From positions 102,341 to 166,340 of the forward strand of contig JACQVQ010000013.1 of NCBI GenBank assembly GCA_016209685.1: a stretch of DNA of 64,000 bases, in the 5' to 3' direction. This DNA comes from Planctomycetota bacterium (GTDB lineage: Bacteria; Planctomycetota; Brocadiia; Brocadiales; Bathyanammoxibiaceae). Each line of letters starts with the position of its first letter. The stretch's first letter is position 1. Made by a program: the position numbers and the translations under genes. This document shows positions 1-64,000 of the stretch, piece by piece. Under the pieces are notes generated by a model. That model ran no database searches. It had not been told where the DNA came from and was given only the letters and a program-made list of their open reading frames with translations.

Positions 1-156
1 TACAAGCTCAAAGGCTACAAAGGCACCGCCCACGTCCAGCAGGACTATTCCTGGTGGTATGGATGGGCGCCCATGATAGGGCAACTAGCCCTAATTCAGG
101 ACGAGGCCAATAAACTCAAGAGGCTACGCGCCCTTGAGGGAAAGGCCAAGAAGTAA
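1..156 (+). CDS. 3' end of an unidentified CDS (partial, enters from window edge)
   Basis: Frame 1 open from nt 1 to TAA at 154-156 (...DEANKLKRLRALEGKAKK*); no family recognised. Confidence 0.3.
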   Translation, partial: YKLKGYKGTAHVQQDYSWWYGWAPMIGQLALIQDEANKLKRLRALEGKAKK

Positions 157-608
157 ATTTTTTCCCCCGTGGGGCCGTGGGGATTCTATCCTGCGGCCCC
201 ACTAGAGTTAGCAACCCGTACATGCTAAAGGCAACCTGTGGACACCCGTGAACCTGGCTTGGAGAGTTCTATAGATATCCGACCTGTTGAGTTAGAAATA
301 GGCCAGGTGGGAAAGATGACCCTGGAGTTACCCCACCTAAAGCTCTTCCTGTCCGGCCTTAGATTAAGGCTGCTATTACTCCCCTCTCTCCCCATACCCC
401 AGAGCGAGATTAATCTTGAATCAGCCCCGTTAGAGGTAGAGCTAGGGGACGGCCATACAAAAGGAGTACTTCAGCCCCCCGGGCCATAAGTCTTCCATCG
501 GTTGCGGTGAACCAGCCCATCCATACCTCGGTCTAGCAAAGACCTGTTACATCACACATCTACTTGACTTACCTGCCATGAGAGGCTATCCTTTGGCCTT
601 ATTATCTC

Positions 609-638
609 GTAGGGGCAGGTTTCAAACCTACCCCCTAC
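609..638. repeat. REP-like palindrome GTAGGGGCAGG-TTTCAAA-CCTACCCCCTAC
   Basis: Imperfect palindrome with GTAG/CTAC ends; near-identical (27/30) to the copy inside leuS at 32356-32384. Confidence 0.8.
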
Positions 639-650
639 TACAACAAAAAC

Positions 651-1607
651 ATGCACAGTCTCATCCTGTCTGCTGACGTGGGCGGTACAAATATGCGTAC
701 TGCCCTCTTGAACGTGAAAGGGGAAGTCCTCAAGGGCCTAAAGAGGCCATCCATGGCTCATAAGGGGAGAGAGGCCCTTATCAAACGCCTGGTGCAGATG
801 TTTCAGGACACCCTCAGAGAGGGCGGGGCAGACATACGCAAGATAAGGGGAATCGGGGTAGGTTTTCCAGGTCCACTGGACACTGAGCGTGGCATAGTCT
901 TTAATCCCCCTAATCTAAAGGGATGGGAGGAGGTACATTTAAGGGACATCCTTGAGCAGGAGATGGGGAGGCCAGTGGTGCTGGAGAATGATGCTAATGC
1001 CGCCGCCCTTGGGGAGTACTGGAAGGGCGCAGGCAAGGGGACAAGGAGCCTGGTCTGCCTGACCCTGGGTACGGGGGTAGGAGGGGGAGTGGTACTGGAG
1101 GGGAGGGTGTGGCACGGGGCCAAAGGGATTGCCGGAGAGATAGGCCACATGACCCTGGTCAAGAATGGCCGCAGGTGTGGCTGTGGCAACAGGGGCTGTC
1201 TTGAGACCTACGGCTCTGCCAGTGGGATAATAACCACAATGAAAGGGCTGCTTGAAAGACACCACATCAAGCCAAAGGAGGCCATTACCCTGGAAAGGAT
1301 GGGCAAATGGGCCAGGGCAGGAGATAGCCTGACCCGGAGGGCTATCCGGGAGACAGGGGTTAACCTTGGGGTAGGTATTGCCAACGTAGCCAACCTCCTT
1401 AACCCGGAGATGATTGTCCTTAGTGGGGGGGTAACCAACCTTGGAGGATACCTCTTTGGTCCACTCCGGGAGGAGGTAAAGAAGAGAGCCCTCCCCAAGG
1501 CAGTGGAAGGGCTCAAGATAGTAAGGGCTGAACTAGGCGACAACGCCGGTGTCATAGGCGCCGCCAGGGCCTTGCTCCTTACGGTTGCACAAGGACGTAA
1601 TGGGTAA
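651..1607 (+). CDS. glk: ROK-family glucokinase
   Basis: 318-aa ORF; N-terminal sugar-kinase motif ADVGGTNMR and ROK zinc-cysteine motif CGCGNRGCLETYGS. Confidence 0.85.
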   Translation: MHSLILSADVGGTNMRTALLNVKGEVLKGLKRPSMAHKGREALIKRLVQMFQDTLREGGADIRKIRGIGVGFPGPLDTERGIVFNPPNLKGWEEVHLRDILEQEMGRPVVLENDANAAALGEYWKGAGKGTRSLVCLTLGTGVGGGVVLEGRVWHGAKGIAGEIGHMTLVKNGRRCGCGNRGCLETYGSASGIITTMKGLLERHHIKPKEAITLERMGKWARAGDSLTRRAIRETGVNLGVGIANVANLLNPEMIVLSGGVTNLGGYLFGPLREEVKKRALPKAVEGLKIVRAELGDNAGVIGAARALLLTVAQGRNG

Positions 1608-3081
1608 AGTTCCCACTCTTTACCAAAAGGAGCACTCCCTTGTCTGCCGGTCCTTTTGATGCTACGGCCTGGTACTCCTGGAGGTTGTGTACCCGTTCCC
1701 TGTTCACCTCTTTGATTAAGTTCCCTGCCTGGATTCCTGCCCGCTCTGCAGGGCTACCCGGCTCAACGTCCACAACCACCACGCCCATATCCCCTTCGTA
1801 GCCAAAGCGTTTGGCCAGTTCGGGGGTAAGGGTATCAAGGGTCATGCCGAAGTTCTTGGTGGTCTCCTGCTGCGGCGCCCCCCCCTTGGCAAGGAAGTCG
1901 GCAGGCTGTTCCCCAATGGTAACTGAGAGTTCTACCGGCTTACCGTCTCTCAGCACCTTTACCTTCGCCACCTTTCCCACAGGTGTCTGGGCAACCGTAT
2001 TCCGCAGGTGATTGACGTCCTTTATCTCTCTACCTTCAAATTCCACAACAACGTCACCCCTCTGCATGCCAGCCTTTTCGGCAGGGCTATTGGGTGTAAC
2101 GTCGCCGATCAGTGCCCCTTGGTCGGCAGCTAAATTAAAGGATTTGGCCAAATCTGGTGTTATATCCTGAATAGCCACCCCCAGCCACCCCCTTGTTACC
2201 TTACCTGTCTCCATCAGGCTCTTCATAACCGCCTTGGCCATGTTGATGGGTATGGCAAAGCCTATGCCCTGGTATCCACCGGTACGGGTGAAGATGGCTG
2301 TATTAATGCCAATCACCTCACCCCTGAGGTTTAACAGCGGGCCACCACTATTGCCAGGGTTGATGGCCGCATCGGTCTGGATGAAGTCCTCATACTCAGC
2401 AATTCTCATCTGGGAGCGGCCCGTGGCGCTTATAATGCCAGCCGTTACAGTCTGGTTAAGACCAAAGGGGTTACCTATGGCAATAGCCCAGTCCCCCGTC
2501 TTAATCTTATCCGAATCCCCCAGTGTGGCTACTGGCAGGTTCTCCGCCTCTATCTTTATAACGGCCACGTCTGTGGGCTGGTCTCTCCCGATGACCTTGG
2601 CCTTATACTCCTTCTTCTCCGTGGACAGGGTAACGTACAGCTCATCAGCCTCTTCCACCACATGGTTATTGGTGAGGATGAAGCCCTTAGGGTCAACTAT
2701 TACTCCCGAACCAGCACCCTCTTGACGGAACTCCTTGGGAAATTCCCTGGGCATCCTGGGTCGGGGGCCCCTATCAAACTCCTCTCCAAAGGGAAGGTCC
2801 CTCCCTCCAAAAGGAGGGTGAAATCTCTCAAACTCTTCCCCCTTCATTATCTTTACGGCCTTTACGTGTACCACCGAGGGTTTGACTTTCTCTGCCACCT
2901 CATTGAAGAGTCTTTCAAAGAGCTGTGCAGTCTCTTCCAATCTAGCATCCGCAGCGAGGCATTCAGACCCTGGTGGTAACACTGAAGGCGTCCGGGCGGG
3001 AAATTGGGTATTACTAAGAAGGCCCGTTAGCAAGACCACCATACTTACTGCCAGGCCCAGAGACCTAAAAATCCTCATCAT
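1579..3081 (-). CDS. htrA: HtrA/DegP-family periplasmic serine protease with two PDZ domains
   Basis: 500-aa ORF; signal peptide, trypsin-like motifs TNNHVV and GNSGGPLLN, two PDZ-like C-terminal segments. Confidence 0.9.
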   Translation of the reverse strand: MMRIFRSLGLAVSMVVLLTGLLSNTQFPARTPSVLPPGSECLAADARLEETAQLFERLFNEVAEKVKPSVVHVKAVKIMKGEEFERFHPPFGGRDLPFGEEFDRGPRPRMPREFPKEFRQEGAGSGVIVDPKGFILTNNHVVEEADELYVTLSTEKKEYKAKVIGRDQPTDVAVIKIEAENLPVATLGDSDKIKTGDWAIAIGNPFGLNQTVTAGIISATGRSQMRIAEYEDFIQTDAAINPGNSGGPLLNLRGEVIGINTAIFTRTGGYQGIGFAIPINMAKAVMKSLMETGKVTRGWLGVAIQDITPDLAKSFNLAADQGALIGDVTPNSPAEKAGMQRGDVVVEFEGREIKDVNHLRNTVAQTPVGKVAKVKVLRDGKPVELSVTIGEQPADFLAKGGAPQQETTKNFGMTLDTLTPELAKRFGYEGDMGVVVVDVEPGSPAERAGIQAGNLIKEVNRERVHNLQEYQAVASKGPADKGVLLLVKSGNFTHYVLVQP

Positions 3082-3110
3082 CGCATTCTCCTTCTATGTA
3101 CACTAAAGAT

Positions 3111-3148
3111 GTAGCGCGTGCTCCGCCTCAGGCGGATGTCGCACGATT
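3111..3148. repeat. GTAGCG-class REP-like hairpin with a CCGCC mini-hairpin nested in its loop
   Basis: GTAGCGCGTGC-[TCCGCCTCAGGCGGA]-TGTCGCACGATT; compare the 'empty' version GTAGCGTGCGAC-CTC-GTGTCGCACGATT at 28698-28726. Confidence 0.75.
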
Positions 3149-3446
3149 ATAAGGGTGTATTGTTCGCTCCGCCTTGGGCGGACGAACCTGTTCGCCATAG
3201 GCGAATCTGCCTCAGGCATGACCTAAGGTACGACAATCTACCCCTACTTTATACAATAAAGCATCAAGTAGTTTGTTGCTTCTACATAATATCAAATATT
3301 TTTTTAAAAGGGTAGGGCATTTTAGAATCTTTTGTATTTGCTATAGACATAGGTAATCCGCCTAAGGCGGATAAGGGGGGAAATCCCCCCTTACCACCCC
3401 CTAAAAAACAAGGGTTTAAAGGTTTAAGAGTTCAAGCGTTTAAGTT

Positions 3447-3515
3447 GTAGGGGCAGGGCCCGCCTAAAACATGGCGGGTTTTCAACTTGCCCCTGCCCAG
3501 TTGTAGGAACAGGGC
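3447..3515. repeat. GTTGAAAA-core composite repeat (inverted orientation)
   Basis: GTAGGGGCAGGGCCCGCCTAAAACATGGCGGGTTTTCAACTTGCCCCTGCCC; reverse complement matches the cores at 5841-5964, 6331-6454 and 26539-26591. Confidence 0.7.
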
Positions 3516-3535
3516 CGAAGAGGGGTCAGGGTCCA

Positions 3536-3639
3536 GGGGCTAGGGATTAGGGAAAGAATACAGTAGTCAGTCCGCCTCAGGTGGATAGGACGACCGTTCT
3601 TTATACTGACTTCTGAATTCTTAATTCTTGTCCCTAGCC
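3536..3639. repeat. ~105-bp dispersed repeat, copy 1 (with nested CCGCC hairpin)
   Basis: GGGAAAGAATACAGTAGTCAG...GACGACCGTTCTTTATACTGACTTCTGAATTCTTAATTCTTGTCCCTAGCC; homologous to 16882-16992. The right half also occurs at 40720-40775 (reverse). Confidence 0.8.
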
Positions 3640-3738
3640 TGTGCTTATGCCATAAGGAATCCCTCCACCACACAAACTAGTGGATTTGGCAGTTTTAAAA
3701 AGGAGAGAAAAGAGGTAAAATAATTCTCGTGCGTGGTA

Positions 3739-3864
3739 TTGAGACCTCTGCAAAAGTCATCGCACTACTTCGTGTCATTCTGAGCGAAGCGAAGAATCTG
3801 AGATTCTTCGGTCGCTTCGCTCCCTCAGAATGACAAATGCGCGGGATTCTTCAGAGTTCTCGTA
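3739..3864. mobile_element. MITE-like element A (TIR TTGAGACCTCTG..., internal GTCATTCTGAGCGAAGCGAAGAATC hairpin)
   Basis: Left end TTGAGACCTCTGCAAAAGTC, degenerate right end GATTCTTCAGAGTTCTCG, internal inverted repeat TCATTCTGAGCGAAGCGAAGAATC/GATTCTTCGGTCGCTTCGCTCCCTCAGAATGA. Confidence 0.65.
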
Positions 3865-4490
3865 TTACTAAATGTGAGGATAGAGGGTTGAGTATAAAAG
3901 GCATTATTTTTGATATGGACGGCACCATCACGGAATGTGACGTGGACTTTGAGGCCGTAAGGAGAGAGGCTAACATACCCAATGTGCCTATCCTTGAATA
4001 TATGGAGGGATTAGAAGAACAAAAGCGGAGAGGGGTACTGGCCGTCCTTGAAAAGCACGAGGCAAGGGCAGCCGGGACCTCCAGACTCAGGAAAGGTGTA
4101 GTGGAGATACTGGAGGACCTGAGGAAGAGAGGTATAAAGACTGCCCTCTTGACCCGCAACTCCCGCCGCTCTGCAGAGACCATCCTTAAGAGACACAATC
4201 TGAAGTTTGACGTGGTGGTGTCCAGGGACGATGCTCCCCCAAAACCCTCTCCCCAACCAGTACTCTTCATCAGTAAGAAACTGGGTCTAAAACCAGAGGA
4301 GCTATTAGTGGTAGGAAACTTCCACTTTGACGTCCAGGCAGGCAGGGCTGCAGGAGCCAAGACGGCCTTCCTCCTCAACAACACTCATCGCCCGCCTCAG
4401 GATGCTGATTACCACCTGCACCGCCTGGAGGAGTTACTGCAGATTGTTGAAAATCCACCATCTTTGGGACGGGTGGGGACTTCCGAGTGA
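3837..4490 (+). CDS. HAD-superfamily hydrolase/phosphatase
   Basis: 217-aa ORF; HAD motif I IIFDMDGTI, later LLTRNS and VGNFHFDVQAG. First ~10 codons overlap a MITE-like repeat, so TTG at 3888 (LSIKGIIFDMDG) may be the true start. Confidence 0.75.
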   Translation: MRGILQSSRITKCEDRGLSIKGIIFDMDGTITECDVDFEAVRREANIPNVPILEYMEGLEEQKRRGVLAVLEKHEARAAGTSRLRKGVVEILEDLRKRGIKTALLTRNSRRSAETILKRHNLKFDVVVSRDDAPPKPSPQPVLFISKKLGLKPEELLVVGNFHFDVQAGRAAGAKTAFLLNNTHRPPQDADYHLHRLEELLQIVENPPSLGRVGTSE

Positions 4491-5251
4491 ATAAAGTCCT
4501 ATTCAGTAGAAAGTCCGCCTTAAGCGGAGTGGACAGCAGAGAGGTCTTTCCCTCCCTACGGTCTACTGCTTACTATCTACTGCTTTTTGTGGTATGGACA
4601 GTCTTTGTATCCTCTTCACCCCTTAATGCCCAGTCCACCTCTGGCGGAAGGGACCTGGAGTCTGTACTGGACGAGATAGAGAGGGCTAACCAGAGCTTTG
4701 CAAGCATGGAGGCAGAGGTTATCTACACCAGGAGTATCTTCCTACTGGAAGAAGAAGAGGTTTCCAATGGAAAGGTATACTACCAGAAACCCAAGAAGCT
4801 CCGCATGGAATTTAAACCCCCCAGGGACGAGGTGAACGTTGCTGATGGGGAATGCCTCTGGGTCTATCATCCCCAGGTCAAGCAGGTAGAAAAGTACCGC
4901 CTGGCCAAGGGAGAGACCAAGGAACTGGACTTCTTCCAGTTCGGATACGAGGGTTCCGTAAGAAAGGCCAAAGAAAATTACGTTATAGAGCTGGTCTCTG
5001 GAAGTGGTGGAGACATGCCCTATGTCCTCAAACTCACCCCAAAGGGTATGGAGCCTCCCCCGCAGTATATGGAGATAAGACTATGGGTGGAGGAAGGGCT
5101 GTGGCTCCCAATCAGGATGGAACTATACGAGAGTGGGGGAGAGGTGATAAACCGCATTGAATTACGAGATATAAAGCTAAACCGGCCCCTCAAGGAGTCA
5201 CTCTTTCAGTTCACCCTCCCGGAAGGGGTGGAAGTGGTAGAGCCTCTTTAG
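4487..5251 (+). CDS. LolA-like outer-membrane lipoprotein carrier/sorting family protein
   Basis: 254-aa ORF overlapping upstream stop by 4 nt; signal-peptide-like YYLLLFVVWTVFVSSSPLNA; general LolA-like look (by eye). First ~30 codons are made of dispersed repeats, start uncertain. Confidence 0.5.
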   Translation: MNKVLFSRKSALSGVDSREVFPSLRSTAYYLLLFVVWTVFVSSSPLNAQSTSGGRDLESVLDEIERANQSFASMEAEVIYTRSIFLLEEEEVSNGKVYYQKPKKLRMEFKPPRDEVNVADGECLWVYHPQVKQVEKYRLAKGETKELDFFQFGYEGSVRKAKENYVIELVSGSGGDMPYVLKLTPKGMEPPPQYMEIRLWVEEGLWLPIRMELYESGGEVINRIELRDIKLNRPLKESLFQFTLPEGVEVVEPL

Positions 5252-5390
5252 AGATGCAGGATGCCCTGGGAAAGGGCTTGTAATCTCCTGCATATGAAAA
5301 TATAATTTTTGTAGACCGCTTCGGGCGGATGAACGTTCTTTTCCTAGTCAAAGCTATATACTCCATACCTTTGAGAAGGGAGCAAGAGAG

Positions 5391-5804
5391 ATGGACAAGA
5401 AAAAGGTCATAGAAATCCTCAACAAGGCCCTCACTGAAGAACTCGGCGCCCTTATTCAATACATGCAGCATCATTATCTTTATGAAGGGGCCAATTTCGT
5501 CTGTGTGAGCGAACTTATGAAGGAGTTCAGCATGACGGAGATGGACCATGCCTATAAACTGGGCGAGAGGATAGCAATGCTGGATGGGATTCCCACCACC
5601 AAACCAGGAGAGATAAAGGTCCCCAAGAAGAGCATAGATATGCTCAAGGCAAACCTGCAGGACGAACTGGCGGCCATTGAGAACTACAGGAAGTGGATTC
5701 AAGAAGTGGCAACCCTGGGAGACCCTGTGTCCCGTCTCATGCTTGAAAAGATTCTCGGGGATGAGGAAGAACATGCCCATGAGCTGGAGATGCTGCTAGC
5801 CTAG
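5391..5804 (+). CDS. bacterioferritin-like ferritin-fold di-iron protein
   Basis: 137-aa ORF; ExxH pairs (TEMDHAYK, DEEEHAHE) spaced as in a ferritin four-helix bundle. Confidence 0.75.
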   Translation: MDKKKVIEILNKALTEELGALIQYMQHHYLYEGANFVCVSELMKEFSMTEMDHAYKLGERIAMLDGIPTTKPGEIKVPKKSIDMLKANLQDELAAIENYRKWIQEVATLGDPVSRLMLEKILGDEEEHAHELEMLLA

Positions 5805-5829
5805 TAGGGGCAATCCGCCTAAGGCAGAC

Positions 5830-5964
5830 GGTTGCCCAAGACAATGGGGCAGGTGCAAGTTGAAAATCCTGAAAGTCCGCCTTTTGTTGGGGGGACGCCG
5901 TGTTCTGGGCGGGACCTGCCCTGAACCAGCACGGTTCAGGGCCTGCCCCTACAATGGACAAAGG
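5830..5964 (+). repeat. 135-bp direct repeat, copy 1
   Basis: Matches 6320-6454 with 2 mismatches (offset 490). ORF-track entries 5737..5961(-) and 6251..6496(-) share the resulting peptide SIVGAGPEPCWFRAGPAQNTAS. Confidence 0.95.
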
Positions 5965-5990
5965 AGGGGCAATTCATGAATTGCCCCTAC
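5964..5990. repeat. REP-like palindrome GAGGGGCAATTCATGAATTGCCCCTAC
   Basis: Near-perfect palindrome with a CTAC end, immediately after 135-bp repeat copy 1. Confidence 0.75.
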
Positions 5991-6267
5991 AGTCGCATCT
6001 GGGGTGGTTTAATGGCTACGAATTATGGGGTTGCAACGTAAAATGTAGCCCCCTCGCCTCGCCTTTTAGCCCCTAACAATAGTCTTGGATTGCTGGAGTG
6101 GGGTCTTGGCCTATTCTTAGACTATTTGTAAGTCCATTTATCACATAAACTTGGGACAATCTATCAAATACACACACGTTGTATTATAAAATAATTAACG
6201 TATAAATGGCAAACGGCACTATTTTTGATTAATCTGACTCCTTAGCAAGATTATGATGCCGCACTGC

Positions 6268-6305
6268 CCTCAGGCGGAAAGAAATAAAATGGGAAAGAAA
6301 CTACG
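6268..6305 (+). repeat. 38-bp exact copy of the rnfD-rnfG junction
   Basis: CCTCAGGCGGAAAGAAATAAAATGGGAAAGAAACTACG is identical to 21999-22036 (rnfD last codons, TAA, rnfG first 5 codons). Confidence 0.95.
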
Positions 6306-6319
6306 CTTACAACCCTTGC

Positions 6320-6454
6320 GGTTGCCCAAGACAATGGGGCGGGTGCAAGTTGAAAATCCTGAAAGTCCGCCTTTTGTTGGGAGGACGCCGTGTTCTGGGC
6401 GGGACCTGCCCTGAACCAGCACGGTTCAGGGCCTGCCCCTACAATGGACAAAGG
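6320..6454 (+). repeat. 135-bp direct repeat, copy 2 (provides 5' UTR and start codon of the rubrerythrin-like gene)
   Basis: See copy 1; the repeat ends ...CCCCTACAATGGACAAAGG, containing ATG 6444. Confidence 0.95.
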
Positions 6455-6950
6455 GATGGATAAAACCGGGGTAATCAAGATTATTGAAAATGCCATCGGG
6501 GAGGAGATAAAGGCCAGGGACTTCTACAAGTCCATAATGGCCCAACTCCCCGACAAGGGGGCCCAGTTGAAACTGGACGTGATGGCTAAGGCAGAGGACG
6601 AGCACAGGCGGATCCTCTCTGGTTTATACGCCAGGCTAGCAGGGAGAGAATACACCCCACCCATTGAGAAAAAAGAGGGCTACATAAGGATAGAGGTGCC
6701 CAGGCGGGACGCAAGGCTCGCCGACGTAGTAAAGATCATCTACGAGACCGAGGAAAGGGCCTATCAATTCTACAAGAACGCCGCAGACAAGGTAGAAGAC
6801 CCAGAGGAGAAAAAGACCTTCCTCAAACTGGCCCAGATGGAAAAAGGCCACGAGGAGCACTTCAAGGACGAATATCACACCCTTGTGGAGGACGCCTCCA
6901 TAAGATTTGCCGATGAGGAAATCCCCTGGATGATTGAGGCCATGGAGTAA
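6444..6950 (+). CDS. rubrerythrin/ferritin-like di-iron four-helix-bundle protein (no rubredoxin domain)
   Basis: ORF track gives 6390..6950 but the first 18 codons lie in a 135-bp repeat; ATG 6444 or 6456 more plausible. Two ExxH motifs (AEDEHRR, MEKGHEEH). Confidence 0.7.
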   Translation: MDKGMDKTGVIKIIENAIGEEIKARDFYKSIMAQLPDKGAQLKLDVMAKAEDEHRRILSGLYARLAGREYTPPIEKKEGYIRIEVPRRDARLADVVKIIYETEERAYQFYKNAADKVEDPEEKKTFLKLAQMEKGHEEHFKDEYHTLVEDASIRFADEEIPWMIEAME

Positions 6951-7039
6951 TAGGTCCATGATGATAGGAAGGGGCTGCATATCCTGCCCGATTGCACAGT
7001 CTCTCCCCCTTTGGGACATGAAGAAGACCAAGGATAGAA

Positions 7040-7906
7040 ATGATGAGATTATCAGCCAACTTTGCTGTACTCTTATTGGTATCTCTTACTCTCTTACTCT
7101 CTTACCACATCCCCACCTCTGCCGCGCCCCCATCCTTTGAACTTAAACTAGCAGATGTAGAGTCGCCCTTCGGCGGACTTAAGCTGGTGGATTCGCAGGA
7201 ACCTCCTGGTGTAAAGATTGTTGAAGTAGACCGTAAGGGCGAGGCCTCTAAGGTGCTTAAATCTGGCGATATTATTGTAGAGATAGAAGGGATGGCCATA
7301 AATTCACTGGGAGACCTTATGGAAGCCTTTAGTATGTTTCAGTATAAGGAGAACGTTTCTGCTTCAATAAAAAGGGGGGACAAGACCCTCAGTATTACAC
7401 TGGTGGCCAAAATAGAGGATAAGGCTTCAATAGCCCAAGCCTTTGTTAAAAAATATAAGATACGAGAGGTAGTAGGTCCAGAGATACTTTCTTCAGACAC
7501 TTCTGTGTTTGGGAGTGTGTTTGGGAGAAAGATGGGAAGGAAGGGAAAGGCTGTGGCAATCTGCCTGGAGGTTGTAAGGGCGACAGCCGAGAACGAGGGT
7601 CTTTTTCGCTGTCGCGCTTTTTTGTTAGACAGGCCAGTAATTGTCTCTGGCATTCCTGGCTTCACCTTCCAGGAAGGTGAGGTGGTCACCCTTGCCGCAC
7701 GCCTCATTGGCCAGACGGAGCTTCGCGAGACACACATAAACACCCTGGGAAAAGAGTTCAACACTGTACCAAATCTGGAATTCCTGGGCTACGAGCGAGG
7801 GGATATGACAAAAGAGATAGCCGAAGCCTTGAAGAAACAAAAAGGGTCATGGCTGGAGTTCTTGAAAAGGACGAAATCCCGTTTCTTTAATAAGGAAGGC
7901 AAATAA
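7040..7906 (+). CDS. secreted PDZ-domain protein, function unknown
   Basis: 288-aa ORF; signal peptide MMRLSANFAVLLLVSLTLLL; PDZ-like segment GDIIVEIEGMAINSLGDL. Confidence 0.5.
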   Translation: MMRLSANFAVLLLVSLTLLLSYHIPTSAAPPSFELKLADVESPFGGLKLVDSQEPPGVKIVEVDRKGEASKVLKSGDIIVEIEGMAINSLGDLMEAFSMFQYKENVSASIKRGDKTLSITLVAKIEDKASIAQAFVKKYKIREVVGPEILSSDTSVFGSVFGRKMGRKGKAVAICLEVVRATAENEGLFRCRAFLLDRPVIVSGIPGFTFQEGEVVTLAARLIGQTELRETHINTLGKEFNTVPNLEFLGYERGDMTKEIAEALKKQKGSWLEFLKRTKSRFFNKEGK

Positions 7907-7947
7907 GCCACCCTCCCCCATGGCGAATTTCAGATGTCAACATTCAA

Positions 7948-8313
7948 ATGCCAGAGACCCGTTTCGTAGTCCATGAACACCACGCCCGACACCTCCACTG
8001 GGACCTGCGTCTGGAGATGGATGGGGTGCTGAAGAGCTGGGCCGTACCCAAAGGCCCACCCACCGCGCCTGGCGTAAGACGCCTGGCCGTCCAGACCGAA
8101 GACCACCCACTTGACTATATTGACTTTGAGGGCGTAATCCCTGAAGGGCACTACGGGGCCGGTACGGTGAAGGTATGGGACACAGGCCCCTTTGAACTAC
8201 TGGGACAAGACAACATGGAGCTAAAATTCCACTTGCAAGGCAGGAGACTTAGAGGTACTTATTATCTGTTGCATTTTAAGGAAAAAAACTGGCTGTTCTT
8301 TAAGGGGAAGTAA
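7948..8313 (+). CDS. stand-alone LigD-type 3'-phosphoesterase (PE) domain protein
   Basis: 121-aa ORF; FVVHEHHARHLHWDLRLE...SWAVPKGP...EDHPLDYIDFEGVIPEGHYGAG matches the LigD PE-domain signature. Confidence 0.85.
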   Translation: MPETRFVVHEHHARHLHWDLRLEMDGVLKSWAVPKGPPTAPGVRRLAVQTEDHPLDYIDFEGVIPEGHYGAGTVKVWDTGPFELLGQDNMELKFHLQGRRLRGTYYLLHFKEKNWLFFKGK

Positions 8314-8324
8314 GGAGGATTATA

Positions 8325-8504
8325 TTGGAGAGTGTATTTACAGGCGTGTTTGAAAAGGTAGTAGATTGGTACATTGGGTATGTGGAAGAACTACCAGGCG
8401 CAAACACACAGGGCAAAACGCTTGAGGAGGTCCGTGAAAACCTTCGTGAAGCCGTAGAATTGATTTTGATGTCAAACTGGGAGTTGGCAGAGGAGGAGGC
8501 TTAA
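8325..8504 (+). CDS. HicB-like (UPF0150) antitoxin-fold small protein
   Basis: Not in ORF track (59 aa). SD TAAGGAGGA (8311-8319) + TTG 8325; ...YIGYVEELPGANTQGKTLEEVRENLREAVELIL resembles HicB N-terminal domain. No HicA seen nearby. Confidence 0.55.
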   Translation: MESVFTGVFEKVVDWYIGYVEELPGANTQGKTLEEVRENLREAVELILMSNWELAEEEA

Positions 8505-8510
8505 GATATC

Positions 8511-8852
8511 GTGGCCCAATTTGAAATCAAATACGGAGGAGAGTTGCCCAAACAGCCCGCCATAAGGCTGGCCTGTTTCTTCACCATAAAACACGGCGAA
8601 AAGATTTTCTCCTACGAGGTCTATCTAGGCAGGCTCTTATCGGCCACGTGGGGGAACGTCAAGGAGGAAGAGGCAAGGCTCTTTCTAATAGAACTGGGTT
8701 TAAAAGAGGCCAGGGAGCAACTTGCCAAGGGGAATGAGCAAAACGGCTACAAAATTAAACTTGCCCACTGTCCCCGTCCCAGACTCTCTAATGAAAGGCG
8801 GGGCGAACTCCTGGCCTTTATCAGGGGCGAACCAATTACCTTGAACCTGTAG
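8511..8852 (+). CDS. hypothetical protein
   Basis: 113-aa ORF (GTG start) 6 nt after the HicB-like gene; no family recognised; TAG stop lies inside a REP-like palindrome. Confidence 0.4.
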   Translation: MAQFEIKYGGELPKQPAIRLACFFTIKHGEKIFSYEVYLGRLLSATWGNVKEEEARLFLIELGLKEAREQLAKGNEQNGYKIKLAHCPRPRLSNERRGELLAFIRGEPITLNL

Positions 8853-8876
8853 GGGCGTATTGCAATACGCCCCTAC
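8849..8876. repeat. REP-like perfect palindrome GTAGGGGCGTATTGCAATACGCCCCTAC
   Basis: 28-nt palindrome between convergent genes; TAG 8850-8852 stops the + gene and CTA 8873-8875 is the uvrA stop on the - strand. Confidence 0.9.
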
Positions 8877-11776
8877 AAGGGCAAATGTTCCTTCAAGGCC
8901 CCCCCCGTATGAGACCTCTCACACCTGGCCACTGCTTCCGGCGTACCTGCCACTACCACCTCTCCCCCTTCCTCTCCGCCCTCTGGTCCAAGGTCTATGA
9001 CGTAGTCCGCCTGTTTGATGACGTCCAGGTGGTGTTCAATGATTATCACCGTATTGCCCATGTCCACTAGACGGTTGAGGATCTTCAGGAGGTTGTGTAT
9101 ATCTGCAAAGTGTAGACCCACGGTAGGCTCGTCCAGGATGTAGAGGGTCTTGCCCGTAGGGGTCTTGGCCAGTTCGGTAGAGAGCTTCACCCTCTGGGCC
9201 TCTCCCCCTGAGAGGGTGGTGCTGGGCTGGCCCAGGGTTATGTAGCCCAGACCCACCTCCTTTAGTGTCCTTAAGGTCCTCTCTAACCTGGGGATGTTCC
9301 TGAAAAGCTCATGGGCCTCCTCTATCCTCATGGACAGTGCCTCTGCCACGTCCTTTTCTCTATAGGTTATCTCCAGGGTCTCCCTGTTGTATCGCTTCCC
9401 CTTGCATTGGTCACAGGTGACGTAGGTATCGGGCAAGAAGTGCATCTCCAGTCGTTTTATGCCCTGTCCCTCACAACCCTCACAGCGTCCCCCCTTGACG
9501 TTAAAGCTGAAACGCCCTGGGCCATACCCCCTTACCCTGGCCTCCCTGGTCTGGGCGAAGGCCTGCCTTATATGAGTAAAGGCCCCCGTGTAGGTGGCGG
9601 GGTTAGACCTGGGTGTACGGCCAATGGGGGACTGGTCTATCTCTATCACCTTATCTATCTTCTCACTACCCAGGATGCGCTCACAGGCCCCTGGCTTTAC
9701 GTTGCTCCGGTAGATGGCCCTGGCCAGATACCTGTGCAAGGTCTGGTCTACCAGGGTACTCTTGCCTGAACCAGAGACGCCCGTCACGCAGCAGAAGACC
9801 CCCAGGGGTATCTTGACGTCCATTGACTTTAGGTTATTCTCTCTGGCCCCTTTTATCTCTATGCAATTCTTCCAGTCTACCTTCCGCCTCCTGGGAGGTA
9901 TCTCTATCTTTAGACTCCCCTTGAGATAGCTGGCAGTGAGGGAACTATCCCTTTTGAGTATCTCCTCTAAAGACCCTTGAGATACTACCCGCCCCCCTCT
10001 ATCACCGGCCCCGGGCCCGAGGTCCACTATATGGTCTGCGCTGCGGATAGTCTCCTCGTCATGCTCCACTACCAGTATGGTGTTCCCCAAGTCGCGCAGG
10101 GCCTTCAGGGTGGAAATGAGGCGATGCCCGTCCCTGGAGTGGAGGCCGATGGTAGGCTCGTCCAGGACGTAGCAGACCCCCACCAGGCCACTACCTACCT
10201 GAGAGGCCAGCCTTAGACGCTGGGCCTCTCCCCCTGAGAGGGTAGTACTTATCCTGTCCAGGGTAAGGTAGCCAAGCCCCAGTTCTATCATGAACCTCAA
10301 TCGCCCCGTAATCTCCTTTAGAATCTCCCTGGCGATGCGCCCCTTTTCCGCGCCAGAAAAGAGGGTCTGGAATCCATCTAAAGTAGCGAGGGCACGGAGG
10401 GCATCCAGCCCCACGACCTGTCCAATATTCTTACCTCCTATCTCTACTGCAAGAGCCTCGGGCCTGAGTCTGGTCCCCTTACAGCCCTCGCACGTCTGCA
10501 CACACATGTAGGACTCCAGTCTCCTTTTCACGGCCTCCCGTTCCGTCCTGGAATGCAGGTCCTTGAGGAGGGGCAGTGCCCCCTCAAAACCCCTACCGCC
10601 ATGGAGGAGGGTCTCCCTGGTCTCCCTGGACAATTTCCTGAAGGGGGTATCCATCTCCGTGGGGAAGGAATCCCTCAGTAACCTTTCGTAGTAACCATCC
10701 ATCTTACTGCCCCAATCTCTAAGGGCATGGATTGCCCCTTGCCTGAGGCTTAGGGATTTTTCAGGGACTATCAGGTCCGTGTCAAACTCCAGCCTGTAGC
10801 CCAACCCCTCGCAACTCGGGCATGCGCCGTAGGGGCTGTTAAAGGAGAAGAGTCTGGGCGCTGGTTCTTCAAGACCCGTACCGCACTGCCTGCAGGCGTA
10901 GCGTTGGCTGTAAAGGGTGTCCTGCCATGCGGAATGCGGAGTGCGGAGTGCGTTCCGAGTGCGGAATGGGGAGTGCGGATTGCGGAATTTAATTCCGCAT
11001 TCTGCATTCCGCACTCCGCATTCCTGAGAGACTATCATTATCCCCTCTCCCACCTCCAGGCAGGTCTGGATGGAGTTATAGAGCCTGGGCCAGTCGGGTG
11101 TGGCCCTGACGCCCTCTTTCATCACGAGCCTATCCACCATTACCTCTATGTTATGGGTCTTGTAACGGCTGAGTTTTATGGGCTGGGTAATATCCACCAG
11201 GAGGCCATCCACCCTGGCCCTGACGAAGCCCTCCTTCCTCACGGCCTCAAAAACCTCCTTGTGTTCCCCCTTCTTCCCCTTTATTACCGGGGCCAGGAGC
11301 ATCAGCCTGGTACCGGGGGCTATCTGCATCACCCTTTCCACTATCTCGTCCGCACTCTGTCGAGCAACTTCCTGACCGCATTGCGGGCAGTGGGGCGTAC
11401 CCAGTTTGGCAAAGAGCAGTCTGAGGTAGTCGTATGTCTCCGTGACCGTGGCCACGGTGGAGCGAGGGCTGGCAGAAGCGGTGCGCTGTTCAATGGCTAT
11501 GGTTGGGGGGACACCTTCAATGTGGTCTACGTCGGGTTTCTGCATCTGCTCCAGGAACTGGCGGGCATAGGAGGACAGACTTTCTATGTAACGCCTCTGC
11601 CCCTCGGCAAAGATGGTGTCAAAGGCCAGGGAGGACTTCCCGGAGCCGCTCACCCCCGTCACCACCACCAACGCATCCCTGGGGATGTCAATGTCAATAT
11701 TCTTGAGGTTATGCACCCTCGCACCCCTGATAGATATGTATTGGTCTCTTTCTTCCATGATTAAAACCCATATCAT
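8873..11776 (-). CDS. uvrA: excinuclease ABC subunit A (UvrA), carrying an in-frame palindromic insert
   Basis: 967-aa ORF; two ABC modules (GVSGSGKSS x2, LSGGEAQR x2), Zn-module cysteines (CPQCG, CRQCG...CPSCEGLG). ATG at 11758 (MEERDQ...) is an alternative start. Confidence 0.95.
10928..11033. repeat. 106-bp 'CGGAAT/GCGGAGT' word palindrome inside uvrA
   Basis: TGCGGAATGCGGAGTGCGGAGTGCG...GCGGATTGCGGAATTTAATTCCGCATTCTGCATTCCGCACTCCGCATTCC, centre near 10993; read in-frame as [33 protein letters not shown]. Confidence 0.85.
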
Positions 11777-12289
11777 AACCCTTTAAATACTCAGCTTCAA
11801 TAGGGACAAGGGGTCAGAGGTTAGTGGGTAGCAATCTTTTCCCTAATTCCTACCCCCTAACCCCTGATCCCTAATTAATCAACCCCTGTCAGCAGGAGGT
11901 AAGTAATCCTTGACTTCCCATTGGAGAGGGCTAAAATGCCGTTTCTTATTCCTACTAGTTATAGCTAGAGACTCAGGGGGCAGCAGTCAGCCGTGCCCGA
12001 GGCAGGTCTGACGACTTGCTGATTCCTGATAGCTGATTGCTGATTTTTGACATTTGATCCGCCTGAGGCGGAGAAGGGGTGGATTACCCATGCCCATATA
12101 CTCCACACACTATCCAGATTTATGCTTGCGGATTCTTAAGGACTTCATATACAATGGCCAGGGGTTAGGAATCGGGGAGCATGGGTTAGGGAGTAGCGAG
12201 AAGAAATACAGCACTCAGAATATTCTGTATTCTGTATTCTAATTTTGTCCCCCTGACCCCTAGCCCCTGTTCCCTAACCCCTAGAAGAG

Positions 12290-12366
12290 CGGGGAGTGGC
12301 TCAGCTTGGCAGAGCGCGGCGTTCGGGACGCCGAGGTCGGGGGTTCAAATCCCCCCTCCCCGACCA
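12290..12366 (+). tRNA. tRNA-Pro (anticodon CGG)
   Basis: 77 nt cloverleaf folded by hand: acceptor CGGGGAG/CTCCCCG, D arm GCTC/GAGC, anticodon stem CGGCG/CGCCG with loop TTCGGGA, T arm GGGGG-TTCAAAT-CCCCC, discriminator A, encoded CCA. Confidence 0.9.
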
Positions 12367-12401
12367 GTTTAACACCCCGTATTTTAGGGTGAACAACTTT
12401 T

Positions 12402-12443
12402 AAAAAAAAAGCATCCCCACCTTTTGAGCGGGGATGCCTTTTC
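12402..12443. terminator. bidirectional intrinsic terminator between tRNA-Pro and cspA
   Basis: A9 run, stem GCATCCCC (12411-12418) / GGGGATGC (12430-12437), then CTTTTC. On the minus strand the hairpin is followed by T9, downstream of the cspA stop. Confidence 0.7.
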
Positions 12444-12527
12444 AGCATAAATTTATGTCTGGCTCATACGCTATAATTAATCGTCTTTGGGAAGAAGTTC
12501 ATTATAAGTATGAACGTGCAACATAAA

Positions 12528-12731
12528 CTATACCTTGACTACTTTAGTGGCCTTACGCCCTTTAGTGTCTTCGATTACCTCAAATTCCACCTTATCGCCT
12601 TCGGATAAGGACCTGAACCCCTGAGTTTCAATGGCGCTTTGATGGACGAATACGTCTTTACCACCAGCGTCCGGGGCTATGAAACCGAAACCTTTAGAGT
12701 CGTTAAACCATTTCACTATACCGGTAGACAA
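12528..12731 (-). CDS. cspA: cold-shock protein (CspA family)
   Basis: ORF track extends to 12833, but SD AGGAGGTGA + TTG at 12731 gives a 67-aa protein starting [18 protein letters not shown] (RNP-1 motif). Confidence 0.9.
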
Positions 12732-12910
12732 ATTATCACCTCCTTTACTGTCTTCCAAAAGCCTAATTAATAAAAAAAACCACAAAAGCCTCGTACTGTC
12801 CGGCCTTTGTGGTTTCTGACACGACAATACCAACTTTACTGACTACCTCTACTGGCATGTGATTTTACCAGAAATACTAAACTTTGCAACAAAATAATTA
12901 ACAATTTTTT

Positions 12911-12938
12911 GTAGGGGCGTTCAATTGAACGCCCCTAC
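12911..12938. repeat. REP-like palindrome GTAGGGGCGTTCAATTGAACGCCCCTAC
   Basis: Perfect 28-nt palindrome 27 nt downstream of the groEL stop. Confidence 0.85.
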
Positions 12939-12964
12939 CATACTGAACCCTGTCCTACCTAGTC

Positions 12965-14587
12965 CTACCTGACTGCCCCCTCTACCGCCTCGGCCTCTTC
13001 TTCCTCCTCCTTTAGCTCCGTGACCATTGTCTCGGTGGTCAGGAGGAGTCCGGCTACACTGGCGGCGCTTTGTAGGGCAACCCTGGTTACCTTGGTTGGA
13101 TCAACGATACCGGCCTTTATCATGTCTACATACTGAAGGGTATTGGCATCAAAACCTACGTTGGTGGCCTTTCCCTTTACGTCTTCTACCACCACGGCAC
13201 CATTCTCGCCGGTGTTGGTGGCAATCTGTCTCATGGGGGACTCCAGGGCTTTTATTATAATGTCCAGCCCAAGCTTCTCGTCACCTCTGAATTTCTTCCT
13301 GGCCTCTTGCAGGACAGGGATTGTCCTGATATAGGCCACGCCGCCCCCAGGGATGATGCCCTCTTCTACGGCGGCCCTGGTGGCATGGAGGGCGTCTTCT
13401 ACCCTGGCCTTCTTTTCGTTCATCTCTGCCTCTGTGGCCGCTCCTACCTTTATCACTGCCACGCCCCCCGTGAGTTTTGCCAGTCGCTCCTGGAGTTTCT
13501 CCTTGTCGTAGTCAGAGGTGGAGGCCTCCACCTGGTTCCTAATCTGGGTGATACGGGCCTGGATATCGGTCTTTTTGCCTTCTCCGCCCACCACGGTAGT
13601 CTTATCCTTATCTACGGTAACCTTCTTGGCATGGCCCAGGTCTGGGATGTCCAGGGTCTCTAGTTTCACCCCCAGGTCTTCCGTGACGGCCCTGCCATTA
13701 ATTAGGATAGCTATGTCTTCCAGCATGGCCTTCCTGCGGTCGCCGAAACCCGGGGCCTTGACCGCACAGCACTGGAGTACGCCACGGAGTTTATTCACTA
13801 CCATGGCGGCCAGGGCCTCTCCCTCCACGTCGTCTGCAATGATGAGAAGGGGCTTGCCGCTGGTGGAAATCTTCTCCAGCAATGGGATTAGTTCCTTCAG
13901 GGCCGAAATCTTTTTCTCGTGGATGAGGACGTAAGGGTCTTCAAATTCCACCAGCATCTTTTGAGGGTTAGTAACAAAATAGGGGGAGATGTATCCCTTA
14001 TCAAACTGCATCCCTTCTACCACGTCCAGTCGGGTCTCCACTCCCCTGGCATCCTCTACGGTGATAACACCGTCTTTGCCCACCTTTTCCATGGCATCGG
14101 CCAGGAGGGTGCCAATAAAAGAGTCATTATTGGCAGATATAGTGCCCACCTGGGCAATCTCGGCCCGTCCCTTCACGGGTTTGGAGAGTTTTTGTATCTC
14201 TTCTACTACTAATTCTACGGCCCGGTCTATGCCCCTCTTGAGGGCGATGGGGTTGGCGCCTGCCGTAATGGACTTGATCCCCTCTTTAAAAATGGCCTCG
14301 GCCAGGATGGTGGCAGTGGTAGTACCATCTCCTGCGGCATCACTGGTCTTAGAGGCCACCTCGTTTACCAGCTTGGCCCCCATGTTCTCAAAAGGGTCCT
14401 TAAGCTCCACCTCTTTGGCCACTGTGACACCGTCTTTAGTCACAGATGGGGAACCAAAGCCCTTTTCCAGGATGACGTTCCGGCCCGTCGGGCCCATGGT
14501 GACCCGGACGACGTCGGCTAGCTGTTTTATCCCCTGAAGGAGCTTTTTCCTGGCCTCTATATCGTAAAGCAATTGTTTGGCTGCCAC
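12965..14587 (-). CDS. groEL: chaperonin GroEL (copy downstream of groES)
   Basis: ORF track extends to 14617; SD GGGAGG + GTG at 14587 gives VAAKQLLYD..., 540 aa; GDGTTTAT motif; acidic tail ...[15 protein letters not shown] instead of a GGM repeat. Confidence 0.93.
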
Positions 14588-14607
14588 AGTATTCCTCCCT
14601 ATTCGTT

Positions 14608-14661
14608 GGGCGGACACGCAGGTCTACCCTACAATGGGCAGACACATAGGTCTGCCCCTAC
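14608..14661. repeat. tandem REP-like hairpins between groES and groEL
   Basis: GGGCGGACACGCAGGTCTACCCTAC + GGGCAGACACATAGGTCTGCCCCTAC; the terminal CTA (14658-14660) is the groES stop codon on the - strand. Confidence 0.8.
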
Positions 14662-14948
14662 TCCTCTATCTTGGCTAGAAGGTCAGTTTCTTTCATGATG
14701 AGATATTCTTTACCATCCACGGTTATTTCCGTTCCAGCGTACTTCCCAAAGAGGACAGAGTCCCCCTTCTTGACGGGGAGGTGCGCCCTCTTGCCCGATT
14801 CCAGGAGCCTGCCCTCCCCTATTGCCACTACCCTACCCTTTTGGGGCTTCTCCTTAGCAGTATCAGGGAGCACTATGCCTCCCGGGGTCTTTTCCTCTGC
14901 CTCCGTCCTTTCTATCACTATCCTGTCGTCTAAAGGTTTTATAGGCAT
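14658..14948 (-). CDS. groES: co-chaperonin GroES
   Basis: 96-aa [32 protein letters not shown]..., typical Cpn10. Confidence 0.95.
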
Positions 14949-14969
14949 ACTACTTCCTCCTTTAAAAAA

Positions 14970-15058
14970 GGTTACAGGTAACAGGTTACAGGGGACAGGG
15001 AGAAAGATTTTTACATGCTTCCCTGTCTCCTGTTTCCTGTCCCTTGTTTCCTGTTTCC
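14970..15058. repeat. 'ACAGG/CCTGT' word hairpin between groEL and groES
   Basis: Left arm GGTTACAGGTAACAGGTTACAGGGGACAGGG, right arm CCCTGTCTCCTGTTTCCTGTCCCTTGTTTCCTGTTTCC; imperfectly complementary. Confidence 0.7.
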
Positions 15059-15062
15059 TAGT

Positions 15063-16691
15063 TTACATCATGGGTGGCCTGGGTCCGCCTGGGGCTAATT
15101 TTTCTTCTTTCTTCGGTATCTCGCTTATCACGCAATCCACCGTAAGGAGGGTACCGGCTATGCTCACGGCGTTCTGGAGGGCACAGCGGGCCACCTTCGT
15201 GGGGTCTATCACCCCGGTCTCCAGCATGTTGCAGAATTCTTGCCTCTCTGCGTCAAAACCGTAGGCCTGGTCTTTGGACTCCAGTATCCTCTTTACCACT
15301 ACAGAGCCTTCCATCCCGCTATTCTCAGCAATCTGGGCGGCGGGTACCGTGAGGGCCCTTCTTATGATGTCCACCCCTACTGCCTCATCCCCTTTAAGGC
15401 CAAGACCGTTTTCAAGTATGGCGGCCGTCCTGAGCAAGGCCACCCCGCCTCCTGGTAAGATGCCCTCTTCTATGGCCGCCCTGGTGGCGTGTAAGGCGTC
15501 CTCCATGAGGGCCTTTTTGGCCTTCATCTCCGTCTCCGTAGCGGCACCTACGTTTATCTGGGCCACCCCGCCGGCCAGCTTGGCCAATCTCTCCTGGAAT
15601 TTCTCCTTATCGTAGTCACTCGTGGTGGCCTCCATCTCGGTACGTATCTGTTTTATCCGCCCGACCACTGCATCATGGGAACCAGCCCCCTGGATTATCG
15701 TGGTATGCTCCGAGTCTACGGTCACCTTCTTGGCCCGGCCTAACTGGTTCAACTCCACCTCCTCCAGTTGCACGCCCAGGTCTTTGAAGAGGGCCTCTCC
15801 TCCGGTAAGGATAGCAATGTCCTCTAGCATGGCCTTCCTCCTGTCGCCGTAGCCGGGGGCCTTGACGGCACAGCAGGATATGGTCCCTTTGAGCTTATTC
15901 ACCACCAGGGTCGCAAGGGCCTCACCCTCCACGTCCTCAGATATGAGGAGGAGGGGCCTGCCGCTCCTGGCAATCTTCTCAAGTAAGGGTACTAAATTCT
16001 TTATGCCTGACAGTTTGTCCTCATAGACAAGTATGTAGGGGTTGTCCAGTTCTACCCGCATATCTTCGGCATTGGTTACAAAGTGGGGGGAGAGGTATCC
16101 TCTATCAAACTGCATCCCCTCCACCACCTCCACCTCCGTTACGGGGCGGCGGCCTTCTTCTACGGTAATAACCCCGTCTTTGCCCACCTTCTCCATGGCA
16201 TCAGCAATCATCTTTCCTATCTCAGGGTCATTGTTAGCAGAGATGGTGCCAACGCTGGCAATCTCCTGCTGGTCCTTTATCTTCTTACTCATCTCTTTAA
16301 GTCTTTCCACCACCTTCTCTACGGCCTTACGCATCCCACGGTTCAGGGCCATAGCGTCAGCCCCGGCGGCAATGTTCTTCAGCCCCTCCTTGAAGATAGC
16401 CTCGGCAAGGACTGTGGCGGTCGTGGTACCGTCCCCAGCTACATCACTAGTCTTAGAAGCCACCTCCCTAACCAGACGTGCGCCCATATTCTCATAGGGG
16501 TCCTTCAGTTCTATCTCTTCGGCTACGGTAACACCGTCCTTGGTTACTGTGGGGCTGCCGTAACCCTTATCCAGGATGGCATGTCTACCCCTGGGACCCA
16601 GGGTGCTCTTCACGGCACGTGCTAACTTGGCTACTCCCCTTAGTAATGCCTCTCTTGCTTCTTCCTTGAAGGCTAGCTGTTTGGCTGCCAT
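15063..16691 (-). CDS. groEL: chaperonin GroEL (copy upstream of groES)
   Basis: 542-aa [16 protein letters not shown]...; GDGTTTAT motif; tail ...[10 protein letters not shown]. Confidence 0.95.
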
Positions 16692-16808
16692 TAAAATACC
16701 TCCTGTCGGTTCTATACCTACTACCTATCTATTTGTGACTACTTACTTGCTTGTTCGGACAGAAATCGCAAACGTTATGCCAAAGCCTACTGTATACACA
16801 AAGACGGT

Positions 16809-16837
16809 AGTATATTAGAAAAAGGAGACTTACGCAA
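16809..16837 (-). promoter_or_regulatory. candidate sigma70-type promoter upstream of groEL-groES-groEL
   Basis: Minus strand reads TTGCGT-17 nt-TATACT about 115 nt upstream of the groEL start. I did not see a CIRCE inverted repeat. Confidence 0.3.
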
Positions 16838-16881
16838 GTGGACTTTTCTCCAGACCATATCACTACCTGCCAATCTGACAG

Positions 16882-16992
16882 GAGCTAGGGAGTAGGGGGT
16901 AGGGAAAGAATAAAGAATACAGTAGTCAGAATTCAGGACGGCCGTTCTTTATTCTGACTTCTGAATTCTTAATTCTTGCCCCTGGCCCCTGG
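16882..16992. repeat. ~105-bp dispersed repeat, copy 2 (no nested CCGCC hairpin)
   Basis: Homologous to 3536-3639. Where copy 1 has TCCGCCTCAGGTGGATAG, this copy has AATTCAG. Confidence 0.8.
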
Positions 16993-17102
16993 ATTTGGGG
17001 GTGGTAATGGGGCTTTGCCCCTTTATATCTCCAGTTAAAGGCAAAAAATGAAAACCCTTTACAATGGTATACTAACTAGCGTCCCAACACCAGAAAAAGA
17101 AG

Positions 17103-17130
17103 TTGACAGAAGGGCTGGTTTTGCTATAAT
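17103..17130 (+). promoter_or_regulatory. candidate sigma70 promoter for the PPIase gene
   Basis: TTGACA (17103-17108), 16-nt spacer, TATAAT (17125-17130), about 50 nt before ATG 17183. Confidence 0.55.
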
Positions 17131-17182
17131 ACTTTAAGTTTCTATCTTATATAACCTTATAGCAAAGGGAAGTAGTGGTCTT

Positions 17183-18142
17183 ATGCCCAATCCTCCTGGG
17201 ATGTTATATATATTTTGTCTCTTATCCTCCCTACTCTACCTCTTTACAAGCCCCTCTGTAGCCTCTGAACCACTATCCACTGAGGCGGCAATGGAGGCGG
17301 TGGCCCTCCCTGAAGGTGACGTGGTTGCGGAGGTAAACGGACAAAAGATAGGGCGGCAGGAACTCTCTGAACTACTCATAGAGAGCTTTGGGGAGCAGGC
17401 CCTGGACGTCCTCATCAGGAGGGCGATAATCTATCAGCAGGCCCAGAAATTAGGAATAACCGTGGACCCGCAGGAGGTAACTGAAAGGCTTAACAAGCTC
17501 CTGGACGGAGAGATAAACGCACTGGTAAAGGCCAGGGGGATGAAGGACTCCTCAGAACTGGCCGAAGAGATAAAACAGATGGGTATGGACCTGCCGACAC
17601 TGAAAGAACGCATGGCCGCCAGGATAAGGAAGGGGATGGAAACAGAACTCCTTGCGGAAAAGATAGTGGAAGGTACCGTTGTCGTCACCGAAGAGGATCT
17701 ACACCATGCCTTTGAAGAGGAGTATGGAGAAAAGATAGAGGCCTGTCAGATTGTATTGAGCACCAAAAAAGAGGCTGAGGATCTGCTGAAAAAACTTAAG
17801 GCAGGGGCAGATTTTGAGACCCTGGCCAGGAATGAGTCCATAGAAAGACTTTCCGCCGCCAGTGGGGGTAGAATCCGCCCATTTGGTCCCAAGGAAGGGG
17901 TGTTCGGCCCAGCAACGGCCAAGCTGGAAAAGGGGGAGATAAGTGACATTATTAAGACAGATGAGGGCTACCACATCCTTAAGGTAATCAATAAGAAACC
18001 CAGGGCCAGTGAAAAATTTAAGGACGTCCGTCCTGAACTGGAAAAGCTGGTAAAACAAAGGACAGTAAAGAAGAGGCTAGGGCCCTGGCTGGCCAGCTTA
18101 CTGGAAAGGGCAGATATAAAGAAGTATCTTGCTACCTATTAA
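17183..18142 (+). CDS. periplasmic parvulin-type peptidyl-prolyl isomerase (SurA/PrsA-like)
   Basis: 319-aa ORF; signal peptide; helical N-region then parvulin domain (...ISDIIKTDEGYHILKVINKK...). Confidence 0.75.
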   Translation: MPNPPGMLYIFCLLSSLLYLFTSPSVASEPLSTEAAMEAVALPEGDVVAEVNGQKIGRQELSELLIESFGEQALDVLIRRAIIYQQAQKLGITVDPQEVTERLNKLLDGEINALVKARGMKDSSELAEEIKQMGMDLPTLKERMAARIRKGMETELLAEKIVEGTVVVTEEDLHHAFEEEYGEKIEACQIVLSTKKEAEDLLKKLKAGADFETLARNESIERLSAASGGRIRPFGPKEGVFGPATAKLEKGEISDIIKTDEGYHILKVINKKPRASEKFKDVRPELEKLVKQRTVKKRLGPWLASLLERADIKKYLATY

Positions 18143-18146
18143 TATC

Positions 18147-18225
18147 AGGAGACAGGTTGCAGGTTACAGACAACAGGGAAAACATTCTTTTAATCTGTTC
18201 CCTGTCCCCTGTTTCCTGTTCCCTC
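18147..18225. repeat. 'ACAGG/CCTGT' word hairpin downstream of the PPIase gene
   Basis: CAGGAGACAGGTTGCAGGTTACAGACAACAGGG...CTGTTCCCTGTCCCCTGTTTCCTGTTCCC. Confidence 0.7.
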
Positions 18226-18235
18226 TAACCTAATC

Positions 18236-19465
18236 ATGAAGGACACCAAGTGCGAGGTCTTACCCCAGGAAGTAGTAGCGCCTCAGGCGTTTACTATAGA
18301 AGTGGCCTCAAGGGTTAAACGCCTACCCCCATACCTGTTTGGCAGGTTAAACCAGATAAAGTACGAAAAACGTACCCAGGGCATTGACATTATAGACCTG
18401 GGTATGGGCAACCCTATAGACCCCACGCCCCATCCCATTGTGGAAAAACTCTGCGAGGCAGTCCATGACCCCAGGAACCACCGCTACAGCACAAACGCCA
18501 TCGGCCTCTTTAACCTCAGGAGGGAGGTAGCCCACTTCTACGAGAGGGAATGGGGGGTGGAATTAGACCCCTCAAGGGAGGTGGTATGTACCATTGGCTC
18601 TAAGGAGGGGCTTTCCCACCTCTTCCTGGCCCTCCTGGAACCGGGAAACACCACCCTGGTACCCAGCCCGGCCTTCCCTGTGCATCTACACGGTCCTGCC
18701 CTGGCGGGGGCAAGGGTAGCCACCATCCCATTAAGAGAACAAGATGAACTCCTCGGCGAAATAGTACAGGCAATTGAGTCAGAGAAGCCAAAGGTGCTGA
18801 TACTAAATTTTCCTCATAACCCTACTGCCATGACCGTGGAGCTTGGTTTTTTTGAAGAGATAGTGAGCATTGCCCGTAGGTATAACGTTATAGTCGTCCA
18901 TGACTTTGCCTACTGCTGTACGGCCTTTGATGGGTACAAACCCCCGAGTTTCCTCCAGGTAAAAGGGGCCAAGGAGGTGGGCGTAGAATTTAACACCATG
19001 TCCAAGATATTTAACATGCCTGGCTGGCGACTGGGTTTCTGCGTAGGGAATCGCCAGATTATAGAGGCCCTGGCCCGTATAAAGGGCTACTACGATTATG
19101 GCATATTTCAGCCGGTGCAGATTGCCAGTATAATAGCCCTGAGGGAGTGCGGGGCCTACGCCGCGGAACAGGCCAGGCTTTATCAGCACCGGCGAGACAT
19201 CCTCGTAGATGGTCTCAGCCGCTCGGGCTGGCAGGTAGAGAAACCCAGGGCTACCATGTTCGTCTGGGCACCCATCCACGAAAAGTACCGCTCCATTGGT
19301 TCAATGGAGTTCAGCCTCATGATGCTTAACGAGGCCAAGGTCTCGGTGTCCCCAGGGTTGGCCTTCGGACAGGAGGGAGAAGGGTTTTTGCGTTTTGCCC
19401 TGGTAGAGAATGAACTGAGGCTAAAACAGGCGATACGCCAGATTCACAAGGCGATTAATAAATAG
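18236..19465 (+). CDS. class I/II PLP-dependent aminotransferase (AlaA/AlaC-like)
   Basis: 409-aa ORF; LPPYLFGRLN...IDLGMGNP N-terminus, NFPHNPTA, PLP-lysine context SKIFNMPGWRLG. Confidence 0.85.
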   Translation: MKDTKCEVLPQEVVAPQAFTIEVASRVKRLPPYLFGRLNQIKYEKRTQGIDIIDLGMGNPIDPTPHPIVEKLCEAVHDPRNHRYSTNAIGLFNLRREVAHFYEREWGVELDPSREVVCTIGSKEGLSHLFLALLEPGNTTLVPSPAFPVHLHGPALAGARVATIPLREQDELLGEIVQAIESEKPKVLILNFPHNPTAMTVELGFFEEIVSIARRYNVIVVHDFAYCCTAFDGYKPPSFLQVKGAKEVGVEFNTMSKIFNMPGWRLGFCVGNRQIIEALARIKGYYDYGIFQPVQIASIIALRECGAYAAEQARLYQHRRDILVDGLSRSGWQVEKPRATMFVWAPIHEKYRSIGSMEFSLMMLNEAKVSVSPGLAFGQEGEGFLRFALVENELRLKQAIRQIHKAINK

Positions 19466-19480
19466 GACAGGAGATGGCTT

Positions 19481-20884
19481 ATGGCTGCAGAAATGAAAGG
19501 ACTTAAGAGCTTCCAGGGAGGGATACATCCCCCCTTTGACGGAAAATCCCTTTCTAAAGATAGAGAGATAGTCCAGTTCCCATTACCAGAGGTAGCCTAT
19601 TTATGCATGAGTCAGCATATCGGGGCACCTGCCAAGGTAGTGGTGGCTAAAGGTGACGTGGTGAAGAAGGGGCAAAAGGTAGGTGAGGCGCCAGGTCTTA
19701 TCTCTGCCAACGTCCATGCCTCAATAGCGGGCAAGGTAACGGACATCACGTTCAAGCCCCACCCCGTCACAGGTGCCAGGACCCAGGTGGTGGTCATCCA
19801 GAGGGAAGGGGAGGACATGTGGGCACCAGGACTTGATGAGCCACAGGACGTGGAGGCCATGACCCCTGATGATATAAGGAATTTAGTCAGGGAGGCGGGG
19901 ATGGTGGGTCTTGGTGGAGCCACCTTTCCCACGCACGTGAAGCTCAGTCCTCCCAAGGATAAGACGGTGGACGCCGTAATCCTCAACGGTGCCGAGTGTG
20001 AACCCTATCTTACCTGCGATTACCGCCTCCTCATGGAAAAGACCAGGGAGGTTATAGAGGGGCTGAGGATAGTCATGAAGTGCCTGGGCTGCAAAAATGG
20101 CTACGTTGGCATAGAGGCCAACAAGATGGATGCCTACGAGAGGGTGAAGGCCGTCGTGGGGCATGACGCCCACATAAAGGTAGAACTCCTGGAGGTAAAG
20201 TACCCACAGGGTGCCGAGCATCAACTCGTAAAGGCCATCCTGGGCAGGGAGTTCAAGCCCACACAGCTACCCATAGAGGCAGGGGCGGTGGTTCATAACG
20301 TCAGCACTACCTACGCCATCTATGAGGCGGTGAAGCATAGGAGGCCCCTCGTCCAGAGGGTAATCTCCATAACCGGGGACGGTGTGGAAAGGCCCGCTAA
20401 CTTGTTGGTGAGGGTAGGTTCTCCCATTGAGCCGCTCCTTAAGGCCTCCGGCCTCAAGGCAGAGGCCAATAAGGTCGTCTACGGCGGGCCTATGATGGGC
20501 ATTGCCCAACCCGCCGTTACCGACGCCGTTACCATCAAAGGTACGGGTGGAATACTGGTAATGAGCAGTGCAGGGGAGTGGCAGTCCCACGCCTGCATCC
20601 GGTGCGGCAAGTGCATTGAGGCCTGTCCTTATGGATTGAACCCAAGTTATCTGAGTATCCTCTGTGAATCCGAGCACTTCCAGCAGGCCATGGAGTTCAA
20701 CCTCATGGAGTGTAAGGAGTGCGGATGCTGTACCTACGTCTGCACCTCCCGCAGGCCGATTGTGCATCTAATAAAGACTGCCAAGTATGAGCTTGGGAGG
20801 CAGAAGGCCAGGGCCCAGGAGGCCCAGAAGGCCAAAGAGGCACAAAAGGTCCAGGCGGCGGCCGCTCCTGCTACGACCAAATAA
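19481..20884 (+). CDS. rnfC: Rnf complex subunit C
   Basis: 467-aa ORF; GLGGATFPTHVK nucleotide-binding region; two 4Fe-4S motifs CIRCGKCIEACP and CKECGCCTYVCTS. Confidence 0.9.
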   Translation: MAAEMKGLKSFQGGIHPPFDGKSLSKDREIVQFPLPEVAYLCMSQHIGAPAKVVVAKGDVVKKGQKVGEAPGLISANVHASIAGKVTDITFKPHPVTGARTQVVVIQREGEDMWAPGLDEPQDVEAMTPDDIRNLVREAGMVGLGGATFPTHVKLSPPKDKTVDAVILNGAECEPYLTCDYRLLMEKTREVIEGLRIVMKCLGCKNGYVGIEANKMDAYERVKAVVGHDAHIKVELLEVKYPQGAEHQLVKAILGREFKPTQLPIEAGAVVHNVSTTYAIYEAVKHRRPLVQRVISITGDGVERPANLLVRVGSPIEPLLKASGLKAEANKVVYGGPMMGIAQPAVTDAVTIKGTGGILVMSSAGEWQSHACIRCGKCIEACPYGLNPSYLSILCESEHFQQAMEFNLMECKECGCCTYVCTSRRPIVHLIKTAKYELGRQKARAQEAQKAKEAQKVQAAAAPATTK

Positions 20885-20980
20885 CGGAGGCATTTCTTTA
20901 GTAAGCCACACACAGGGATAACGGGTTTCCCTGTTTACTGTCTACTGTTTGCTGTCTACTGTCTAAAGGAGAGCGCTTTT

Positions 20981-22018
20981 ATGTCCAATGCCCAAGAAAA
21001 GGTGGTGACACCCGCCTCAGGCGGACTTCCGACAAGGGAACTGCTGGTTACCACCTCTCCTCATATTAGGGGTCCGGAGGATATACCCAGGGTGATGTGG
21101 ACGGTAGTGGGTGCCCTGTTACCTGCGGGCCTGGTGGGTGTGTATTTTTTTGGTTATTACGCCCTCTTCATCGTCATCTTGAGCGTGCTGGCCGCCGTCT
21201 TGACGGAGGCAGTCATACAAAAATATCTCCTCGGCCAGCCGGTTTCCGTTAAGGACGGCAGCGCCGTAATCACGGGGCTTCTCCTGGCCTATATACTACC
21301 CCCCGGTGTACCCTGGTACATACCAGTGGTAGGGGCCATATTTGCTATTGGCATAGTAAAACATGCCTTCGGCGGACTGGGTAACAACATCTGGAACCCA
21401 GCCCTGGCAGCCAGGGCCTTCCTCCAGGTGGCCTATCCTGCCCCCATCAACTCCGACTGGCGAATCATAAAAGAGAGCGGAGGCATCCTGTCAAATATTA
21501 CCGGTATGGATGCCATCACACAGGCCAGCCCCTTACTCAAGGAATTCGGCGGCAAGACCTATAGCTACATGGACCTCTTGATAGGAAGGGTCCCAGGCTG
21601 TATCGGGGAGACCTCTGCCATCGCCCTGATGCTGGGTGGGGCATATCTAATCTACAGGGGGTACGTAGATTGGCGGGTGCCTGTGGGATACATAGGGACC
21701 GTCTTTGTCCTGGCAAAGCTCCTGCCTGCGCGGATAGAGGCCCCCTGGGCCAATGACCCAATCTACCACGTGCTGGCAGGGGGGCTTATGCTGGGGGCCT
21801 TCTTCATGGCCACGGACATGGTCACCTCCCCCCTGACCAGGAGGGGACTCCTCATCTTCGGTATAGGCTGTGGGGTGCTAACTACCCTGATAAGATTTTA
21901 TGCGGCCTATCCTGAGGGGGTTTGTTACTCCATCCTCCTCATGAACACGGCTACTCCCCTCATTGACAGATTCACTCAACCAACACTACTGGGGTCCGCC
22001 TCAGGCGGAAAGAAATAA
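20981..22018 (+). CDS. rnfD: Rnf complex subunit D (NqrB/RnfD family)
   Basis: 345-aa polytopic membrane ORF directly after rnfC; SPHIRGPE...MWTVVGALLPA N-terminus typical of RnfD. The last 8 codons (GSASGGKK) overlap a CCGCC hairpin repeat. Confidence 0.85.
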   Translation: MSNAQEKVVTPASGGLPTRELLVTTSPHIRGPEDIPRVMWTVVGALLPAGLVGVYFFGYYALFIVILSVLAAVLTEAVIQKYLLGQPVSVKDGSAVITGLLLAYILPPGVPWYIPVVGAIFAIGIVKHAFGGLGNNIWNPALAARAFLQVAYPAPINSDWRIIKESGGILSNITGMDAITQASPLLKEFGGKTYSYMDLLIGRVPGCIGETSAIALMLGGAYLIYRGYVDWRVPVGYIGTVFVLAKLLPARIEAPWANDPIYHVLAGGLMLGAFFMATDMVTSPLTRRGLLIFGIGCGVLTTLIRFYAAYPEGVCYSILLMNTATPLIDRFTQPTLLGSASGGKK

Positions 22019-22019
22019 A

Positions 22020-22649
22020 ATGGGAAAGAAACTACGGTACACGGTAGTACTCGGTATCATCTCCATAATTACGGCGGTAGGCGTGGGGGTCACCTATGTA
22101 ACCACGAAGGAGAAGATAAGACAGAAAGAAGAGGCCAGGCGGATGGAGGCCCTACTAACCGTCCTGCCAGGGCTGGAGGGACAGCCCCAGGAGGTTACGC
22201 CCCCCGGGGCAGCCCCCGAGGAGAAGGTCTACAAGGGGTTAGACAAAGACCAGAAGGTCATAGGTTATGCCGCCCTTGGCCAGGCCCAGGGCTACTCCAG
22301 CACCATAAAGACTATGGTGGGCCTGTCTCCTGACATGCAAAAAGTCCTGGCCATCAAGGTCCTGGCCCAGGGAGAGACCCCTGGCCTTGGCACCAGGGTC
22401 ATGGAGATAGCGACCACCAAGACCCTCTGGAAACTCCTTATGGGCGGCGGGGCTTCCCCTGCCGCAGCCGAACCATTGACCCCCTGGTTCCAGGAACAGT
22501 TCAAAGACAAGGCCCTCAATCAGCTAACGGTGGTCAGGGAGTCCGACCCCACGAAGATTCAGGCCATCACCGGGGCTACTATCAGTACCAAGGCAGTGGT
22601 GGCCTCCGTGGAAAATGGGGTGAAGAAGATAAAGGCTACAGTAAAGTAG
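22020..22649 (+). CDS. rnfG: Rnf complex subunit G
   Basis: ORF track starts 21963 inside rnfD; ATG 22020 lies 1 nt after the rnfD TAA. N-terminal TM helix and FMN-attachment-type motif ITGATISTKAV. Confidence 0.85.
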   Translation: MGKKLRYTVVLGIISIITAVGVGVTYVTTKEKIRQKEEARRMEALLTVLPGLEGQPQEVTPPGAAPEEKVYKGLDKDQKVIGYAALGQAQGYSSTIKTMVGLSPDMQKVLAIKVLAQGETPGLGTRVMEIATTKTLWKLLMGGGASPAAAEPLTPWFQEQFKDKALNQLTVVRESDPTKIQAITGATISTKAVVASVENGVKKIKATVK

Positions 22650-22673
22650 GGGCATGTTGCAACGTGCCCCTAC
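22646..22673. repeat. REP-like palindrome GTAGGGGCATGTTGCAACGTGCCCCTAC
   Basis: The rnfG TAG stop (22647-22649) lies within the GTAG end. Confidence 0.85.
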
Positions 22674-22720
22674 CAGGGGTTAGCAGTCTTTTTCCCTACC
22701 CCCTACTCCCTATCCCCTGG

Positions 22721-22780
22721 TTCTGCAACTGTTCCAGGAAGGCCACACGGGTGCGTATCCGGCTATGGGCGATAGGGGTG
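22721..22780 (-). pseudogene. remnant A of the 3' end of the dehydratase-like gene (23720..25687)
   Basis: 60 nt align to 23733-23795 with a 3-nt deletion and 5 mismatches. Minus-strand translation FTPIAHSRIRTRVAFLEQLQN vs the real C-terminus YTPSAHGQIRTRVEAFLEQLQNVNR. Confidence 0.75.
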
Positions 22781-22853
22781 AAGGGAGGTGGTTTGTTTTA
22801 CCCATTTTGTGCCGTTAAACAGGGGGCATTGAAAATTGAAAGGAGTAGACGCC

Positions 22854-23096
22854 ATGCCAATGGTGAAGTGTAAGCGGTGCGGTGGAAGTGGGGTTTCCAC
22901 CGACCAAAATCCAACAAGACCAGGTGTTTACAATTGGTGTAAAGGATGCGAGGGGGATGGTGCAGTTAATGTGCCCGACCCTAATAATTCGTGTAAAAGA
23001 TGCGGTGGAAGTGGGGTTTCCACTGACCAAAATCCAACAAGACCAGGTGTTTACAATTGGTGTGCTGGATGTGCTGGGTCGGGGTATGCAAGGTAA
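22854..23096 (+). CDS. 80-aa cysteine-rich protein with four DnaJ-type CxxCxGxG zinc-finger motifs (tandem duplication)
   Basis: SD AAGGAG + ATG 22854 (ORF track 22836). Motifs CKRCGGSG, CKGCEGDG, CKRCGGSG, CAGCAGSG. Internal 72-nt units 22869-22940 and 22992-23063 differ at 4 positions. Confidence 0.6.
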   Translation: MPMVKCKRCGGSGVSTDQNPTRPGVYNWCKGCEGDGAVNVPDPNNSCKRCGGSGVSTDQNPTRPGVYNWCAGCAGSGYAR

Positions 23097-23167
23097 TGGG
23101 GTGCTAATCGGCCGGTGGCGTTGATGTTAGGATGCTGGTTTGGGTCTTTAATGCCTGCCTTCTGTTA

Positions 23168-23203
23168 TTCTGCAACTGTTCCAGAAATGCCTCTACACGG
23201 GTG
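23168..23203 (-). pseudogene. remnant B of the 3' end of the dehydratase-like gene
   Basis: 36 nt match 23733-23768 at 34/36 (encodes VEAFLEQLQN in the host-gene frame); overlaps the stop of the NTase gene. Confidence 0.65.
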
Positions 23204-23579
23204 GCAAGAGACTCCAAGACGGGCTGGAATAAACCCAGACGACTTCACGCCTAATCCTTTCGTAAGATTGTCCCTGCCGTGCAAGGCCCTGCCATTCCTC
23301 CTCTGTGTAGACCAGTACGTCTGCCGGGACAGGTAACTCGGTTATATCCCATTCCGAGGCCCGCCGCATGAAGGGGTGTTGTGAGTCCTTAACAATTATG
23401 ATTAGGTCAAGGTCGCTTCCTACGCCCCAGTCCCCCCGGGCATAGGAGCCAAAATAACCGATACTTAGTACATCTTTTCGGGTCTTCACGGCCTTGTCAA
23501 CCCACTGGCCCACTGCCCGTTTGACCGTCTGTGCATCAGGCCATCTGAGAACGGACGAACTCAATAATCTCACGGGCAT
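23193..23579 (-). CDS. MNT-type nucleotidyltransferase-domain protein (orphan, no HEPN partner seen)
   Basis: 128-aa ORF; GYFGSYARGDWGVGSDLDLIIIV is the GS-x10-DxD pol-beta NTase motif. Confidence 0.75.
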   Translation of the reverse strand: MPVRLLSSSVLRWPDAQTVKRAVGQWVDKAVKTRKDVLSIGYFGSYARGDWGVGSDLDLIIIVKDSQHPFMRRASEWDITELPVPADVLVYTEEEWQGLARQGQSYERIRREVVWVYSSPSWSLLPPV

Positions 23580-23640
23580 AATTTTTGGACTTTAGTCCGC
23601 CTGAGGCGGATGGACTAAAATCTTTCAGTCTATTGTCTAT

Positions 23641-23668
23641 AGTAGGGGCGTATTGCGATACGCCCCTA
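23641..23668. repeat. REP-like palindrome GTAGGGGCGTATTGCGATACGCCCCTAC
   Basis: Differs from the 8849 copy by one loop base. Confidence 0.85.
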
Positions 23669-23719
23669 CTACTGTCTACTGTTTGCTGTCTACTGTCTTA
23701 CGCAGGCTAAAGCCTGCGG

Positions 23720-25687
23720 CTACCTGTTTACGTTCTGCAACTGTTCCAGGAAGGCCTCTACACGGGTGCGTATCTGGCCGTGGGCGCTGGGGGTGTAATC
23801 ACAGGTGAGGTGTAGCAGGGGGATGTTCCTCTTCTCAAATTCCTTCTTAAAGAGGGGGTAGTCGTACAGAGAATGGTCACAGAACTTCAGGGTATGGTAG
23901 ATGGCCCCATGTATGGAGCGTTTTTCTATTATGGACAGGATTCTGTTTATCCTGTCAAAGACGTTGGCCATGCGTGAGCAGGGTGACTTCCCAAGGTACC
24001 GGCCTGCCAGGGCCAAAAAGGGGTCGTCCTGTACCTCTACCAGGGCTTCGTAGAATCTGGAACCACTGCAGAGGTCGTCCGCCACTACCCTGGCCCCCGC
24101 CTCTTCTATAGTCTTTATTATCTCTTCGTTCTCCAGGATGCCCCCCCATATAAGGAGTCTTGGCAGTGCCTTGGTCTCTTTTGTGCAAGGGCGACCCACC
24201 GGGTCGCCCCTACCATCTTTCGTCAGACCCGCCGGGTCGTCACTACAATCTTTCATCAGGAGGGTAATATAATCGTGGAACTTCTCAGGGACGGCATTGA
24301 TTCCCCTCTTCATGAGGGAGAAGACCTCGTATCCCGAGTGGTTCAGGTATCCATTCCATTGTTTCTGTAAGAAAAGTTTGGCCTTCCCCCTGACCTTATT
24401 ATAGAGTGCGATGCTCTTGTGGAGCTCTTCCTGGGTAATCTTGCGGTTGCAGTATTTCTCTAACCTCTCCTTGAAGTTCTTTATCAGGAGGCTGAAGTAG
24501 TTTATGGCGGCCGCATCGTTAGTCTTGGGCAGGTCCAGGATGTAATTGAACTTCTTGTCTCCGTCCAGACGCTTCCAGGCGTCGTACAGCCTGCGCATCC
24601 CGTCACAGGAGTTCATGAACACTATCCCTTCCAGCCCTTCCAGACTGCCCGAGAGTTTCTCCTCCATAGCGGCCTTTATGTAAGGGCAGATATTGGTGCA
24701 GAGGTGCTCTTCGGCCAGTCCTTCGGCCTTCTTTGCCCCGGTTATCCTGACGGGATGGAACCCCGCCGCCCGGATGACCTCTATCGGGGTATAGGTGCAC
24801 AGGTAACCCATCCTGGGGAGATTGCTCTCCTCCAAGGAGGCGTCGGCCTTAATCTCTTCCACGGGCCTCTCTTCAGCGGTGGATTTCACCTGGATTGAGG
24901 GGCTGTTTCTTTTGCCGGCACTTTCCAGCCCAATAAGGGCGGCCCCTACTGCCCCGACAATCTGAGGGTCCGGGGACATCCTGAGCCTCGTACTCAACAG
25001 CCTTTCCAGTTCCTTGACCATGCCCACGTTCTTGGCCACCCCTCCGCTCATTACCACCTGTTCCTCTACGCCCACACGGCGGGTCTGGGCGGCAATCCTC
25101 TTGGCTATTGCTATGTGGAGGGCGCGGCAGATGTCCTCCCTCTTGTGGTCTGCCCCTATGAGGGAGACCACCTCTGACTCTGCGAAGACCGTGCAGAGAC
25201 TGCTTATGGAGAGCTTATCGCCTCCCTGGAGAGAGAGTGCCCCCATCTCCTCCAGCTCTATCTCAAGGGTCCTGGCCATCACCTCCAGGAACCGACCGGT
25301 GCCGGCGGCGCACTTGTCGTTCATTACAAAATCCATAACGTTGCCACTCTGGTCAACCTTTATGACCTTGCTGTCCTGACCGCCTATGTCTATTACGGTC
25401 CTTACCTTGGGGAAGAAGTAATGTGCCCCTTTGGCATGACAGGTTATCTCGGTTACTACCTCCTGGGCGAAGGGTACCCTGATGCGGCCGTAACCAGTGG
25501 CCACCACGTAGTCAATGTCCTTCTCTGAAAGCCTGGCGACCTCCAGTACCTTCTTAAAGGCCTTGTCAGCGGCCTTCTTACTACTGGCCCCCGTAGCTAT
25601 TACCTCAGAGGCCACAATCTCCCTCTTATCGTTCAGCAACACTACGTCTGTTGATAAAGACCCAATATCAATGCCAAGACTCAACAT
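23720..25687 (-). CDS. fusion of BcrAD/BadFG/HgdC-type activase ATPase with HgdB/BcrC-like dehydratase-component domain
   Basis: 655-aa ORF; N-terminal GIDIGSLSTD and NDKCAAGTGRFLE (activase hallmarks); C-terminal half resembles 2-hydroxyacyl-CoA dehydratase D-component. Contains a REP-like insert at 24188-24213. Confidence 0.8.
   Translation of the reverse strand: MLSLGIDIGSLSTDVVLLNDKREIVASEVIATGASSKKAADKAFKKVLEVARLSEKDIDYVVATGYGRIRVPFAQEVVTEITCHAKGAHYFFPKVRTVIDIGGQDSKVIKVDQSGNVMDFVMNDKCAAGTGRFLEVMARTLEIELEEMGALSLQGGDKLSISSLCTVFAESEVVSLIGADHKREDICRALHIAIAKRIAAQTRRVGVEEQVVMSGGVAKNVGMVKELERLLSTRLRMSPDPQIVGAVGAALIGLESAGKRNSPSIQVKSTAEERPVEEIKADASLEESNLPRMGYLCTYTPIEVIRAAGFHPVRITGAKKAEGLAEEHLCTNICPYIKAAMEEKLSGSLEGLEGIVFMNSCDGMRRLYDAWKRLDGDKKFNYILDLPKTNDAAAINYFSLLIKNFKERLEKYCNRKITQEELHKSIALYNKVRGKAKLFLQKQWNGYLNHSGYEVFSLMKRGINAVPEKFHDYITLLMKDCSDDPAGLTKDGRGDPVGRPCTKETKALPRLLIWGGILENEEIIKTIEEAGARVVADDLCSGSRFYEALVEVQDDPFLALAGRYLGKSPCSRMANVFDRINRILSIIEKRSIHGAIYHTLKFCDHSLYDYPLFKKEFEKRNIPLLHLTCDYTPSAHGQIRTRVEAFLEQLQNVNR
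24188..24213. repeat. REP-like palindrome AGGGCGACCCACCGGGTCGCCCCTAC inside the dehydratase-like CDS
   Basis: Read in-frame on the - strand as ...DGRGDPVGRPC... Confidence 0.7.
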
Positions 25688-25841
25688 AAATCACTCCTAT
25701 AAAATGAAAATCTGTCCATCCAAGCCTACCCCGCACCGTTCTGGTGCAGGGCCTGCCCTGAGTGAGGCGGCAGTAAGATAGCAAACTCCTACTGGACGGT
25801 CAAGCCTAAAATCAGGGACCAGGGGCTAGGGGGGTAGGGAA

Positions 25842-25909
25842 GAATTGCATTGTAAATTGGAAATTGCAAATTTTAAAATTTAAAATTTCCAATTTACATT
25901 TTACAATTC
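25842..25909. repeat. AT-rich 'AAATTG' word palindrome, copy 1
   Basis: GAATTGCATTGTAAATTGGAAATTGCAAATTTTAAAATTTAAAATTTCCAATTTACATTTTACAATTC; related to 60368-60427. Confidence 0.85.
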
Positions 25910-26105
25910 TGTCTGCCCTAAGCGGTGAGTAGGGGGCAGGGAAAGAATTCAGAATCCAGAATTCAGAATACTAACTACTGAAGACTTTGGACTATAGACT
26001 TTTGCAGGGTTCTCGTTGTATAATCCCTAGAAAGTTTTAATCCGAGGATAATAACACCACCCAGCGTATCGGAGGTAAAGGGCCATTATAACTATCTCAA
26101 AAGAG

Positions 26106-26510
26106 TTGAAGACCAAAGGGGATGGCGACTGCCACAATATCACTCCAGAGGTAGAGCAGGCGGTAAGGGATTCGGGGGTGAGTTCTGGACTGGTTAATAT
26201 CTTTATTCCCGGCTCTACGGCCGCACTGACCACCCTGGAATTTGAAGAAGGGGTAATAAAGGACCTTGCCGGGGCGATGGAAAGGCTTATCCCAAAAAAC
26301 ATACCCTACCAGCACGATGAACGCTGGCAGGATAGGAACGGGTACTCCCACGTAAGGGCGGCCCTCATGGGCCCCTCTCTTACTGTCCCCTTTGTAAATA
26401 GCGAGTTACAGCTTGGGCGCTGGCAGCAGATAGTCCTTATAGATTTTGACAACCGCAGCCGGAACAGGCAGTATCTTATTAATATCCTGGGGGGAGATAG
26501 GCATTCGTAG
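26106..26510 (+). CDS. YjbQ/UPF0047-family protein
   Basis: 134-aa ORF (TTG). ...STAALTTLEFEEGV...YSHVRAALMGPSLTVPF...LQLGRWQQIVLIDFDNR matches the YjbQ pattern. GGAGGT at 26071-26076 suggests an ATT/ATA start near 26085. Confidence 0.7.
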   Translation: MKTKGDGDCHNITPEVEQAVRDSGVSSGLVNIFIPGSTAALTTLEFEEGVIKDLAGAMERLIPKNIPYQHDERWQDRNGYSHVRAALMGPSLTVPFVNSELQLGRWQQIVLIDFDNRSRNRQYLINILGGDRHS

Positions 26511-26591
26511 GGACAGACCTTCAGGTCTGTCCCATCTCGGACAGGGCTAAAGTTGAAAATCCGCCATATTTTGGGCGGGCCCTGTCCCTAC
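26507..26591. repeat. composite REP-like + GTTGAAAATCC-core repeat between convergent yjbQ and immA-like genes
   Basis: GTAGGGACAGACCTTCAGGTCTGTCCC...GGACAGGGCTAAAGTTGAAAATCCGCCATATTTTGGGCGGGCCCTGTCCCTAC. The yjbQ TAG (26508-26510) and the immA-like stop (CTA 26588-26590) sit in the GTAG/CTAC ends. Confidence 0.85.
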
Positions 26592-27307
26592 AATTCAGTC
26601 CGCAATATCACCCTCTTCCAGTCCTCCCTGAAGATTGGCCAGCCCACAACGCTTATCTCTTCGTCCTTCAAGGATACCTCTGCCCCGCTTGTGGTTACCT
26701 CTTTCAGGCACTGACTTTCCAGTAGGTAGGAGGGTCTTACCGTAAAGGGGTAAGAACTCTTCCTCTTGTAGAGCCTCCCATTGTCAAAGATGGTTACTAT
26801 CATAGGTCTGAATTCCAGCATTCGGAAGGCTATAAGCTCGTGGCTGGCCGTGGAGTAGGTCTTTTTTAGCCTCAGGAGGTCAAAGTCTGAGACCTCAGCA
26901 TCCCTTTTGAACCACTCTCCTGGCAGGAGGAGGTTGATGGCCATGAGATTACTGGCCTCCTCCAGGTGGGCCTCCTCTACCCTCCCCTTTAGGGACACCT
27001 CTCCTATCTCATGGGCAATGGTGAACTGCTTTCTCTCTGATTTATTGGGATTCTTACTGCCTACTATTATGGTTCCCAGGTCCCATCTAGTCCGGCTGTA
27101 ACCCCGGGTCTTTAAGTGGGGGTCTATCTGGACGGTTAGCCCCAGCTTCCTGGCTATCAGGTAGGCATCCACAGGGGGGGCATGGATATCCATCCTCTCC
27201 AGTAGCGCCCGGGCCTCTTGTTCTGCCAGGGCCGCTATGTCGGGAACCATCCTGCCGCTCTCCTGCCATTTATAGGGGATGTCCCCGCCACCCGATGGTT
27301 GAAGCAC
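26588..27307 (-). CDS. ImmA/IrrE-like (COG2856) domain protein with degenerate metal motif
   Basis: 239-aa ORF translationally coupled to the upstream XRE gene; FTIAHEIGEVSL occupies the HExxH position but reads HEIGE. Confidence 0.6.
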   Translation of the reverse strand: MLQPSGGGDIPYKWQESGRMVPDIAALAEQEARALLERMDIHAPPVDAYLIARKLGLTVQIDPHLKTRGYSRTRWDLGTIIVGSKNPNKSERKQFTIAHEIGEVSLKGRVEEAHLEEASNLMAINLLLPGEWFKRDAEVSDFDLLRLKKTYSTASHELIAFRMLEFRPMIVTIFDNGRLYKRKSSYPFTVRPSYLLESQCLKEVTTSGAEVSLKDEEISVVGWPIFREDWKRVILRTEL

Positions 27308-27855
27308 TATTGACCCTTTTGCTCTTCTTTATAAAGGGCCTCTAAAAGGGTTAACAGGAGTTTCCGGTTTGGTCCAAGGAGTGTTTGTTTGCACCTTTCC
27401 AGTGCCTCGTTCTCTTCCAGGTGACGGTCTATCCAGTAAGCTGGGTCCACCGGCACACCTCCGTAACCCCTGATTGTGGAAAGCTCTTCCACGTCTTTCT
27501 GGGTGAGGTCCTGGAGTTTCTCAGGCTGGGCCTCAAAGTGTCTTCTAAAGTTTTCAGGAAGGATGGACAGGTCCAGGGGCTCACCGGCGGCACGTACGAC
27601 CTTTTTCGGAGGCCCTGGGGCAATACGGTCAAGGGGACTCGGAGGGTAACCCCTGTCATCGTCCATGAGGTAGTCAAGGGTGACGCAAAATATCCTGGAC
27701 AGCTTCATGGCGGACTCGCCCTTGGGCTTACGGTTTAACTTCTCAAAGGCCTGATAAGTAGAGATAGGGATATTGGCCCTGCGTGCCGCCTCGGAGCGGT
27801 TCCACCCCTTCTCTGCCCTAAGGTGCATGAGTTTTTCAGATATGGTGATTGCCAT
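27307..27855 (-). CDS. XRE-family helix-turn-helix transcriptional regulator
   Basis: 182-aa ORF; N-terminal HTH_3 pattern LMHLRAEKGWNRSEAARRANIPISTYQAFE. Confidence 0.8.
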   Translation of the reverse strand: MAITISEKLMHLRAEKGWNRSEAARRANIPISTYQAFEKLNRKPKGESAMKLSRIFCVTLDYLMDDDRGYPPSPLDRIAPGPPKKVVRAAGEPLDLSILPENFRRHFEAQPEKLQDLTQKDVEELSTIRGYGGVPVDPAYWIDRHLEENEALERCKQTLLGPNRKLLLTLLEALYKEEQKGQ

Positions 27856-27933
27856 TGCTTAACTAGTAAAATATGTTGTGGCAAAAGTCAACAAAAATAT
27901 CCTGTTAAGTTTCTAATCTAACGGTGGTTAGAC

Positions 27934-27962
27934 AGTGGGGCGTATTTCAATACGCCCCTACT
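27934..27962. repeat. REP-like palindrome AGTGGGGCGTATTTCAATACGCCCCTACT
   Basis: Same stem as the 8849/23641 copies, with a degenerate left GTAG. Confidence 0.75.
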
Positions 27963-27967
27963 GACTT

Positions 27968-28669
27968 TTACGTCTTAGCGAAGGTCTTTTCCTTTTTTGA
28001 TGGGAGTCCGCCTAAGACGGATGCCACTTTTGGTACCTTCTCCCAGTCGGCCAGGAAACGTTTGATACCGGCATCCGTCAGGGGGTGTTGTACTAACTTT
28101 TCAAATACCTCAAAGGGGATGGTGGCCACGTCGGCCCCCATCATGGCGGCGTCTCTGACGTGTATCGGGTTGCGTATGCTGGCCACAATGATTTGGGTCT
28201 TGTAACCGTAGTTGTCGTAGATAGTGCGGATTTCCTCTATCAGGGGCATCCCGGCTTGCCCTACGTCGTCCAGCCTCCCGACAAAGGGGCTGACGTAAGT
28301 ACCCCCTGCCTTAGCTACCAATAGGGCCTGGTTGGGGGAGAAACATAGGGTCATATTGGTCTTGATGCCTTCGGAGGAGAGCACCCTTACGGCCTTGAGT
28401 CCATCCTTTACGATGGGCACCTTTACCACCACGTTCTTTGCTATCCTGGAGAGTTCCCTGGCCTCCTTGATAATCTCGTCCGCCTTGAGGCTCACGGCCT
28501 CCACGCTCACCGGCCCCTCCACTATGGAGCATATCTCCTCCACGCACTCCCGCCAGGGCCTGCCGGTCTTGGATACGAGCGTGGGGTTGGTGGTAACACC
28601 GTCCAGGATGCCCAGACTGTGGGCTTCTCTAATCTCCTTCACGTCCGCTGTATCTATAAAAAATTTCAT
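27968..28669 (-). CDS. tal: transaldolase / fructose-6-phosphate aldolase (short type)
   Basis: 233-aa [18 protein letters not shown]...GVTTNPTL...VVKVP. The last ~20 codons run through a CCGCC hairpin repeat (C-terminal extension). Confidence 0.9.
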
Positions 28670-28786
28670 CTTCCGTCCTCCCTAATCTTTTGCAAGTGTA
28701 GCGTGCGACCTCGTGTCGCACGATTCTTAACTGCCCATTTAGAACGTGTGAGACAAGCTCACACGCTACTTCCGTCCTCCCTAATC
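28670..28786. repeat. REPIN-like doublet (28698-28769) bracketed by an 18-bp direct duplication containing the tal SD
   Basis: CTTCCGTCCTCCCTAATC at 28670-28687 and 28769-28786. Between them: GTAGCGTGCGAC-CTC-GTGTCGCACG...CGTGTGAG-ACAAG-CTCACACGCTAC. Confidence 0.85.
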
Positions 28787-29786
28787 ATTTACAGAGTTTA
28801 AAGACCAGTGTCTCCAGGAGGAGCCTGGTGTCCGTGCTATTGGTCTTACTATGTATATCCGTTTCCAACAGAAATTGGTAGTCCCTTTCTAATTCCACCT
28901 CCGAAAAGAGTTGTGTCTGATTCACTAACTCTTCCAGGAAACGAGAGTAACGGATGTTCAACTCCCGGGCTACGGTCTCTCTGTCTTTACCGCTGGCCAA
29001 GATACGCTTGGCCTGCAGGAGCCTTTTCATCTGCCAGGCCATGGGGGGAATGACCTTTTGGGCCTCCTCCCCGGACTTCATGAGTGCCATCAACTGGTGG
29101 AGTACCTTCAGGGCAAGGGCTGTATCCCTCCTGGCCACTGCCCCGGTGAAATCAAAGACCTTCTGCTGACGGTCGTAGCCCACGAGTTCTTCCACGTCGC
29201 TTACTTCTATCCTCGTGCGGCTGCCCAGGTAGAGGGCAAGCTTCTCTATATGGCCGTCCAGCAACAAGAGATTATCACCCACATTTTCTTGTAAAATGCG
29301 GGAGGCGTCAAGGCTAATCTGCTTACCATAGTGCCGCACCCTCTCTAGAATCCAGGGCGTGAGTTCATTCCCCTTTAATCTCCTGCAATCAACACTGCCT
29401 CCTTTTTTCTTTATCTTATCGTATGCCCCACCCTTGGTGTCCACGTCTTTACAGACCAGTACCAGGACGCAATCCGTTGGCGGAGAAGATATATACCGCT
29501 CCCACACCCCACTGCTTTCCTTAAACAATCCATCGGCGTTATATACTAGTACTAATTTTCTACTGCCGCTTGCAAAGAGGGAGGGCGTCCTCACCTCCTC
29601 CATCACTGTAGACAGAGAGGTCATTTCACCATCCGTCTCCACCAGGCCGGTGTCATCACCCTCCAGTGTGCGGGATTTGATAAGGGAAATGGCCTCCTTT
29701 ACGAAGAACCCCTCCTCCCCGTGTATAAGGTACAGGGACAGGAGTTTCTCCCTCTGGAAATGGTTTTTAAAGTGCAGAAAGTCCAT
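28785..29786 (-). CDS. holA: DNA polymerase III delta subunit
   Basis: 333-aa ORF; ...LYLIHGEEGFF... N-terminus and the leuS-proximal position typical of holA. Confidence 0.7.
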   Translation of the reverse strand: MDFLHFKNHFQREKLLSLYLIHGEEGFFVKEAISLIKSRTLEGDDTGLVETDGEMTSLSTVMEEVRTPSLFASGSRKLVLVYNADGLFKESSGVWERYISSPPTDCVLVLVCKDVDTKGGAYDKIKKKGGSVDCRRLKGNELTPWILERVRHYGKQISLDASRILQENVGDNLLLLDGHIEKLALYLGSRTRIEVSDVEELVGYDRQQKVFDFTGAVARRDTALALKVLHQLMALMKSGEEAQKVIPPMAWQMKRLLQAKRILASGKDRETVARELNIRYSRFLEELVNQTQLFSEVELERDYQFLLETDIHSKTNSTDTRLLLETLVFKLCK

Positions 29787-29800
29787 GTCTTATTTGTATA

Positions 29801-29922
29801 TTGAATCCTCTGAAAAACCCGACGGACCTGTCCCGCCATAGGCGGATTTTCAACATTCTGAGGGAGCGAAGCGACCGAAGAATCTCTTAAAAGCCAGATT
29901 CTTCGCTTCGCTCAGAATGACA
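29801..29922. mobile_element. MITE-like element B (right end missing)
   Basis: Left end TTGAATCCTCTGAAAAACCC, internal CATTCTGAGGGAGCGAAGCGACCGAAGAATC / GATTCTTCGCTTCGCTCAGAATGAC. No right TIR before the leuS-end remnant. Confidence 0.6.
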
Positions 29923-29936
29923 GGTAGCAGGTTCAT

Positions 29937-30057
29937 CTACCTCACCACAATATTCATCAACTTCTTCGGCACCAGGATTATATTCACCACCTTCTTCCCG
30001 TCCAGGAATTTCTTTACGCCCTCTTCTTCCAGCACCTTGGCCTTGAGTTTTTCTTCC
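29937..30057 (-). pseudogene. diverged duplicate of the last ~40 codons of leuS
   Basis: Aligns to 30570-30691. Translation EKLKAKVLEEEGVKKFLDGKKVVNIILVPKKLMNIVVR* (own TAG) vs real ...EEVKARALEDENVKKFLDGKKVVNIILVPRKLVNIVVR*; 48 central nt are identical. Confidence 0.8.
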
Positions 30058-30078
30058 TTTAGACTTCTTTATTTATAA

Positions 30079-30231
30079 TTTGAGACCTCTGAAAAACCCA
30101 GCTCATTGTCCCGCCTGAGGCAGAAAGAATCTCTAATCCGAAATGTCACCCTGAGCGAAGCGAAGGGGCTAGATTCTTCGCTTCGCTCAGAATGACACAT
30201 TGCGATGCCGTGGCTTTTTCAGAAGTCTCTA
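30079..30231. mobile_element. MITE-like element C (complete)
   Basis: TIRs TTTGAGACCTCTGAAAAACC (left) and GGCTTTTTCAGAAGTCTCT (right, 17/19 complementary), internal GTCACCCTGAGCGAAGCGAAGGGG / GATTCTTCGCTTCGCTCAGAATGAC hairpin. Confidence 0.75.
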
Positions 30232-30240
30232 TCTCTTCTT

Positions 30241-30558
30241 TTAGACATAGATTAGATTCTGCTCAATATCTTCAGCGATGTGCTCATACCTTGGGTTTTT
30301 GTAACTACTCTTTAAACAATCAAAAGTTGCCACATCTACCTTTACTTTATTTAGTACCTCCTCCAGATAGTATGCAAGGTCTACAAAATCGAGCCCTAAA
30401 GGTTTTTTGAGTTCTACGAGGATGTCTACATCGCTTCCCTTTCGTTGCAAGCCTTTTGCGAAAGAATCAAAAATGGCAATCTTTTCTACCCCGTATCTTT
30501 CTCTTAAATACGGAAGCTCTCTTCTTAGGATATCAACAATTTTCTCTTTTGTAAGCAT
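30241..30558 (-). CDS. MNT-type nucleotidyltransferase (orphan, no HEPN partner seen)
   Basis: 105-aa ORF starting 11 nt after the leuS stop, with SD AAGGA..GAGG; FDSFAKGLQRKGSDVDILV is the NTase GS...DxD motif. Confidence 0.8.
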   Translation of the reverse strand: MLTKEKIVDILRRELPYLRERYGVEKIAIFDSFAKGLQRKGSDVDILVELKKPLGLDFVDLAYYLEEVLNKVKVDVATFDCLKSSYKNPRYEHIAEDIEQNLIYV

Positions 30559-30569
30559 CCTCAGTCCTT

Positions 30570-33113
30570 TTACCTCACCACAATATTTACCAGCTTCCTG
30601 GGTACCAGGATTATATTCACCACCTTCTTCCCGTCCAGGAATTTCTTTACGTTCTCGTCCTCTAATGCCCTGGCCTTAACCTCCTCCTCCTGGAGGTCTA
30701 CCGGGACCATCAGGTGTCCCCTGACCTTGCCGTTTACCTGGACTACCAACTCTATTTCTCCTACCTTAATGGCCTCAGGGTCGTAGGTGGGACGTGGTTG
30801 TTCAAAGAGACTGGGCTTGTTACCTAAGACCTGCCAGAGTTCCTCGCAGATGTGTGGCACAAAGGGGGCCAGGAGTAACGTAATAGACTCCAGGGAGTGG
30901 CGGAGGACCTGTAGAGAGAGGATGTTCTCTGTCAGACTTGCCTCACTCACTGACGCTCTGGGTCTAAATTTCTCCACCTGGTTAAAGAGTTCCATTACGG
31001 AAGCAATGGCGGTGTTAAAATGCCAGGAGGTCTCTATGTCCTCAGAGACCTTTTTTATGGTAAGGTGGGTGGCCCTGTAAAGATGCCTGGCCTCCTCAGG
31101 GAGTTGAGAGGTTTTAGTCTTTGTTCCTGGCAGGTTACTGAGTTTTGCTGCCTCCTCTGCTACCTTTTGCCAGAGGCGGTTGAGGAAACGGGAACTGCCG
31201 ACTACTGCCCTGTCGCTCCACTCGGCGTCCTTCTCTGGAGGCCCGATGAAGAGGATATAAAGCCTGAGGGTATCTGCCCCGTACTTTTTGATAATATCCT
31301 CCGGGCTTACCACATTGCCCCTGGACTTGGACATCTTGGCGCCGTCCTTGATTATCATCCCCTGGGTGAAGAGGTTCTTAATGGGCTCCTGGAATTTCAC
31401 GCAGCCCATATCGCAAAGCACCTTTGTTATGAACCTGCAATAGAGGAGGTGCAGTATGGCATGTTCCACTCCACCTATATATTGGTCCACCGGGAGCCAT
31501 CGGTTCACAAGCTCGCTATCAAAGGGTCTATTAGAATCCCTGGGCGATAGATACCTGAGATAGTACCACCCCGAGTCCACAAAGGTGTCCATAGTATCCA
31601 CCTCCCTCCGTGCCTCCCCCTGACATCTTGGACAAGGCGTGCGGAAGAACTCCTCCACCTCTGCCAGTGGACTCTGACTGGAGTGTCTCAGTTTCTTAAC
31701 AGGGGGCAGGAGTACAGGCAGGGCCTCTTCGGGTACTGGGACTATGCCACAGGCGTTGCAATATATTATGGGTATGGGCGCCCCCCAGTACCTCTGGCGG
31801 GATATGAGCCAATCCCTCAGGCGGTAATTTGTGGAGGGGACGCCCAGTTTTTTCTCTTTTAGATATTCAATTATCTTTGGGATTGCCTCCCGATTAGGTA
31901 GACCGCTAAATGGCCCGGAGTCTACCTGGGTGCCATCTCCAGTATAGGCCTCCTTCATAGCCTCGGGTCTCAGTGTCTCCCCTTCGGGCTGAATCACCAC
32001 CCTGACGGGTAGGTTGTAGGCCCTGGCGAACTCAAAGTCCCTCTGGTCATGGGCAGGTACGGCCATCACCGCCCCTGTGCCGTATTCCATCAGGGCATAG
32101 TTGGCTATCCAGAGGGGTACCTCCTCGTTAGTTACAGGGTTTATGACATGGAGACCCATGAAGACCCCCTCCTTGGGTGCGCCTGCGGCGGAGCGCTGTA
32201 TGAGGTTCTCGTTCCTGGCCTTTTCTACGAAGGAGAGTATATCGTCCCTCCTGGGATTATTCTCCACCAGTAACTTAATGATAGGATGCTCAGGGGCGAG
32301 GACCATAAAGGTAACGCCGAAGAGGGTATCTGGTCTGGTGGTGAAGCAGGTCAGCGTAGGGGCAGGTTTCAAACCTGCCCCCTCAGATGGGAGTGGCCCT
32401 GCCACTCTAAAATCTATCCTGGCCCCTTCACTCTTACCAATCCAGTTCCTCTGCATCACCTTCACCCTCTCTGGCCATCCCTTCAGGAGTTCCAGGTCGT
32501 CCAGTAGCCTCTGGGCATAATCGGTAATCTTGAAGAACCACTGTTCTAAATCCTTTTGCTTGACGGGGGTATCACACCGCTCGCAGAGGCCGTCTATTAC
32601 CTGTTCATTGGCCAGGACGGTAGAACAGGAGGGGCACCAGTTTACCGCCGCCTTTTTCTTATAGGCCAGCCCTCTCTCATAGAGTTGGAGGAATATCCAC
32701 TGGGTCCACTTGTAATACTCAGGGTCGCAGGCGGCCACCTCCCGGTCCCAGTCGTAACCTGTACCCCAGTGGAGGAGCTGGTTCTTCATGGCCGCTATGT
32801 TTCTATAGGTAAGTTCGGCAGGGTGACAACCCTCCTTTATGGCGGCATTCTCTGCCGGCAGCCCAAAGGCGTCCCACCCCATCGGGGTAAGGACGTTGTA
32901 GCCCTTCATGAGCTTATAGCGTACCACCACGTCCCCGAGGATATAGTTCCTTGCGTGCCCCACGTGGAGTGTCCCCGAAGGATAAGGGAACATCACCAGG
33001 CAGTAGAACTTCTCTTTGGAAGAGTCCTCCTCTATTTTAAAGAGCCCCCGGCGGTTCCAGTACTCCTGCCATTTAGGCTCAATCTCCCAGAACTTGTACT
33101 TATTATCTTCCAA
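30570..33113 (-). CDS. leuS: leucyl-tRNA synthetase
   Basis: 847-aa ORF; HIGH-type motif LHVGHARNY, KMSKS motif GAKMSKSRGN, TTRPDT editing-domain motif. REP-like 29-nt element in-frame at 32356-32384. Confidence 0.97.
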   Translation of the reverse strand: MEDNKYKFWEIEPKWQEYWNRRGLFKIEEDSSKEKFYCLVMFPYPSGTLHVGHARNYILGDVVVRYKLMKGYNVLTPMGWDAFGLPAENAAIKEGCHPAELTYRNIAAMKNQLLHWGTGYDWDREVAACDPEYYKWTQWIFLQLYERGLAYKKKAAVNWCPSCSTVLANEQVIDGLCERCDTPVKQKDLEQWFFKITDYAQRLLDDLELLKGWPERVKVMQRNWIGKSEGARIDFRVAGPLPSEGAGLKPAPTLTCFTTRPDTLFGVTFMVLAPEHPIIKLLVENNPRRDDILSFVEKARNENLIQRSAAGAPKEGVFMGLHVINPVTNEEVPLWIANYALMEYGTGAVMAVPAHDQRDFEFARAYNLPVRVVIQPEGETLRPEAMKEAYTGDGTQVDSGPFSGLPNREAIPKIIEYLKEKKLGVPSTNYRLRDWLISRQRYWGAPIPIIYCNACGIVPVPEEALPVLLPPVKKLRHSSQSPLAEVEEFFRTPCPRCQGEARREVDTMDTFVDSGWYYLRYLSPRDSNRPFDSELVNRWLPVDQYIGGVEHAILHLLYCRFITKVLCDMGCVKFQEPIKNLFTQGMIIKDGAKMSKSRGNVVSPEDIIKKYGADTLRLYILFIGPPEKDAEWSDRAVVGSSRFLNRLWQKVAEEAAKLSNLPGTKTKTSQLPEEARHLYRATHLTIKKVSEDIETSWHFNTAIASVMELFNQVEKFRPRASVSEASLTENILSLQVLRHSLESITLLLAPFVPHICEELWQVLGNKPSLFEQPRPTYDPEAIKVGEIELVVQVNGKVRGHLMVPVDLQEEEVKARALEDENVKKFLDGKKVVNIILVPRKLVNIVVR
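32356..32384. repeat. REP-like element inside leuS
   Basis: GTAGGGGCAGGTTTCAAACCTGCCCCCTC, read on the - strand as ...EGAGLKPAPT... just N-terminal of the conserved TTRPDT motif. Confidence 0.8.
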
Positions 33114-33929
33114 CGCCTTCTCTCCAATGCTTAAACGGTACGCCCCTTTTCCACGGTCCGCCCCTTCGCTTCGCTCAAGGGCAGGCTGAGGCGGAGGAGG
33201 AGACGCAATTTTAAATAATTATACCCGAAAATCAATCATATTACCTGTCCCCTCTTCGCCCCAGAATTGCCTTGACATCCATTACGGCTTCTGCTACTTT
33301 TGCCCCTGGCCTTTACTTTGGGAGGGGTGTTGTGTTCGGATGGACATCCGGTAGGGGATTCATCAGCCTTTTTGGCGCCTGGTCCGCCTCAGGCGGATAC
33401 CGCCTCAGATGGATTTCGCTGGTACTCCTTGTACCCTATCTCGCCCTTACGGTAGGGGCGGAGGGACTACACAGGTTCTCCTGCAGGCCCCATCATCATA
33501 ACCTTGCAGGGGCAGTCCACACCCATCCATCCCAGACAGACCAGTACCCCACGTCCGCCTCAGGCGGATTAAGGGCGCCATCGCCAGGACCACAGGCCCT
33601 GAACCGTTCTGGTTCAGGGCAGGGGGAAACCCATGACGCCGATAGCTGTATCCTGTGCCAGTGGTTGAAGTATTCACCCCAGGGTCTAACCCCAAGAGGT
33701 GTAAGCCTTGTCTTTACCTCAAGTGAATTTAGCGACAGTTTCCCTCACACACCATTCCAAATCCTCTCCCTGGACAAGAAACTCTCCAGGGCTCCCCCCG
33801 CTTAACCAGTAGACAGGAAAAGACTTTAGACTATAGACTAAAAAAGTCTGTAGTCCAAAGTCTATAGTCCATAGTCCCTGGCTACTATCTACTAGCTACT
33901 ATCTTCGTGGTCTTCTTGGGAGAAAAACC

Positions 33930-35435
33930 ATGTGGAAATTATTGCCTCTATTTTTAACGACGTTATTATCTTTTGGGAGTGCCCTCTTGTGGCCATATCC
34001 GCCTGGGGCGGATACCACCCTCCGCGCAGAGGAACGAGACGTAGATGAGGAGGTGCTTCGGCTCAGGGGAGAGATGTTGAAGATGAGGATGGATTACGAT
34101 AGTAAACTCCGCCAGATGGAGGAAAAACTCCAGAGACTGGAGGATTCCGGGGCAGGTAACCGCCCCTATGTTCGTACTGTGGCCATGGCCCCGGAGGAAA
34201 AGACCAAGATGGAGGAGGAACTGAAGGCCCTGATGGGGGAGAAGTCGCAGACCACCATTCCCCCGTCGGGGACGGCCATGCCCCCCACCCCGGCCTATCC
34301 CCACGTGGCAGAACGGGCCTACCCCGGTGGATTCCTACAGAGGCTGAGACCGGGTGTCTCCCAGACCTACAACCCCGATATAAGCGTCATCGGCGACTTC
34401 GTAGGCCAATCCTATCACCCTGGGAGGGGCCGCGGGGACTATAACTGGTCTGAAAATAGATATGGGAAGAACAGGGAGTTTGCCGACAGGTTTTCCCTGA
34501 GGGAGATAGAACTCGGCCTCCAGGCGGCCATAGACCCCTACGCCAGGGCCGACTTCTTCCTGGGGTTCCATGAGGGAGGGGTGGAGGTGGAGGAGGGCTA
34601 TATGACCCTCCTGACCCTGCCCAAGGGGTTTCAGGCCAAGATTGGTCAGTTTAAACCTGCCATCGGTAAGGTATCCCGCACGCACAGGCCAGAGACCCTT
34701 CAGGTAGACTATCCCCTTGTTATAAGAAATCTCTTCGGGGAGGAGGGTCTACGCGACCCGGGCGTCTCTGTCAGTTGGCTGGTTCCCAACCCCTGGGACA
34801 AATTCGTAGAGCTGACGGGAGAGGTACTAACTACCCGCGGTATGAACGAGCGTTACTATGTAACCCACCTGAAGAGCTTTTTTGACATTACTCCGAATTC
34901 TTCCTTTGAGGCAGGACTGACAGGTATAACCGGTCGCCACATCAAGACCAACTTTGAGGCCGGCACCAGCCGGCTCCGTGCCAACACGGTGGGCCTTGAC
35001 CTCACCTACCGTTGGAAGCCAATAACCCAAAAGGCGAATCCTTACAAGAGTTTCATCTGGCAGTCAGAGACCTACTTTACCCATCTGGATAACATAGACT
35101 TTCAGAGGAGAGACCCGAACACGGATGCGGTCCTCAGGACTAACAAAGAGGAAGACAGCTGGGGGGCCTTTACCTCTGCGGAGTACCAGTTAAGCAGGCG
35201 GAATTATGTGGGGCTAAGGCTGGACTACGCCCAGGCCCTGAGTAACCACAAGGACGATGAGTTGGCCGTAAGCCCCTACTGGACCTTCTGGCAGAGCGAC
35301 TTTGGCAGGTGGCGGCTCCAGTACACCCATACCCAGAGGAGGCTGAATTCCGTGAATCCCAGTCCTAGCAGTGATGACGCCATCATGCTCCAGACCACCT
35401 TTAGTATAGGTGCCCACAGGCCGCATCCCTTTTAG
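33930..35435 (+). CDS. putative outer-membrane beta-barrel (porin-like) protein upstream of znuACB
   Basis: 501-aa ORF; signal peptide, coiled-coil N-region, strand-rich remainder with alternating hydrophobic pattern, ending in aromatic ...HRPHPF. Confidence 0.55.
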   Translation: MWKLLPLFLTTLLSFGSALLWPYPPGADTTLRAEERDVDEEVLRLRGEMLKMRMDYDSKLRQMEEKLQRLEDSGAGNRPYVRTVAMAPEEKTKMEEELKALMGEKSQTTIPPSGTAMPPTPAYPHVAERAYPGGFLQRLRPGVSQTYNPDISVIGDFVGQSYHPGRGRGDYNWSENRYGKNREFADRFSLREIELGLQAAIDPYARADFFLGFHEGGVEVEEGYMTLLTLPKGFQAKIGQFKPAIGKVSRTHRPETLQVDYPLVIRNLFGEEGLRDPGVSVSWLVPNPWDKFVELTGEVLTTRGMNERYYVTHLKSFFDITPNSSFEAGLTGITGRHIKTNFEAGTSRLRANTVGLDLTYRWKPITQKANPYKSFIWQSETYFTHLDNIDFQRRDPNTDAVLRTNKEEDSWGAFTSAEYQLSRRNYVGLRLDYAQALSNHKDDELAVSPYWTFWQSDFGRWRLQYTHTQRRLNSVNPSPSSDDAIMLQTTFSIGAHRPHPF

Positions 35436-35482
35436 GGCATGAAAACAGGGGTATACAAGGGTTATAATTACAGTACCGTAAA

Positions 35483-35510
35483 GTAGGGGCACGTTACAAC
35501 GTACCCCTAC
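35483..35510. repeat. REP-like palindrome GTAGGGGCACGTTACAACGTACCCCTAC
   Basis: Between the OMP gene and znuA. Confidence 0.8.
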
Positions 35511-35533
35511 AAGGCATGAAAGGACATTCTCCC

Positions 35534-36496
35534 ATGAAGAAGAGATTTAAGGGCATCTTCTGGCTGACAATCTTAGGTCTGGCGTTAACCCTGCCCAGAC
35601 AGGTAGAGGCCAAGGTTAAGATAGTTACCACCTCTACAGACCTGGCCTCCATCGCTCGTCTTATCGGGGGCGATAAGGTAGAGGTGGAGAGCATAATCCA
35701 GGGCTACCAGAACCCACACTACGTAGACATCAAACCCAGCTACATGATAAAACTGCACAAGGCCGACATGTTTGTAAAGGTGGGCCTTGACTTGGAACTC
35801 TGGTCCCCGGTCATCGCAGAGGGGGCAAGGAACTCAAAAATCCTGGCAGGCGGCCCCGGATACGTGGATGCCTCCGTAGGGGCAGAGATAATGGAGATAC
35901 CCCAGGTAAAAATAACCCGTGAGCTTGGAGATATCCACATCTTCGGTAATCCACATTACTGGCTTGACCCCGAGAATGGCAAGGTCATAGCTGACAATAT
36001 CTTGCAGGGGCTAAAGAGGATAGCCCCCGAGGAACATGCCTATTTTGAGGAGAGGAAGGCAGAATTTGACAAAAAGATAGACGATCTCCTGCCCGGATGG
36101 CTTGAGAAGATGAGGCCCTACAAGGGCACCAAGGTGGTAACCTATCATAATAGCTGGCCCAATTTTCTGAACAGGTTCGGGCTGGTAGCGGTGGGGTACG
36201 TAGAACCCAAACCGGGGGTACCCCCCTCCCCTGCCCATGTGACCTCACTCATAGATAAGATAAGGCATGAGGGCGTAAAGGTGGTCATACAGGAGCCTTT
36301 TTACGAGACAAAGATATCCCAGTTTGTGGCCGATAAGTCCGGGGCAACACTGCTGATACTTACCCCCTCCGTCCTGGGGGCGGAAGGGGTTAATGACTAC
36401 TTTGGCCTCTTTGATTTCCTGATTAATAGCCTTATCAGTGCCTTTCAGGAGGCAGGGATAAAGCCTAACCCAGGCGGCGGAGCGCCTGGGCTATAA
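35534..36496 (+). CDS. znuA: periplasmic metal (Zn/Mn)-binding protein, ZnuA/TroA family
   Basis: ORF track starts 35516; the second ATG 35534 (MKKRFKGIFWL...) has an AAAGGA SD. ...IHIFGNPHYWLDP... and the operon with ABC ATPase and permease fit cluster-9 SBPs. Confidence 0.8.
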   Translation: MKKRFKGIFWLTILGLALTLPRQVEAKVKIVTTSTDLASIARLIGGDKVEVESIIQGYQNPHYVDIKPSYMIKLHKADMFVKVGLDLELWSPVIAEGARNSKILAGGPGYVDASVGAEIMEIPQVKITRELGDIHIFGNPHYWLDPENGKVIADNILQGLKRIAPEEHAYFEERKAEFDKKIDDLLPGWLEKMRPYKGTKVVTYHNSWPNFLNRFGLVAVGYVEPKPGVPPSPAHVTSLIDKIRHEGVKVVIQEPFYETKISQFVADKSGATLLILTPSVLGAEGVNDYFGLFDFLINSLISAFQEAGIKPNPGGGAPGL

Positions 36497-36593
36497 ACCT
36501 ATAGGGTTGGGGCTCTGTCCTCAACCCTGGGGACGTCCATTGACGTAGTCAATGTTGAAAATCCGCCTCAGGCGGGGACTCCAAAACAAAGGA

Positions 36594-37358
36594 ATGCAAA
36601 ATAACAGGTTAGTAGAATTCCACGATGCCGCCCTGGGCTATGGTAGGAGGGTGGTGGTAGACCACGTTAACCTTACCATTGAGAGGGGAGATTTCCTGGG
36701 TATAGCCGGGCCCAATGGCTCCGGGAAGACTACCCTCCTCAAGGCCCTGCTCAGGATGCTGAAACCCATCCGCGGCAGTGTCTATTTTGGGGAGGAACTC
36801 CGCCGGAGGAAAAAACCACTAGGGTACGTGCCTCAGAGGGAGTTTCTTGACGAGATATTCCCCCTTACCGTTATGGACGTAGTGGTGATGGGGAGGTATG
36901 CAGGGATAGGTCTTGTGAAAAAACCTGGGAAGGAGGACTACGCCGTCGTCCATGATGCCATTGCCCAGGTGAATATGGAGGGACACGTCCACAGGAACTT
37001 CCGGGACCTCTCAGGGGGGCAGAAACAGAGGGTACTCATCGCTAGGGCACTTGCAGGTAAGCCCTCTATACTGGTACTGGACGAACCCTGCGACAACCTG
37101 GACATTGCCGGCGAACAGGAGATTATGGAACTCCTCAAGGGCCTCCACAAGGAACGTAACCTTACCGTAGTAATGGTAAGCCACCTCCTTACGGTAATGA
37201 CCAACTACGTAGAAAAACTGGCCATAATTGAGAGCGGGAGGCTCTACGTGGGGAAGGTGGACGACATCCTCACTGAGGAGAACTTGCAGAGGATTTACTC
37301 CATGAACGTGAAGATTTATAACGTGGGCGGTAAGAAGGCCATTATCGGGCAGAGTTAA
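36594..37358 (+). CDS. znuC: metal ABC transporter ATP-binding protein
   Basis: ORF track starts 36552 inside a repeat; ATG 36594 (MQNNRLVEFHD...) is preferred. Walker A GPNGSGKTT, signature LSGGQKQR, Walker B ILVLDEP. Confidence 0.85.
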   Translation: MQNNRLVEFHDAALGYGRRVVVDHVNLTIERGDFLGIAGPNGSGKTTLLKALLRMLKPIRGSVYFGEELRRRKKPLGYVPQREFLDEIFPLTVMDVVVMGRYAGIGLVKKPGKEDYAVVHDAIAQVNMEGHVHRNFRDLSGGQKQRVLIARALAGKPSILVLDEPCDNLDIAGEQEIMELLKGLHKERNLTVVMVSHLLTVMTNYVEKLAIIESGRLYVGKVDDILTEENLQRIYSMNVKIYNVGGKKAIIGQS

Positions 37359-38170
37359 TGGAACACCTCCTTACCACGCTCAGTCTCTTCCGCTATGCCC
37401 TTGCTGGCATTGTCCTGGTATCCTTCATATGTTCTTATCTGGGCGTATACCTGGTCCTCAAGAGGATAATCTTTTTAGGGGTGGCCATTGCCCAGATATC
37501 TTCAATGGGCGTGGCCTTTGCCTTCCTCCTGCATCTGCCCCCCATGGTCTTCTCGTTGCTCTTTACGTTCCTGGGGATGCTGATTATGTCTATGTCGCAG
37601 AACCTGGCGGGCAAGAGGCTCTCGCAGGAGGGTATAGTAGGTCTGGCCTTCGTGACCGCCTCGGCGGTTACTACGCTGATGATGGCCAAGAGCCCGTTGG
37701 GCATCCATGAGGTGGAACACGTGGTTTACGGTGACATACTGGCCATCTCCCCACTACAGGTCTACATCGCCCTGGGCATGGTGGTAACGGTGATAACTCT
37801 GCACCTGCTCTTTTACAAAGAATTCATCTTCGTCTCCTTTGACTACGACATGGCCAAGGCCCAGGGGGTAAACTCCGCCCTGTGGAACATGCTCCTATAC
37901 TTCAGTATCGGGGCGGCCATAGCCATTGGGATTATGATTGCGGGGAACATGATGATAACCTCCTGTATAATACTCCCGGCCCTGAACGGTCTGATCCTTG
38001 CCAGCAGGCTGAGGAACGTCTTTATTGTCTCCTGCATACAGGGGGTATGCACTGCCACCCTGGCCTTCTTTATCTCCTACCTCCTTGACCTCCCCTACGG
38101 CCCCACCGCCGCCGCCAGTTCCTTCGTCACCCTCGGCTTTTCCTTTATTGCGTATAGATTTAAGAAATAA
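37358..38170 (+). CDS. znuB: metal ABC transporter permease
   Basis: 270-aa polytopic ORF overlapping the znuC stop (TAATG); ABC-3 family look. Confidence 0.8.
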   Translation: MEHLLTTLSLFRYALAGIVLVSFICSYLGVYLVLKRIIFLGVAIAQISSMGVAFAFLLHLPPMVFSLLFTFLGMLIMSMSQNLAGKRLSQEGIVGLAFVTASAVTTLMMAKSPLGIHEVEHVVYGDILAISPLQVYIALGMVVTVITLHLLFYKEFIFVSFDYDMAKAQGVNSALWNMLLYFSIGAAIAIGIMIAGNMMITSCIILPALNGLILASRLRNVFIVSCIQGVCTATLAFFISYLLDLPYGPTAAASSFVTLGFSFIAYRFKK

Positions 38171-38171
38171 A

Positions 38172-38346
38172 TTGAGACCTCTGAAAAACTTTACTTACAT
38201 GTCATTCTGAGGGAGCTAAGCGACCGAAGAATCTGACACAAAGTGTCACCCTGAGCGAAGCGAAGGGTCTAGTTTCTTAGCCATGAGATTCTTCGCTTCG
38301 CTCAGAATGACAAGTTGTGCGGTGTAGACTTTTGCAGAGGTCTCAA
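38172..38346. mobile_element. MITE-like element D (complete, two internal hairpin modules)
   Basis: TIRs TTGAGACCTCTGAAAAAC / GACTTTTGCAGAGGTCTCAA. Sits between the znuB stop (38168-38170) and thiE. Confidence 0.8.
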
Positions 38347-38431
38347 AAAATAAAGACCACTTACAATGTTGTCTTAAGCTTAGAGGTTTAGTCCTTGAAA
38401 ACAAGGGAATTTTGGTTTAAGGTCTAGCTTT

Positions 38432-39112
38432 ATGTTGCAGAGAAGTCCCTGTAAGGCCCTTGACCGCCTGGGGCGGGCAAGGTTATACGTAATACTGACC
38501 AGCCATCTGTGCAAGAGGCCCATCCTGGAGACGGCCCGCCTGGCCCTTAAGGGGGGGGCAGATATGCTCCAACTGAGGGAGAAGGACATGCCAGATGCGG
38601 ACTTCCTCAGGCTGGCACTAGAACTCAGGGAACTTACTGCAAGGATGGGGAGACTATTTATCGTAAATGACCGCCACCACATCGCCCTGGAGTCCGGGGC
38701 CGATGGGGTGCACCTGGGACAGGGGGATATGCCTATTAGCGAGGCCAGAAAACTGTTAGGAAAAGATTTTATCATTGGCCTATCCACCCACAGCCTTGAG
38801 CAGGTCGAGATGGCCTATAAGCAGGGGGCGGATTACATTGGCATCGGCCCTATTTCCCCCACACAAACCAAGCCAAAGGAACGACCCGTAGGCACAGAAA
38901 TACTGTATAAAATGAAAGACCTTCCCATACCTTGTTTTGTGGTAGGGGGCATTACGTTGACTAACCTGTCAGAGGTTACCGGGGCCGGGGTGGGGCGAGT
39001 GGCCGTATGTTCTGCCGTGATAAGCCAGGACGATGTACTTAATACAACGCGCCTTCTCAGCCAGGCATTACGAAGCGGTAGGGGCACATTGCAACGTGCC
39101 CCTACTTTGTAA
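38432..39112 (+). CDS. thiE: thiamine-phosphate synthase
   Basis: 226-aa ORF; RLYVILTS...GGADMLQLREKD...GADGVHLGQGD...GISTHS...GADYIGIGPI pattern. The last ~11 codons run through a REP-like palindrome. Confidence 0.9.
   Translation: MLQRSPCKALDRLGRARLYVILTSHLCKRPILETARLALKGGADMLQLREKDMPDADFLRLALELRELTARMGRLFIVNDRHHIALESGADGVHLGQGDMPISEARKLLGKDFIIGLSTHSLEQVEMAYKQGADYIGIGPISPTQTKPKERPVGTEILYKMKDLPIPCFVVGGITLTNLSEVTGAGVGRVAVCSAVISQDDVLNTTRLLSQALRSGRGTLQRAPTL
39078..39105. repeat. REP-like palindrome GTAGGGGCACATTGCAACGTGCCCCTAC overlapping the thiE 3' end
   Basis: Translated as ...GRGTLQRAPTL* at the thiE C-terminus. Confidence 0.8.
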
Positions 39113-39118
39113 CGCCTC

Positions 39119-40753
39119 ATGGGTGAACACTCCTTCATAAGCTCTGCCAGGACCATAAGCCTCTGCACCTTACTCAGCCGTATCCTGGGCCTTGCGAGGG
39201 ACGTCCTCTGTGCCAGCGTCTTCGGGACGGGCCTGGTATGGGACGCCTTTGCCGTGGCCTTCCGTATCCCCAACCTCTTCCGTCGGCTCTTCGGTGAAGG
39301 GGCACTGACGGCCGCCTTCATACCTACCTTTACGGAGTACCTAGAGAAAAAGGGCGAGGAGGAGGCATGGAGGCTGGTTAGCGTCGTGACCACGGCCCTT
39401 GCCCTCCTCCTGACACTGGTAGTCCTGGCCGTAGAGACCTCTCTCTTCGTCGCCCTCAGGTCAGTCTCACTGGAGGCCAAGTGGGAAAAGACCCTGGAAC
39501 TCTCGGCCATAATGTTCCCCTACAGCCTCTTTATCTGCCTGACTGCCCTGGTTTCTGCCATACTGAATTGTCTCAGGCACTTCTTTATGCCTGCCTTTTC
39601 TCCGGTTATATTGAATCTCTGCTGGATAGGCTCTATATTCCTTGCCGTCCATAGCCTTGGGAAAGCCCCCGAGGAGGCTATCTACGTGGTAGCTATCGCA
39701 GTCTTGGTAGCAGGACTATTACAGCTAGGTTCGCAGTGGCTCATTGTCCGCAGCAATGGGGGTAGGGTTCGTCTCCTGGTAGAACTCTCCCACCCTGGAT
39801 TAAGGGAAATAGTTACCAACATGGGCCCTGTGGTCTTTGGTCTGGCGGTGGTGCAGATAAACGTACTGGTGGACAGTCTTATTGCCGTAGGTTTTGCAAG
39901 CCCCCCGGGAGGCCCGACCTCTTTTGAGTTTTTGGGCAGGACGGTGGACTTTCCTTTAAAGAGCGGTGCGGCCTCGGTACTCTACTACGGAGACAGGCTG
40001 ATGGAATTTCCTCTGGGTATGATAGGTGTAGCAATGGCAACGGCCGTCTTTCCGACCCTTTCTACTCAGTCTGTGCGTGGGGATTGGAGTGGTTTTTCGG
40101 AGACCCTGAAGAAGGCCCTTTCCATGGTATTATTCGTGGGCATCCCTGCCGCCGTGGGGCTGGCCATATTGGGTGGGCCTATGGCAGAGTTGTTCTTCCA
40201 GCGGAGGGCCTTCACCCTGGAGTCCGCCCAACGTACTGCCTGGGTGATAAGCTTCTATTCCGTAGGGTTATGGGCCTTCTGCGCCATGCACGTCCTGGTG
40301 AGGGCCTTCCATTCCATGAAGGACACCCGTACCCCTGCCAGGGTAGGGGCGAGCATGGTTGGATTAAACCTTATGTCAAATCTGGCGCTTATCTGGTATC
40401 TTCAGGAAGGTGGATTGGCCCTCTCCACCTCCATGTGTGCCATCTTGCAGGTGGCCATACTCCTTTACGCCCTGCATGATAGGTTAGGGTTGAAGGGCAT
40501 GGGGCAGGTAGTGGGCTCTTGCGGAAAGACCCTCGTGGCTACCGGCGTCATGGCCTTAATCTGTTTAGGCACGCTGTACATGGCCCCGCAGGCAGGTGGT
40601 ACGTTTGGGACCAAGGCTGTAAGGTTGTTCTTGCCGGTATCGTCAGGTCTAATCGGGTTCCTGGGTACTGCCTATCTCCTGGGCTCAGAAGAACTCGGCC
40701 AGCTCTATTACACCTTTAGGGGTAGGGGACCAGGGAACAGGGGTAAAAATTAA
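39119..40753 (+). CDS. murJ: lipid II flippase MurJ/MviN
   Basis: 544-aa polytopic ORF; N-terminus SLCTLLSRILGLARDVL...FRIPNLFRRLFGEGAL is typical of MurJ. The last ~11 codons and the stop lie in a dispersed repeat. Confidence 0.9.
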   Translation: MGEHSFISSARTISLCTLLSRILGLARDVLCASVFGTGLVWDAFAVAFRIPNLFRRLFGEGALTAAFIPTFTEYLEKKGEEEAWRLVSVVTTALALLLTLVVLAVETSLFVALRSVSLEAKWEKTLELSAIMFPYSLFICLTALVSAILNCLRHFFMPAFSPVILNLCWIGSIFLAVHSLGKAPEEAIYVVAIAVLVAGLLQLGSQWLIVRSNGGRVRLLVELSHPGLREIVTNMGPVVFGLAVVQINVLVDSLIAVGFASPPGGPTSFEFLGRTVDFPLKSGAASVLYYGDRLMEFPLGMIGVAMATAVFPTLSTQSVRGDWSGFSETLKKALSMVLFVGIPAAVGLAILGGPMAELFFQRRAFTLESAQRTAWVISFYSVGLWAFCAMHVLVRAFHSMKDTRTPARVGASMVGLNLMSNLALIWYLQEGGLALSTSMCAILQVAILLYALHDRLGLKGMGQVVGSCGKTLVATGVMALICLGTLYMAPQAGGTFGTKAVRLFLPVSSGLIGFLGTAYLLGSEELGQLYYTFRGRGPGNRGKN

Positions 40754-40880
40754 GAATTCAGAAGTCAGTAGTAAGTGATGGACTATAGACTTTAGACTTT
40801 TTTTAGTCCATAGTCCAAAATCTTTCCGCCTCAGGCGGATTAGTATTCTGAATTCTGACTACTGAATTCTGTATTCCTTC
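40751..40880. repeat. nested word hairpins (GAATTCAGA / GACTATAGAC words) with a central CCGCC hairpin
   Basis: AAGAATTCAGAAGTCAGTAG...GGACTATAGACTTTAGAC-T7-AGTCCATAGTCC...TCCGCCTCAGGCGGA...TATTCTGAATTCTGACTACTGAATTC. Confidence 0.7.
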
Positions 40881-40889
40881 TTCCTTCTG

Positions 40890-42008
40890 TTACAGCAGTA
40901 CCAAATTGTCCCTATGCACCACCTCATCATAGGGCTTGGTGCCCAGGAGTTTGGCAATCTGGGAGCTGGGTTGACCCTTAATCTTCTCCAACTCCTCTGA
41001 GGAATAGTTTGATAGGCCCTTAGCAAATTCTTCTTTATAACAGAAGAGGGATATTACGTCGCCCCTCTCAAAATCCCCCTCTACATGTGTAATACCGGAG
41101 GCCAGCAGACTCTTGCCCCTCCGTGCGAGGGCCTCAGAGGCACCGTGGTCCACATAGATACGTCCCCTGGGGCGCAGGGTGAAGCCTATCCATCGCTTGC
41201 GGCTCTGGAGCCTATGTGTGGCGGGGAGGAAGAGGGTGCCCAGGGGTTCACCTTGCATAATCTTTACGAGGACGTTGGGCGTCCTGCCATTGACCACGAT
41301 TACTGCCTCACCAGAGGCCGTGGCCACCCTGGCGGCCTGGAGTTTACTCTGCATACCCCCCGTCCCCAGATAGGTCTTGCTCTTAAAGGCAAGGTGTTCT
41401 ATCTCCTCGGTAATCTCTTCCACTACGGGGATTACTTCTTTACCGGCAGGGTCTTTGTATAGTCCGTCTACGGAGGATAGCATTACCAGTAATTCCGCCC
41501 TCAGGAGGTTGGTGACCAGGGCGGCAAGGGTGTCGTTATCGGTAAAAGCAATCTCTTCTACTGATACGGTATCATTTTCATTGATGACAGGTATGGCCTT
41601 CATCCTCAGTAGCGTTGCGATGGTATTGGAGGTGTTGAGGTAGCGGTGGCGGTCTTCCAGGTCTTCCCTGGTGAGGAGTATCTGGGCGGCGTGGTAACCA
41701 TGCGTCTTAAAGGAGTCGTCATAGGCCCGTATGAGTTTACTCTGACCTACGGCGGCGGCGGCCTGGAGTTCTGGCAGGGTGGTGGGCCTTTTCTTCATGC
41801 CAAACTCTCCCATACCTGCCCCAATGGCCCCTGAGCTTACTACGGTCACCTCGTAACCCATGTTTCTTAGTCCCACAAGCTGTGTGGAGAGATTGACTAC
41901 TTGTGGTACGTCCAGGAACCCCTCCCTGGTAGTAATCACCCCGGTGCCTACCTTCACTACCAGTCGCTTTGTCCTTGAAATAATCGCCCTTCTCTGGCCT
42001 TCTTGCAT
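40890..42008 (-). CDS. proB: glutamate 5-kinase with PUA domain
   Basis: 372-aa ORF; KRLVVKVGTGVIT... amino-acid-kinase fold followed by a PUA-like C-terminal region. Confidence 0.9.
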   Translation of the reverse strand: MQEGQRRAIISRTKRLVVKVGTGVITTREGFLDVPQVVNLSTQLVGLRNMGYEVTVVSSGAIGAGMGEFGMKKRPTTLPELQAAAAVGQSKLIRAYDDSFKTHGYHAAQILLTREDLEDRHRYLNTSNTIATLLRMKAIPVINENDTVSVEEIAFTDNDTLAALVTNLLRAELLVMLSSVDGLYKDPAGKEVIPVVEEITEEIEHLAFKSKTYLGTGGMQSKLQAARVATASGEAVIVVNGRTPNVLVKIMQGEPLGTLFLPATHRLQSRKRWIGFTLRPRGRIYVDHGASEALARRGKSLLASGITHVEGDFERGDVISLFCYKEEFAKGLSNYSSEELEKIKGQPSSQIAKLLGTKPYDEVVHRDNLVLL

Positions 42009-42053
42009 GGTTTCTCTCTTTTTGACGGGTATAGCCCTGCCACTAAAAAATAG

Positions 42054-42081
42054 TTGACATTTACTACCCTTATGCTATCAT
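42054..42081 (+). promoter_or_regulatory. candidate sigma70 promoter of the histone-fold gene
   Basis: TTGACA (42054-42059), 16-nt spacer, TATCAT (42076-42081). AT-rich leader, SD AAAGGAGA 6 nt before ATG 42144. Confidence 0.5.
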
Positions 42082-42143
42082 TTCCACCACCCTTTATCCT
42101 TATATCCTTTTATATTCTTATATCATAAAAAAAGGAGACATCA

Positions 42144-42335
42144 ATGGCTGCAAAGAAGGGACAAGAAATCCTGGTAGTAGCTAGTAAAGTACGTGAGTAT
42201 ATCAAATCAAAGGGCTGTCTTACCTCCGGAGAGTTGGTTCCGGCGTTGAGCAGCAAACTGCGCTGTTGTGTAGACGGTGCTATAGCTAGGGCAAAGGCCA
42301 ACAGCAGAAAGACCGTGAGCGCCAAGGACGTGTAG
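42144..42335 (+). CDS. bacterial histone-fold protein (HMf/HBb-like singlet, truncated after L2)
   Basis: 63 aa. ILVVASKVREYIKSKG-CLTSGEL-VPALSSKLRCCVDGAIARAKANS-RKTVSAKDV aligns by eye to archaeal HMfB (PIAPIGRIIKDAG...ARHAGRKTIKAEDI) and, from memory, to Bdellovibrio HBb. Confidence 0.65.
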   Translation: MAAKKGQEILVVASKVREYIKSKGCLTSGELVPALSSKLRCCVDGAIARAKANSRKTVSAKDV

Positions 42336-42388
42336 CCTACTGCTATATATTTATATATTATACGTCCAGAATAACTGAAATGGGGGTA

Positions 42389-43828
42389 CTAACTAGCTTC
42401 CAGCTTCTGTTTTAATAGTTCATTGACCATCTGAGGGTTGGCCTTACCTTTGGTCTTGCGCATTATCTGACCCACCAGGAAGGTGAAGGCAGTCTTTTTA
42501 CCTTTTTTATAGTCGGTCAATGCGTTAGGGTTTTCGGTCAGTATCGCCTGGATAATGCCTTCTAGCTCGGCACTGTCGCTTATCTGAAGGAGGCCCCTCT
42601 CTTGTACCAGTTGAGGGGCCTTCTTTTTTGTATCTACCATCTCTACAAAGACCCCTCTGGCCACAGGTATACTCACTGCACCGGTTTCCACAAGCTTTAT
42701 CAATTCCACCAGCATCTCAGGGCCTACTGGGAAGTCCTTTATTTCAAGCCGCCTCTCCTTGAGTTCCCTCAAGACATCGTTGGTTACCCAGTTACAAACT
42801 ACCTTGGGAGATTCGTAGTGCGACACGCACCTCTCAAAGTAGTCTGCTACGGCCTTATCCTCGGTAAGCACCCCGGCATCGTAGTCAGAGAGGCCCAGCT
42901 CCGTCACAAAGCGGTTTCTCCTGGCCAGTGGTAGCTCGGGGAGGGTGGCACTCAACTCCTCCAACCACTGGTCTTTTATCACCACGGGGGCCAAATCAGG
43001 CTCAGGGAAGTAGCGGTAGTCATGGGCCTCCTCCTTGGTGCGCATCCTTTCGGTCCTCTCACGGAGTTCGTCCCAGAGCCTCGTCTCCATGGCTACCACC
43101 CCCCCACCCTCCAGGGATTCCCTCTGCCGTCCCGTCTCATACTCCAGGGCCTTTAGTACCGCCTTCATGGAGTTGAGGTTTTTTATCTCTACCCGGTTGC
43201 CTAGCTTCTCTTGCCCTGTGGGTCTCAGGGAGATGCTGGCCTCAAACCTCAGCGAGCCCTCCTGCATCTTGCAGTCTGAGACCTCCGTGTAGAGGAGTAC
43301 GTTCCTTAAGGTGTTCATGTATGCCTCTGTCTCCTCCAGACTCCTCATGTCAGGGTAGGTGACTATCTCCAATAGAGGCACCCCTGCCCGGTTGAAGTCT
43401 ACCAGGCTATAGTCTGCCCCAGGTTCTTCGGGGTGGAGGAGCTTGCCGGCCTCTTCCTCTAAGTGGACGTTGTGGATGCGTATCCTTCTTTTCTGGTCGT
43501 CGTACTTTATCTCAAGGTAGCCATCTACTCCCAGGTTCAGGTAGTTCTGGGATATCTGGTAGTTTTTGGGCAGGTCGGGGTAGTAATAATTCTTTCTATC
43601 AAAGGTGGTGAATTGGTTTACTCTGCAATGCAGGGCAAGGGTTGCCTTAAGGGCCATCTCAAAGCCCTTTTTGTTCATAACGGGTAGTACCCCAGGGAGC
43701 CCCAGGCAGACCGGACATACCAGGGTATTGGGTGGTGCACCAAATCTGTTGAGACACCCGCAGAAGAGTTTTGTCTCCGTCAGGAGTTCTGCGTGGGTCT
43801 CAAGTCCTACGACTGTCTCATATTGCAT
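42389..43828 (-). CDS. gatB: Asp/Glu-tRNA(Asn/Gln) amidotransferase subunit B
   Basis: 479-aa ORF MQYETVVGLETHAELLTETKLFCGC...; typical GatB N-terminus and YqeY-like tail. Confidence 0.95.
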   Translation of the reverse strand: MQYETVVGLETHAELLTETKLFCGCLNRFGAPPNTLVCPVCLGLPGVLPVMNKKGFEMALKATLALHCRVNQFTTFDRKNYYYPDLPKNYQISQNYLNLGVDGYLEIKYDDQKRRIRIHNVHLEEEAGKLLHPEEPGADYSLVDFNRAGVPLLEIVTYPDMRSLEETEAYMNTLRNVLLYTEVSDCKMQEGSLRFEASISLRPTGQEKLGNRVEIKNLNSMKAVLKALEYETGRQRESLEGGGVVAMETRLWDELRERTERMRTKEEAHDYRYFPEPDLAPVVIKDQWLEELSATLPELPLARRNRFVTELGLSDYDAGVLTEDKAVADYFERCVSHYESPKVVCNWVTNDVLRELKERRLEIKDFPVGPEMLVELIKLVETGAVSIPVARGVFVEMVDTKKKAPQLVQERGLLQISDSAELEGIIQAILTENPNALTDYKKGKKTAFTFLVGQIMRKTKGKANPQMVNELLKQKLEAS

Positions 43829-43864
43829 TGTCCTGTTCCCTACCCCCTACTCCCTACCCCCTAA

Positions 43865-44488
43865 TTATGGTATTATCTCCACCTCTCCGGGAGGCAAGGT
43901 CTTCCCCGAGTCCTTTACCGCCTTTTCTCTGATGGAGAGGACACCCTCTGGCAGTGACTTTTTTACTATCCAGGAGACTAAGCTCCTTGGGGCGTAGAAG
44001 CCTGGCTGGACGGCCACCTCAAGGGTTAGTAGCGTCCCTACCGGGTTATGGGGCTCTATAGACCAGTGACCATCATATACCTTCATATTGCCACCCACTA
44101 GCCGGAAATCTATCCTGTTGGGGGGGCTCTCCTTTACTGACAGCAGTAGTTCCATAGATACCAGGAAGTGTTTAAAGACCTCCTCCACGGTAAGTGTGTC
44201 CCCCTGGCGTCCTATCACCCTGCATCTGGTCATGTGGGGTACAAATTTTGTCATGTGTTCATAGTCAGTGAGTGCCTTCCACACCAATGCAGGTTCTGCC
44301 TCAACGGGGAGTATTATTCTTACGTGCAGGGGCCACTTCCCCTCCTCCGGGGCCTCGGCCTCCACCAGCATCTGCCCCTCTTTGGGTATGGCAATGGAAG
44401 AGGCCTGGCCTTCCCGCTGGCAGATAAATATGGCCATAAAAGGGATAAGAAACACCTTCAGGACATTTTGAAAGACGTGTCCCCTCAT
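43865..44488 (-). CDS. SRPBCC (START/polyketide-cyclase-like) family protein with signal peptide
   Basis: 207-aa ORF coupled (4-nt overlap) to the upstream SDR gene; assignment by overall pattern only. Confidence 0.45.
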   Translation of the reverse strand: MRGHVFQNVLKVFLIPFMAIFICQREGQASSIAIPKEGQMLVEAEAPEEGKWPLHVRIILPVEAEPALVWKALTDYEHMTKFVPHMTRCRVIGRQGDTLTVEEVFKHFLVSMELLLSVKESPPNRIDFRLVGGNMKVYDGHWSIEPHNPVGTLLTLEVAVQPGFYAPRSLVSWIVKKSLPEGVLSIREKAVKDSGKTLPPGEVEIIP

Positions 44489-45411
44489 GGTTTCAAATAA
44501 GTCCTTATAGCCTCTTCAAACCTCATAGGTTCAAGGCCAAAATCCTTTTTCATGGGCGTTACATCGCCGGTGTTATTGCCCTGGAGCATGATTAGTTGTT
44601 CCCTGGTGAGCATGGGTTTAGGAGAGGTCTTTTCCATCAGGTATGCCATGGGCCAGGCCAGGGTTATGGGCACGTGGAGTTTTATCCGCCTTGCCCCCAT
44701 GACTTTCATAACGGTATCCAGTATCTCATCAATGGTAAGCGTCTCCGGCCCACCCAGTTCATAAGTCCTGTTTACTAGGTTAGTATCAAGGGCTGCCTTC
44801 ACAAAGCAGTGGGCAACGTCTCCCACGTAGACAGGCTGCATCCTGGTCTCTCCAGAACCGATGACTGCCAGAAAAGGCAGGGGCCAGGTCTGACGGATTA
44901 GCTTTGCGAACATATTGACGAATTCATCGTCCTTGCCACAGATTATAGAGGGGCGGAAGATGACGTAAGGTAGTCCACTAGACTCTACGGCTAACTCCCC
45001 TAACCACTTGGTAGTGTGATAGCGGCTCGGGGCATCTGGGCGTGTCCCCATGGCACTCATATGTACAAATTTTTTTACCCCGGCCCTTACACCAGCAGTT
45101 ACTACATTGTGGGTGCCCTCTGCATGTACCCTCTCAAAGGTAACAGAGGGTGGTATCTCCCTAATGATTCCCACCAGGTGTATCACCACCTCTACCCCTC
45201 TCATCGCCCCTTCCAGGCTAGAGGGTTTTGTAACGTCTCCGTCACAGAATTCTACGGGCACTGGGGCATTCCGGTTCGTGGCGGGCATATCTTCCAGTAC
45301 GTGGGAGGTAGAGGCCTTTCTGGCCAGGCATCTAACCTGCTGGCCTTCCTGGATTAGTTTCCTCACTATGCTCCTTCCTACGAAGCCGGTGCCGCCTGTA
45401 ACCAGTATCAA
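44485..45411 (-). CDS. NAD(P)-binding SDR-family epimerase/dehydratase-like protein
   Basis: ORF track extends to 45486, overlapping ridA by 70 nt. TTG at 45411 just after the ridA TAG gives LILVTGGTGFVGRSIVRKL (Rossmann TGxxGxxG). Confidence 0.75.
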   Translation of the reverse strand: MILVTGGTGFVGRSIVRKLIQEGQQVRCLARKASTSHVLEDMPATNRNAPVPVEFCDGDVTKPSSLEGAMRGVEVVIHLVGIIREIPPSVTFERVHAEGTHNVVTAGVRAGVKKFVHMSAMGTRPDAPSRYHTTKWLGELAVESSGLPYVIFRPSIICGKDDEFVNMFAKLIRQTWPLPFLAVIGSGETRMQPVYVGDVAHCFVKAALDTNLVNRTYELGGPETLTIDEILDTVMKVMGARRIKLHVPITLAWPMAYLMEKTSPKPMLTREQLIMLQGNNTGDVTPMKKDFGLEPMRFEEAIRTYLKP

Positions 45412-45415
45412 TCCT

Positions 45416-45817
45416 CTATTCCCCCTCCAATAGGGCGATGGCCTCAATCTCCACCCCTGCACCCCTGGGCAGTCCGGAGACTGCAATGACGGAGCGGGCG
45501 GGCCTGGGCGACCGGGGTGAAATAAAGTATTCGTCGTAGACCTTGTTGACGTCCCCGTAGTCCTCTATCCTGGCCAGGTAGATGGTGGTCTTGACCACCC
45601 TGTCCAGGGAGGAACCAGCGGCCTCCAGGATGGCCTTCAGGTTTTCCAGTGCCTGCCGGGTCTGGACTCCAATGTCTCCGGTAACTAGCTGGCCGGTGCC
45701 AGGTTCAAGGGGTATCTGCCCTGAGACAAAGAGGAAGGGGCCACTGCAGATGGCTTGAGAGTAGGGGCCGATGGCCTGGGGGGCCCTGGGAGTGGAGATA
45801 GCCTGTTTTTCTGGCAT
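45416..45817 (-). CDS. ridA: RidA/YjgF-family reactive-intermediate deaminase
   Basis: 133-aa ORF; ...APQAIGPYSQA...GQIPL...TTIYL...ARSVIAVSGLPRGAGVEIEAIA is the typical RidA pattern. Confidence 0.9.
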   Translation of the reverse strand: MPEKQAISTPRAPQAIGPYSQAICSGPFLFVSGQIPLEPGTGQLVTGDIGVQTRQALENLKAILEAAGSSLDRVVKTTIYLARIEDYGDVNKVYDEYFISPRSPRPARSVIAVSGLPRGAGVEIEAIALLEGE

Positions 45818-45841
45818 CTGTGCCTTCCCCCGAAGTCCCGA

Positions 45842-47113
45842 TTATGGACTACCAGAGACCTGTACAAGTTCGTTCACGGCAGGTACCTTGGAGCCATTGT
45901 TAAGTGTCCTGGAGAGGAGTTCTATCACGTGGAGGGTCTCCACGCTAAGGTCTTTTGAGGCGGCCAGGTCTGCCAGCTGAAGGACGCAACCAGGACAACT
46001 TGTGGCCACTATTCGGGCGCCTGACTTGTCTACGGAGTTTATTTTGTGCTCACCTATCTTCATGGACAAATCCCTGTAGATTATACTGAATACACCTCCG
46101 CCGCCACAGCACCTATCCGCATATTCCATCTCTTTCAGTCTGGCACAGCGGCTGAGGACCGTCCTTGGCTCCCTGGTGACGTTAAGACCCCATTTTAGAT
46201 GGCAAGGGTCGTGATAGGTCACAGTGGTATCCAGGGGTTCGGGGCGGTACTGGGTAAACTTTTCCAGGAAGACGGAGATGTCATACATCTTTTCAGTCAT
46301 GGGCCTCCAGGGCTCCCCCAGGAGTCTCAGGTATTCCCTCTTTATGGTGAGGAGACAGGTACTGCAGGCGGTAACAATGGCATCCAGCTTCTCTGCCTCA
46401 AAGACCTCTCTGTTCTTTTCTGCCAGGATCCTGGCTGCGGTGGTATCTCCGAGACTGCGTGCCGGGATGCCACAGCAGACCTGGGAGGGAGGTACTACCA
46501 CCTCTATGTTGAGCTTATTAAGGACGTCAATAAGGGACTCTGCGATGTTAGGATAGACATAGTTAATGAGACAGCCCACAAAGAACCCTACCCGCATCCT
46601 GGGGCTAGACAGTTTCCTGGTCTCCGAAAAGCGGTCCAGGGCGGTGCGTTGGGTAAGGTGTGGCACCCATCGCCTGCCCATAAAGAAGAGGGGTAGGTGT
46701 CGGAGGTTGCCTTTTCTCTGGCCGGGGATAAGTCTTTGGCTCCAGGAGGCCACCCGGATGGCCAGGTCAAAGAGTCTCCTCCTGGGCAGGAGGTATCGTA
46801 GTACGAACTTGGCCATCAGGGGGATGCCCATGTTCTTCCCTATCCCCTCCAGGAGGGCGTCTACTATCAGGCCAAAATCTACCCCTGAGGGACAGGTGGC
46901 CTGACACCGCAGGCACTTTTTACAGGAGTAGATGTAGTCTCTTAGTTCTTTTGAATAGAAAATCTCCCCCTGAAAGATGGCCTCTGCCAGGGTTATCCGC
47001 CCCCTGGCCACACGGGTCTCATCCCCCGTTTCTATGAATACAGGGCAGACAGAACGGCACTTGCCACACCTGGCACACTTGTCTATCTCCCGTTTTACCT
47101 CTGCCGGCACCAT
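45842..47113 (-). CDS. (Fe-S)-binding oxidoreductase, GlcF/LutA-like (2x 4Fe-4S + CCG domains)
   Basis: 423-aa ORF; CARCGKCRSVCP and CKKCLRCQATCP ferredoxin motifs, then two cysteine-rich CCG-type regions (CCGIP, CCGGGG). Confidence 0.8.
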   Translation of the reverse strand: MVPAEVKREIDKCARCGKCRSVCPVFIETGDETRVARGRITLAEAIFQGEIFYSKELRDYIYSCKKCLRCQATCPSGVDFGLIVDALLEGIGKNMGIPLMAKFVLRYLLPRRRLFDLAIRVASWSQRLIPGQRKGNLRHLPLFFMGRRWVPHLTQRTALDRFSETRKLSSPRMRVGFFVGCLINYVYPNIAESLIDVLNKLNIEVVVPPSQVCCGIPARSLGDTTAARILAEKNREVFEAEKLDAIVTACSTCLLTIKREYLRLLGEPWRPMTEKMYDISVFLEKFTQYRPEPLDTTVTYHDPCHLKWGLNVTREPRTVLSRCARLKEMEYADRCCGGGGVFSIIYRDLSMKIGEHKINSVDKSGARIVATSCPGCVLQLADLAASKDLSVETLHVIELLSRTLNNGSKVPAVNELVQVSGSP

Positions 47114-47266
47114 AAAAAATATAATAATTTATTTGGAAGAGATTATCAAATGAATTTGGTTGTAGATGTGTCCCCCTACCCCCTGACCCCTAGCCCATGG
47201 ACCCTTCCGTGTGATTGACAAATACCTGGGAAGGTGTATATTTGGGAAAAGGATGCGGAACTGACT

Positions 47267-48286
47267 ATGAAAAAGTCTCATACAATACTGGTAGCCTTCT
47301 TGTCCCTGGTACTCTTCACTGGACAGAGCAGCGAAGACGTGATGCGAAATTTTAACAACTTTGAGAAGAGTCTTACGGATTGGATGCGTTCTATGGAGAA
47401 GCTGAGGGAGAGGATGGGAGAGGTGGAAAAAGGCGTGCAGGGAGGGGGGCAGGTAATGGACCGCCTCTCGGAGCTAAATAAGAACCTTAATGCCATAAGG
47501 ACAGAGCTTGCCGATATGACCACCAGGCTCAACAAGATGGATGTCACCCTCGGCAGTGGGGAGAATCCAATGGTGCAGTTTGCCAAGACCCTGGAGGTGC
47601 TCAAGAAGTCTGTTGCCGAACTGGGCAAGAAGACGGAAGACCAGTCGGTAACTGTCTCAGTACTGGAAAAGAGATACCAGGAATATATGCGCCCCCTTGA
47701 CCCTTTAAAGAAGGCGATTGCGGAGGGAGACGAGGCCATTAAGAAGCTGAACGTTGAACTAGAGCTTCAGAAGAAGAATGCAGAAATCCTGCAAAAGAGT
47801 ATCTTAGAGAAGCTCACTGCTTTAGATACGCTCATGACGTCTGCGGCAGGACAGCAAGAGTCGTCCTCTAAACTCCTGGCAAGGGTAGAAAGTCTAGAAA
47901 AGTACACTGGCGCGCCCCCCCCGCCGGAGGCGTTGCCAAAGGAAGTGGCAGAGGCTGCTGCAGAAGAGCTGGCTAGACCCAAGACCCCTGAGGAAGAAGG
48001 CTACGAGGCTATTGGTGGTGGTTTTTATATAAGGAACGTACAGTTCAGTTCATTTGGCTCATCGGCAAGGATTGTGGGGGAGCTAAAGAACCTGTCAGAA
48101 ACGGACCTCGGTATGGCCACTTTTACTATCAGGATATTTGACCTGGAGAACAATCCTGTGGTCGGTCAAGATTTCACTATAAAAGGTTTCAAGAATAAAG
48201 ACGTTAAACCCTTTAAAGAAATAATCCCTGGGATAGAACCGGAGAAGATAAGTAAATACACGGTCAAATTCAAGGGAACGTATTAA
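47267..48286 (+). CDS. secreted coiled-coil protein, function unknown
   Basis: ORF track starts 47234; ATG 47267 gives signal peptide MKKSHTILVAFLSLVLF. Long heptad-rich region, beta-rich C-terminal ~90 aa. Confidence 0.5.
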   Translation: MKKSHTILVAFLSLVLFTGQSSEDVMRNFNNFEKSLTDWMRSMEKLRERMGEVEKGVQGGGQVMDRLSELNKNLNAIRTELADMTTRLNKMDVTLGSGENPMVQFAKTLEVLKKSVAELGKKTEDQSVTVSVLEKRYQEYMRPLDPLKKAIAEGDEAIKKLNVELELQKKNAEILQKSILEKLTALDTLMTSAAGQQESSSKLLARVESLEKYTGAPPPPEALPKEVAEAAAEELARPKTPEEEGYEAIGGGFYIRNVQFSSFGSSARIVGELKNLSETDLGMATFTIRIFDLENNPVVGQDFTIKGFKNKDVKPFKEIIPGIEPEKISKYTVKFKGTY

Positions 48287-48314
48287 GTAGGGGCACGGCA
48301 CGCCGTGTTCCTAC
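48287..48314. repeat. REP-like palindrome GTAGGGGCACGGCACGCCGTGTTCCTAC
   Basis: Follows the TAA of the + gene directly; CTA 48311-48313 is the stop of the SPFH gene on the - strand. Confidence 0.8.
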
Positions 48315-49381
48315 TGTTTTGATGCCCCCAGCTTATTGATCATAGACTCTACATCCAGCAGGTCTACCTGTTGGGTAGAGAAGGACAGGTCACCGAGGTT
48401 GAGGTTTCTTGCCGCCTCCATGGCCACAATGAGGTCACCGCCCAGCCCCACCATGGCAAGACGCCTGTAGTGTTCACCTTCTGCCTGGGATATGCTGACC
48501 AGTAGGGATCCCCTTGCTATCCTTTCCTCTTTGTAACGGTCAGAGATGGCCCTCTTCTCCACCATGTACTTGTCCGCTGCCGCCAGGATTTCTGTTATCC
48601 TCTGCCTGGTAATAGCCTCTAAGATGTTCAGTTTTGCGGCCCTGTCTCCAGATATCTTTTCCGCCAGGGCCTCGGTGTCGGCATCTATGGTCTGGGTAAT
48701 ACCCCGTTGGTCAGCCGCCTTGGCCTTAGAGATGTTGGCAAGGCTATCCAGTTCAGCCACTTTTAGGTTTTTAATCTTCCTGTCCAGCTTGGGGTCAAAA
48801 TTCAGGTTAAGGATAAGCACGTCCACAATGTCCACGTATCTTGGTTTCAGCTTCTGTATCAGGAGGTCCCTGGCCTCGTCCGCCCTTTTACGTTTCTCAA
48901 AGGGGTTATAAAGGTCGGTCTCTACCATCTTACCAAATGCTACACGGGCAGCATCGTAGGCCTCCACACTCACGATACGCTTGTACATATCCCCTGCACC
49001 TATCTCTTTACGGAGTCTATTAACATTCCCCCTCTGGAGCTTATACTTTACAATCATTTCCAGCGTGACGTCATAGTCATCTGCCGTCCTGACCTTTATG
49101 GGATTACCTTCCTTCCTGTCCCTGATTACATCAGCGGTCCTGTCTTCAGTCTGCACAGTACCGTCGTAGAGTTCCCACTCGTCTATCTTGGGAATACCAC
49201 GATGCCATCCCACGTAAGCGTCTTCAGGTACTACACCCCTGACCACACCCCACACTTTTACCCTGACCCCTACCTGGGTTAATTGGACCCTCTTTATGGA
49301 AAAGGGGAGGGCTATAGCAAGGAATATAAAGGCAAAGCCTATTATGCCACCCAGGATATAATATTTTGAGCCGCTTTTCAT
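48311..49381 (-). CDS. SPFH/band-7 domain membrane protein (second of a pair)
   Basis: 356-aa ORF; N-terminal TM helix, SPFH-like core, charged helical C-region; 4-nt overlap with the upstream paralogue. Confidence 0.6.
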   Translation of the reverse strand: MKSGSKYYILGGIIGFAFIFLAIALPFSIKRVQLTQVGVRVKVWGVVRGVVPEDAYVGWHRGIPKIDEWELYDGTVQTEDRTADVIRDRKEGNPIKVRTADDYDVTLEMIVKYKLQRGNVNRLRKEIGAGDMYKRIVSVEAYDAARVAFGKMVETDLYNPFEKRKRADEARDLLIQKLKPRYVDIVDVLILNLNFDPKLDRKIKNLKVAELDSLANISKAKAADQRGITQTIDADTEALAEKISGDRAAKLNILEAITRQRITEILAAADKYMVEKRAISDRYKEERIARGSLLVSISQAEGEHYRRLAMVGLGGDLIVAMEAARNLNLGDLSFSTQQVDLLDVESMINKLGASKQ

Positions 49382-50502
49382 TTTACCACCGCCCCGGGAG
49401 GGAGTACCTCTCCACGTTCCATCCTCATATATGGGAATTCTTCACCTGGTCTTACTACAGGTACACCCATTATCCTTGCCTCCCGCAGTCTCTTGGCATA
49501 TTCCATCTTTACCAGGTTCCTGCCACCTTCCCCTTCCAGGGCCTTTCTTAGTTCCAGGATACCTTCTGCCTCTGCCTTCCGAGCCACCAGGACGGCCTCG
49601 GCACGCTGGGCCAGCCTTTCGTACTCGGCATCAGCCTCTATTTTTACTTTTTCGTAGTAGGCCTCTGCATCGTGTCTTATACTCTCTGCCTTAGCCTCGG
49701 CATCTATCTCCCTCTTCTGGAGGTCTCCAAGGAATCGGGCCACCTCCACGTCCATCTTCTTTGTCTCTTCTACAATAACCCTTCTCTGGTTTTCCATGGC
49801 CGCCGAGCCCCGGGCCTTCTGTTCTTCCACCTCTTTATCGGCAAGCCTTCTTTCGTGAACCTTCTCGGCATATTCCCTATAATAACGATAATCCTGGACG
49901 TTTACCGCCAGGATGTCTATACCGTGGGGGCTAAGATGCTTTTTGAGTTCCGCCTTGGCCTGGTTGGCCTTTTCAGCACGCCTGGAGGCAAAGGGGAAAT
50001 CGTCTACCCTGAGTTCTCCAAAATTGTAGCGACATATGGCCCTGCCGTAGTCATACAACCATTTATCTTTGAAGGCATTGGTAAACCCTGAATCTTGTAT
50101 GATAAAATCGGCCATTGGAGGGATAACGCGGTAATGTAGCGTCATGTCAAGGATGACATCACCACCGTCTATAGTTTTTACCCACAAAGGATTCCCCTCG
50201 GGTTGGCTAGGGGTTATATTGGTTGAACTCATTACCAGTATCTGCTCCCTCTTGTCCAGGGTATATACGTTCTGGAGGAAGGGGACGTATATGACCACAC
50301 CTGCCCTATCTATCGTTTGCACACCACCAGTAAGGTTGTTCACTACCACCGCTACCTCATCCGCCCCTACATAGAAGTAGCCCAGGTTACGATAGGCAAA
50401 GATAGCCCCCACAATTAACGATACCCCCAACACCGAGGCTACTATGATAAGCCTTACTGGTACTCCCCGTGGTTTACGCCTACTTTCAAACCCCTTTTGC
50501 AC
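49378..50502 (-). CDS. SPFH/band-7 domain membrane protein (first of a pair)
   Basis: 374-aa ORF; TM helix LIIVASVLGVSLIVGAIFA, SPFH-like core, long charged coiled coil (…EVEEQKARGSAAMENQRR…). Confidence 0.6.
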   Translation of the reverse strand: MQKGFESRRKPRGVPVRLIIVASVLGVSLIVGAIFAYRNLGYFYVGADEVAVVVNNLTGGVQTIDRAGVVIYVPFLQNVYTLDKREQILVMSSTNITPSQPEGNPLWVKTIDGGDVILDMTLHYRVIPPMADFIIQDSGFTNAFKDKWLYDYGRAICRYNFGELRVDDFPFASRRAEKANQAKAELKKHLSPHGIDILAVNVQDYRYYREYAEKVHERRLADKEVEEQKARGSAAMENQRRVIVEETKKMDVEVARFLGDLQKREIDAEAKAESIRHDAEAYYEKVKIEADAEYERLAQRAEAVLVARKAEAEGILELRKALEGEGGRNLVKMEYAKRLREARIMGVPVVRPGEEFPYMRMERGEVLPPGAVVK

Positions 50503-50731
50503 CAGTTGCTCCCCTTAAATACATCGGTGATTTTCTCCAAGCGGCGATTATATAAAGAAATACATAAATGTCAAACAAAAAATGGTGCTGAGAAAAAAAA
50601 TATTACAGGAGTCCAGGTGGAGGGAATGGTGCTGTGGGTAATAAGGTTATAGAACCCTGCCCTTGTCAACTAATGGCCAGTATGGGCAAGGAATAGCCCT
50701 GCAGAACTTCTATATTGAAGAGACTTACGTG

Positions 50732-51445
50732 TTACCCCCTATTAAGGACATAGAGGAGGAGGTCTAATTGGGTTTTGGCCTGTGATGGACTACTTTGCAT
50801 GGCCGTTACTAACTCCTCCATGAGGTGTGCAATAGCTTTATCTTCACTGCGCAGATTTTCCTTATCAAGATAAGGGGCCTCCTCTCTGGCATGGAGTAGC
50901 TCCTTGTAGGCCTCTTTTACCATGCCCTCCTCTCCATAAACAAACCCCAGCATGACATGGACCAAAGGTTTGTGAGATCCTGACGCATGAATCTGCGTCA
51001 GTTCCCTTTTAAGGTTATGGAGTACTTTCTCATTTTCCGTAATCCAGCGGCCCCTTACGGGGGGGACTTCCGCCGTATCTGGACTTATCTTAAACATTGC
51101 CTCATATTCCATAATCGCATTATTTAAGGCTAACCTCAACGTATAGGCCAGTGCTAAGTACCTGTGGCCCTCCATCACTTCTGGCTGAAGTCTCACCGCC
51201 TCTCTCATCTCCTCTATTGCAAGGTCAGGATAACCCATGTTAATGTGATTCAGGCCCTTTTCATAGTGCTCTTTTGCTACCTTATTTGAATACTCTGCCC
51301 AGAGGGGTGTATTAATATTAAAGAGGACTAATCCAGAGATTGCAAGCAGAGCGGCATTAAATAGGATCTTTGCGGCCAATCTTTGTAGACAAAAAGCTAC
51401 AACCCCCCTAACCAGGTATCCTGCCATGGTAGGTCTCCTTCTCAA
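50732..51445 (-). CDS. TPR-like repeat protein with N-terminal membrane anchor
   Basis: 237-aa ORF; hydrophobic N-segment; helical-repeat look (…AIEEMREAVRLQPEVMEGHRYLALAY…). Confidence 0.45.
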   Translation of the reverse strand: MRRRPTMAGYLVRGVVAFCLQRLAAKILFNAALLAISGLVLFNINTPLWAEYSNKVAKEHYEKGLNHINMGYPDLAIEEMREAVRLQPEVMEGHRYLALAYTLRLALNNAIMEYEAMFKISPDTAEVPPVRGRWITENEKVLHNLKRELTQIHASGSHKPLVHVMLGFVYGEEGMVKEAYKELLHAREEAPYLDKENLRSEDKAIAHLMEELVTAMQSSPSQAKTQLDLLLYVLNRG

Positions 51446-51628
51446 TGTCTCCTAGGCAATAATGTTTAACAGGCAGCGCGAATTTTAATAGGCAACGCGC
51501 AGGCTGGCGGATTCACCCCATGAGCAAACCCTATCCCCCAACCTGCACAGAGCTTAGCATAAAACCACTTTACTGTCAATATGCAGTTATAAAAAAGTTT
51601 AGGAGGCATGGATTTAATAATCAGAATT

Positions 51629-54445
51629 TTAATGTCTTGTATTCTGGACTATGGTTCCTCCATTCAGATATCCCTTCAGGTATCCCCCGGTGTAGGAGTC
51701 TTTCAGGTTTGCAATCTCCTCTGGCGTGCCGGCGCCTACAATGTGTCCCCCTTTCTCGCCTCCCTCGGGTCCAAGGTCTATAATATAATCTGCACACTTT
51801 ATTACCTCAAGGTTGTGCTCTACGACCAGGAGGGAATGCCTTTCCCGCAGGAGGCACTGGAAGCAATCCAGGAGCTTTCTAATGTCCTCAAAGTGGAGTC
51901 CCGTGGTGGGTTCGTCAAAGAGGAAGAGTATGTCTTCCTGGTATCTCTTTGCAAGGAAGCTGGCCAATTTGAGTCGCTGGGCCTCGCCTCCTGAGAGGGT
52001 GGTGGCAGGCTGGCCCAGGCGGAGGTAGCCGAGGCCCACATCGTGCAGGCATTTCAGGTCTTCCACCAGCGAGGGTACGTCCTCAAAGAACTTCAGGGAC
52101 TCCTCCACGGTCATTTCCATCACCTCATGTATGTTTTTGTGCCTGTATCTGATGTCCAGTATATCCCTCCTGAAGCGTTTGCCATGGCACTTCTCGCAGG
52201 TTACGTAGACGTCTGCCAGGAATTGCATCTCTACCTTCCTGTAACCCTCTCCCTGGCAGTAATCGCACCGCCCACCAGCTACGTTAAACGAGAAGGCGCC
52301 AGGGCCGAAGTTTCTTACCCTGGCCTCCCTGGTGGAGGCAAAAAGCCTCCTTATCTCATCAAACGCCTTGATGTAAGTTATGGGGTTAGACCTGGGAGTA
52401 CGTCCAATGGGAGATTGGTCCACCATTACTGCGTCCCAGATGTTTTTTTCCCCCAGTAGCTGGGAGTACTGGCCTGCGGGGCCCCGGAAACCATACCCCA
52501 ACTTCTTCTTTAGGGCAGGGTAAAGGGTGTCTTGTATCAGGGTGCTCTTGCCCGACCCCGATACCCCTGTTACGCAGACCAGCATGTTCAGGGGAAAATA
52601 CACGTCTATGTTCTTCAGATTATTCCGACAGGCCCCTTTGAGGACTATGGCCTTTCCGGTAGGCTTACGCCTCTCGCTGGGGACGGTTATGGACCTCCTG
52701 CCCAGTAGGTATTCTCCCGTCAGGGAACCATTCCTCTCAGGGAGGTCCTGTAAGGTGCCCTGGTACACCACCTGCCCTCCCCTCTCCCCTGCACCAGGCC
52801 CCAGGTCTATGAGGAGGTCTGCCGAGCGGATGATGTCCATGTCGTGTTCCACCACTACCACCGTGTTGCCCAGGTCTCTAAGCCGCTTGAGTGTGGTGAT
52901 AAGCCGCTCCGTATCCCTGGGATGGAGTCCTATGCTTGGTTCGTCCAGTATGTAAAGTACGTTCACCAGGGAAGACCCCAGAGAGGTGGTAAGGTTTACC
53001 CTCTGTGCCTCACCCCCTGAGAGGGTGCGGGTGAGACGGTCCAGGCTCAGGTAGCCCAGCCCGATACGTACCATGTATTCAAGCCTCTTCCGTATCTCCT
53101 GCAGGATGAGCCTTGCTACCCCTTCCTCGTAGTCTTTGAGTCTTAGTCCTTCAAAGAACCCGTAGGCCTCTCCTATGCCCATGGCACAGACGTCGGCCAT
53201 GGTCTTGTCGGCTATTTTTACGTTCAATGCCTGGGGGTTAAGCCTGTAGCCCTTACACCCTGCACAGGTGGCGTACCCCCTGTACTTACTCAGGAAGACC
53301 CTGACGTGCATCTTGTATTTCTTCTGTTCCAGCCACTGGAAGAACTCCTCAATGCCACAGAAGTCCGGCGTACCTTCCCAGATGAGTCTCACGTGCTCTC
53401 TGGAGAGCTTCTGGTAGGGAACGTCCGTAGGGATACCGCACCGCCTGGCCCCTTTCAGGAGTTCCTCCTGGAGGTGGCCGTAGGCAGGGGTAGTCCAGGG
53501 CTGTATCACCCCCTGACAGAGACTCTTTCCTGGGTCAGGGATTACCAGGTTCTTGTCTATCTCAATGGTGTTGCCGAAGCCTTGGCACCTGGGGCAGGCC
53601 CCTAGCGGGCTATTAAAAGAGAAGAGGTTGGGGGAGGGCTCCGGGTATTCCAGGTTGCAGTCCTCGCACCGGAAGCGGTTACTGGACTTCAACTCCCTAT
53701 TCTCGTCAGGCAGTAGGATACTCAACCGCCCCTGTCCCAGACGGAAGGCCGTCTCCAGTGCATCTACCAGACGCTCCCTTATATCTGCCCTCACCGTCAG
53801 CCTGTCCACCACCCCCTGGACTGGTCCCGAAAGGAGGTCAAATCCCGGCTCCTCTGTAATATCTACTACCCTGCCGGGATGCTCATCGGTGCTACCGACC
53901 CAGAGCCTGAGAAGCCCCTGTTCTTTTAGTAGGGCAATCTGCTTCTGACTGCTTAGCTTAGTGCTTATTTGTAGAGGGAAGAGTACCAGGAACCTTGTCC
54001 CCTCCGGCAGGGACAGCACCTTTCCCACCACCTGGGTCACGGAGTCACTCTCCACCTGGCGTCCGCATCCCTGGCAGTAAGTACGCCCTACCTTGGCAAA
54101 GAGCAGTCTGAGGTAATCGTTTATCTCCGTAGCAGTACCTACGGTACTCCTGCGGCTCTTTACTGGATTCCGTTGCTGGATGGCAATGGCGGGGGGGATA
54201 CCCTCAATGTGGTCAACCTCGGGTTTATCCATCCTCTCCAGGAACTGGCGGGCGTAGGTGGAGAAGGTCTCTACGTAGCGCCGCTGGCCCTCGGCATAGA
54301 GGGTATCAAACACCAGACTGCTCTTGCCGGAACCTGAGACCCCTGAGACTACCACCAGTTTCTTCAGGGGAATCTCTATGTCTATGTTCTTTAGGTTGTG
54401 TACCCTTATGCCACGGGCGAGGATGGAGTTTTTGGGTTTGGGCAT
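51629..54445 (-). CDS. second UvrA-family ATPase (full-length paralogue)
   Basis: 938-aa ORF; GVSGSGKSS x2, LSGGEAQR x2, Zn-module cysteines. Diverges from the first copy in the region ...EEFFQWLEQKKYKMHVRVFLSKYRGY.... Confidence 0.9.
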   Translation of the reverse strand: MPKPKNSILARGIRVHNLKNIDIEIPLKKLVVVSGVSGSGKSSLVFDTLYAEGQRRYVETFSTYARQFLERMDKPEVDHIEGIPPAIAIQQRNPVKSRRSTVGTATEINDYLRLLFAKVGRTYCQGCGRQVESDSVTQVVGKVLSLPEGTRFLVLFPLQISTKLSSQKQIALLKEQGLLRLWVGSTDEHPGRVVDITEEPGFDLLSGPVQGVVDRLTVRADIRERLVDALETAFRLGQGRLSILLPDENRELKSSNRFRCEDCNLEYPEPSPNLFSFNSPLGACPRCQGFGNTIEIDKNLVIPDPGKSLCQGVIQPWTTPAYGHLQEELLKGARRCGIPTDVPYQKLSREHVRLIWEGTPDFCGIEEFFQWLEQKKYKMHVRVFLSKYRGYATCAGCKGYRLNPQALNVKIADKTMADVCAMGIGEAYGFFEGLRLKDYEEGVARLILQEIRKRLEYMVRIGLGYLSLDRLTRTLSGGEAQRVNLTTSLGSSLVNVLYILDEPSIGLHPRDTERLITTLKRLRDLGNTVVVVEHDMDIIRSADLLIDLGPGAGERGGQVVYQGTLQDLPERNGSLTGEYLLGRRSITVPSERRKPTGKAIVLKGACRNNLKNIDVYFPLNMLVCVTGVSGSGKSTLIQDTLYPALKKKLGYGFRGPAGQYSQLLGEKNIWDAVMVDQSPIGRTPRSNPITYIKAFDEIRRLFASTREARVRNFGPGAFSFNVAGGRCDYCQGEGYRKVEMQFLADVYVTCEKCHGKRFRRDILDIRYRHKNIHEVMEMTVEESLKFFEDVPSLVEDLKCLHDVGLGYLRLGQPATTLSGGEAQRLKLASFLAKRYQEDILFLFDEPTTGLHFEDIRKLLDCFQCLLRERHSLLVVEHNLEVIKCADYIIDLGPEGGEKGGHIVGAGTPEEIANLKDSYTGGYLKGYLNGGTIVQNTRH

Positions 54446-54513
54446 TGTGTATTTTTAATTCGTTGTAAATTGTAGTGGTCCGCCTGAGGCGGACTCTGCT
54501 ATTTTTGCCTTCT

Positions 54514-54539
54514 GGGCAGACGCACAGGTCTGCCCCTAC
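54514..54539. repeat. REP-like hairpin GGGCAGACGCACAGGTCTGCCCCTAC
   Basis: Same stem class as 14634-14661; preceded by the CCGCC hairpin at 54479-54493. Confidence 0.75.
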
Positions 54540-54551
54540 ACCTACCCCCTT

Positions 54552-56426
54552 TCACTCCCCATCCATCTGGTGGGCCTGATAGAGCCTGCAGTACTCCCCG
54601 CCTTTACTCATTAGTTCCTCATGGGTGCCCATCTCTACCAGGCGGCCGTCCTTCAATACCAGTATCTTATCGCAATGTCTGAGGGTGGACATGCGGTGGG
54701 CGATAATGAAGGTGGTCTTCCCCTTCATGAGGTTGACGAGGGCCTCGTGGACTAGCTTTTCCGATTCGGCATCCAGGGCGCTTGTGGCCTCATCCAGAAT
54801 TAGTATGGGGGCGTTCTTCAGTATGGCCCTGGCTATAGCTATACGCTGACGCTGTCCTCCGGAGACTTTTACCCCCAGTTCTCCGACCGAGGTATCATAA
54901 CCTTTGGGGAGTCCTGAGACAAACTCATGGATATAGGCGGCCCCGGCGGCCTCTTCTACCTCCTTCAGGCTTGCATCCCTCTTGCCACAAAGGATGTTCT
55001 CGGCCACGCTCCTATTGAAGAGGAAGGTCTGCTGGGTGACCAGGGCTATATTATCTACCAGGGAGGCCCTCTTCACCAGGCGTATGTCCTTTCCGTCTAT
55101 TTCTATTGAACCCTCCGTGGGTTCGTAGAAACGGGACAGGAGGTTCACCAGGGTGGTCTTCCCTGCGCCGCTCTCGCCGACTATCCCCACCACCTCTCCC
55201 TTCTTTACCTGGAAGGTAATGTCTTCCAGCACCTTCTCACTGTTGTAGGCGAAACCGACCTTCTTGAAGGTAACCTCTCTCTCCATCCCGCCGAGCTCTA
55301 CCGCCTGAGGGTGGTCCTGGAGCTGAGGGGGGTGGTCAAGGAGTTCAAAGATGCGGCTGGCGCCCGCCAGTGCCTCCTGGAGTCTGGAGTAACTCCTGGA
55401 GAGCAGCCTGGTGGAGCGGAAGATGAGCATACAGGCGGCTATGAACCCCCCTAACTCCCCAAAGGTAAGGCTTCCAGTACCTACCACGTAGCCCCCGCCT
55501 ATTACCATCCCTCCCAATCCCAGGGCATAGAAAAACTCCCCGCTACTCTGGTTCAGTATGGCGGCCTTACTCCACTTCATCCTCTTCTTGAATAAACCTT
55601 CATTAATCTCCTGGAACTCCCTTTGTTCCTCCTCCTCCATCTTGTAGGCCTTGATGATGCGGATGCCTGCCAGTATCTCCCTTAGTGCCTCTGTCAGCCA
55701 GCCCATCCGTTCCAGGGTGGCCTTGCCGTGCTTTCTTATCTTTTTACCTAAGAATATGACGGGGAAGAGCATTACCGGCAGTCCGATCAGTACCAACAGG
55801 AAGAGTTTGCCGCTGAAGTAGAGTGCCAGTACCAGCCCGCATAGGAGCCTGAGGGGCTGGAGCATCACGTCCTCAAACAGTATTACGATCCCCGCCTGGG
55901 TGAAGTACAGGTCATTTGTTAATCTGGACATAAGCTCCCCGCTCTTCCTGGCCTCAAAGAAACTCAGGGATTGGGGCAAGAGGCTGGCACATAGACGGTT
56001 ACTAATGTCTACATACGCCCTCCACATGACGAAATGCTTGAGGTAATCCTGTGCGTATCCAAAAAGGAATATCAGTGGGGCAAGGGCGATGGCCAGGAGT
56101 CCTATGCCTTTATAACTGTTGGTATGTCTCGCCCAGAACGTACGCAACCCCTCTGGAATAAATTGCCGTAGGTAGTCCCTGATACCGTCTTGTTGAAGAT
56201 TCTTCTGAGGGGCGGCACTATCTGGTCTTTCTGTGGTGGGAGATGCGGCGTCTCCCGTAGGTGAGGGGAGCGTACTGCTTTTTGAGAGTTGGTCTAAGAC
56301 AGGCTTAATGAGGACAAGCTGGGCCCCGCTGGCAGCCGTGTAGAGGAACATAAAGACCAGGGCGAGAAACCACTCTTTCCAGTAGGGCCTGGCGAAGGCT
56401 AAAAGTCTTGTACACTCCCGGAACAT
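54552..56426 (-). CDS. ABC exporter, fused permease/ATPase (MsbA-like)
   Basis: 624-aa ORF; six-TM N-domain, Walker A GESGAGKTT, signature VSGGQRQR, Walker B ILILDEATS. Confidence 0.88.
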   Translation of the reverse strand: MFRECTRLLAFARPYWKEWFLALVFMFLYTAASGAQLVLIKPVLDQLSKSSTLPSPTGDAASPTTERPDSAAPQKNLQQDGIRDYLRQFIPEGLRTFWARHTNSYKGIGLLAIALAPLIFLFGYAQDYLKHFVMWRAYVDISNRLCASLLPQSLSFFEARKSGELMSRLTNDLYFTQAGIVILFEDVMLQPLRLLCGLVLALYFSGKLFLLVLIGLPVMLFPVIFLGKKIRKHGKATLERMGWLTEALREILAGIRIIKAYKMEEEEQREFQEINEGLFKKRMKWSKAAILNQSSGEFFYALGLGGMVIGGGYVVGTGSLTFGELGGFIAACMLIFRSTRLLSRSYSRLQEALAGASRIFELLDHPPQLQDHPQAVELGGMEREVTFKKVGFAYNSEKVLEDITFQVKKGEVVGIVGESGAGKTTLVNLLSRFYEPTEGSIEIDGKDIRLVKRASLVDNIALVTQQTFLFNRSVAENILCGKRDASLKEVEEAAGAAYIHEFVSGLPKGYDTSVGELGVKVSGGQRQRIAIARAILKNAPILILDEATSALDAESEKLVHEALVNLMKGKTTFIIAHRMSTLRHCDKILVLKDGRLVEMGTHEELMSKGGEYCRLYQAHQMDGE

Positions 56427-56513
56427 AATGGTTGGGGGTAAAAGTCAGGGGTTAGGGGTTAGCAAGACAAAATCTTACCAATCCCTACTCCCTAACCCCT
56501 AATCCCTAGTTCC

Positions 56514-56777
56514 TTACTCCTGGTCTTCAGGACAGACCCAGTGCACCTTGGATTCCCCCAGCTTCTCAATTATCTTGCCGTACTCCTTTTGAGATAGCTC
56601 GCCCAACTGTTTCCCCGTCCTTTTTACGGCCTCATTGAATTCCTGGGCCTTTTCCACCATGTGGTCGTGGGTTTCCTTGGAACCGCCGTAGATTAAGAAA
56701 TCCCCTCCCTGGGTAATCCTCTTGTGCCCGTCCTTACCATCTAACCCCAGACCGAATAAGACTGTCTTCTTTTTCAA
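56514..56777 (-). CDS. small conserved-looking hypothetical protein
   Basis: 87-aa ORF MKKKTVLFGLGLDGKDGHKRITQGGDFLIYGGSKETHDHM...; no family recognised. Confidence 0.4.
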   Translation of the reverse strand: MKKKTVLFGLGLDGKDGHKRITQGGDFLIYGGSKETHDHMVEKAQEFNEAVKRTGKQLGELSQKEYGKIIEKLGESKVHWVCPEDQE

Positions 56778-56787
56778 GTCAATGCTC

Positions 56788-57510
56788 CTACGAAGAAAAG
56801 GGGTTAACTATCTCATTGTATCCCAGCTTCTTAAAGCCTTGCAAGCGGCGTTTATTACTGGGGACTATTACGACCTCGTACACCTTGCTCTTGAGGGATA
56901 CATCCTCCTCCCCATCGCAAAGGATTACCTCGTAAGAGACCCCCCATTGGTTAGTATCGGCAGGCACTATAAAATTGTTGGCGATTATGCCTGCCAGTTC
57001 AGAGGTCTCTGGCAGTAAGAAGGTTACTACTATCCTGTTAGTGTGTAGCTGACGGCTCTTGAAGCAGAGGACGTCAGCCTTAACCCCTGAGGCAAACTCA
57101 CTGACCACGCTGGCCAGGTCTGCCAACTCCACAGGGTTCTCCTTCAGGTACACCCAGTACTTCTTCACCTTCTGCACCGCCTGGGGTTGACTCTTGTCCC
57201 AGGCATACTGGAGCCTGTAGAGGAGTTTCTTGCCTGCCCTCTCCACGGGGAACATCTCATCCCTGGGGATATTGGGGTCTGCCCAGAACTTGGGCTCCAC
57301 CTGACTTGCCTCCTCTACCGGGTATAGCCAGTATCTTCGGTAAGGTATCTCCTCGAGGTAGTAATCCTTGGGCATGCCCAGTTTCCCGTGGATAGCCTCC
57401 ATAGTGAGTCCAAGCATACCGTCCTGGAGGTGCTCCTCCCCAATTAGATGAGAGGCCATAAAGAGCACCCCAGAGAATGCCATTACAGCAAAAATCTTTA
57501 ACCCATTCAT
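56788..57510 (-). CDS. secreted hypothetical protein
   Basis: 240-aa ORF with signal peptide MNGLKIFAVMAFSGVLFMA; no family recognised. Confidence 0.45.
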   Translation of the reverse strand: MNGLKIFAVMAFSGVLFMASHLIGEEHLQDGMLGLTMEAIHGKLGMPKDYYLEEIPYRRYWLYPVEEASQVEPKFWADPNIPRDEMFPVERAGKKLLYRLQYAWDKSQPQAVQKVKKYWVYLKENPVELADLASVVSEFASGVKADVLCFKSRQLHTNRIVVTFLLPETSELAGIIANNFIVPADTNQWGVSYEVILCDGEEDVSLKSKVYEVVIVPSNKRRLQGFKKLGYNEIVNPFSS

Positions 57511-57587
57511 TATTTAAGTTCCTCCCATAAACCATTTTTTATAGCATATTTATACCATTATGTCAAACCTTGTTCTTTTGGAGGTTT

Positions 57588-57677
57588 GTAGGGGCATCCG
57601 CCTCAGGCGGACTCACCACAAAGGACAGGGCTTCAGCCCTGTCCCTACAACTGGGCAGGGGCAAGCCCTGCCCCTAC
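57588..57677. repeat. triple REP-like composite with nested CCGCC hairpin
   Basis: GTAGGGGCA-TCCGCCTCAGGCGGA-...GGACAGGGCTTCAGCCCTGTCCCTAC...GGGCAGGGGCAAGCCCTGCCCCTAC. Confidence 0.8.
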
Positions 57678-57696
57678 AGAACCCTTGTTTTCTGGC

Positions 57697-59283
57697 TTAC
57701 GGGGGAGTTTCTTCTCTGAGGGTATTGTAAACAATCTGCCCGTCCAGGACGGTCATTACTACCGTGATGTCTTTAATTTCTTCCTGACGGCAGGTTGTGG
57801 GGTCATGGGATAGGACGACCAGGTCTGCCAGCTTGCCCCTGCGGAGGGTCCCCTTGGAATCTTCCTCAAATGAGGAATAGGCCCCGGCCTTTGTGTAGCA
57901 TGAGATGGCCTCCATAGGGCTGACACGGCTCTCATGCACGGGGTGGTTGACTGCGGAATGGATGCCGTAAATAGGCCCGGGGGGCATACCGTCTGAGCCA
58001 AAGACAAGGGGGATGGATTTCCTGAGAAATTCGGCCAGGGGGTTCATCCTACGCCACCTGTCCAGTCCGAGCCTCTTTTGATATAGTCCGCCCGGCTGAC
58101 CCCACATGGAGACGAAGTTAGGCTGGGCCGATACCGTAAGCCCCAGTTTTTTTATCCTTTCTATTGCCCCCTCAGGGACAAGCTCACAGTGCTCCATGCG
58201 GTGTCTGTGCCCCTTCACTGGATACCTCTCCAGTACCTCTTCCATGGCGTCCAGTACAAGCAATATTGCCCTGTCACCAATGGCATGTAGGGATAACTGA
58301 TGGCCCGCCTTGTGGAGTGGGACCAGTGCCTCCTGTAACCCCTTCTCTTCCCAATAGAGTTGGCCCAGATTGTCTGGTTCATCCGTGTAGGGTCCCAGGA
58401 GGGCGGCACTATGCGCCCCAAGGGAACCATCGGTAAAGAATTTCACTGCCCCTGACTTCATGGAGGGGGCTATTTTCTCCTTTGTATACCATGCTACCCC
58501 CGTCTTTTCATCCCAGGTAGGACAGAAATAGGGCCTGAGGAGTAACTTCCCAGTCTCGGCGAATTTCTTTATGAGAGAGAAGTTAGAGCTAATATGGTGT
58601 ACCGAGGTTATCCCCAGGGCAATTAGCCTCTTCTGCACCTCCTCCAGGGCGGAGAGCATCTCTTGTTCAGAAAACTCCAGACATGATTCTACCCTGCTCT
58701 TTGCCCTCTCCTGTACGAGGCCGGTGGGTCTTTCGGTCTTTGGGTTGTAGAATAGGCCAGTAACCTCCCTGGGTAGCCCGGCCCGCTCCAGGGTCAGACT
58801 ATTCACCAGGGCTTGGTGGAGGCATATACGCTTCAGGAAGACCGGGTTATCCGGGCAGGCACGGTCCAGCTCCTCAAGGGTTGCGTGCCGCCCCTCCTCC
58901 CATCGGCTTTCGTCCCAGTGATAGCCTACCAACCACTGGCCCCTGGGTAACCTGCCGCCTTCTTCCTTCAGGAGACTCAGGAGTTCTTTTATGGATTCGC
59001 ACCCCGCAAGGTCTATCCCTGAGTGACTGCGGGCCAGCTCCATGAGATGGAGGTGACTGTCTATAAAGCCCGGCACCACCATACGCCCCCCCAGGTCTAT
59101 CACCTCCCTGTCATTAAAGAGCCCCCGGTCTACGTCATCTTGTCCCCCCACGTAGAGTAGCATTGCCCCGTCTGTTACTACTACCTCGGCCCGTGAGTTG
59201 GCCTCCTCCAGGGTCAATACCCTGGTATTGAGGAATACGAGACCCTTTTTACGCGAAGTCGCCTTACTTCTCACCCTTCCCAC
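57697..59283 (-). CDS. metal-dependent amidohydrolase (amidohydrolase-3/YtcJ-like)
   Basis: 528-aa ORF; VVPGFIDSHLHL metal-binding motif; ...HAIGDRA... and ...FGSDGMP... later motifs. Start overlaps the trpD 3' end by 20 nt and may lie further downstream. Confidence 0.8.
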   Translation of the reverse strand: MGRVRSKATSRKKGLVFLNTRVLTLEEANSRAEVVVTDGAMLLYVGGQDDVDRGLFNDREVIDLGGRMVVPGFIDSHLHLMELARSHSGIDLAGCESIKELLSLLKEEGGRLPRGQWLVGYHWDESRWEEGRHATLEELDRACPDNPVFLKRICLHQALVNSLTLERAGLPREVTGLFYNPKTERPTGLVQERAKSRVESCLEFSEQEMLSALEEVQKRLIALGITSVHHISSNFSLIKKFAETGKLLLRPYFCPTWDEKTGVAWYTKEKIAPSMKSGAVKFFTDGSLGAHSAALLGPYTDEPDNLGQLYWEEKGLQEALVPLHKAGHQLSLHAIGDRAILLVLDAMEEVLERYPVKGHRHRMEHCELVPEGAIERIKKLGLTVSAQPNFVSMWGQPGGLYQKRLGLDRWRRMNPLAEFLRKSIPLVFGSDGMPPGPIYGIHSAVNHPVHESRVSPMEAISCYTKAGAYSSFEEDSKGTLRRGKLADLVVLSHDPTTCRQEEIKDITVVMTVLDGQIVYNTLREETPP

Positions 59284-60325
59284 TGACCTCTATTAGCCTT
59301 GATAGGCACTGACTGGCCCTGCCTGAGTCCAGGGATTGGGTGGCCAGAGAAAGCCCTTCCCGTAGGTCCCCGGCCAGTCCACCCACCATGATGGCCGCCG
59401 CCGCATTGAGGAGTACGATATCCCTCTTGGGGTCCCTCTTCGGGCGGTCAACCTGCCCTGCACCCTTGTGGTGCAGGGATTGCCCACCCAGTATCTCCTT
59501 TATTACCTCGGCGCTCTCCTGGGCAGAACGTACCTCCAGGTCTTTCAGACAAGCCCTCTTTATCCCCAGGTCTTCGGGCTGGAGATAGAAGGTCTTGATA
59601 CTACCCCCCTTTAGCTCCGTGATTTTAGTCTTATCAGTGGTGGTAAGTTCGTCCAGGCCGTCAAGTCCGCTTGCCACCAGTGCCCTCTCCGTGCCCAGAT
59701 TCTTTAACACCTGCGCCAGGGTCTCGGTAAGGGCCTGGGAGAATACGCCGATGAGCTGACGGCTCCTCGGGACGGGGTTGGTTAGGGGGCCAAGGACGTT
59801 AAAGGCCGTGCGTATGCCCAACTCCTTTCGGGGTTCTGATGCGAAACGCATGGACTTATGAAAGAGGGGGGCAAAGAGGAACCCTATCCCTGCCTCCTTG
59901 ATACAGCGGACGACGGTAGCAGGGCCTGCCTCAATATTAACCCCCAAAAGCCTCAAGACGTCAGCACTGCCAGAGAGACCGGTAGCGGCCTTGTTGCCGT
60001 GTTTTGCCACCTTAAGCCCTGCCCCGGCCACCACAAAGGCGGCGGCGGTGGAGATGTTGAAGGTATTCCTGGCATCCCCGCCAGTCCCGCAGGTATCTAC
60101 TACCATAGTATCTCCCAGGGTCAGGGGCGTGACCCTTGCCCGCATCACCCTGGCCATCCCCGTAAACTCCTCCACCGTCTCCCCTTTCATCCTAAGGGCG
60201 GTGAGGAAGGAGGCTATCTGTGATGGTGAGGCGAGACCCTCCATGATTTCTTCCATGCAGGCGGAGGTCTCCCCTTCCGTAAGGTCTTGTCTCTCTACCA
60301 GTCTTGCTATGGACTCTTTAATCAT
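59264..60325 (-). CDS. trpD: anthranilate phosphoribosyltransferase
   Basis: 353-aa ORF; ...VDTCGTGGD...FNISTAAAFV...KHGN... TrpD motifs. Confidence 0.93.
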   Translation of the reverse strand: MIKESIARLVERQDLTEGETSACMEEIMEGLASPSQIASFLTALRMKGETVEEFTGMARVMRARVTPLTLGDTMVVDTCGTGGDARNTFNISTAAAFVVAGAGLKVAKHGNKAATGLSGSADVLRLLGVNIEAGPATVVRCIKEAGIGFLFAPLFHKSMRFASEPRKELGIRTAFNVLGPLTNPVPRSRQLIGVFSQALTETLAQVLKNLGTERALVASGLDGLDELTTTDKTKITELKGGSIKTFYLQPEDLGIKRACLKDLEVRSAQESAEVIKEILGGQSLHHKGAGQVDRPKRDPKRDIVLLNAAAAIMVGGLAGDLREGLSLATQSLDSGRASQCLSRLIEVSGKGEK

Positions 60326-60367
60326 TTATCAGCAGTCAACTATCAGCAATCAGCTTAACCCTGAAAA

Positions 60368-60427
60368 CATTGTAAATTGGAAATTGGAAATTTAAAATTT
60401 TAAATTTACAATTTGCAATTTCCAATG
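60368..60427. repeat. AT-rich 'AAATTG' word palindrome, copy 2
   Basis: CATTGTAAATTGGAAATTGGAAATTTAAAATTTTAAATTTACAATTTGCAATTTCCAATG. Confidence 0.85.
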
Positions 60428-60435
60428 GTCTCTCC

Positions 60436-61227
60436 CTACCCCCTAACCAGGACCTCCTCCAGCTTCTTCAGTATAACTCTGGTCTCCTTTATAAGGGTCT
60501 CATTACCTTCAAAAGAGGCCCTTCCTTTCAGTGATGCCTCCTGTATTTTAGGGTTATAAGAGAGGCAACCCAATAGGGGCATGTCTTTTAGTCCTTTCTC
60601 CAGGAATTCTATTTGTTCGGGTCCCATGAGTTTATTGCCTACGGCGAAGACCCTCTTCATACCGATGTCTGAGGCCAGTCTCTTAATCTTATGGGCTGTT
60701 TCCAGACTGGGCAGGGAAGGTTCCACGACGATGATGAGGGCATTAACCCCCTTCACCGTAGCCCTGCCCAGGTGCTCTACCCCTGCCTCCATGTCCACCA
60801 CGGCCGCCTCGTCCCTCTGGAGGACGAGGTGGCTGAGGAGGTTTTTCAGGAACACGTTCTCCGGACAGGCACAGCCCCCGCCTCCCTTCTGGACTGCCCC
60901 AAGGATTAGTAGTTTTACCCCGTCCCTCTCCACCCAGAACTTCTCTGGGATGTCGGCCACGGAGGGATTGAGCTTAAAGAATACCCCGTACCCCTCGGAG
61001 GTGACCCCGGTACGCTCCTTTATCAGTTCCCTCATCTCACACACAGGCACAAGGTCTGGAGGCACCTTTATCCCCAGGGATAAGGCCAGGCTAGGGCTGG
61101 GGTCTGCGTCAACGGCCAGTACCCTCTTTGGGGAGTGGCCCTCGCCACCCCGTGCAAGTAGCCATGCCATGGCCGCCGCCAGGGTAGTCTTTCCCGCACC
61201 CCCTTTGCCAGAAATTGCTATCTTCAA
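60436..61227 (-). CDS. CooC/AcsF-like MinD-superfamily ATPase
   Basis: ORF track extends to 61452, overlapping cobB. SD AAAGGAGG + TTG at 61227 gives LKIAISGKGGAGKTT (deviant Walker A) and a 263-aa protein. Confidence 0.75.
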   Translation of the reverse strand: MKIAISGKGGAGKTTLAAAMAWLLARGGEGHSPKRVLAVDADPSPSLALSLGIKVPPDLVPVCEMRELIKERTGVTSEGYGVFFKLNPSVADIPEKFWVERDGVKLLILGAVQKGGGGCACPENVFLKNLLSHLVLQRDEAAVVDMEAGVEHLGRATVKGVNALIIVVEPSLPSLETAHKIKRLASDIGMKRVFAVGNKLMGPEQIEFLEKGLKDMPLLGCLSYNPKIQEASLKGRASFEGNETLIKETRVILKKLEEVLVRG

Positions 61228-61288
61228 GATTCCTCCTTTAAATTTTGGATAATTAAATTTATTATATAAGACTTCTGCGGAAATACCA

Positions 61289-62053
61289 ATGGGTAAGGAG
61301 ACGTTAATTGAAAAGGCAGGGAGACTGATTCGGGAGGCCTCCAATATGGTTGCCCTCACCGGGGCTGGAATCAGTACCTCTGCAGGCATACCTGACTTCC
61401 GCAGCCCTGAGAGCGGACTGTGGAATGACCCGGAAAAGATGTTTCTTTTCACCTCCCTTGGTTTTGCCCATAACCCAGGGGGTTTCTATGAACTGGGCCG
61501 GCAACTCCTCCCACTCTTCATGAATGCCAGACCCACTAATGCCCATCTATTCCTGGCCAGGCTAGAAGAGATGGGGAGACTGAGGTGTGTCATCACCCAG
61601 AACATAGACGGCCTCCACCAGAGGGCCGGGTCTAAGAGGGTGCTGGAGGTACACGGAAGCCTCAGGAAAGGTGGATGTATTGGATGCCAGAAGGAATCCT
61701 TGCTGGAAGAGATGGTCAGGAAGATGGAAGGCGGTGAAATCCCCCCCTTATGTGACCACTGCAAGTCCGTTATAAGGCCTAATATTGTCCTCTTTGGAGA
61801 ACCAATACCACAAGGGGTCTTTCAGGAGGCCCTGGAGGAACTCAGGCACTGTGACCTCCTCCTGGTCATAGGCTCCTCTCTGGTGGTCTACCCCGTGGCA
61901 GAGATGCCCCTTACGGCCCTTGAACACAATGCCCGACTTATCCTGTTGAACCGTCTACCTACCCAGTACGACGGCCTGGCAGACGTGGTACTGCAGATGT
62001 CCATAGAGGAGGCCGTTGAGGAAATACAGAATACAGTAGGCAGTAGGCAGTAA
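61289..62053 (+). CDS. cobB: NAD-dependent protein deacylase (Sir2 family)
   Basis: 254-aa ORF; GAGISTSAGIPDFRS, TQNIDGLH, zinc cysteines CIGC...CDHC. Confidence 0.92.
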   Translation: MGKETLIEKAGRLIREASNMVALTGAGISTSAGIPDFRSPESGLWNDPEKMFLFTSLGFAHNPGGFYELGRQLLPLFMNARPTNAHLFLARLEEMGRLRCVITQNIDGLHQRAGSKRVLEVHGSLRKGGCIGCQKESLLEEMVRKMEGGEIPPLCDHCKSVIRPNIVLFGEPIPQGVFQEALEELRHCDLLLVIGSSLVVYPVAEMPLTALEHNARLILLNRLPTQYDGLADVVLQMSIEEAVEEIQNTVGSRQ

Positions 62054-62160
62054 GCAGAACTCCTCCTTTCTTGACAAGCCCCAGACACACCATATAATGG
62101 GCGGGAAACAGGTCACAGGGGATAGCTTACAGGAGAAGCAGGAAAAGCGACTTTTTTTAA

Positions 62161-62230
62161 CCTGTTACCTGTAGCCTGTAGCCTGTTACCTGTTACCTGT
62201 TACCTGTTACCTGTTACCTGTAGCCTGAGA
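62161..62230 (+). repeat. heptamer tandem repeat (CCTGTTA/CCTGTAG) x ~10 ending 2 nt before the hldA start codon
   Basis: CCTGTTA CCTGTAG CCTGTAG CCTGTTA x5 CCTGTAG CCTGAGA. The upstream partner arm AACAGGTCACAGGGGATAGCTTACAGGAGAAGCAGG (62107-62142) can pair with it. Confidence 0.9.
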
Positions 62231-62232
62231 AA

Positions 62233-63288
62233 ATGCACAGTTTAGCCAATTATAAGAAGATAATAGACGCCTTCCCCCGTATGAAGATAGGGGTAGTGGC
62301 TGACCTTGTGGCCGATATTTATGTCTACGGGCGGCCCTTCAGGCTATCCAGGGAGGCCCCTGTGATTGTGGTGAGATACGAGGGGGAGGAGACGGTCCCC
62401 GGTGGAGGGGCCAATACGGTCAACAATATTGCAAGGCTTGGGGCCAAGGTCTTTCCCGTGGGGGTGGTGGGGGAGGACGGACCTGGCCGACAGTTAAAAG
62501 GATATTTTGAGAAGGAGGGGGTGGAAACGGGGGGCATATTCAGCTCCAGGGAACGGGCCACTGTCAGTAAGACCCGGCTCCTGGCAGGGGACCTCCATGC
62601 CTCCAGACGACAGGTGGTGAGGATAGATAGGGAGATTACCTCTACCGTTCGTCCTGCCCTGGAGGATAAGATACTGGGATATATGGAGGAGGTAAACAGG
62701 GCGGTAAATGCCTGGGTAGTCTCTGACTACGGGTATGACATAGTAACCCCCAGGGTGCTGGAGAAGGTGAAGTCCTTTGCCAGGGAGAAGCCGGTGGTGG
62801 TGGATTCCAGATACAGGATACTGGATTTTGCAGGCGTTACCATCCTTGCCCCCAACGAGCAGGAGGCAGAGGCGGCCTCCCTTGAAATGCGGAATTCGGA
62901 ATGCGGAGTTCGGAATTCCGCACTCCGCGATCCGCATTCCGAATTTGAAGGGGGTCTCCTGAAGATAGGTAAGACCCTCATGGATAGGCTAAACCCGGAG
63001 GCCCTCCTTATCACGAGGGGCAACCGGGGGATGATGCTATTTGAGAAGTCCGGTGGGGTAGAGGATATTCCAATTAGCGGCCCAAACGAGGTGACGGACG
63101 TAACGGGGGCTGGCGATACAGTAACTGCCCTCCTGGGGCTGGCCATCCCAACTGGCGCCAACTTTTCCCAGGCGGCAAGGCTCTCCAATTACGCCGCAGG
63201 GGTAGTAGTGATGAAGAACGGTACTGCCACCCTGACCAGGGAGGAACTTATCGCGGCAATACAAAAAGAAATGCCAAAATCCAAATGA
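62233..63288 (+). CDS. hldA: D-glycero-beta-D-manno-heptose-7-phosphate kinase (RfaE domain I type), with in-frame palindromic insert
   Basis: 351-aa ORF; PfkB-family pattern incl. DVTGAGDT; followed (after an inserted gene) by the RfaE domain II homologue. Confidence 0.85.
   Translation: MHSLANYKKIIDAFPRMKIGVVADLVADIYVYGRPFRLSREAPVIVVRYEGEETVPGGGANTVNNIARLGAKVFPVGVVGEDGPGRQLKGYFEKEGVETGGIFSSRERATVSKTRLLAGDLHASRRQVVRIDREITSTVRPALEDKILGYMEEVNRAVNAWVVSDYGYDIVTPRVLEKVKSFAREKPVVVDSRYRILDFAGVTILAPNEQEAEAASLEMRNSECGVRNSALRDPHSEFEGGLLKIGKTLMDRLNPEALLITRGNRGMMLFEKSGGVEDIPISGPNEVTDVTGAGDTVTALLGLAIPTGANFSQAARLSNYAAGVVVMKNGTATLTREELIAAIQKEMPKSK
62888..62946. repeat. 59-bp 'CGGAAT/GCGGAGT' word palindrome inside hldA
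   Basis: TGCGGAATTCGGAATGCGGAGTTCGGAATTCCGCACTCCGCGATCCGCATTCCGAATTT; read in-frame as MRNSECGVRNSALRDPHSEF. Same word family as the uvrA insert. Confidence 0.85.
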
Positions 63289-63695
63289 CAAATGAAATCC
63301 AAAGACCAAATGCCAAAGTATATGATTTGGAAGAGAGAACCGCTAGGTTTGGTGAAGAGGTTATTGAGTTTGTAAAAGGTCTTGAAAGGGACGAAATTAA
63401 TCGTCCCCTAATCAGCCAGGTGGTGAGGTCTGCCGCAAGTATTGGCGCAAACTACATGGAGGCAGACGGGGCGGAATCAAAGAAGGACTTTAAACATAAG
63501 ATTTCAACTTGTAAGAAGGAAGCAAAAGAAACAAGGCATTGGATAAGAATGGTTGCCAAGGCAAATCCACACAAAAAAGAAGCATGTCGGAAATTATGGC
63601 AAGAAGCCCAGGAACTAACATTAATTTTTTCCTCAATCCTCTTGTCACAGAAAAGCAAGGAAGAATCCAAATGTCAAAATCCAAATTCCAAATGA
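63285..63695 (+). CDS. four-helix-bundle protein (23S rRNA intervening-sequence protein / Avd-like family)
   Basis: 136-aa ORF; ...YDLEERTARFGEEVIEFVK...SQVVRSAASIGANYMEA....SKKDFKHKISTCKKEAKETRHWIRM... matches the S23p/TIGR02436-type pattern. Confidence 0.8.
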   Translation: MTNEIQRPNAKVYDLEERTARFGEEVIEFVKGLERDEINRPLISQVVRSAASIGANYMEADGAESKKDFKHKISTCKKEAKETRHWIRMVAKANPHKKEACRKLWQEAQELTLIFSSILLSQKSKEESKCQNPNSK

Positions 63696-63800
63696 AATTC
63701 AAATGTCAAAATTCAAATGTTAGATGCATTAACAATATTTTTGACATTTGAGCTTTGAAATTGATTTGGCATTTGAGCTTTGACATTTGGATTTGATGTT
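63660..63800. repeat. 'CAAATG/TCAAA' word hairpin downstream of the four-helix-bundle gene
   Basis: GAATCCAAATGTCAAAATCCAAATTCCAAATG...GACATTTGAGCTTTGACATTTGGATTTGATG. The right end is complementary to AAATCCAAATGACAAATG at 63275-63300, upstream of the gene. Confidence 0.75.
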
Positions 63801-63805
63801 AATAA

Positions 63806-64000
63806 ATGGGCAAGATAATCACAGACCACAGCCGATTAGCACATATCCTGGAAGGACTCAAGGCCCAGGGCAAGAGGATTGTCTTTTGTAACGGCTGTTT
63901 TGACGTCCTGCATGTGGGACATATTAGATACCTCAGCGGGGCTAAGGCCCTGGGGGACGTCGTGGTGGTGGCCATCAACAGCGATGATTCCGTGAGAAAG
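63806..64000 (+). CDS. hldC: D-glycero-beta-D-manno-heptose-1-phosphate adenylyltransferase (RfaE domain II type), partial
   Basis: ATG 63806, open to the window end; ...[20 protein letters not shown]... is the cytidylyltransferase HxGH motif. Confidence 0.85.

Follow-up and report, generated by a model that had tools for sequence, protein, structure and literature searches.

GTAG-tagged REPs were compared by Di Nocera, De Gregorio & Rocco (2013, BMC Genomics 14:522; PMC3733652), whose set includes the REPs of E. coli and Pseudomonas and the SMAGs of Stenotrophomonas. In the passages of that study drawn on here, they are short stem-loops, rich in G+C, whose foot bears a conserved, unpaired GTAG at one end. 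They are present in many copies, singly, in head-to-head dimers or in tandem units, and most are situated after ORFs or between convergent ones, although some lie within genes, uvrA among them. The same passages report that GTAG REP termini often supply the TAG stop codon to flanking ORFs, and that REPs between convergent genes lie less than 20 bp from both ORFs. In REPIN/RAYT systems (Nunvar 2010; Bertels & Rainey 2011; Messing 2012), REPs form inverted pairs with GTAG on the outside, and the Y1 transposase RAYT binds specifically to this tetranucleotide. IS200/IS605 elements have a 4-nt guide before a hairpin and integrate on the 3′ side of one fixed tetranucleotide, which is not duplicated (PMC3479197). 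In E. coli, REPs located no more than 15 nt from a stop codon lower translation of the upstream gene, according to the part of PMC12306157 that deals with this work (its reference 17), and REPs stabilise mRNA (PMC3479197).

GTAG-tagged REPs in the window

The window, meaning the whole 64-kb stretch of DNA analysed here, contains 32 tagged ends belonging to G+C-rich palindromic stem-loops with stems of 8–12 bp. A GTAG was found at the 5′ foot of every copy listed, and the tag density was 0.66 per kb in the window compared with 0.047 per kb in 80 unrelated loci. Seventeen of the 32 tagged ends lie at most 100 nt downstream of a co-oriented stop codon, after ORFs or between convergent ORFs. Inverted dimers or clusters were found at 26507–26591, 57588–57677 and 5804–5952, and a tandem pair at 14608–14661. 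The elements are therefore GTAG-tagged REPs of the REP/REPIN type, and they resemble those in the cited passages of Di Nocera et al. in structure, copy number, organization and location, including the presence of some copies within genes such as uvrA. The inverted pairs with GTAG outside are also the arrangement seen in REPIN/RAYT systems, and the tetranucleotide before a hairpin recalls the guide of the IS200/IS605 elements. Unlike the latter, the elements here are 25–150 nt long with no transposase between their ends, and site-specific insertion is only a candidate property.

Two features differ from the GTAG REPs as described in those passages. The host is an uncultured planctomycete related to Brocadiales, and many of the copies are tagged on both strands (GTAG-hairpin-CTAC), either as 28-nt perfect palindromes or as head-to-head dimers, with the two tags of a monomer often base-paired to one another. 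Each strand of such an element consequently starts with TAG. The palindrome usually stops sharply at GTAG/CTAC, as 102 of 130 copies from other phyla showed no extension beyond it. A literature search with the palindrome sequences returned only primers and unrelated matches.

Several copies play no part in ending a gene. Doubly tagged 28-nt palindromes are intergenic at 12911–12938, 26 nt downstream of the groEL stop, and at 23642–23669, where the sequence differs by one base from that at 8849–8876 described below. Another (35483–35510) lies 5 nt upstream of the znuA ATG (35516) and is missing from the related locus L136, and 19 nt beyond an amidohydrolase stop lies the cluster at 57588–57677, with its three tagged hairpins. 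Elements were found inside genes at 24189, 32356 and 39078, and intragenic copies that are in frame occur in HGD-D, leuS and uvrA. The tagged hairpin in the HGD-D coding sequence (24189–24213, − strand) is part of a 16-aa in-frame insert that is absent from L134. A doubly tagged palindrome in the 3′ tail of thiE (39078–39105, + strand) is out of frame, and the ORF (38432–39112) reads through it to end in GRGTLQRAPTL, with the murJ start 6 nt further on. No Y1_Tnp/RAYT gene was detected among the 40 window ORFs scanned, and tblastn found no match in the window or in the relatives.

Stop codons within the tags

The preliminary description of this DNA had reported that seven genes stop inside a GTAG/CTAC end, in two cases with one element serving both genes of a convergent pair, and that two further genes stop immediately next to a tag. 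All of its coordinates hold when read directly in the sequence. The perfect 28-nt palindrome GTAGGGGCGTATTGCAATACGCCCCTAC at 8849–8876 carries GTAG on both strands and contains the TAG stops of both flanking genes. On the left, GTAG includes the stop (8850–8852) of ORF2 (8511–8852, + strand), which encodes a conserved hypothetical protein of 113 aa; a Pfam search with it gave no match, and it is conserved in relatives. On the right, CTAC includes the stop of uvrA (8873–11776, − strand; complement of 8873–8875). As RNA, the palindrome is predicted to form a hairpin of −20.5 kcal/mol (z=−5.9). The second convergent pair is served by a head-to-head dimer of two tagged hairpins (26507–26591, 85 nt), with GTAG outside on both strands and a predicted fold of −46.5 kcal/mol that retains the two hairpins. 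Its initial GTAG includes the stop (26508–26510) of yjbQ (UPF0047; 26106–26510, + strand), and its terminal CTAC that (26588–26590) of a Peptidase_M78/ImmA-like gene (26588–27307, − strand).

In the three single cases, groES (14658–14948, − strand) ends at 14658–14660 in the first of two tandem GTAG-hairpin units (14636–14661 and 14608–14632; together 14608–14661, − strand) that separate it from groEL, and the FMN_bind/RnfG-like gene (21963–22649, + strand) ends at 22647–22649 in the GTAG of a doubly tagged 28-nt palindrome (22646–22673). The SPFH gene (48311–49381, − strand) ends at 48311–48313 in the CTAC of a 28-nt palindrome whose right arm is degenerate (GTTCCTAC, 48287–48314). The other side of this palindrome directly abuts the TAA of the gene at 47234–48286 (+ strand), where the junction reads TAA-GTAGGGGC. 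The second gene with a flush stop is the ferritin-like gene 5391–5804, which reads TAG-TAGGGGC at its end, directly before the in-frame TAG of the tag of a composite GTAG...CTAC element (5804–5952). The genes stopping within a tag are all supported by Pfam or by orthologues, and the Pfam matches among the affected genes were UvrA, UPF0047, Peptidase_M78, Cpn10, FMN_bind, Band_7 and Ferritin.

To these we add an eighth gene that the preliminary description had not listed. The stop of HGD-D (23720–25687, − strand) is the TAG of a GTAG-CC-GCAGGCTTTAGCCTGC repeat (23701–23723, − strand), which represents a second tagged family that is also found in L136, downstream of holA. Element-borne stops thus account for 8 of the 56 genes in the window and 8 of its 20 TAG stops. 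GTAG stops without a hairpin are also present, at groEL (12965) and at 23193, 56788 and 60436.

A tagged hairpin ends exactly on a stop codon at 7 of the 32 ends in the window. If the ends were scattered evenly over the 8.7 kb of non-coding DNA, 0.10 such coincidences would be expected, and placing only the 17 ends located no more than 100 nt from a co-oriented stop predicts 0.17 (P about 1e-10 in both cases). In a stricter control, which took in the window and related loci and used 41 ends defined by algorithm, 7 of the 41 ends had a TAG closing an ORF of 100 codons or more, versus 3.7% of ordinary GTAG sites (P=7e-4), and the other two reading frames gave three such cases each.

These data confirm that the tags of the hairpins supply stop codons, sometimes to both genes of a converging pair. 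The supply of TAG stops by GTAG REPs, which the preliminary description had not recognised as known, is already published (the relevant passages of PMC3733652), and the double supply follows directly from the two facts given there, namely provision of TAG and a distance below 20 bp to each of the ORFs. The passages of that study matched by a term search did not include a case in which one monomer provides the stops of both convergent genes.

C-termini and junctions in relatives

Comparison of C-terminal lengths with orthologues, a check that had been proposed with the original observation, was possible for 9–10 genes, a small sample, in relatives 70–95% identical. Most C-termini were unchanged or within one residue, two were extended and one was shortened. 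GroES, the RnfG-like protein, ORF2 and the product of 47234–48286 end at the same residue as their orthologues, and the SPFH and ferritin-like proteins end within one residue. The ORF2 orthologues in L121 (91%) and L122 (72%) share the final residue, and the L122 gene ends in TGA with no hairpin. The RnfG-like orthologue in L134 is REP-free, with the same end residue and a TAA stop. The Pfam domains of GroES (Cpn10, spanning residues 3–94 of 96) and YjbQ are complete to the last position.

The two extensions followed loss of the native stop. UvrA (closest protein P0001, 93%) is 2 aa longer than in relatives, as a C-terminal alignment showed that the genes in L121 and L122 stop at a GTAG of their own two codons earlier; L121 reads CTG TAG TCG TCG TAG GGGC where the window has TTG CCC TTG TAG GGGC. 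The YjbQ tail, GGDRHS, exceeds the usual G-EK end by 2–3 aa, and in the same register L136 reads AAA TAG GTG TAG GGGC and the window AGG CAT TCG TAG GGAC. The shortened protein is the ImmA-like one, which lacks 6 aa relative to a REP-free orthologue. Outside the window, the HTH gene of L136 encodes a protein 1 aa shorter than that of the window, and out-of-frame outcomes were seen in L121, where a PDZ gene stops at a TAA in the hairpin loop, and in L135, where immA stops at a loop TAG.

In REP-free relatives, the spacers occupied by these elements are short, at 14 nt between uvrA and ORF2, 10 nt between the SPFH gene and its neighbour and 43 nt between yjbQ and immA, and the groES-groEL spacer is 11 nt, ribosome-binding site included. 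An element in a convergent spacer of 10–43 nt, or in the 11-nt groES-groEL gap, will therefore touch the ends of the ORFs, and the TAG at its end then serves as the functional stop, on both strands where the genes converge.

The elements also turn over between relatives. Copies at groES and at the ferritin-like gene are present in the window and L121 and absent from L122. At the groES-groEL junction, L121 has one unit in the same place and L122 has none but the same GAG TAG stop. The ferritin stop is the tag's own TAG in L121 and a GAG TAG without a hairpin in L122. A copy at the stop of the HTH gene is found in L136 and is missing from the window. At two places the core of the element differs and the junction is identical, namely at the SPFH gene (window versus L137) and between yjbQ and immA (window versus L136). 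Same-species contigs that are 99.5–100% identical revealed no REP presence/absence polymorphism, and their sole indels were runs of N. Contigs of same-species MAGs begin exactly at the repeats, and the MAGs GCA_052361005.1, GCA_052360985.1 and GCA_052360745.1 are broken up there. A GroES search of metagenome contigs recovered relatives of at most 73% identity, which are of no use for polarising gain and loss, and the relatives examined do not polarise the direction of hairpin gain versus loss.

In a REP-poor relative, four of nine orthologues of the affected genes had a GTAG stop with no hairpin, compared with one of 32 other genes (Fisher P=0.006). This excess fits either targeting of GTAG stops or loss of a hairpin that leaves the tag behind, and the stops concerned may mark where hairpins once stood instead of being targets.

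Acquisition of the stops and its consequences

Three alternatives had been offered in the preliminary description, namely insertion at or next to stop codons, truncation, and selection of the hairpin as an mRNA-end structure. With unchanged, extended and truncated C-termini all observed, none of them alone explains every case, and the extension route was not among them. We consider it probable, with some reservation, that GTAG REPs located hard against the 3′ ends of ORFs came to provide the stops by a mixture of three routes. In the first, a hairpin would be placed or retained exactly at a stop, with a preference for genes whose end is already GTAG. In the second, an in-frame TAG in a tag a few codons downstream would make the native stop redundant, so that it decays and the protein gains 2–3 residues. 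In the third, which would be occasional, an element landing in a dispensable tail would cut the protein short. Rarer out-of-frame placements lead to read-through tails or to stops within the hairpin loop.

Insertion at or next to stops agrees with the unchanged C-termini and with the excess of hairpin-free GTAG stops, though hairpin loss leaving the tag fits the same data. A stricter form of it, in which a RAYT-like Y1 transposase inserts each hairpin directly 3′ of a GTAG that was already there, much as IS200/IS605 elements do, intragenic copies are purged and the survivors are left at intergenic GTAGs and at stops preceded by G, appears unlikely. The stop of groES reads GAG TAG-GAGG in L122 and GAG TAG-GGGCAGAC... 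in L121 and the window, and that of the ferritin-like gene reads GAG TAG in L122 and CCG TAG GGGC, at the same codon, in L121, as this process would produce. The enrichment of GTAG stops in the REP-free orthologues points the same way, and the different cores at the identical SPFH and yjbQ/immA junctions suggest repeated occupation. GTAG is, moreover, the guide-like tetranucleotide of RAYT, and the cleavage site, C^T, is present in the CTAC foot (PMC3479197). Against this, loss of a hairpin would also leave GTAG, as the TAG is still needed as a stop, and the second tandem unit at groES carries a GTAG of its own, which argues against the tag being a mere flanking target. Empty-site orthologues end in TAA (rnfG, yjbQ, immA, SPFH) or TGA (ORF2), and from rnfG and ORF2 it follows that a pre-existing GTAG is not required. 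The hairpin-free GTAG stops in the window likewise do not favour it. We know of no demonstration that REPs transpose site-specifically in this way, and this counts against it as well.

Elements of the same kind also occur in other phyla. A contig search with the palindrome pattern found at least 120 loci in many phyla, with none from the window's own genome among the matches listed. The exact 28-mer of 8849–8876 occurs in L020, a Salinibacteraceae MAG, where it precedes a RAYT-like gene by 26 nt and is also found within that gene (NCBIfam NF047646, E=5e-16, below the family cutoff; Pfam Y1_Tnp also matches). In four genomes from other phyla the palindrome is in frame within a RAYT-like gene, unlike in REPIN/RAYT systems, where such sequences only flank the gene. 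Among 262 palindrome ends compared across phyla, 28 have a TAG that closes an ORF of 100 codons or more, compared with 0–5 at any other offset, but this apparent 20-fold spike is largely an artefact, as a stop codon is guaranteed at that offset alone. Long open frames numbered 28 in the TAG frame versus 23 and 19 in the other two, and the TAG closed a long ORF at 10.7% of palindrome ends versus 6.7% of ordinary GTAG sites, giving weak support for an association with stops (P about 0.01–0.02). It may be suggested, as a doubtful proposal, that GTAG stops are preferred docking or retention sites of pan-bacterial doubly tagged palindromes, mobilised by a RAYT-like Y1 transposase with the palindrome in frame in its gene, where it encodes GRGxxxxAPT directly downstream of the HUH motif.

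A selected function, in which the hairpin is kept at the end of the ORF to shape the mRNA 3′ end or to couple termination to mRNA fate, bidirectionally for convergent genes, seems improbable. The hairpins are strong (−19 to −21 kcal/mol, z-scores −5 to −7), and at the SPFH, yjbQ/immA and uvrA/ORF2 junctions position has been kept as sequence turned over. The work on E. coli provides a precedent for both lowered translation (in the part of PMC12306157 noted above) and mRNA stabilisation (PMC3479197). However, the same genes are without elements in a related genome (L122, L134 and L138), and copies are also located 5′ of a gene (35483), inside genes and far from stops, a distribution that looks selfish or neutral. 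The role of an intrinsic (Rho-independent) terminator can be rejected, as there is no T-tract; no tagged hairpin between 8000 and 27500 was called as a terminator, and the 3′ flanks read, for example, CTACAAGGGC and CTACCAGGGG.

On the preferred reading, the coding regions of both transcripts of a convergent pair would end within the outermost base pairs of a −19 to −21 kcal/mol hairpin with no U-tract. The position immediately 3′ of the stop is like that of the E. coli REPs found within 15 nt of one, differing from them, as that part of PMC12306157 describes them, in a distance of zero or less, with the stop inside the stem. Extrapolating solely from the E. coli REPs, we infer that the hairpin would stabilise the 3′ end and might also slow translation termination. 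Any functional effect would likely take the form of E. coli-like down-regulation of the upstream gene.

Pure truncation, in which elements land anywhere and copies in coding tails survive mainly when they bring an in-frame TAG, is also very unlikely to account for the whole. Among the affected proteins of the window it describes the ImmA-like protein only, to which the shorter HTH protein of L136 can be added. The out-of-frame outcomes in thiE, the L121 PDZ gene and L135 immA, and the in-frame copies in HGD-D, leuS and uvrA, show that landings within genes occur. Most of the affected proteins show no shortening and two are extended, however, with the GroES and YjbQ domains complete, and cases using the TAG frame outnumber read-through by 7–8 to 1 in the window where 1 to 2 is expected.

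Three further readings were set aside: a TA target-site duplication (GTAC target, Tc1/IS630-like) is contradicted by the C, in place of the expected base, in the right flank of the rnfG copy and by conservation of GTAG/CTAC within the unit, the apparent extension of the palindrome into its flanks (8841–8884) is coincidental because the last codons of ORF2 are ancestral, and GTAGNCTAC, present at stops in L122 uvrA and near 42343 in the window, is not conserved in L137 and is probably there by chance rather than as an excision scar.

With the mixture of three routes as the preferred explanation, the phenomenon itself is a published one and opens no new question; how REPs move and whether they are useful remain the standing issues. 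The best lead is the link of target or retention to GTAG stops, along with the RAYT-like genes bearing a palindrome of their own. If GTAG stops were indeed docking or retention sites, hairpins would be repeatedly re-seeded at the same ORF ends, which would explain both the differing cores at identical junctions and the hairpin-free GTAG stops in a REP-poor relative. It would also mean that a single-strand integration directed to stop codons, and dependent on a guide tetranucleotide, shapes C-termini and stop-codon usage.

For annotation, the consequence is that in REP-rich genomes a substantial share of stops is element-borne, and that terminal residues such as ...PL, ...HS and ...GRGTLQRAPTL before the stop can derive from repeats. 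For evolution, the window offers a clean, small-scale case of selfish or neutral repeats rewriting the ends of ORFs by a few residues in either direction, with a single DNA palindrome serving both strands.

Stop codons within hairpin tags

The 28-nt perfect palindrome GTAGGGGCGTATTGCAATACGCCCCTAC (8849–8876) holds a stop codon at each end, with the TAG of its left GTAG closing ORF2 (8511..8852) and the complement of its right CTAC closing the convergent uvrA (8873..11776, minus strand). The element at 26507–26591 also supplies both stops, those of yjbQ and of a Peptidase_M78/ImmA-like gene. The stops of groES, an FMN_bind/RnfG-like gene and the SPFH gene lie within such a tag (GTAG at the foot of a REP hairpin), while those of a ferritin-like gene and of ORF 47234..48286 (g47234) abut one. 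Re-reading of the sequence showed that the preliminary description had placed all of these stops correctly, and an eighth case is added here, HGD-D (23720..25687), whose stop lies in the GTAG of a further family of tagged repeats, GTAG-CC-GCAGGCTTTAGCCTGC. All of the genes have Pfam support except the small ORF2, which is conserved in relatives.

The 56 curated window genes end in TAA (29), TAG (20) or TGA (7), and G precedes the TAG in 12 of the 20. TAG makes up 36% of stops in the window and 34% in the REP-poor genome GCA_051388875.1; frequent use of TAG characterizes the clade and does not result from the repeats. Seven of the 32 listed tagged hairpin ends in the window fall exactly on a stop codon. 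Ends scattered at random through the 8.7 kb of non-coding sequence would give 0.10 such cases, and scattering only the 17 ends that have a co-oriented stop within 100 nt would give 0.17 (P about 1e-10 in each case). A stricter control used the frequency with which any GTAG closes a long ORF in the window and eight related loci. The TAG closed a long ORF at 7 of 41 algorithm-defined tagged hairpins compared with 3.7% of any GTAG (P=7e-4), and the other two frames gave 3 and 3. The coincidence of tags with stop codons is confirmed and is non-random.

The window repeats have the defining features of GTAG REPs, short G+C-rich stem-loops with GTAG at the foot. They include head-to-head dimers and tandem units, lie 3′ of ORFs and between convergent ORFs, and have been gained, lost or replaced between relatives. 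Tag sites occur at 0.66 per kb versus 0.047 per kb in unrelated loci. Many monomers are doubly tagged, with GTAG on both strands and the tag paired with itself, and the symmetry of the palindrome ends sharply at GTAG/CTAC. The 28-mers, folded as RNA, have free energies of -19 to -21 kcal/mol; no T-tract accompanies them, and no tagged hairpin between 8000 and 27500 was called terminator-like. No RAYT (REP-associated tyrosine transposase) gene was found among the window ORFs scanned. Homologues of UvrA, YjbQ and SPFH assign the window to a Brocadiales-related planctomycete. Contigs of three MAGs (GCA_052361005.1, GCA_052360985.1 and GCA_052360745.1) are 99.5–100% identical to the window. Several same-species contigs from MAGs and read assemblies begin exactly at repeats (window 5910, 12912 and 14657, the starts of L123, L126 and L127), and the repeats therefore fragment assemblies of the organism.

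Other hairpin families crowd the intergenic DNA, for example at 3100–3830, 12150–12285, 14965–15060, 16890–16990, 25830–25990, 30090–30200, 38190–38330, 40750–40880, 60340–60435, 62880–62950 and 63660–63800. They include TCCGCCTNAGGCGGA mini-hairpins, GTCATTCTGAGCGAAGCGAAGAATCT…AGATTCTTCGCTTCGCTCAGAATGACA, and mirror-image low-complexity arrays (GGGTTAGGG…CCCTAACCC, CAGGTTACAGG…CCTGTAACCTG, GAATTCAGAAT…). Mini-hairpins are nested in the tagged element at 5804–5952 and in that between uvrA and ORF2 in L121. Upstream of the rubrerythrin gene, 6290–6400 carries a copy of rnfD-end/rnfG-start text (GGAAAGAAATAAAATGGGAAAGAAACTACG, cf. 22007–22036) and duplicates about 80 nt (5835–5915) of composite element 5804–5952, which suggests that pieces of neighbouring genes are copied together with repeats. 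Within uvrA, a low-complexity palindromic repeat at 10931–11024 (GGAATGCGGAGTGCGG… / …CCGCACTCCGCATTCC) adds about 28 aa in frame to UvrA, an insert missing from orthologues P0007 and P0008; P0001, P0003 and P0005 have a different repeat-derived sequence there. Tagged hairpins also lie in the coding sequences of HGD-D (24189–24213; a 16-aa insert, …DGRGDPVGRPC…, not in L134) and leuS (32356–32380, antisense strand, …GAGLKPAPT…; shared with L136). A tRNA-Pro(CGG) (12290–12366) separates uvrA from a cold-shock-like gene, and a second, divergent UvrA paralogue of 938 aa is at 51629–54445.

Gene ends in relatives

Every gene end was compared across syntenic loci from close relatives (L121, L136 and L137; 85–97% protein identity), a mid-distance metagenome genome (L135 and L139) and the REP-poor genome (L122, L134 and L138; 66–88%). 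REP-free spacers are tiny (uvrA/ORF2, 14 nt; SPFH/g47234, 10 nt; yjbQ/immA, 43 nt; groES-groEL, 11 nt including the ribosome-binding site), so any lodged element must touch ORF ends. The preliminary description had proposed insertion at or next to stops, C-terminal truncation or a selected mRNA-end hairpin; each reflects part of what is seen, and no one pattern held at all gene ends.

Unchanged C-termini were commonest. The groES end is GAG TAG|GAGG in L122 and GAG TAG|GGGCAGAC… in L121 and the window. RnfG has the same last residue in L134, with a TAA stop, as does ORF2 in L122, with TGA; g47234 ends KGTY* in four of four genomes, and the SPFH C-terminus varies within one residue among relatives. 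The ferritin genes of L121 and L122 stop at the same codon, the window having TAG TAG, one codon earlier. Extension by stop capture, with the native stop lost, is seen in uvrA, which ends two residues past a conserved …YL (CTG TAG TCG TCG TAG GGGC in L121), and in yjbQ, which ends GGDRHS* versus G-EK* elsewhere (AAA TAG GTG TAG GGGC in L136 is in exact register with AGG CAT TCG TAG GGAC in the window). Out-of-frame outcomes are read-through of palindrome 39078–39105 by thiE (…GRGTLQRAPTL*), and stops in the loop for the L121 PDZ gene (the TAA of TTTAAA) and L135 immA (TAG).

In the REP-poor genome, a GTAG end without a hairpin was found in 4/9 orthologues of tag-stopped genes (uvrA, groES, ferritin and HGD-D) versus 1/32 other genes (Fisher P=0.006). 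Like the unchanged C-termini, this excess is consistent with insertion at or next to stops. A pure flanking-target model, in which the element inserts beside a GTAG that stays outside it, is opposed by the second tandem unit at groES, which came with its own GTAG, and by several empty sites that have TAA or TGA. Integration beside pre-existing GTAG stops and loss of the hairpin with the needed TAG kept fit the excess equally well. Different cores occupy the identical position at the SPFH junction (window, GCACGGCACGCCGTG; L137, GCGACCCGGCGGGTCGC), and those at yjbQ/immA likewise differ between the window and L136; such differences suggest that fixed sites are re-occupied or converted. By analogy with E. 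coli REPs (PMC12306157, PMC3479197), a hairpin that begins inside the stop codon may plausibly be functional. Truncation, seen in the ImmA-like protein, 6 aa shorter than in L134, was the minority outcome.

At about 1428–1456 in L136, a 92–96% relative, palindrome GTAGGGGCAATTCATGAATTGCCCCTAC replaces an overlapping HTH/ImmA-like stop/start junction, giving the HTH gene its TAG stop and, from a CATG loop, the ImmA-like gene the ATG of its called start. The window, at 27307, has no such palindrome.

The palindrome in other phyla

Scanning 185,579 species genomes with the pattern GTAGGGGC-N12-GCCCCTAC gave at least 120 loci, with Chloroflexota, Cyanobacteria, Nitrospirota, Desulfobacterota, Bacteroidota and others among the matches listed. 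Among these matches, the tag's TAG closed a long ORF at 28 of 262 palindrome ends. The apparent huge spike at this offset is largely artefactual, since no other offset has a guaranteed stop codon. Long open frames, again among the matches listed, numbered 28 in the TAG frame versus 23 and 19, and long-ORF closure was 10.7% at palindrome ends versus 6.7% at the ordinary GTAG sites of those loci. Cross-phylum support for the stop association, based on ORFs rather than verified genes, is therefore weak (P about 0.01–0.02).

Identical 28-nt palindromes were present in unrelated phyla among the matches listed (L001–L120). Cores AATTCATGAATT and GCACGGCCGTGC each occur in at least eight genomes, and the focal core GTATTGCAATAC and GGTTCGCGAACC each in at least seven; in 122 of the 131 listed copies, no more than one pair of the 12-nt core is mismatched. 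This recurrence suggests horizontal spread or strong constraint tied to a RAYT-like gene. A RAYT-like Y1 transposase gene was found in at least four of the loci listed (L020, 2721–3437; L033, 7471–7989; L085, 3447–3773; L095, 1–270). All four contain an in-frame GTAGGGGC-N12-GCCCCTAC palindrome at the same position, directly after the HUH motif (MPNHxHG…), encoding GRGxxxxAPT. In L020, from a Salinibacteraceae MAG, identical copies of the focal 28-mer lie 26 nt upstream of the gene and inside it. We found no description in the literature of a REP within its own putative transposase gene. The two bases outside the tag are pyrimidine-rich among the matches listed (CC, TT and CT each about 2-fold enriched). 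The E. coli RAYT cleaves at CT (PMC3479197), and CT is also part of the CTAC foot of tagged hairpins.

Relation to published GTAG REPs

The searched passages of Di Nocera et al. 2013 (PMC3733652) report that GTAG REP termini often supply the TAG stop of flanking ORFs, that most REPs lying between convergent genes have the 3′ ends of the two ORFs <20 bp away, and that GTAG is outermost in head-to-head dimers. The central part of the finding has therefore been published there already, and the property directly implies that a doubly tagged monomer or head-to-head dimer could end both convergent genes. The tag of the REPs described in those passages is unpaired and at one end, unlike the paired tags of many window monomers, and a perfectly palindromic, doubly tagged 28-mer was not found in them. 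As judged from these passages, the stops described here are an instance of a published GTAG-REP property, and what is new is the host and the doubly tagged palindromic variant.

Follow-up and report, generated by a model that had tools for sequence, protein, structure and literature searches.

Copies of a host gene's end bracket small gene cassettes, including a toxin-antitoxin relic, behind a dehydratase gene in a Brocadiales planctomycete

Genes and gene-end copies in the window

The window, by which we mean the whole 64,000-nt stretch of DNA analysed (Planctomycetota bacterium, GCA_016209685.1, JACQVQ010000013.1:102341-166340), contains two target genes with small genes and a copy of the target's own end lying downstream (Table 1). 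The first, which is intact, is predicted from its Pfam matches (HGD-D 4.9e-80, BcrAD_BadFG 5.2e-70) to encode a BcrAD/BadFG-type activase ATPase fused to a 2-hydroxyacyl-CoA dehydratase D-component-like domain. Its orthologues, at 62-98% identity, are found in Brocadiales and Scalindua MAGs, and its synteny with rnfG extends to loci L001, L016, L048, L064 and L071.

Table 1 Features of the dehydratase and leuS sites, in window coordinates
Feature	Position	Strand	Details
rnfG (FMN_bind)	21963..22649	+	Pfam; convergent neighbour bounding the dehydratase site
Palindromic hairpin (22646-22673) and CCCCTAC-type heptamer array	22646..22720	.	between rnfG and remnant A; repeat families D8, D9, D11
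Remnant A	22721..22800	-	decayed gene-end copy of ~64-80 nt; 3-nt and probably 6-nt deletion, ~5 mismatches
DnaJ-type zinc-finger mini-protein gene	22854..23096 (or from 22836)	+	80 aa; PF00684 (DnaJ_CXXCXGXG) 1e-8
Spacer after B	23097..23167	.	TAACAGAAGG...TAAAGACC
Remnant B	23168..23203	-	36-nt gene-end copy, 34/36 (94.4%) against the real end
MntA-type minimal nucleotidyltransferase	23193..23579	-	128 aa, full length; PF01909 (NTP_transf_2) 1.5e-10
HEPN toxin gene relic	23536..23583	-	last 15 codons and stop, NYAREIIEFVRSQMA; by comparison with L016, L064
Repeat 'junk'	23584..23719	.	small hairpins, heptamer array, GTAGGGGCG...CGCCCCTAC palindrome
Copy R (functional, duplicated gene end)	23733..23812	-	alignment of all copies across strains
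Target gene	23720..25687	-	BcrAD_BadFG and HGD-D fusion; intact; ends ...FLEQLQNVNR-stop
leuS-end remnant	29937..30058	-	86% over 107 nt against the leuS end
hepT wreck	30059..30248	-	first 19 nt 30230-30248; MITE-like element 30082-30229; last 23 nt 30059-30081
MntA, different subfamily	30241..30558	-	105 aa; PF01909 5.9e-12; starts 11 nt past the leuS stop
leuS, second target	30570..33113	-	847-aa ORF; tRNA-synt_1 and Anticodon_1 on identical loci L073, L074

An earlier note on this DNA had claimed that the end of the dehydratase gene recurs twice downstream, and this was borne out: the 17-mer TTCTGCAACTGTTCCAG has three exact copies in the window (at 22721, 23168 and 23733), all at the dehydratase site, and further window matches occur only with 2-3 mismatches, the chance expectation being 0.14 matches with three mismatches allowed. 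Each unit at this site is bracketed by direct repeats that copy the final 36-80 nt of its target. The block of copy R stops at ...GCAGAA, just beyond which copies R, B and A part sharply, the next 13 nt (23720-23732) of the functional gene being a strain-specific tail, VNR and stop. Alignment upheld the claimed match of remnant B to the real end (34 of 36 nt). For remnant A (22720-22780 against the real end, 87.5% over 64 columns, gap included) the claimed 3-nt gap stood, and by eye homology reaches beyond 22780, to ~22800-22808, with one further 6-nt gap. The remnant then runs into a tail, CCAGGGGATAGGGAGTAG..., read as QNQGIGSRG and stop; its first 18 nt also stand behind the real gene end of L048, and tail and flank together also follow a perfect 60-nt remnant in L064-L069.

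The copies do not behave as members of a dispersed repeat family. A degenerate 26-nt block pattern matched 18 metagenome contigs, four of which resemble the window region and all of these at the same locus, the rest giving no BLAST match to it; no viral contig was matched by the pattern, and no viral contig carries the dehydratase or leuS block. No tRNA, Rfam or other structured element was found at the dehydratase site.

Between the real gene end and remnant B lies the 128-aa MNT-type nucleotidyltransferase that the earlier note described, which is not a lone gene but what is left of a decayed HepT(HEPN)/MntA toxin-antitoxin pair: it is MntA, the antitoxin, and the toxin gene of this strain has been lost by deletion. 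The junction and remnant B supply its last ~11 codons (SPSWSLLPPV and stop), with the stop codon inside B, and its start is overlapped by the 48-nt HEPN relic. The repeat junk stands where relatives have most of hepT, the intact gene encoding 129 aa in L016, L064 and L071. Within this junk, the 29-nt heptamer array at 23670-23698 has an exact counterpart (100% identity) 2.7 kb away, at 20936-20964, and the palindrome belongs to a family of seven copies in the window. An intact HEPN gene precedes mntA in L016, L064-L070 and L071 (PF05168, 5.1e-34; RX4H motif RYPNSH); only its last codons are kept in the window and in L048, and it is frameshifted in L002. The HepT/MntA family is highly mobile and very abundant, the 128-aa MntA having 4191 homologues with a conserved N-terminus (MPVRLLSSSV).

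Also as described earlier, an 80-aa DnaJ-zinc-finger gene lies between B and A. It opposes the target gene in orientation and runs in the same direction as rnfG; it contains a 123-bp tandem duplication (22878-22940 / 23001-23063, 98%), and its product has only four homologues, all in other gene contexts. The spacer that separates it from B is homologous to the sequence behind B in L016 and L082 and to that directly behind MntA in L002.

The parallel drawn to leuS (a small gene, here a 105-aa nucleotidyltransferase, lying before a duplicated host-gene end) is confirmed. The composition of this MntA is foreign, its GC content being 37% against 52.5% for the window. The hepT wreck, recognised by alignment to the intact 113-aa HepT of L075, is split by a MITE-like element of 148 bp with TIRs GAGACCTCTGAAAAA / TTTTTCAGAAGTCTC; HepT-like Pfam matches occur in L075 and L077 (motif RDKVIH). 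The leuS-end remnant encodes an intact but diverged C-terminus, KEEKLKAKVLEEEGVKKFLDGKKVVNIILVPKKLMNIVVR, with its stop codon, and over its central ~47 nt it does not differ from the real end. The MntA sequences of the two sites contain GSYARGDWGVGSDLD and DSFAKGLQRKGSDVD and show the GSxxRG...SDxD catalytic motif. Like HepT/MntA type VII systems (PMC7641770, PMC2701414), they combine an MNT protein bearing GSxxRGD...SDxD with, in relatives, an adjoining RX4H HEPN gene that overlaps it. An intact HEPN/HepT neighbour with an RX4-6H motif is present in relatives and at neither window MntA. Only toxin-gene scraps accompany the window copies, which are therefore considered eroded members of the family and, unlike its usual members, antitoxin-only relics at both sites.

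The same architecture in related contigs and at further genes

Among related Brocadiales contigs, empty sites were found in L001/L061 and L057 (97% identity, the closest relative included), where 85 bp separate the target gene from rnfG, and in L053, where the gap is 220 bp. Between L001 and L064 the target gene is 98.6% identical, one site being empty and the other occupied. No relative carries A and B without intervening genes. The HEPN-MNT pair stands alone in L064-L067, four independent assemblies in which the gene-end repeats are 60 nt long and 100% identical; the downstream repeat shares its flank with the window's remnant A, and HEPN-MNT abuts it. In L016 and L082, HEPN-MNT, B and the zinc-finger gene are present and A is missing. 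Because HEPN-MNT thus occurs by itself, and B with the zinc-finger gene occurs without A, the two units at the dehydratase site are separable.

The earlier reading of two serial mini-cassettes is in this respect supported, and stacking is seen directly at leuS, where the order in L075 is leuS-end / DUF2442+DUF4160 / leuS-end / MntA+HepT / leuS-end / holA. The leuS end thus occurs there three times, with a different TA pair in each interval. At the dehydratase site, remnant B could have come already inside a composite inserted once. The standing of the zinc-finger gene as an independent cassette is less secure, because of its opposite orientation and because remnant A is missing in L016 and L082.

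The window, L048, L016 and L082 all have the same junction between MntA and B, while the sequence behind B is of the zinc-finger side in the window, L016 and L082 and, in L048, a native-type tail (NVKGE and stop) followed by a 396-aa gene. Contigs L068 and L069 open with the MntA end, passing through the block and gene tail into HEPN, as a circle or tandem junction would, and in L081 one unit follows another, with 4 differences in 192 nt; these junctions come from three samples, on short, low-coverage metagenome contigs. The circular form that such junctions would imply is putative. Combinations of block SNPs are shuffled between the R and B positions across strains, and a sliding-window comparison of the target gene gave no clear imported 3' segment. 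Ordering the events by the divergence of A, B and the real end, as had been suggested, is not possible, because the copies exchange sequence between strains.

Further targets carry the same arrangement. Behind rnfG in L002 lie DUF4258+DUF2283 with a 129-nt repeat at 91.5%; in L072, pheT is followed by DUF4258 and an MqsA-like gene with a 74-nt repeat, and lpxD by HEPN-MNT and an lpxD fragment. The architecture therefore occurs at five genes (dehydratase, leuS, rnfG, pheT and lpxD) with five different TA pairs, which supports the view that its recurrence reflects a process rather than an accident. The duplications are of variable length, from 36 to ~130 nt, and imperfect, and the surrogate gene end of pheT has up to ~65 diverged nt. 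Because the pheT remnant, like that of leuS, keeps its reading frame and stop codon, both look like diverged alleles and not the products of random decay.

Proposed homology-anchored accretion and its alternatives

Our preferred explanation, held with slightly better than even confidence, is that TA cassettes, each bearing a copy of the target-gene end, accrete in a Campbell-type, homology-anchored manner, after which the toxin gene erodes. As part of that explanation as a whole, and with the same slight preference, the ~1 kb between the dehydratase/activase gene and rnfG would be a strain-variable landing pad for small cassettes. A cassette would move as a target-gene 3'-end copy with its own stop codon, a RBS and a TA pair, and would enter where its gene-end copy recombines with the end of the chromosomal gene. 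Either a circular form would do so in one (Campbell-type) crossover or, equivalently, entry would be by homology-anchored integration in which the far end of the incoming DNA joins inside the recipient's gene end. The incoming end would replace the old one, which would stay downstream as a displaced remnant; the target gene would remain intact because of this substitution. Repeated events at the gene-proximal copy would place cassettes in series, and the repeats would afterwards permit excision, tandem amplification, marker exchange and loss, with toxin gene erosion leaving an antitoxin-only relic.

Since the crossover points vary, and neither a recombinase nor a common core was seen, the process is most likely driven by the host's homologous recombination. 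Some of the blocks are nevertheless short for RecA-type recombination, B having 36 nt and the crossover inferred for L048 and L071 lying within ~11-17 nt. Apart from the zinc-finger gene, the cassettes are mostly co-oriented with the target and close to its stop codon; no sigma-70-like promoter was found in 22500-23900, and expression is probably by read-through. No remnant accompanies the cassette of L002 at the dehydratase gene or that of L077 at leuS, and duplication is therefore not obligatory; some gene-end copies could arise or vanish through local deletion.

The main rival, which we regard as unlikely, is that the cassettes are decayed site-specific integrative elements of the CIME kind: integrase-bearing elements with an attP containing the target 3' end would have integrated in tandem and later lost all but their stabilising TA genes and attL/attR, any subsequent movement relying on an integrase supplied in trans. 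The architecture fits attL / element / attR, the surrogate end being that of the gene and the native end lying displaced, and elements are already known to accrete in tandem behind genes, as do the ICESt1/ICESt3-related islands at the 3' end of fda in Streptococcus thermophilus (PMC5704250). Like CIMEs, the units occupy the 3' end of a conserved gene, carry direct repeats containing the gene end and leave the gene intact, and they form recombinase-less series with a repeat between each that vary in presence within populations. Furthermore, every mismatch in A or B falls gene-internal to the identical 17-nt core, and the right end of the cassette is constant at ...TCTCT in both junction types. 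TA genes are, moreover, common cargo of integrative elements.

Against this reading, no integrase gene or fragment was found in ~15 dehydratase-site variants or at the leuS, rnfG, pheT and lpxD sites, which were seen as contig fragments and not whole genomes; the earlier statement that no recombinase is present holds for all of these loci, although a recombinase encoded elsewhere in the genome could act in trans. Nor did the contig fragments of the five sites yield ICE, IME or prophage remnants or intact relatives at the same site. In contrast to CIMEs, none of the five target genes examined here showed an integrase-bearing relative, and the units measure ~0.5-0.8 kb, each a TA pair or one small gene, mostly tens of nt past the stop; that TA pairs should mostly lie 0-45 nt from the target stop is a tidiness unlikely for independent decay. 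The repeats also differ from those of CIMEs in being imperfect, 36-130 nt long and of varying crossover points, with no core common to targets. No common motif was found among the blocks of different targets, and a short core shared by the leuS and dehydratase junctions, for which a test had been proposed, amounts to nothing beyond the 8-mer TTCCTGGA. As to a single fixed core for strand exchange, the observations point both ways: at the dehydratase site mismatches flank the 17-nt core on one side, although SNP combinations are shuffled between R and B, and at leuS the crossover position varies by strain: the window has E-core-P at the real end and K'-core-K in the remnant, and L075 has E-core-K and K'-core-P, making the two recombinant at different positions.

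A second alternative, which we consider improbable, dispenses with mobility: the TA pair and zinc-finger gene would be old residents, A and B having arisen by duplication, slippage or templated patch repair followed by deletions. Local events of this kind do occur, as the 123-bp duplication in the zinc-finger gene, the heptamer array copied 2.7 kb away and the tandem array of L081 illustrate; old residence is compatible with the divergence of HEPN-MNT in L002 (75.6%, against 76% in the flanking genes), and L002 lacks B. Such a history fits poorly, however, with an empty L001 and an occupied L064 around nearly identical genes, with one derived cassette, lacking HEPN and carrying the same junk, in two downstream contexts in the window and L048, with leuS and pheT remnants that are in-frame alleles instead of decayed local copies, with the recurrence at five genes, or with the foreign GC content of the leuS-site MntA.

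That a dedicated enzyme of integron or transposon type made the repeats, as attC-like sites or as long target-site duplications, is very improbable. In its favour are the small size, seeming lack of promoters and mostly shared orientation of the cassettes, the presence of hairpin-forming repeats by some boundaries, and 60-nt repeats in L064 as perfect as a fresh target duplication. Against it, the repeats copy each target's own coding end and share no attC-like structure, the hairpins belong to generic intergenic families scattered through the window, variable duplications and diverged surrogate ends misfit a staggered cut, and no intI, transposase or bounding terminal inverted repeats were found in the loci read.

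Relation to known systems and significance

The homology-anchored accretion proposed here recalls TA 'islets' free of MGE genes (Belot et al. 2026, PMC13617665), whose spread is attributed to homologous recombination in the core genes on either side and whose toxins erode. As in those islets, TA-only islands between core genes are patchy in close relatives, and the toxin is lost or pseudogenised first, here the HEPN/HepT gene in the window, L048 and L002. Unlike a flanking double crossover, which leaves no duplication, the cassettes described here would bring a gene-end copy while the old end remained, and would allow serial stacking and tandem or circular forms; the main text of PMC13617665 makes no mention of direct repeats, and 'duplication' appears once, in an unrelated sense. 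The HepT/MntA literature concerns biochemistry, not chromosomal insertion of this mode (PMC7641770, PMC2701414).

In Campbell-type or homology-facilitated insertion one homologous anchor is enough, and when a circle inserts by a single crossover its homologous segment ends up to either side of the insert, the pattern seen here. The Campbell-type single crossover is known from suicide-plasmid integration, and homology-facilitated illegitimate recombination was reportedly described by de Vries and Wackernagel in 2002; unlike the present case, such insertion has been known chiefly from constructs made in the laboratory and from experiments on transformation. We know of no prior description of natural, recurrent Campbell-type stacking of TA cassettes behind housekeeping genes.

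Like integron cassettes, the units are small, mostly promoterless, co-oriented and arrayed, with TA genes as frequent cargo and plausibly a circular intermediate; unlike them, they have no attC, attI/intI or common site, the 'site' being a copy of the targeted host gene end. Similarly, they differ from transposons and IS in having no fixed short duplication, terminal inverted repeats or transposase. It is tempting to speculate, and we do so tentatively, that the TA pairs of these planctomycetes may travel as recombinase-less mobile cassettes whose only 'attachment site' is a portable host-gene 3' end, including its replacement stop, and which would depend on host homologous recombination, pass through transient circles or tandems, be expressed by read-through and accrete serially. 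If true, they would represent a homology-guided counterpart of integron cassettes.

Gene-end copies and site polymorphism at the dehydratase gene

Two imperfect copies of the 3' end of the dehydratase gene, remnants B and A, lie between its functional end (R) and the convergent neighbour rnfG. All three ends proposed in the earlier note were recovered by 17-mer search and alignment. The 17-mer TTCTGCAACTGTTCCAG occurs exactly at 22721, 23168 and 23733; in the 64 kb scanned, the next-best matches need two to three mismatches, and the chance expectation is 0.14 hits with three mismatches allowed. B is identical to the real end at 34 of 36 positions and A is 87.5% identical over 64 columns, a 3-nt gap included; A probably extends to about 22800 with a further 6-nt gap. 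In gene orientation, every mismatch falls on the upstream side of the 17-nt core, and R, B and A share the 3' limit ...TTGCAGAA, beyond which they diverge abruptly, the real end into CGTAAACAGGTAG (VNR*), B into TAACAGAAGG and A into CCAGGGGATAGGGAGTAG (QGIGSRG*). A dispersed repeat family can be discarded, the 17-mer and a degenerate 26-nt pattern being confined to this locus in the window and to orthologous loci in metagenomes, and absent from viral contigs.

Among close strains the site is polymorphic for both the presence and the number of inserted units. Related contigs (L-numbers in the table of layouts) carry one unit, both or none, so that the two serial units of the earlier note are separable and the gene-end copies can be read as the scars of their insertion. 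In L064-L067 the sequence downstream of the block, as we term the duplicated gene-end stretch, comprises CCAGGGGATAGGGAGTAGGGGG, a hairpin and the rnfG allele, just as after A in the window; the target-gene tail of L048 corresponds to the first 18 nt of that flank. B in L048 continues into a native-type tail, NVKGE*, and then into an unrelated gene. The window, L048, L016 and L082 share an identical junction between B and the antitoxin gene mntA, which therefore arose once; the sequence past B differs among them. The right end of the cassette lies at the same ...TCTCT in both junction types, joined to 36 nt (J1) or 60-72 nt (J2) of gene end. The earlier note proposed to order the events from the divergence in a three-way alignment of A, B and R; since block SNPs are shuffled among positions and strains, the divergence of A and B yields no order.

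Between B and rnfG, L048 carries a gene for a secreted-looking 396-aa protein (weak DUF4185 match) where the window has the zinc-finger gene and A, so the site apparently takes larger, non-TA cargo too.

Layouts at gene ends in related contigs; variants of the dehydratase-rnfG site are laid out in target-gene orientation
Site	Contig	Identity or repeat	Layout
dehydratase	L001/L061, L057	97% nt identity	empty; intergenic gap 85 bp
dehydratase	L053	82%	empty; intergenic gap 220 bp
dehydratase	L064-L067 (four assemblies)	block 100% identical to real end	gene, HEPN, MntA, 60-nt block, A-type flank
dehydratase	L016, L082		gene, HEPN, MntA, B, zinc-finger gene, rnfG; A absent
dehydratase	L048		gene with tail QNQGIGS..., the window's hairpin and heptamer repeats, MntA, B, 396-aa gene
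dehydratase	L071	MntA 83%	gene, HEPN, MntA, B-like remnant with native-type tail NVKGQ*
dehydratase	L002	76%	gene, frameshifted HEPN, MntA, no B, trace of zinc-finger gene 3' end
leuS	L075	three leuS-end copies	DUF2442+DUF4160, then MntA+HepT, upstream of holA
rnfG	L002	129-nt repeat, 91.5%	DUF4258+DUF2283
pheT	L072	~150-nt pheT end copy	DUF4258 + MqsA-like
lpxD	L072	75% to window's	HEPN+MntA, lpxD fragment after cassette

Cassette identity and toxin erosion

The 128-aa ORF between R and B encodes an NTP_transf_2 protein. Related contigs have, between the target gene and this NTase gene, a 129-aa HEPN gene (PF05168, motif RYPNSH); its ATG overlaps the target stop codon region (GGATAAATG) in the closest HEPN-bearing contigs (L016, L064-L070), and the NTase start overlaps its end. 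Because the HEPN gene adjoins and overlaps the NTase gene in relatives, the unit is, judged by sequence, a HepT/MntA-type toxin-antitoxin (TA) pair. The first mini-cassette of the earlier note is indeed an inserted NTase unit, yet not a lone gene but an eroded TA pair. Of the toxin gene, the window retains the final 48 nt only, the remainder having been replaced by hairpins and heptamer repeats, a derived state common to L048; in L002 the gene is frameshifted. In chromosomal TA systems erosion is described as taking the toxin first, so that an antitoxin relic survives (PMC13617665); the cassettes at the dehydratase gene and at leuS both fit this pattern, with the toxin gone and the antitoxin remaining. 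The MntA family has 4191 matches at E <= 1e-10 in many phyla; an exact database look-up of the window's 128-aa MntA returned no record. The host is a Brocadiales planctomycete, represented solely by metagenome-assembled genomes. A scan of the region for promoters and terminators detected nothing promoter-like, and two weak terminator-like sites, no more than chance would give.

Heptamer tandem arrays lie downstream of many genes in the window and at related loci. The rnfC-rnfD spacer contains a 29-nt array (TACTGTC-type) that recurs with 100% identity among the repeats replacing the HEPN gene 2.7 kb away, an identity that suggests patch-like copying between intergenic regions. A 28-nt perfect palindrome, GTAGGGGCRYRTTGCRAYRYGCCCCTAC, has seven intergenic copies, often directly after stop codons, which could be REP-like elements or terminators.

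The second mini-cassette of the earlier note, the 80/86-aa DnaJ-type zinc-finger gene, stands as a separable unit, but it is anti-oriented to the target gene and has no A beside it in L016 and L082; it may have been in place earlier or have belonged to a composite. Only four homologues were found; their contexts are unrelated, and each follows another ORF at a distance of a few nucleotides. In L079 and L080, from an AT-rich unrelated organism, a C-terminal GDPD fragment (~45 aa), preceded by MITE-like repeats, lies 20 nt upstream, and it looks as if the gene-end fragment travels with the zinc-finger homologue. Within the window's gene, a tandem duplication of 123 bp (63 nt, 98%) yields two CxxCxGxG...CxGCxGxG units; L016 and L082 apparently have a single unit and all four database homologues have two.

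The same layout at other gene ends

The layout recurs at four other gene ends (leuS, rnfG, pheT and lpxD), always with TA-type pairs; both the parallel at leuS and the recurrence proposed in the earlier note are borne out. At leuS, a 105-aa NTase gene separates the gene from a 122-nt copy of its end; the copy carries a stop codon of its own and matches the real end exactly over ~47 nt at its centre. L075 and L077 retain an intact 113-aa HepT behind the 105-aa MntA; of the window's leuS-site hepT, the first 19 and last 23 nt are left around a 148-bp MITE-like insert. The L075 array is a direct example of serial stacking. Forms free of remnants also occur, in L077 at leuS and in L002 at the dehydratase gene. 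The pheT copy of L072 is ~90% identical over its first 85 nt, and its last 65 nt are a diverged in-frame allele with a conserved stop context at the end. Reading frame and stop codon are both preserved in the remnants at leuS and pheT, which for this reason resemble alleles of a different lineage and not local copies in decay.

The window and L072 contain MITE-like elements bounded by terminal inverted repeats GAGACYTCTGMAAAA, several of them with the widespread AGATTCTTCGCTTCGCTCAGAATGACA motif. One replaces the hepT interior in the window and another interrupts the DUF4258 toxin gene of L072, where AGTTT appears to be a target duplication; such elements thus inactivate toxin genes.

In L072 a 72-nt repeat (91.7%) of hairpin sequence (GTCACGTCACGCC...CTGAAAGYCCGCC) brackets lpxD and its HEPN-MNT pair; it belongs to a dispersed family of elements and is separate from the gene-end copies. 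Elsewhere in the window, a 136-nt direct repeat (98.5%) surrounds a 354-bp AT-rich, ORF-poor insert that starts with a GGGGCAATTCATGAATTGCCCC hairpin. Its second copy runs right up to the start codon of the next gene, and the whole looks like the same layout of duplicate and insert at a gene's 5' side, although the block includes members of the dispersed family D20. A 136-aa 23S_rRNA_IVP four-helix-bundle gene (40% GC), overlapping the stop codon of a pfkB-type kinase gene (ATGA), parts the latter from its apparent partner adenylyltransferase gene and may be another 3'-end cassette; its flanking 35-nt repeat (88.6%) consists of low-complexity heptamers and was not counted as a further instance. 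A 239-aa ImmA/IrrE-type Peptidase_M78 gene overlapping a 182-aa HTH_3 gene, between UPF0047/YjbQ and transaldolase genes, is kept in L073, L076 and L077; duplicates were not seen on either side of the pair.

Coordinates of features (in the window unless a contig is named)
Feature	Position	Remark
Target (dehydratase) gene	23720..25687 (-)	BcrAD/BadFG activase + HGD-D dehydratase fusion
rnfG	21963..22649 (+)	convergent neighbour
Functional gene end R	23733..23812	
Remnant B	23168-23203	
Remnant A	22721-22800	end probable
HEPN gene remnant	23536-23583	
Replacement repeats	23584-23719	136 nt
Heptamer array	20936-20964, 23670-23698	29 nt
Palindromes	8849, 12911, 22646, 23642, 27934, 35483, 39078	
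Zinc-finger gene duplication	22878-22940, 23001-23063	
leuS	30570..33113 (-)	
leuS-end copy	29937-30058	
MITE-like elements	30082-30229, 29896-29954, 38286-38344	also L072, inside DUF4258 gene
Peptidase_M78/HTH_3 pair	26588-27855	
136-nt repeat	5829-5964, 6319-6454	
23S_rRNA_IVP gene	63285-63695	
35-nt repeat	63269-63303, 63669-63703	
396-aa gene	L048 1649-2839	
Zinc-finger homologues	L079 258-676, L080 198-616	
72-nt repeat	L072 3255-3326, 5495-5566	

Evidence for recombination at gene ends, and a proposed mechanism

Contigs L068 and L069 begin with an MntA end followed by the block, CGTGAGGATAAATG and HEPN, and run on through MntA, block and A-type flank into rnfG. L081, from a third sample, has the same MntA-end/block/HEPN junction, with two successive units differing at 4 of 192 positions. 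Such a junction, in these assembled contigs, is suggestive of a circular cassette or tandem array, of which it is the expected product. Across strains, SNP combinations in the block are found shuffled between R and B; the window's B block, for instance, is identical to the R block of L048. At leuS there are two parental block types, E-core-P (as in the real end of L077) and K'-core-K. The window's blocks are unrecombined (real end E-core-P, remnant K'-core-K), and those of L075 are reciprocally recombined within the 47-nt core (E-core-K and K'-core-P). Exchange positions that vary within the homology would be expected of homologous recombination and not of a site-specific enzyme with a fixed core.

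No recombinase gene was found in any variant of the sites compared, and no viral contig carrying either block. The earlier note had asked whether the leuS and dehydratase junctions share a short core; k-mer comparison gave no common junction core, and across the dehydratase, leuS, rnfG, pheT and lpxD blocks it found pairwise 8-mers only, such as TTCCTGGA. A search for a tRNA, tmRNA or known RNA as attachment site gave only a tRNA-Pro, at 12290, and Rfam matched nothing in 20000-31500. With neither recombinase gene nor shared core, tRNA or Rfam element, or viral carrier, we are inclined to favour host homologous recombination as the engine. We propose that the unit, a gene-end copy with its stop codon plus a TA pair, undergoes recombination with the end of the chromosomal gene. 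If it were a circle, one crossover would place the incoming end onto the gene and leave the displaced native end downstream; homology-anchored integration, the far end joining inside the recipient's gene end, would have the same outcome. Repeated entry at the gene-proximal copy would stack cassettes, and recombination between the repeats would give excision (empty sites), tandem arrays and marker shuffling. Several points count against the model: some blocks are as short as 36 nt, remnant-free forms exist, and sliding-window identity against L001, L016, L048 and L064 revealed no clear switch that would mark an imported 3' part of the target gene. The comparative evidence, moreover, comes from fragmentary metagenome contigs, and the model leaves the first joining of a TA pair to a gene end unexplained.

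Site-specific recombination acting in trans on relics resembling cis-mobilizable elements (CIMEs) has a known counterpart in the tandem accretion of integrative elements and CIMEs at gene 3' ends (PMC5704250); set against the variable crossovers it seems rather unlikely. Purely local duplication we consider improbable next to remnants that resemble foreign alleles. An integron- or transposon-type mechanism is very improbable.

TA-only islets without mobile-element genes are common, and the usual explanation is that the vehicle has been lost. How chromosomal TA systems integrate and spread has been called unclear in a recent study, in which TA-only islets are thought to spread via recombination in flanking core genes (PMC13617665). 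Together with CIME accretion (PMC5704250), these islets are the closest paradigms for the present case. In contrast to both, the units here are minimal TA pairs and integrase-bearing relatives were not found; each target has its own gene-end copies as repeats, long and imperfect and with crossovers that vary, and tandem or circular junctions are seen in assembled contigs. In a full-text literature that takes in few subscription journals, no account of TA cassettes flanked by gene-end duplicates turned up.

The natural strain series covers most stages of a life cycle, from empty site through perfect 60-nt repeats, tandem array and stacked cassettes to toxin erosion by MITE insertion or deletion. 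On this model the displaced gene end would be a datable scar, and its signature, a gene-end duplicate beside a small ORF pair, could be searched for genome-wide and in other phyla. A cassette equipped with a homology arm of its own, in the form of a surrogate gene end, would leave the essential target gene intact and offer a concrete, testable alternative to vehicle loss.

Follow-up and report, generated by a model that had tools for sequence, protein, structure and literature searches.

Restriction–modification (RM) systems have been described as insertions with long target duplication (Nobusato et al. 2000, Gene 259:99; Furuta, Abe and Kobayashi 2010, PMC2853133), for which a hypothesis of cyclic insertion, amplification and release has been put forward (PMC2853133). 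The locus described here lies between leuS and holA in a 64-kb stretch of planctomycete DNA, hereafter the window. It shares with those insertions a small addictive module lacking a transposase or integrase, long direct repeats that vary between tens and hundreds of bp in length and occur only once where a relative has an empty site, and repeats that often cover the start or stop codon of a neighboring gene, which stays intact. It differs in that the cargo consists of toxin–antitoxin (TA) pairs, with an RM pair only at the distal end of one array (genome L008), in that a single site can hold a stack of two or three cassettes, and in that the repeats are diverged, codon-structured and mosaic ends of different leuS alleles.

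The minimal mobile elements of Neisseria (Saunders and Snyder 2002, cited in PMC1797815) provide a second comparison. Alternative small cassettes, often RM systems, are located between two conserved genes without mobility genes, much as at leuS–holA. Saunders and Snyder reportedly ascribed their exchange to homologous recombination in the flanks, and the elements are not known to have duplicated, displaced ends of flanking genes or stacked cassettes. In contrast to minimal mobile elements, one flank of the present locus provides both homology arms.

Integrase islands (for example PMC3146451 and PMC5704250) occupy the 3′ ends of tRNA, tmRNA or protein genes and undergo tandem accretion with integrase-less cis-mobilisable elements. 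As in these islands, the target 3′ end is restored by the element, a displaced partial copy lies on the far side, and successive elements give arrays separated by gene-end repeats. However, the islands depend on a recombinase of the tyrosine or serine class that crosses over at a single fixed position in a single att sequence, whereas many breakpoints, variable repeat lengths and several unrelated targets are observed here, with no recombinase found in the window. Integrons stack compact cassettes next to a fixed point of entry, every cassette having a recombination sequence of its own behind it, and TA cargo is common. The outline of stacked cassettes is similar, including an antitoxin start codon 11 nt past the upstream stop, but there is no intI, attI or attC, and the place of the recombination sequence is taken by a duplicate of the coding end of an essential gene. 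The cargo resembles the type VII MntA/HepT system, in which the toxin is adenylylated and neutralised by its antitoxin, with a minimal nucleotidyltransferase (MNT) gene upstream of and overlapping HepT, and GSx10DxD and Rx4H motifs in relatives; it departs from that system in that the window toxin is destroyed, the antitoxin motif is mutated, and scores are under the NCBIfam equivalog cutoffs.

Results and Discussion

Working and displaced ends of leuS

The host lineage belongs to the Brocadiales, and the metagenome-assembled genome (MAG) carrying the MNT gene is named 'Candidatus Tripitaka californicus' by its source. Features of the locus are listed in Table 1. A first-pass annotation had described the leuS stop (TAA, 30570–30572), a spacer containing a Shine–Dalgarno sequence, the MNT gene and a complete MITE-like element, all with coordinates that hold. 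It had also described a diverged, open copy of the leuS terminus with its own stop, and alignment confirms a 122-nt copy 633 nt downstream of the leuS end. The working end (tail A) and displaced end (tail B) are identical at 100/122 nt (82%; blastn E 6e-29, tblastn E 4.5e-17). The identical central run is exactly 48 nt, as claimed; the probability of such a run by chance, with 22 mismatches placed at random, is 7.5e-5. The direct repeats measure 122–128 nt (>30 bp), and the relative L086, whose site is empty, has this sequence once. Upstream of the core, tail A matches close relatives, and downstream it carries a 'P-type' allele also present in L006, L170 and L087 (alignments). The 5′ flank of tail B is diverged and common to tail B and L169 T3, and its 3′ flank is a 'Q-type' allele also found in L007, L169 T1 and L169 T2.

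Table 1. Features of the leuS–holA locus and of a second instance in the window
Feature	Position	Strand	Evidence
leuS, leucyl-tRNA synthetase, 847 aa	33113..30570	-	ORF list; Pfam tRNA-synt_1_2, tRNA-synt_1, Anticodon_1
Tail A, working leuS end, segment repeated downstream	30570..30691	-	repeat search, alignments
48-nt core, identical in both tails	30651..30604 (tail A), 30018..29971 (tail B)	-	alignment script
Spacer, leuS stop to MNT start, 11 nt, AAGGACTGAGG; Shine–Dalgarno-like AGGACTGAGG	30559..30569	-	sequence
MNT / MntA-like nucleotidyltransferase antitoxin gene, 105 aa	30558..30241	-	Pfam NTP_transf_2, E 5.9e-12
HepT/HEPN start remnant, first 19 nt, ATGTCTAAAAGAAGAGATA, overlaps MNT stop	30230..30248	-	alignment to intact HepT, L169 and L006
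MITE1, complete, 148 nt, terminal inverted repeat GAGACYTCTG...CAGAGGTCTC	30082..30229	-	inverted-repeat search
HepT end remnant, last 23 nt including stop, AAATTATAAATAAAGAAGTCTAA	30059..30081	-	alignment
Tail B, displaced leuS end, open frame and own TAG	29937..30058	-	repeat search, blastn, tblastn, alignments
MITE2, MITE1 family, without left terminal repeat, between tail B and holA	~29922..29800	-	sequence, repeats
holA, DNA polymerase III delta subunit, conserved right-hand neighbor	28785..29786	-	Pfam DNA_pol3_delta, DNA_pol3_delta_C
Second instance, end of 655-aa BcrAD_BadFG/HGD-D-type gene in triplicate	22720..23795	-	blastn, sequence, Pfam
655-aa gene	25687..23720		
655-aa gene-end copies	~23795..23720, ~23207..23168, ~22780..22720		blastn E 2e-9, 1.3e-10
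Second MNT gene	23579..23193		
DnaJ-CXXCXGXG ORF	22836..23096	+	

An assembly chimera of two strains, or a plain tandem duplication that arose locally and independently of the cassette, was considered because metagenome assemblies are the sole data source (all of the genomes compared are of this kind) and the short-read contigs L004 and L005 break at the MITE. Either explanation is hardly credible. The window arrangement recurs at 100% and 99.9% identity in two other MAG assemblies (L001, L002) and is collinear with the independent ENA assembly L169; junctions recur in four assemblies from different projects, with L009 on a 423-kb contig; the junction between the HepT end and the 5′ boundary of the tail has no shared k-mer to mislead an assembler; and a duplicate tail without any insert was seen in no relative. 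The arrangement is no assembly accident.

A toxin gene interrupted by a MITE

The product of the MNT gene has the minimal nucleotidyltransferase fold (Pfam NTP_transf_2, 46 bits against a cutoff of 21), and aligns to NCBIfam MntA_antitoxin with an E-value of 2.4e-7 and 30.6 bits, under the curated cutoff of 60. Its catalytic motif is DSx10DxD rather than GSx10DxD (FDSFAKGLQRKGSDVD, GAT for GGT); the glycine is intact (FGSFAKG...) in the MNT proteins of L006, L169, L170, L171 and L009. The 11-nt leader preceding the gene is also present in L006, L169 and L170.

The first-pass annotation regarded this MNT gene as an orphan with no HEPN partner, having missed the HepT/HEPN remnants on both sides of MITE1. 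An adjacent, overlapping HepT gene with Rx4H is absent from the window, where remnants of 19 and 23 nt flank MITE1, which takes the place of approximately 300 nt of the HepT interior. L169, L006 and L009 each retain a complete HepT gene (Pfam HepT-like, E 4.3e-27; RDKVIH seen in translation), and the HepT::MITE junction of the window also occurs in L170 and L171. On these alignments the MNT gene is not an orphan by origin, its predicted toxin partner having been gutted by a MITE. As relatives carry the cassette without it, the MITE is the later arrival.

MITE1 has the expected properties of this element type: it is short and non-coding, has terminal inverted repeats (19-nt arms, 89% complementary) and is present in multiple copies. 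The MITE core occurs four times in the window (3774, 29897, 30172, 38287) against zero expected, and full copies lie near 3740 and 38347. No clear target-site duplication was seen at the three complete copies, the original target of MITE1 being gone because its presence is associated with the ~300-nt deletion. MITE2, likewise overlooked at first, is ancestral leuS–holA spacer material, given that a remnant is also found at the L086 empty site.

Alleles of the leuS–holA site

An insert between the working and displaced leuS ends had been proposed, and comparison with relatives found a close relative, L086, that is free of it: leuS is followed by a 90-nt MITE remnant and then holA. Among genomes near the window (~93–95% identical in leuS and holA), L006 has MNT-HepT without a second tail; L169 has the order tail, DhiA/DhiT-like pair, tail, MNT-HepT, tail, MITE2, holA; and L170/L171 represent a deletion derivative. 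The more distant L009 and L008 have three tails each, around ParE, MNT-HepT and DUF433/DUF5615 cassettes, with an EVE-domain gene beyond the L009 array and a methyltransferase–HNH pair beyond that of L008. The series in related Brocadiales runs from an empty site through one cassette to two or three, a further leuS-end copy bounding each, and the cargo comprises ParE, DUF433/PIN, DhiAT, MntA/HepT and then an RM system (alleles: empty; MNT-HepT; DhiAT + MNT-HepT; ParE + MNT-HepT; ParE + DUF433/PIN + RM). The locus is best read as a single allele of a stack in which small addictive cassettes, mostly type II/VII TA pairs, turn over rapidly. The MNT genes of close relatives are 95–97% identical, equal to background, so that the cassette may already have been present in the ancestor of this group, with a loss in L086, and need not be a recent gain.

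Tails as former leuS alleles

The first-pass annotation had noted that the tail flanks differ mostly by conservative changes, consistent with a pS of 0.44 versus a pN of 0.11 for the window pair. The corresponding values are 0.64 and 0.06 for the L009 pair (15/19 differences at third positions), and 0.47 and 0.02 for that of L092 (7/8 differences synonymous). In every tail pair pS is far above pN, for sequences that are short and non-independent. Because the divergence is codon-structured, the two ends stem from two once-functional leuS alleles. The native downstream flank in relatives is carried by the most distal tail copy: the sequence next to L008 T3 matches that following the only leuS end of L087, and L092 T2 with its flank matches the empty-site relative L096, L092 T1 resembling L090. 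By alignments, pS/pN and flank matches, a replacement gene end is supplied and the original displaced, and in this the earlier interpretation was sound.

Long target duplication in situ, in which both tails would be resident copies and the downstream one decayed, has been documented for RM systems, with repeats of ~100 bp often across a start or stop codon (PMC2853133, PMC3874152). Near-identical repeats of the resident target, characteristic of that process, were found only in L166, where a 46/47-identical duplication at a 214-aa gene surrounds an MNT-HEPN pair and the downstream copy keeps the native end and terminator. For the leuS tails of the window, at 82% identity, such an origin is very improbable. 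Their flanks differ by ~30%, against ~5% between the surrounding genes and those of relatives; the differences are mostly synonymous with zero indels, which is not neutral decay; and in L092, with its predominantly synonymous differences, the proximal end matches the allele of another lineage. In-situ duplication probably accounts for founding events, not for the window allele.

The tail alleles are also mosaic. In the four-gamete test 62/105 site pairs are incompatible, giving at least 6 recombination events (Rm) in 99 nt, and the tail phylogeny disagrees with that of the rest of the leuS gene; mosaic tails and incongruent phylogeny both fit recombination. Relative to the window, L087 is 72–86% identical in the four 50-nt intervals before the last and 98% in the last 50 nt, while L086 is mostly 91–100% identical (two intervals at 74% and 82%) and 86% in the last 50 nt. 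The 3′ flank located after the cassette in the window stands before the cassette in L169. It is probable that the locus reflects turnover of addictive cassettes by homologous recombination, a variant of what RM systems exhibit as 'insertion with long target duplication'.

The same architecture at other sites

In the second instance within the window, copies of the 655-aa gene end enclose the second MNT gene and the DnaJ-CXXCXGXG ORF (Table 1). The distal copy (ending ...AGGGGATAG) resembles the single-copy orthologue in L167 (...AGGGGATAA). L087 has a repeat at the holA start, around HicBA, that includes the start of holA itself. In a distant lineage, L092 displays the leuS-end architecture with MazEF, and the pair L092/L096 contrasts an insert with repeats and an empty site. 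Unrelated target sequences share the architecture, which, as judged from these comparisons, is not sequence-specific.

Site-specific integration, as favored in the first-pass annotation, would involve an integrase-less element of the cis-mobilisable type, with an att site mimicking the leuS end; its recombinase would be encoded at another locus, and tandem accretion would stack it. The replacement logic of the gene ends holds for such an element, the gene 3′-end repeat arrays resemble accretion at att sites, and leuS is targeted in two very distant lineages; in addition, all copies share a 3′ boundary, and the core is identical among the tails within each genome. However, the core sequence differs from genome to genome, tails range from ~33 to 132 nt, and the boundaries of one and the same type of cassette differ between L008 and L009. 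Site-specific integration is further at odds with the number of breakpoints, with 3′ flanks that switch sides of the cassette, and with the occurrence of the architecture at the 655-aa gene end, the holA start and the L166 gene. No Xer-like recombinase was detected in the 64-kb window and no tyrosine recombinase in the window or arrays (tblastn, one tyrosine-recombinase query); ORF lists contain no integrase-sized ORF inside any array, and the insert has no gene for a transposase, an integrase or another mobile-element function, in agreement with the initial description of an insert without integrase; and no viral, plasmid or phage match was found. As no recombinase was found in the window or arrays, copy lengths vary, breakpoints are many and unrelated sequences share the architecture, a site-specific integrase fits poorly and is distinctly unlikely.

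A possible history of the locus

Under turnover by homologous recombination, a MntA/HepT pair starting 11 nt past a leuS stop would first have arrived at the working leuS end, displacing the previous end downstream, where it still adjoins the native spacer (MITE2) and holA. A MITE would then have replaced the interior of the toxin gene, after which the now useless antitoxin may have gained the G-to-D change in its catalytic GS motif. The conserved final ~100 nt of leuS may be where cassettes enter, leave and swap, through homologous recombination of the RecA type. From between two tails, a cassette could loop out as a one-tail circle and enter the leuS end of another genome by a single crossover; alternatively, a linear fragment could yield the equal product by two crossovers or a template switch. 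The product would be a hybrid working end, the cassette and a hybrid displaced end, and repeated rounds would stack displaced ends while gene conversion holds the central core identical. The first tail duplication at a site would presumably arise by 'insertion with long target duplication'. Toxin addiction would penalise loss of a cassette by repeat-mediated excision, which would explain why TA and RM modules are the cargo. What the sequences show directly is the anatomy of the locus, its empty site and allelic series, the destroyed toxin gene, the codon-structured and mosaic tails, and no recombinase nearby; RecA dependence, a circular or linear intermediate, the route of cell-to-cell transfer and the role of addiction are inferred. 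The stacked cassettes in relatives point to ordinary homologous recombination, not a dedicated integrase, as the way in which these selfish genes move.

Selection, rather than gene conversion, might keep the core identical, as it contains a match to TGGACG-16-TATAAT (30637..30610 in tail A, a consensus match only). The tail copy may be kept as a promoter, driving MNT from tail A and holA from tail B, such that only core-duplicating insertions preserve holA expression; this is a complement to the recombination model, not a rival of it. The match covers 10/12 positions with a perfect −10 in both cores, every tail of L009, L169, L087 and L006 has TATAAT, and a promoter would account for a conserved core with free flanks. 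The proposal is nevertheless doubtful: the two matches are near the chance expectation of 1.3 for the region and represent a single sequence in duplicate, TATAAT is missing from the 50-nt core that is identical among the L008 tails, the empty-site L086 also lacks it, and the consensus is sigma-70-like, promoter rules for this phylum not being established.

Tail copies are about 33, 63, 87, 105, 122 and 132 nt long and all include the leuS stop, such that the 3′ boundary is constant and the 5′ boundary varies, and several start 0–4 nt after the stop codon of the preceding toxin. This pattern is not predicted by homologous recombination by itself, and is tentatively ascribed to deletional trimming.

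The leuS end and its insert

The leuS gene is followed, starting 11 nt past its stop codon, by a MNT nucleotidyltransferase gene, and beyond this by a complete MITE (MITE1) and a displaced copy of the leuS end (Table). The duplication, claimed in the first-pass annotation, is confirmed by nucleotide alignment. The working end (tail A) and the displaced copy (tail B) are identical at 100 of 122 nt (blastn E 6e-29; tblastn E 4.5e-17) and share an unbroken 48-nt run, the core (30651..30604 = 30018..29971), with a probability of 7.5e-5 given 22 mismatches at random positions. The 25-nt core of the MITE family occurs four times in the window, against an expectation of 0. The same arrangement is present in two more MAG assemblies (100% and 99.9% identical), and an unrelated ENA assembly (locus L169) is collinear with it; it is therefore real sequence and not an assembly accident. 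In the GenBank MAG contig of L170, a relative, a run of N (~3995-4106) falls exactly at the expected second tail and MITE2, a repeat-rich interval that appears to be hard for assemblers.

Features of the leuS end and of a second array of gene ends in the window
Feature	Coordinates	Strand	Remarks
leuS	33113..30570	-	stop TAA
MNT gene, 105 aa	30558..30241	-	nucleotidyltransferase domain; Pfam NTP_transf_2, E 5.9e-12
HepT start remnant, first 19 nt	30248..30230	-	overlaps MNT stop; alignment to intact HepT
MITE1, complete, 148 nt	30229..30082	-	19-nt terminal arms, 89% complementary
HepT end remnant, last 23 nt	30081..30059	-	alignment to intact HepT
Tail B (leuS-end copy), 122 nt	30058..29937	-	open frame, own TAG; blastn/tblastn
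MITE2, same family as MITE1	~29922..29800	-	without left terminal repeat; between tail B and holA
End of 655-aa BcrAD_BadFG/HGD-D-type gene, three times	~23795..23720, 23207..23168, 22780..22720 (region 22720-25687)	-	second instance in window
Second MNT gene, 128 aa	23579..23193		stop codon within second gene-end copy
DnaJ-CXXCXGXG ORF, 86 aa		+	zinc-finger type; bounded, with second MNT gene, by copies

Alignment to relatives with an intact gene pair places MITE1 within a destroyed HepT (HEPN) toxin gene, ~300 nt of whose interior have been swapped for the element. The MNT gene had initially been read as an orphan with no HEPN partner, but the remnants of that partner border MITE1 on both sides. 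An identical HepT::MITE junction is found in L170 and L171, where the catalytic GS motif of MNT is still intact; in the window the motif is DS (GGT to GAT). The toxin was therefore lost first and the antitoxin damaged second. MITE2 is considered old spacer material, since the empty site of a relative has a remnant of it as well.

Allelic series between leuS and holA

The host is a Brocadiales MAG, named Candidatus Tripitaka californicus by one source; a literature search for 'Tripitaka californicus' gave nothing. Genomes ~93-95% identical in leuS and in its conserved right-hand neighbor holA provide an allelic series for the interval between these genes. In L086 it contains only a 90-nt MITE remnant (an empty site), in L006 MNT-HepT and no second tail, and in L170/L171 a deletion derivative, while L169 has a tail, a DhiA/DhiT-like pair, a tail, MNT-HepT, a tail and MITE2. 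Two more distant loci have three tails each. L009 comprises a tail, a ParE pair, a tail, MNT-HepT and a tail, then a gene for an EVE-domain protein; L008 comprises a tail, a ParE pair, a tail, a DUF433/DUF5615 pair and a short tail, then a methyltransferase-HNH pair. Among 156 control leuS loci from many phyla, the gene's own end is copied downstream in L008, L009, and L092 only. As MNT divergence among close relatives equals background divergence, the MNT cassette, instead of being a recent gain, may be ancestral to the group, with a loss in L086.

Origin of the displaced tails

Decay of a copied resident end and descent from a different functional allele were compared by three tests: codon structure, congruence of ancestry, and which copy is native. 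In every tail pair pS far exceeds pN, and there are no indels. The values are 0.44 and 0.11 for the window pair, 0.64 and 0.06 for L009 (third codon positions account for 15 of 19 differences), and 0.47 and 0.02 for L092 (seven synonymous changes and one conservative). For a dead copy that decays next to a live one, pN/pS of ~0.5 or more is expected. Ancestry also changes along the gene: against the window leuS, L087 is 98% identical over the last 50 nt and 72-86% over the preceding four 50-nt windows, whereas L086 is 86% identical over the last 50 nt and mostly 91-100% in the other 50-nt windows, with two at 74% and 82%. The 3' flank of the short distal tail of L008 is the sequence that follows the single-copy leuS stop of L087. 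L092 has a distal tail that, together with its flank, matches the empty-site relative L096, while the proximal working end and the bases past its stop resemble the allele of L090, from another lineage.

Given this codon structure, the incongruent ancestry and the native flank on the distal side, it is correct to regard the working leuS end as a replacement and the distal copy as the displaced older end. The first-pass annotation had proposed just this, an element that brings a replacement end and displaces the original, together with a comparison with relatives lacking the insert; empty sites are indeed found, in L086 for the window group and in L096 for L092.

A sigma-70-like match (TGGACG-16 nt-TATAAT, 10/12 positions) lies in both tail cores (30610-30637 and 29977-30004, minus strand), so that each tail could also be a promoter for what follows, MNT after tail A and holA after tail B. 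However, the number of such matches is near chance expectation, and because the L008 and L086 tails lack the match, a promoter in the core is kept as a weak side idea only.

The same architecture at other sequences

In the second instance in the window, at the end of the BcrAD_BadFG/HGD-D-type gene, the first two copies differ by three changes, each of them synonymous, and the distal copy ends as the single-copy orthologue in L167 does. No HEPN partner lies beside the second MNT gene. The DnaJ-CXXCXGXG ORF contains an 81-nt tandem-like duplication (22868-22948 and 22991-23071, 91% identical), representing two zinc-finger repeats.

Gene starts are used as well as gene ends, since in L087 (~1491-2040) a HicB/HicA pair lies between duplicates of the first 36 nt of holA. 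Changes within this repeat are exclusively synonymous (TTC/TTT, CTG/CTT), and the copies diverge at the last codon, AGG versus GTG. In the distant lineage of L092 (LeuRS 55% identical), a MazE/PemK pair lies between leuS and a copy of its end (8268-9137); the distal copy consists of the last 63 nt of leuS and ~20 nt past the stop, and L096 (~8200-8420) is the empty site for this insert. In L166 (9942-11023), a 214-aa gene has an MNT-HEPN pair belonging to another family inserted four codons from its end. Here the duplication is 47 nt long (46/47 identical), with the native last codons and terminator hairpin retained in the distal copy, which looks like a recent and true long target duplication. 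An 89-nt internal leuS fragment in L090 (1469-1557 and 3176-3264, 97.8% identical) recurs after a 421-aa GDSL/SGNH-type gene; it stops short of the stop codon and does not fit the tail-copy model.

Recombination at the tails

The remaining proposal of the first-pass annotation was site-specific integration. A site-specific recombinase does not agree with the evidence: tail lengths vary (~33 to 132 nt), breakpoints are many, targets are unrelated, and no recombinase was found in the window or arrays. While the displaced and replacement ends of the earlier interpretation stand, its site-specific enzyme is not supported and its orphan MNT is wrong. No integrase-sized ORF appears in the ORF lists of any array, and the 64-kb window has no Xer-like match to one tyrosine-recombinase query. 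The tyrosine recombinase near the L092 tail is a conserved neighbor, found at the empty site too. Scans of 22-34 kb and 20-36 kb returned no Rfam families, tRNA, or tmRNA, excluding a tRNA-type attachment site in these regions. In searches for a vehicle, viral contigs gave no match for the MNT protein or a degenerate tail-core pattern, and plasmids and phages none for MNT-HepT DNA.

All tails have the leuS stop as their 3' boundary and a variable 5' boundary, and tail boundaries differ between L008 and L009 for one type of ParE cassette. Several tails begin 0-4 nt from a toxin stop. Because the distance from the preceding last stop codon to the tail spans -10 to +165 nt, the short gaps are read as compaction by deletion and not as a precise cut. 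A conserved cassette-end motif was also entertained. The HepT gene and a ParE-family toxin gene (83 aa; L008 5133-5384, L009 4963-5214) both end in AAAGARGTCTA (KEV), found at L008 ~5370-5400, at L009 ~5200-5215 and ~5995-6010, and in the window at 30059-30075. It is similar to the MITE terminal repeat CAGAGGTCTC and is the reverse complement of leuS GTAGACCTC; in L008 it gives a perfect 9-bp inverted repeat spanning the junction of toxin gene and tail. A precise cassette boundary was dropped as an idea, as DhiT, HicA, PIN-like, and MazF ends are without the motif and the distance from stop codon to tail varies as above.

The nine tails of close relatives form a mosaic, in which 62 of 105 pairs of informative sites fail the four-gamete test, with at least six recombination events within 99 nt. 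The identical core is common to the copies within one genome and different between genomes. The 3' flank GTGCCGAAGAAGTTGATGAAT follows the MNT cassette in the window and precedes it in L169, as excision and re-insertion at different points, or gene conversion, would give.

A model for cassette turnover

We conclude that cassette turnover proceeds by homologous recombination within the conserved final ~100 nt of leuS. A cassette with a tail on either side would loop out together with one of them and enter a leuS end again through a single crossover; a linear fragment, by two crossovers or a template switch, would give the same product, namely the cassette between a hybrid working end and a hybrid displaced end. 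Repeated rounds would stack cassettes, with conversion holding the core identical. Founding events may be true long target duplications, as for restriction-modification (RM) systems and as suggested by L166. Because a stable toxin would penalize excision of a live toxin-antitoxin (TA) pair, addictive modules would persist as cargo; in the window allele this toxin-based brake on excision would be gone. We infer the dependence on RecA, the kind of intermediate, the route of transfer, and the part played by addiction.

The closest described phenomenon is the 'insertion with long target duplication' of RM systems, which lacks mobility genes, is of unknown mechanism, has an empty site in a relative, and leaves long, variable repeats, often across a start or stop codon (PMC2853133, PMC3874152). 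Neisseria minimal mobile elements are similar in having alternative cassettes between two conserved genes. There is a resemblance in outline to integron arrays and to the tandem accretion seen at integrase att sites, but by their defining tests the leuS arrays belong to neither. The TA cargo and the stacking are new, and so is the nature of the repeats, which come from the ends of different functional alleles and have diverged. The searchable literature yielded no account of TA cassettes in stacks bounded by displaced gene ends, which is not proof of novelty.

A wider reading, taken as one joint claim, is tentative and on balance doubtful. It would make this a recombinase-independent, integron-like system in which TA and RM modules carry a copy of a core-gene end or start as a portable homology arm, circles loop out and re-insert at the same core gene elsewhere, and displaced ends are fossils of earlier host alleles, common in Brocadiales and also present in other phyla.

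How TA and RM genes spread without transposases or integrases has been an open question since long target duplication was described in 2000. Here a natural series of alleles is available, from an empty site through one and two cassettes, and from a live toxin to a dead one with a decaying antitoxin. The history of the flanking repeats can be read from their synonymous differences, their mosaic breakpoints, and the retention of the native flank by the distal copy. The locus speaks for repeats that serve as portable homology arms and against repeats left as enzyme footprints, and thereby makes the question testable. For annotators, 'orphan' antitoxins and short open 'gene-end' ORFs beside essential genes can be relics of cassette turnover. 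The locus also shows that a housekeeping gene can have a final ~100 nt whose ancestry differs from that of its remainder.

Other repeats in the window

A 136-nt direct repeat (5829-5964 and 6319-6454, 98.5% identical) comprises the upstream region and first 11 nt (ATGGACAAAGG) of a rubrerythrin-like gene. The 354-nt insert between its copies has no convincing ORF and carries a 38-nt copy (6268-6305, 100% identical) of the RBS and first codons of an RnfG-like ORF (21963..22649; source at 21999-22036). Intergenic regions also contain scattered short palindromic hairpins rich in GC (GTAGGGGCGTATCGCAATACGCCCCTAC and variants), a family distinct from the MITEs, for example at 23640-23698, 20936-20964, 8848-8877, 12911-12938, and 22660-22690. 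Self-comparison also revealed long blocks of 66-72% nucleotide identity (13323-14501 with 15427-16605, and 8937-11719 with 51720-54406), presumably paralogous genes.
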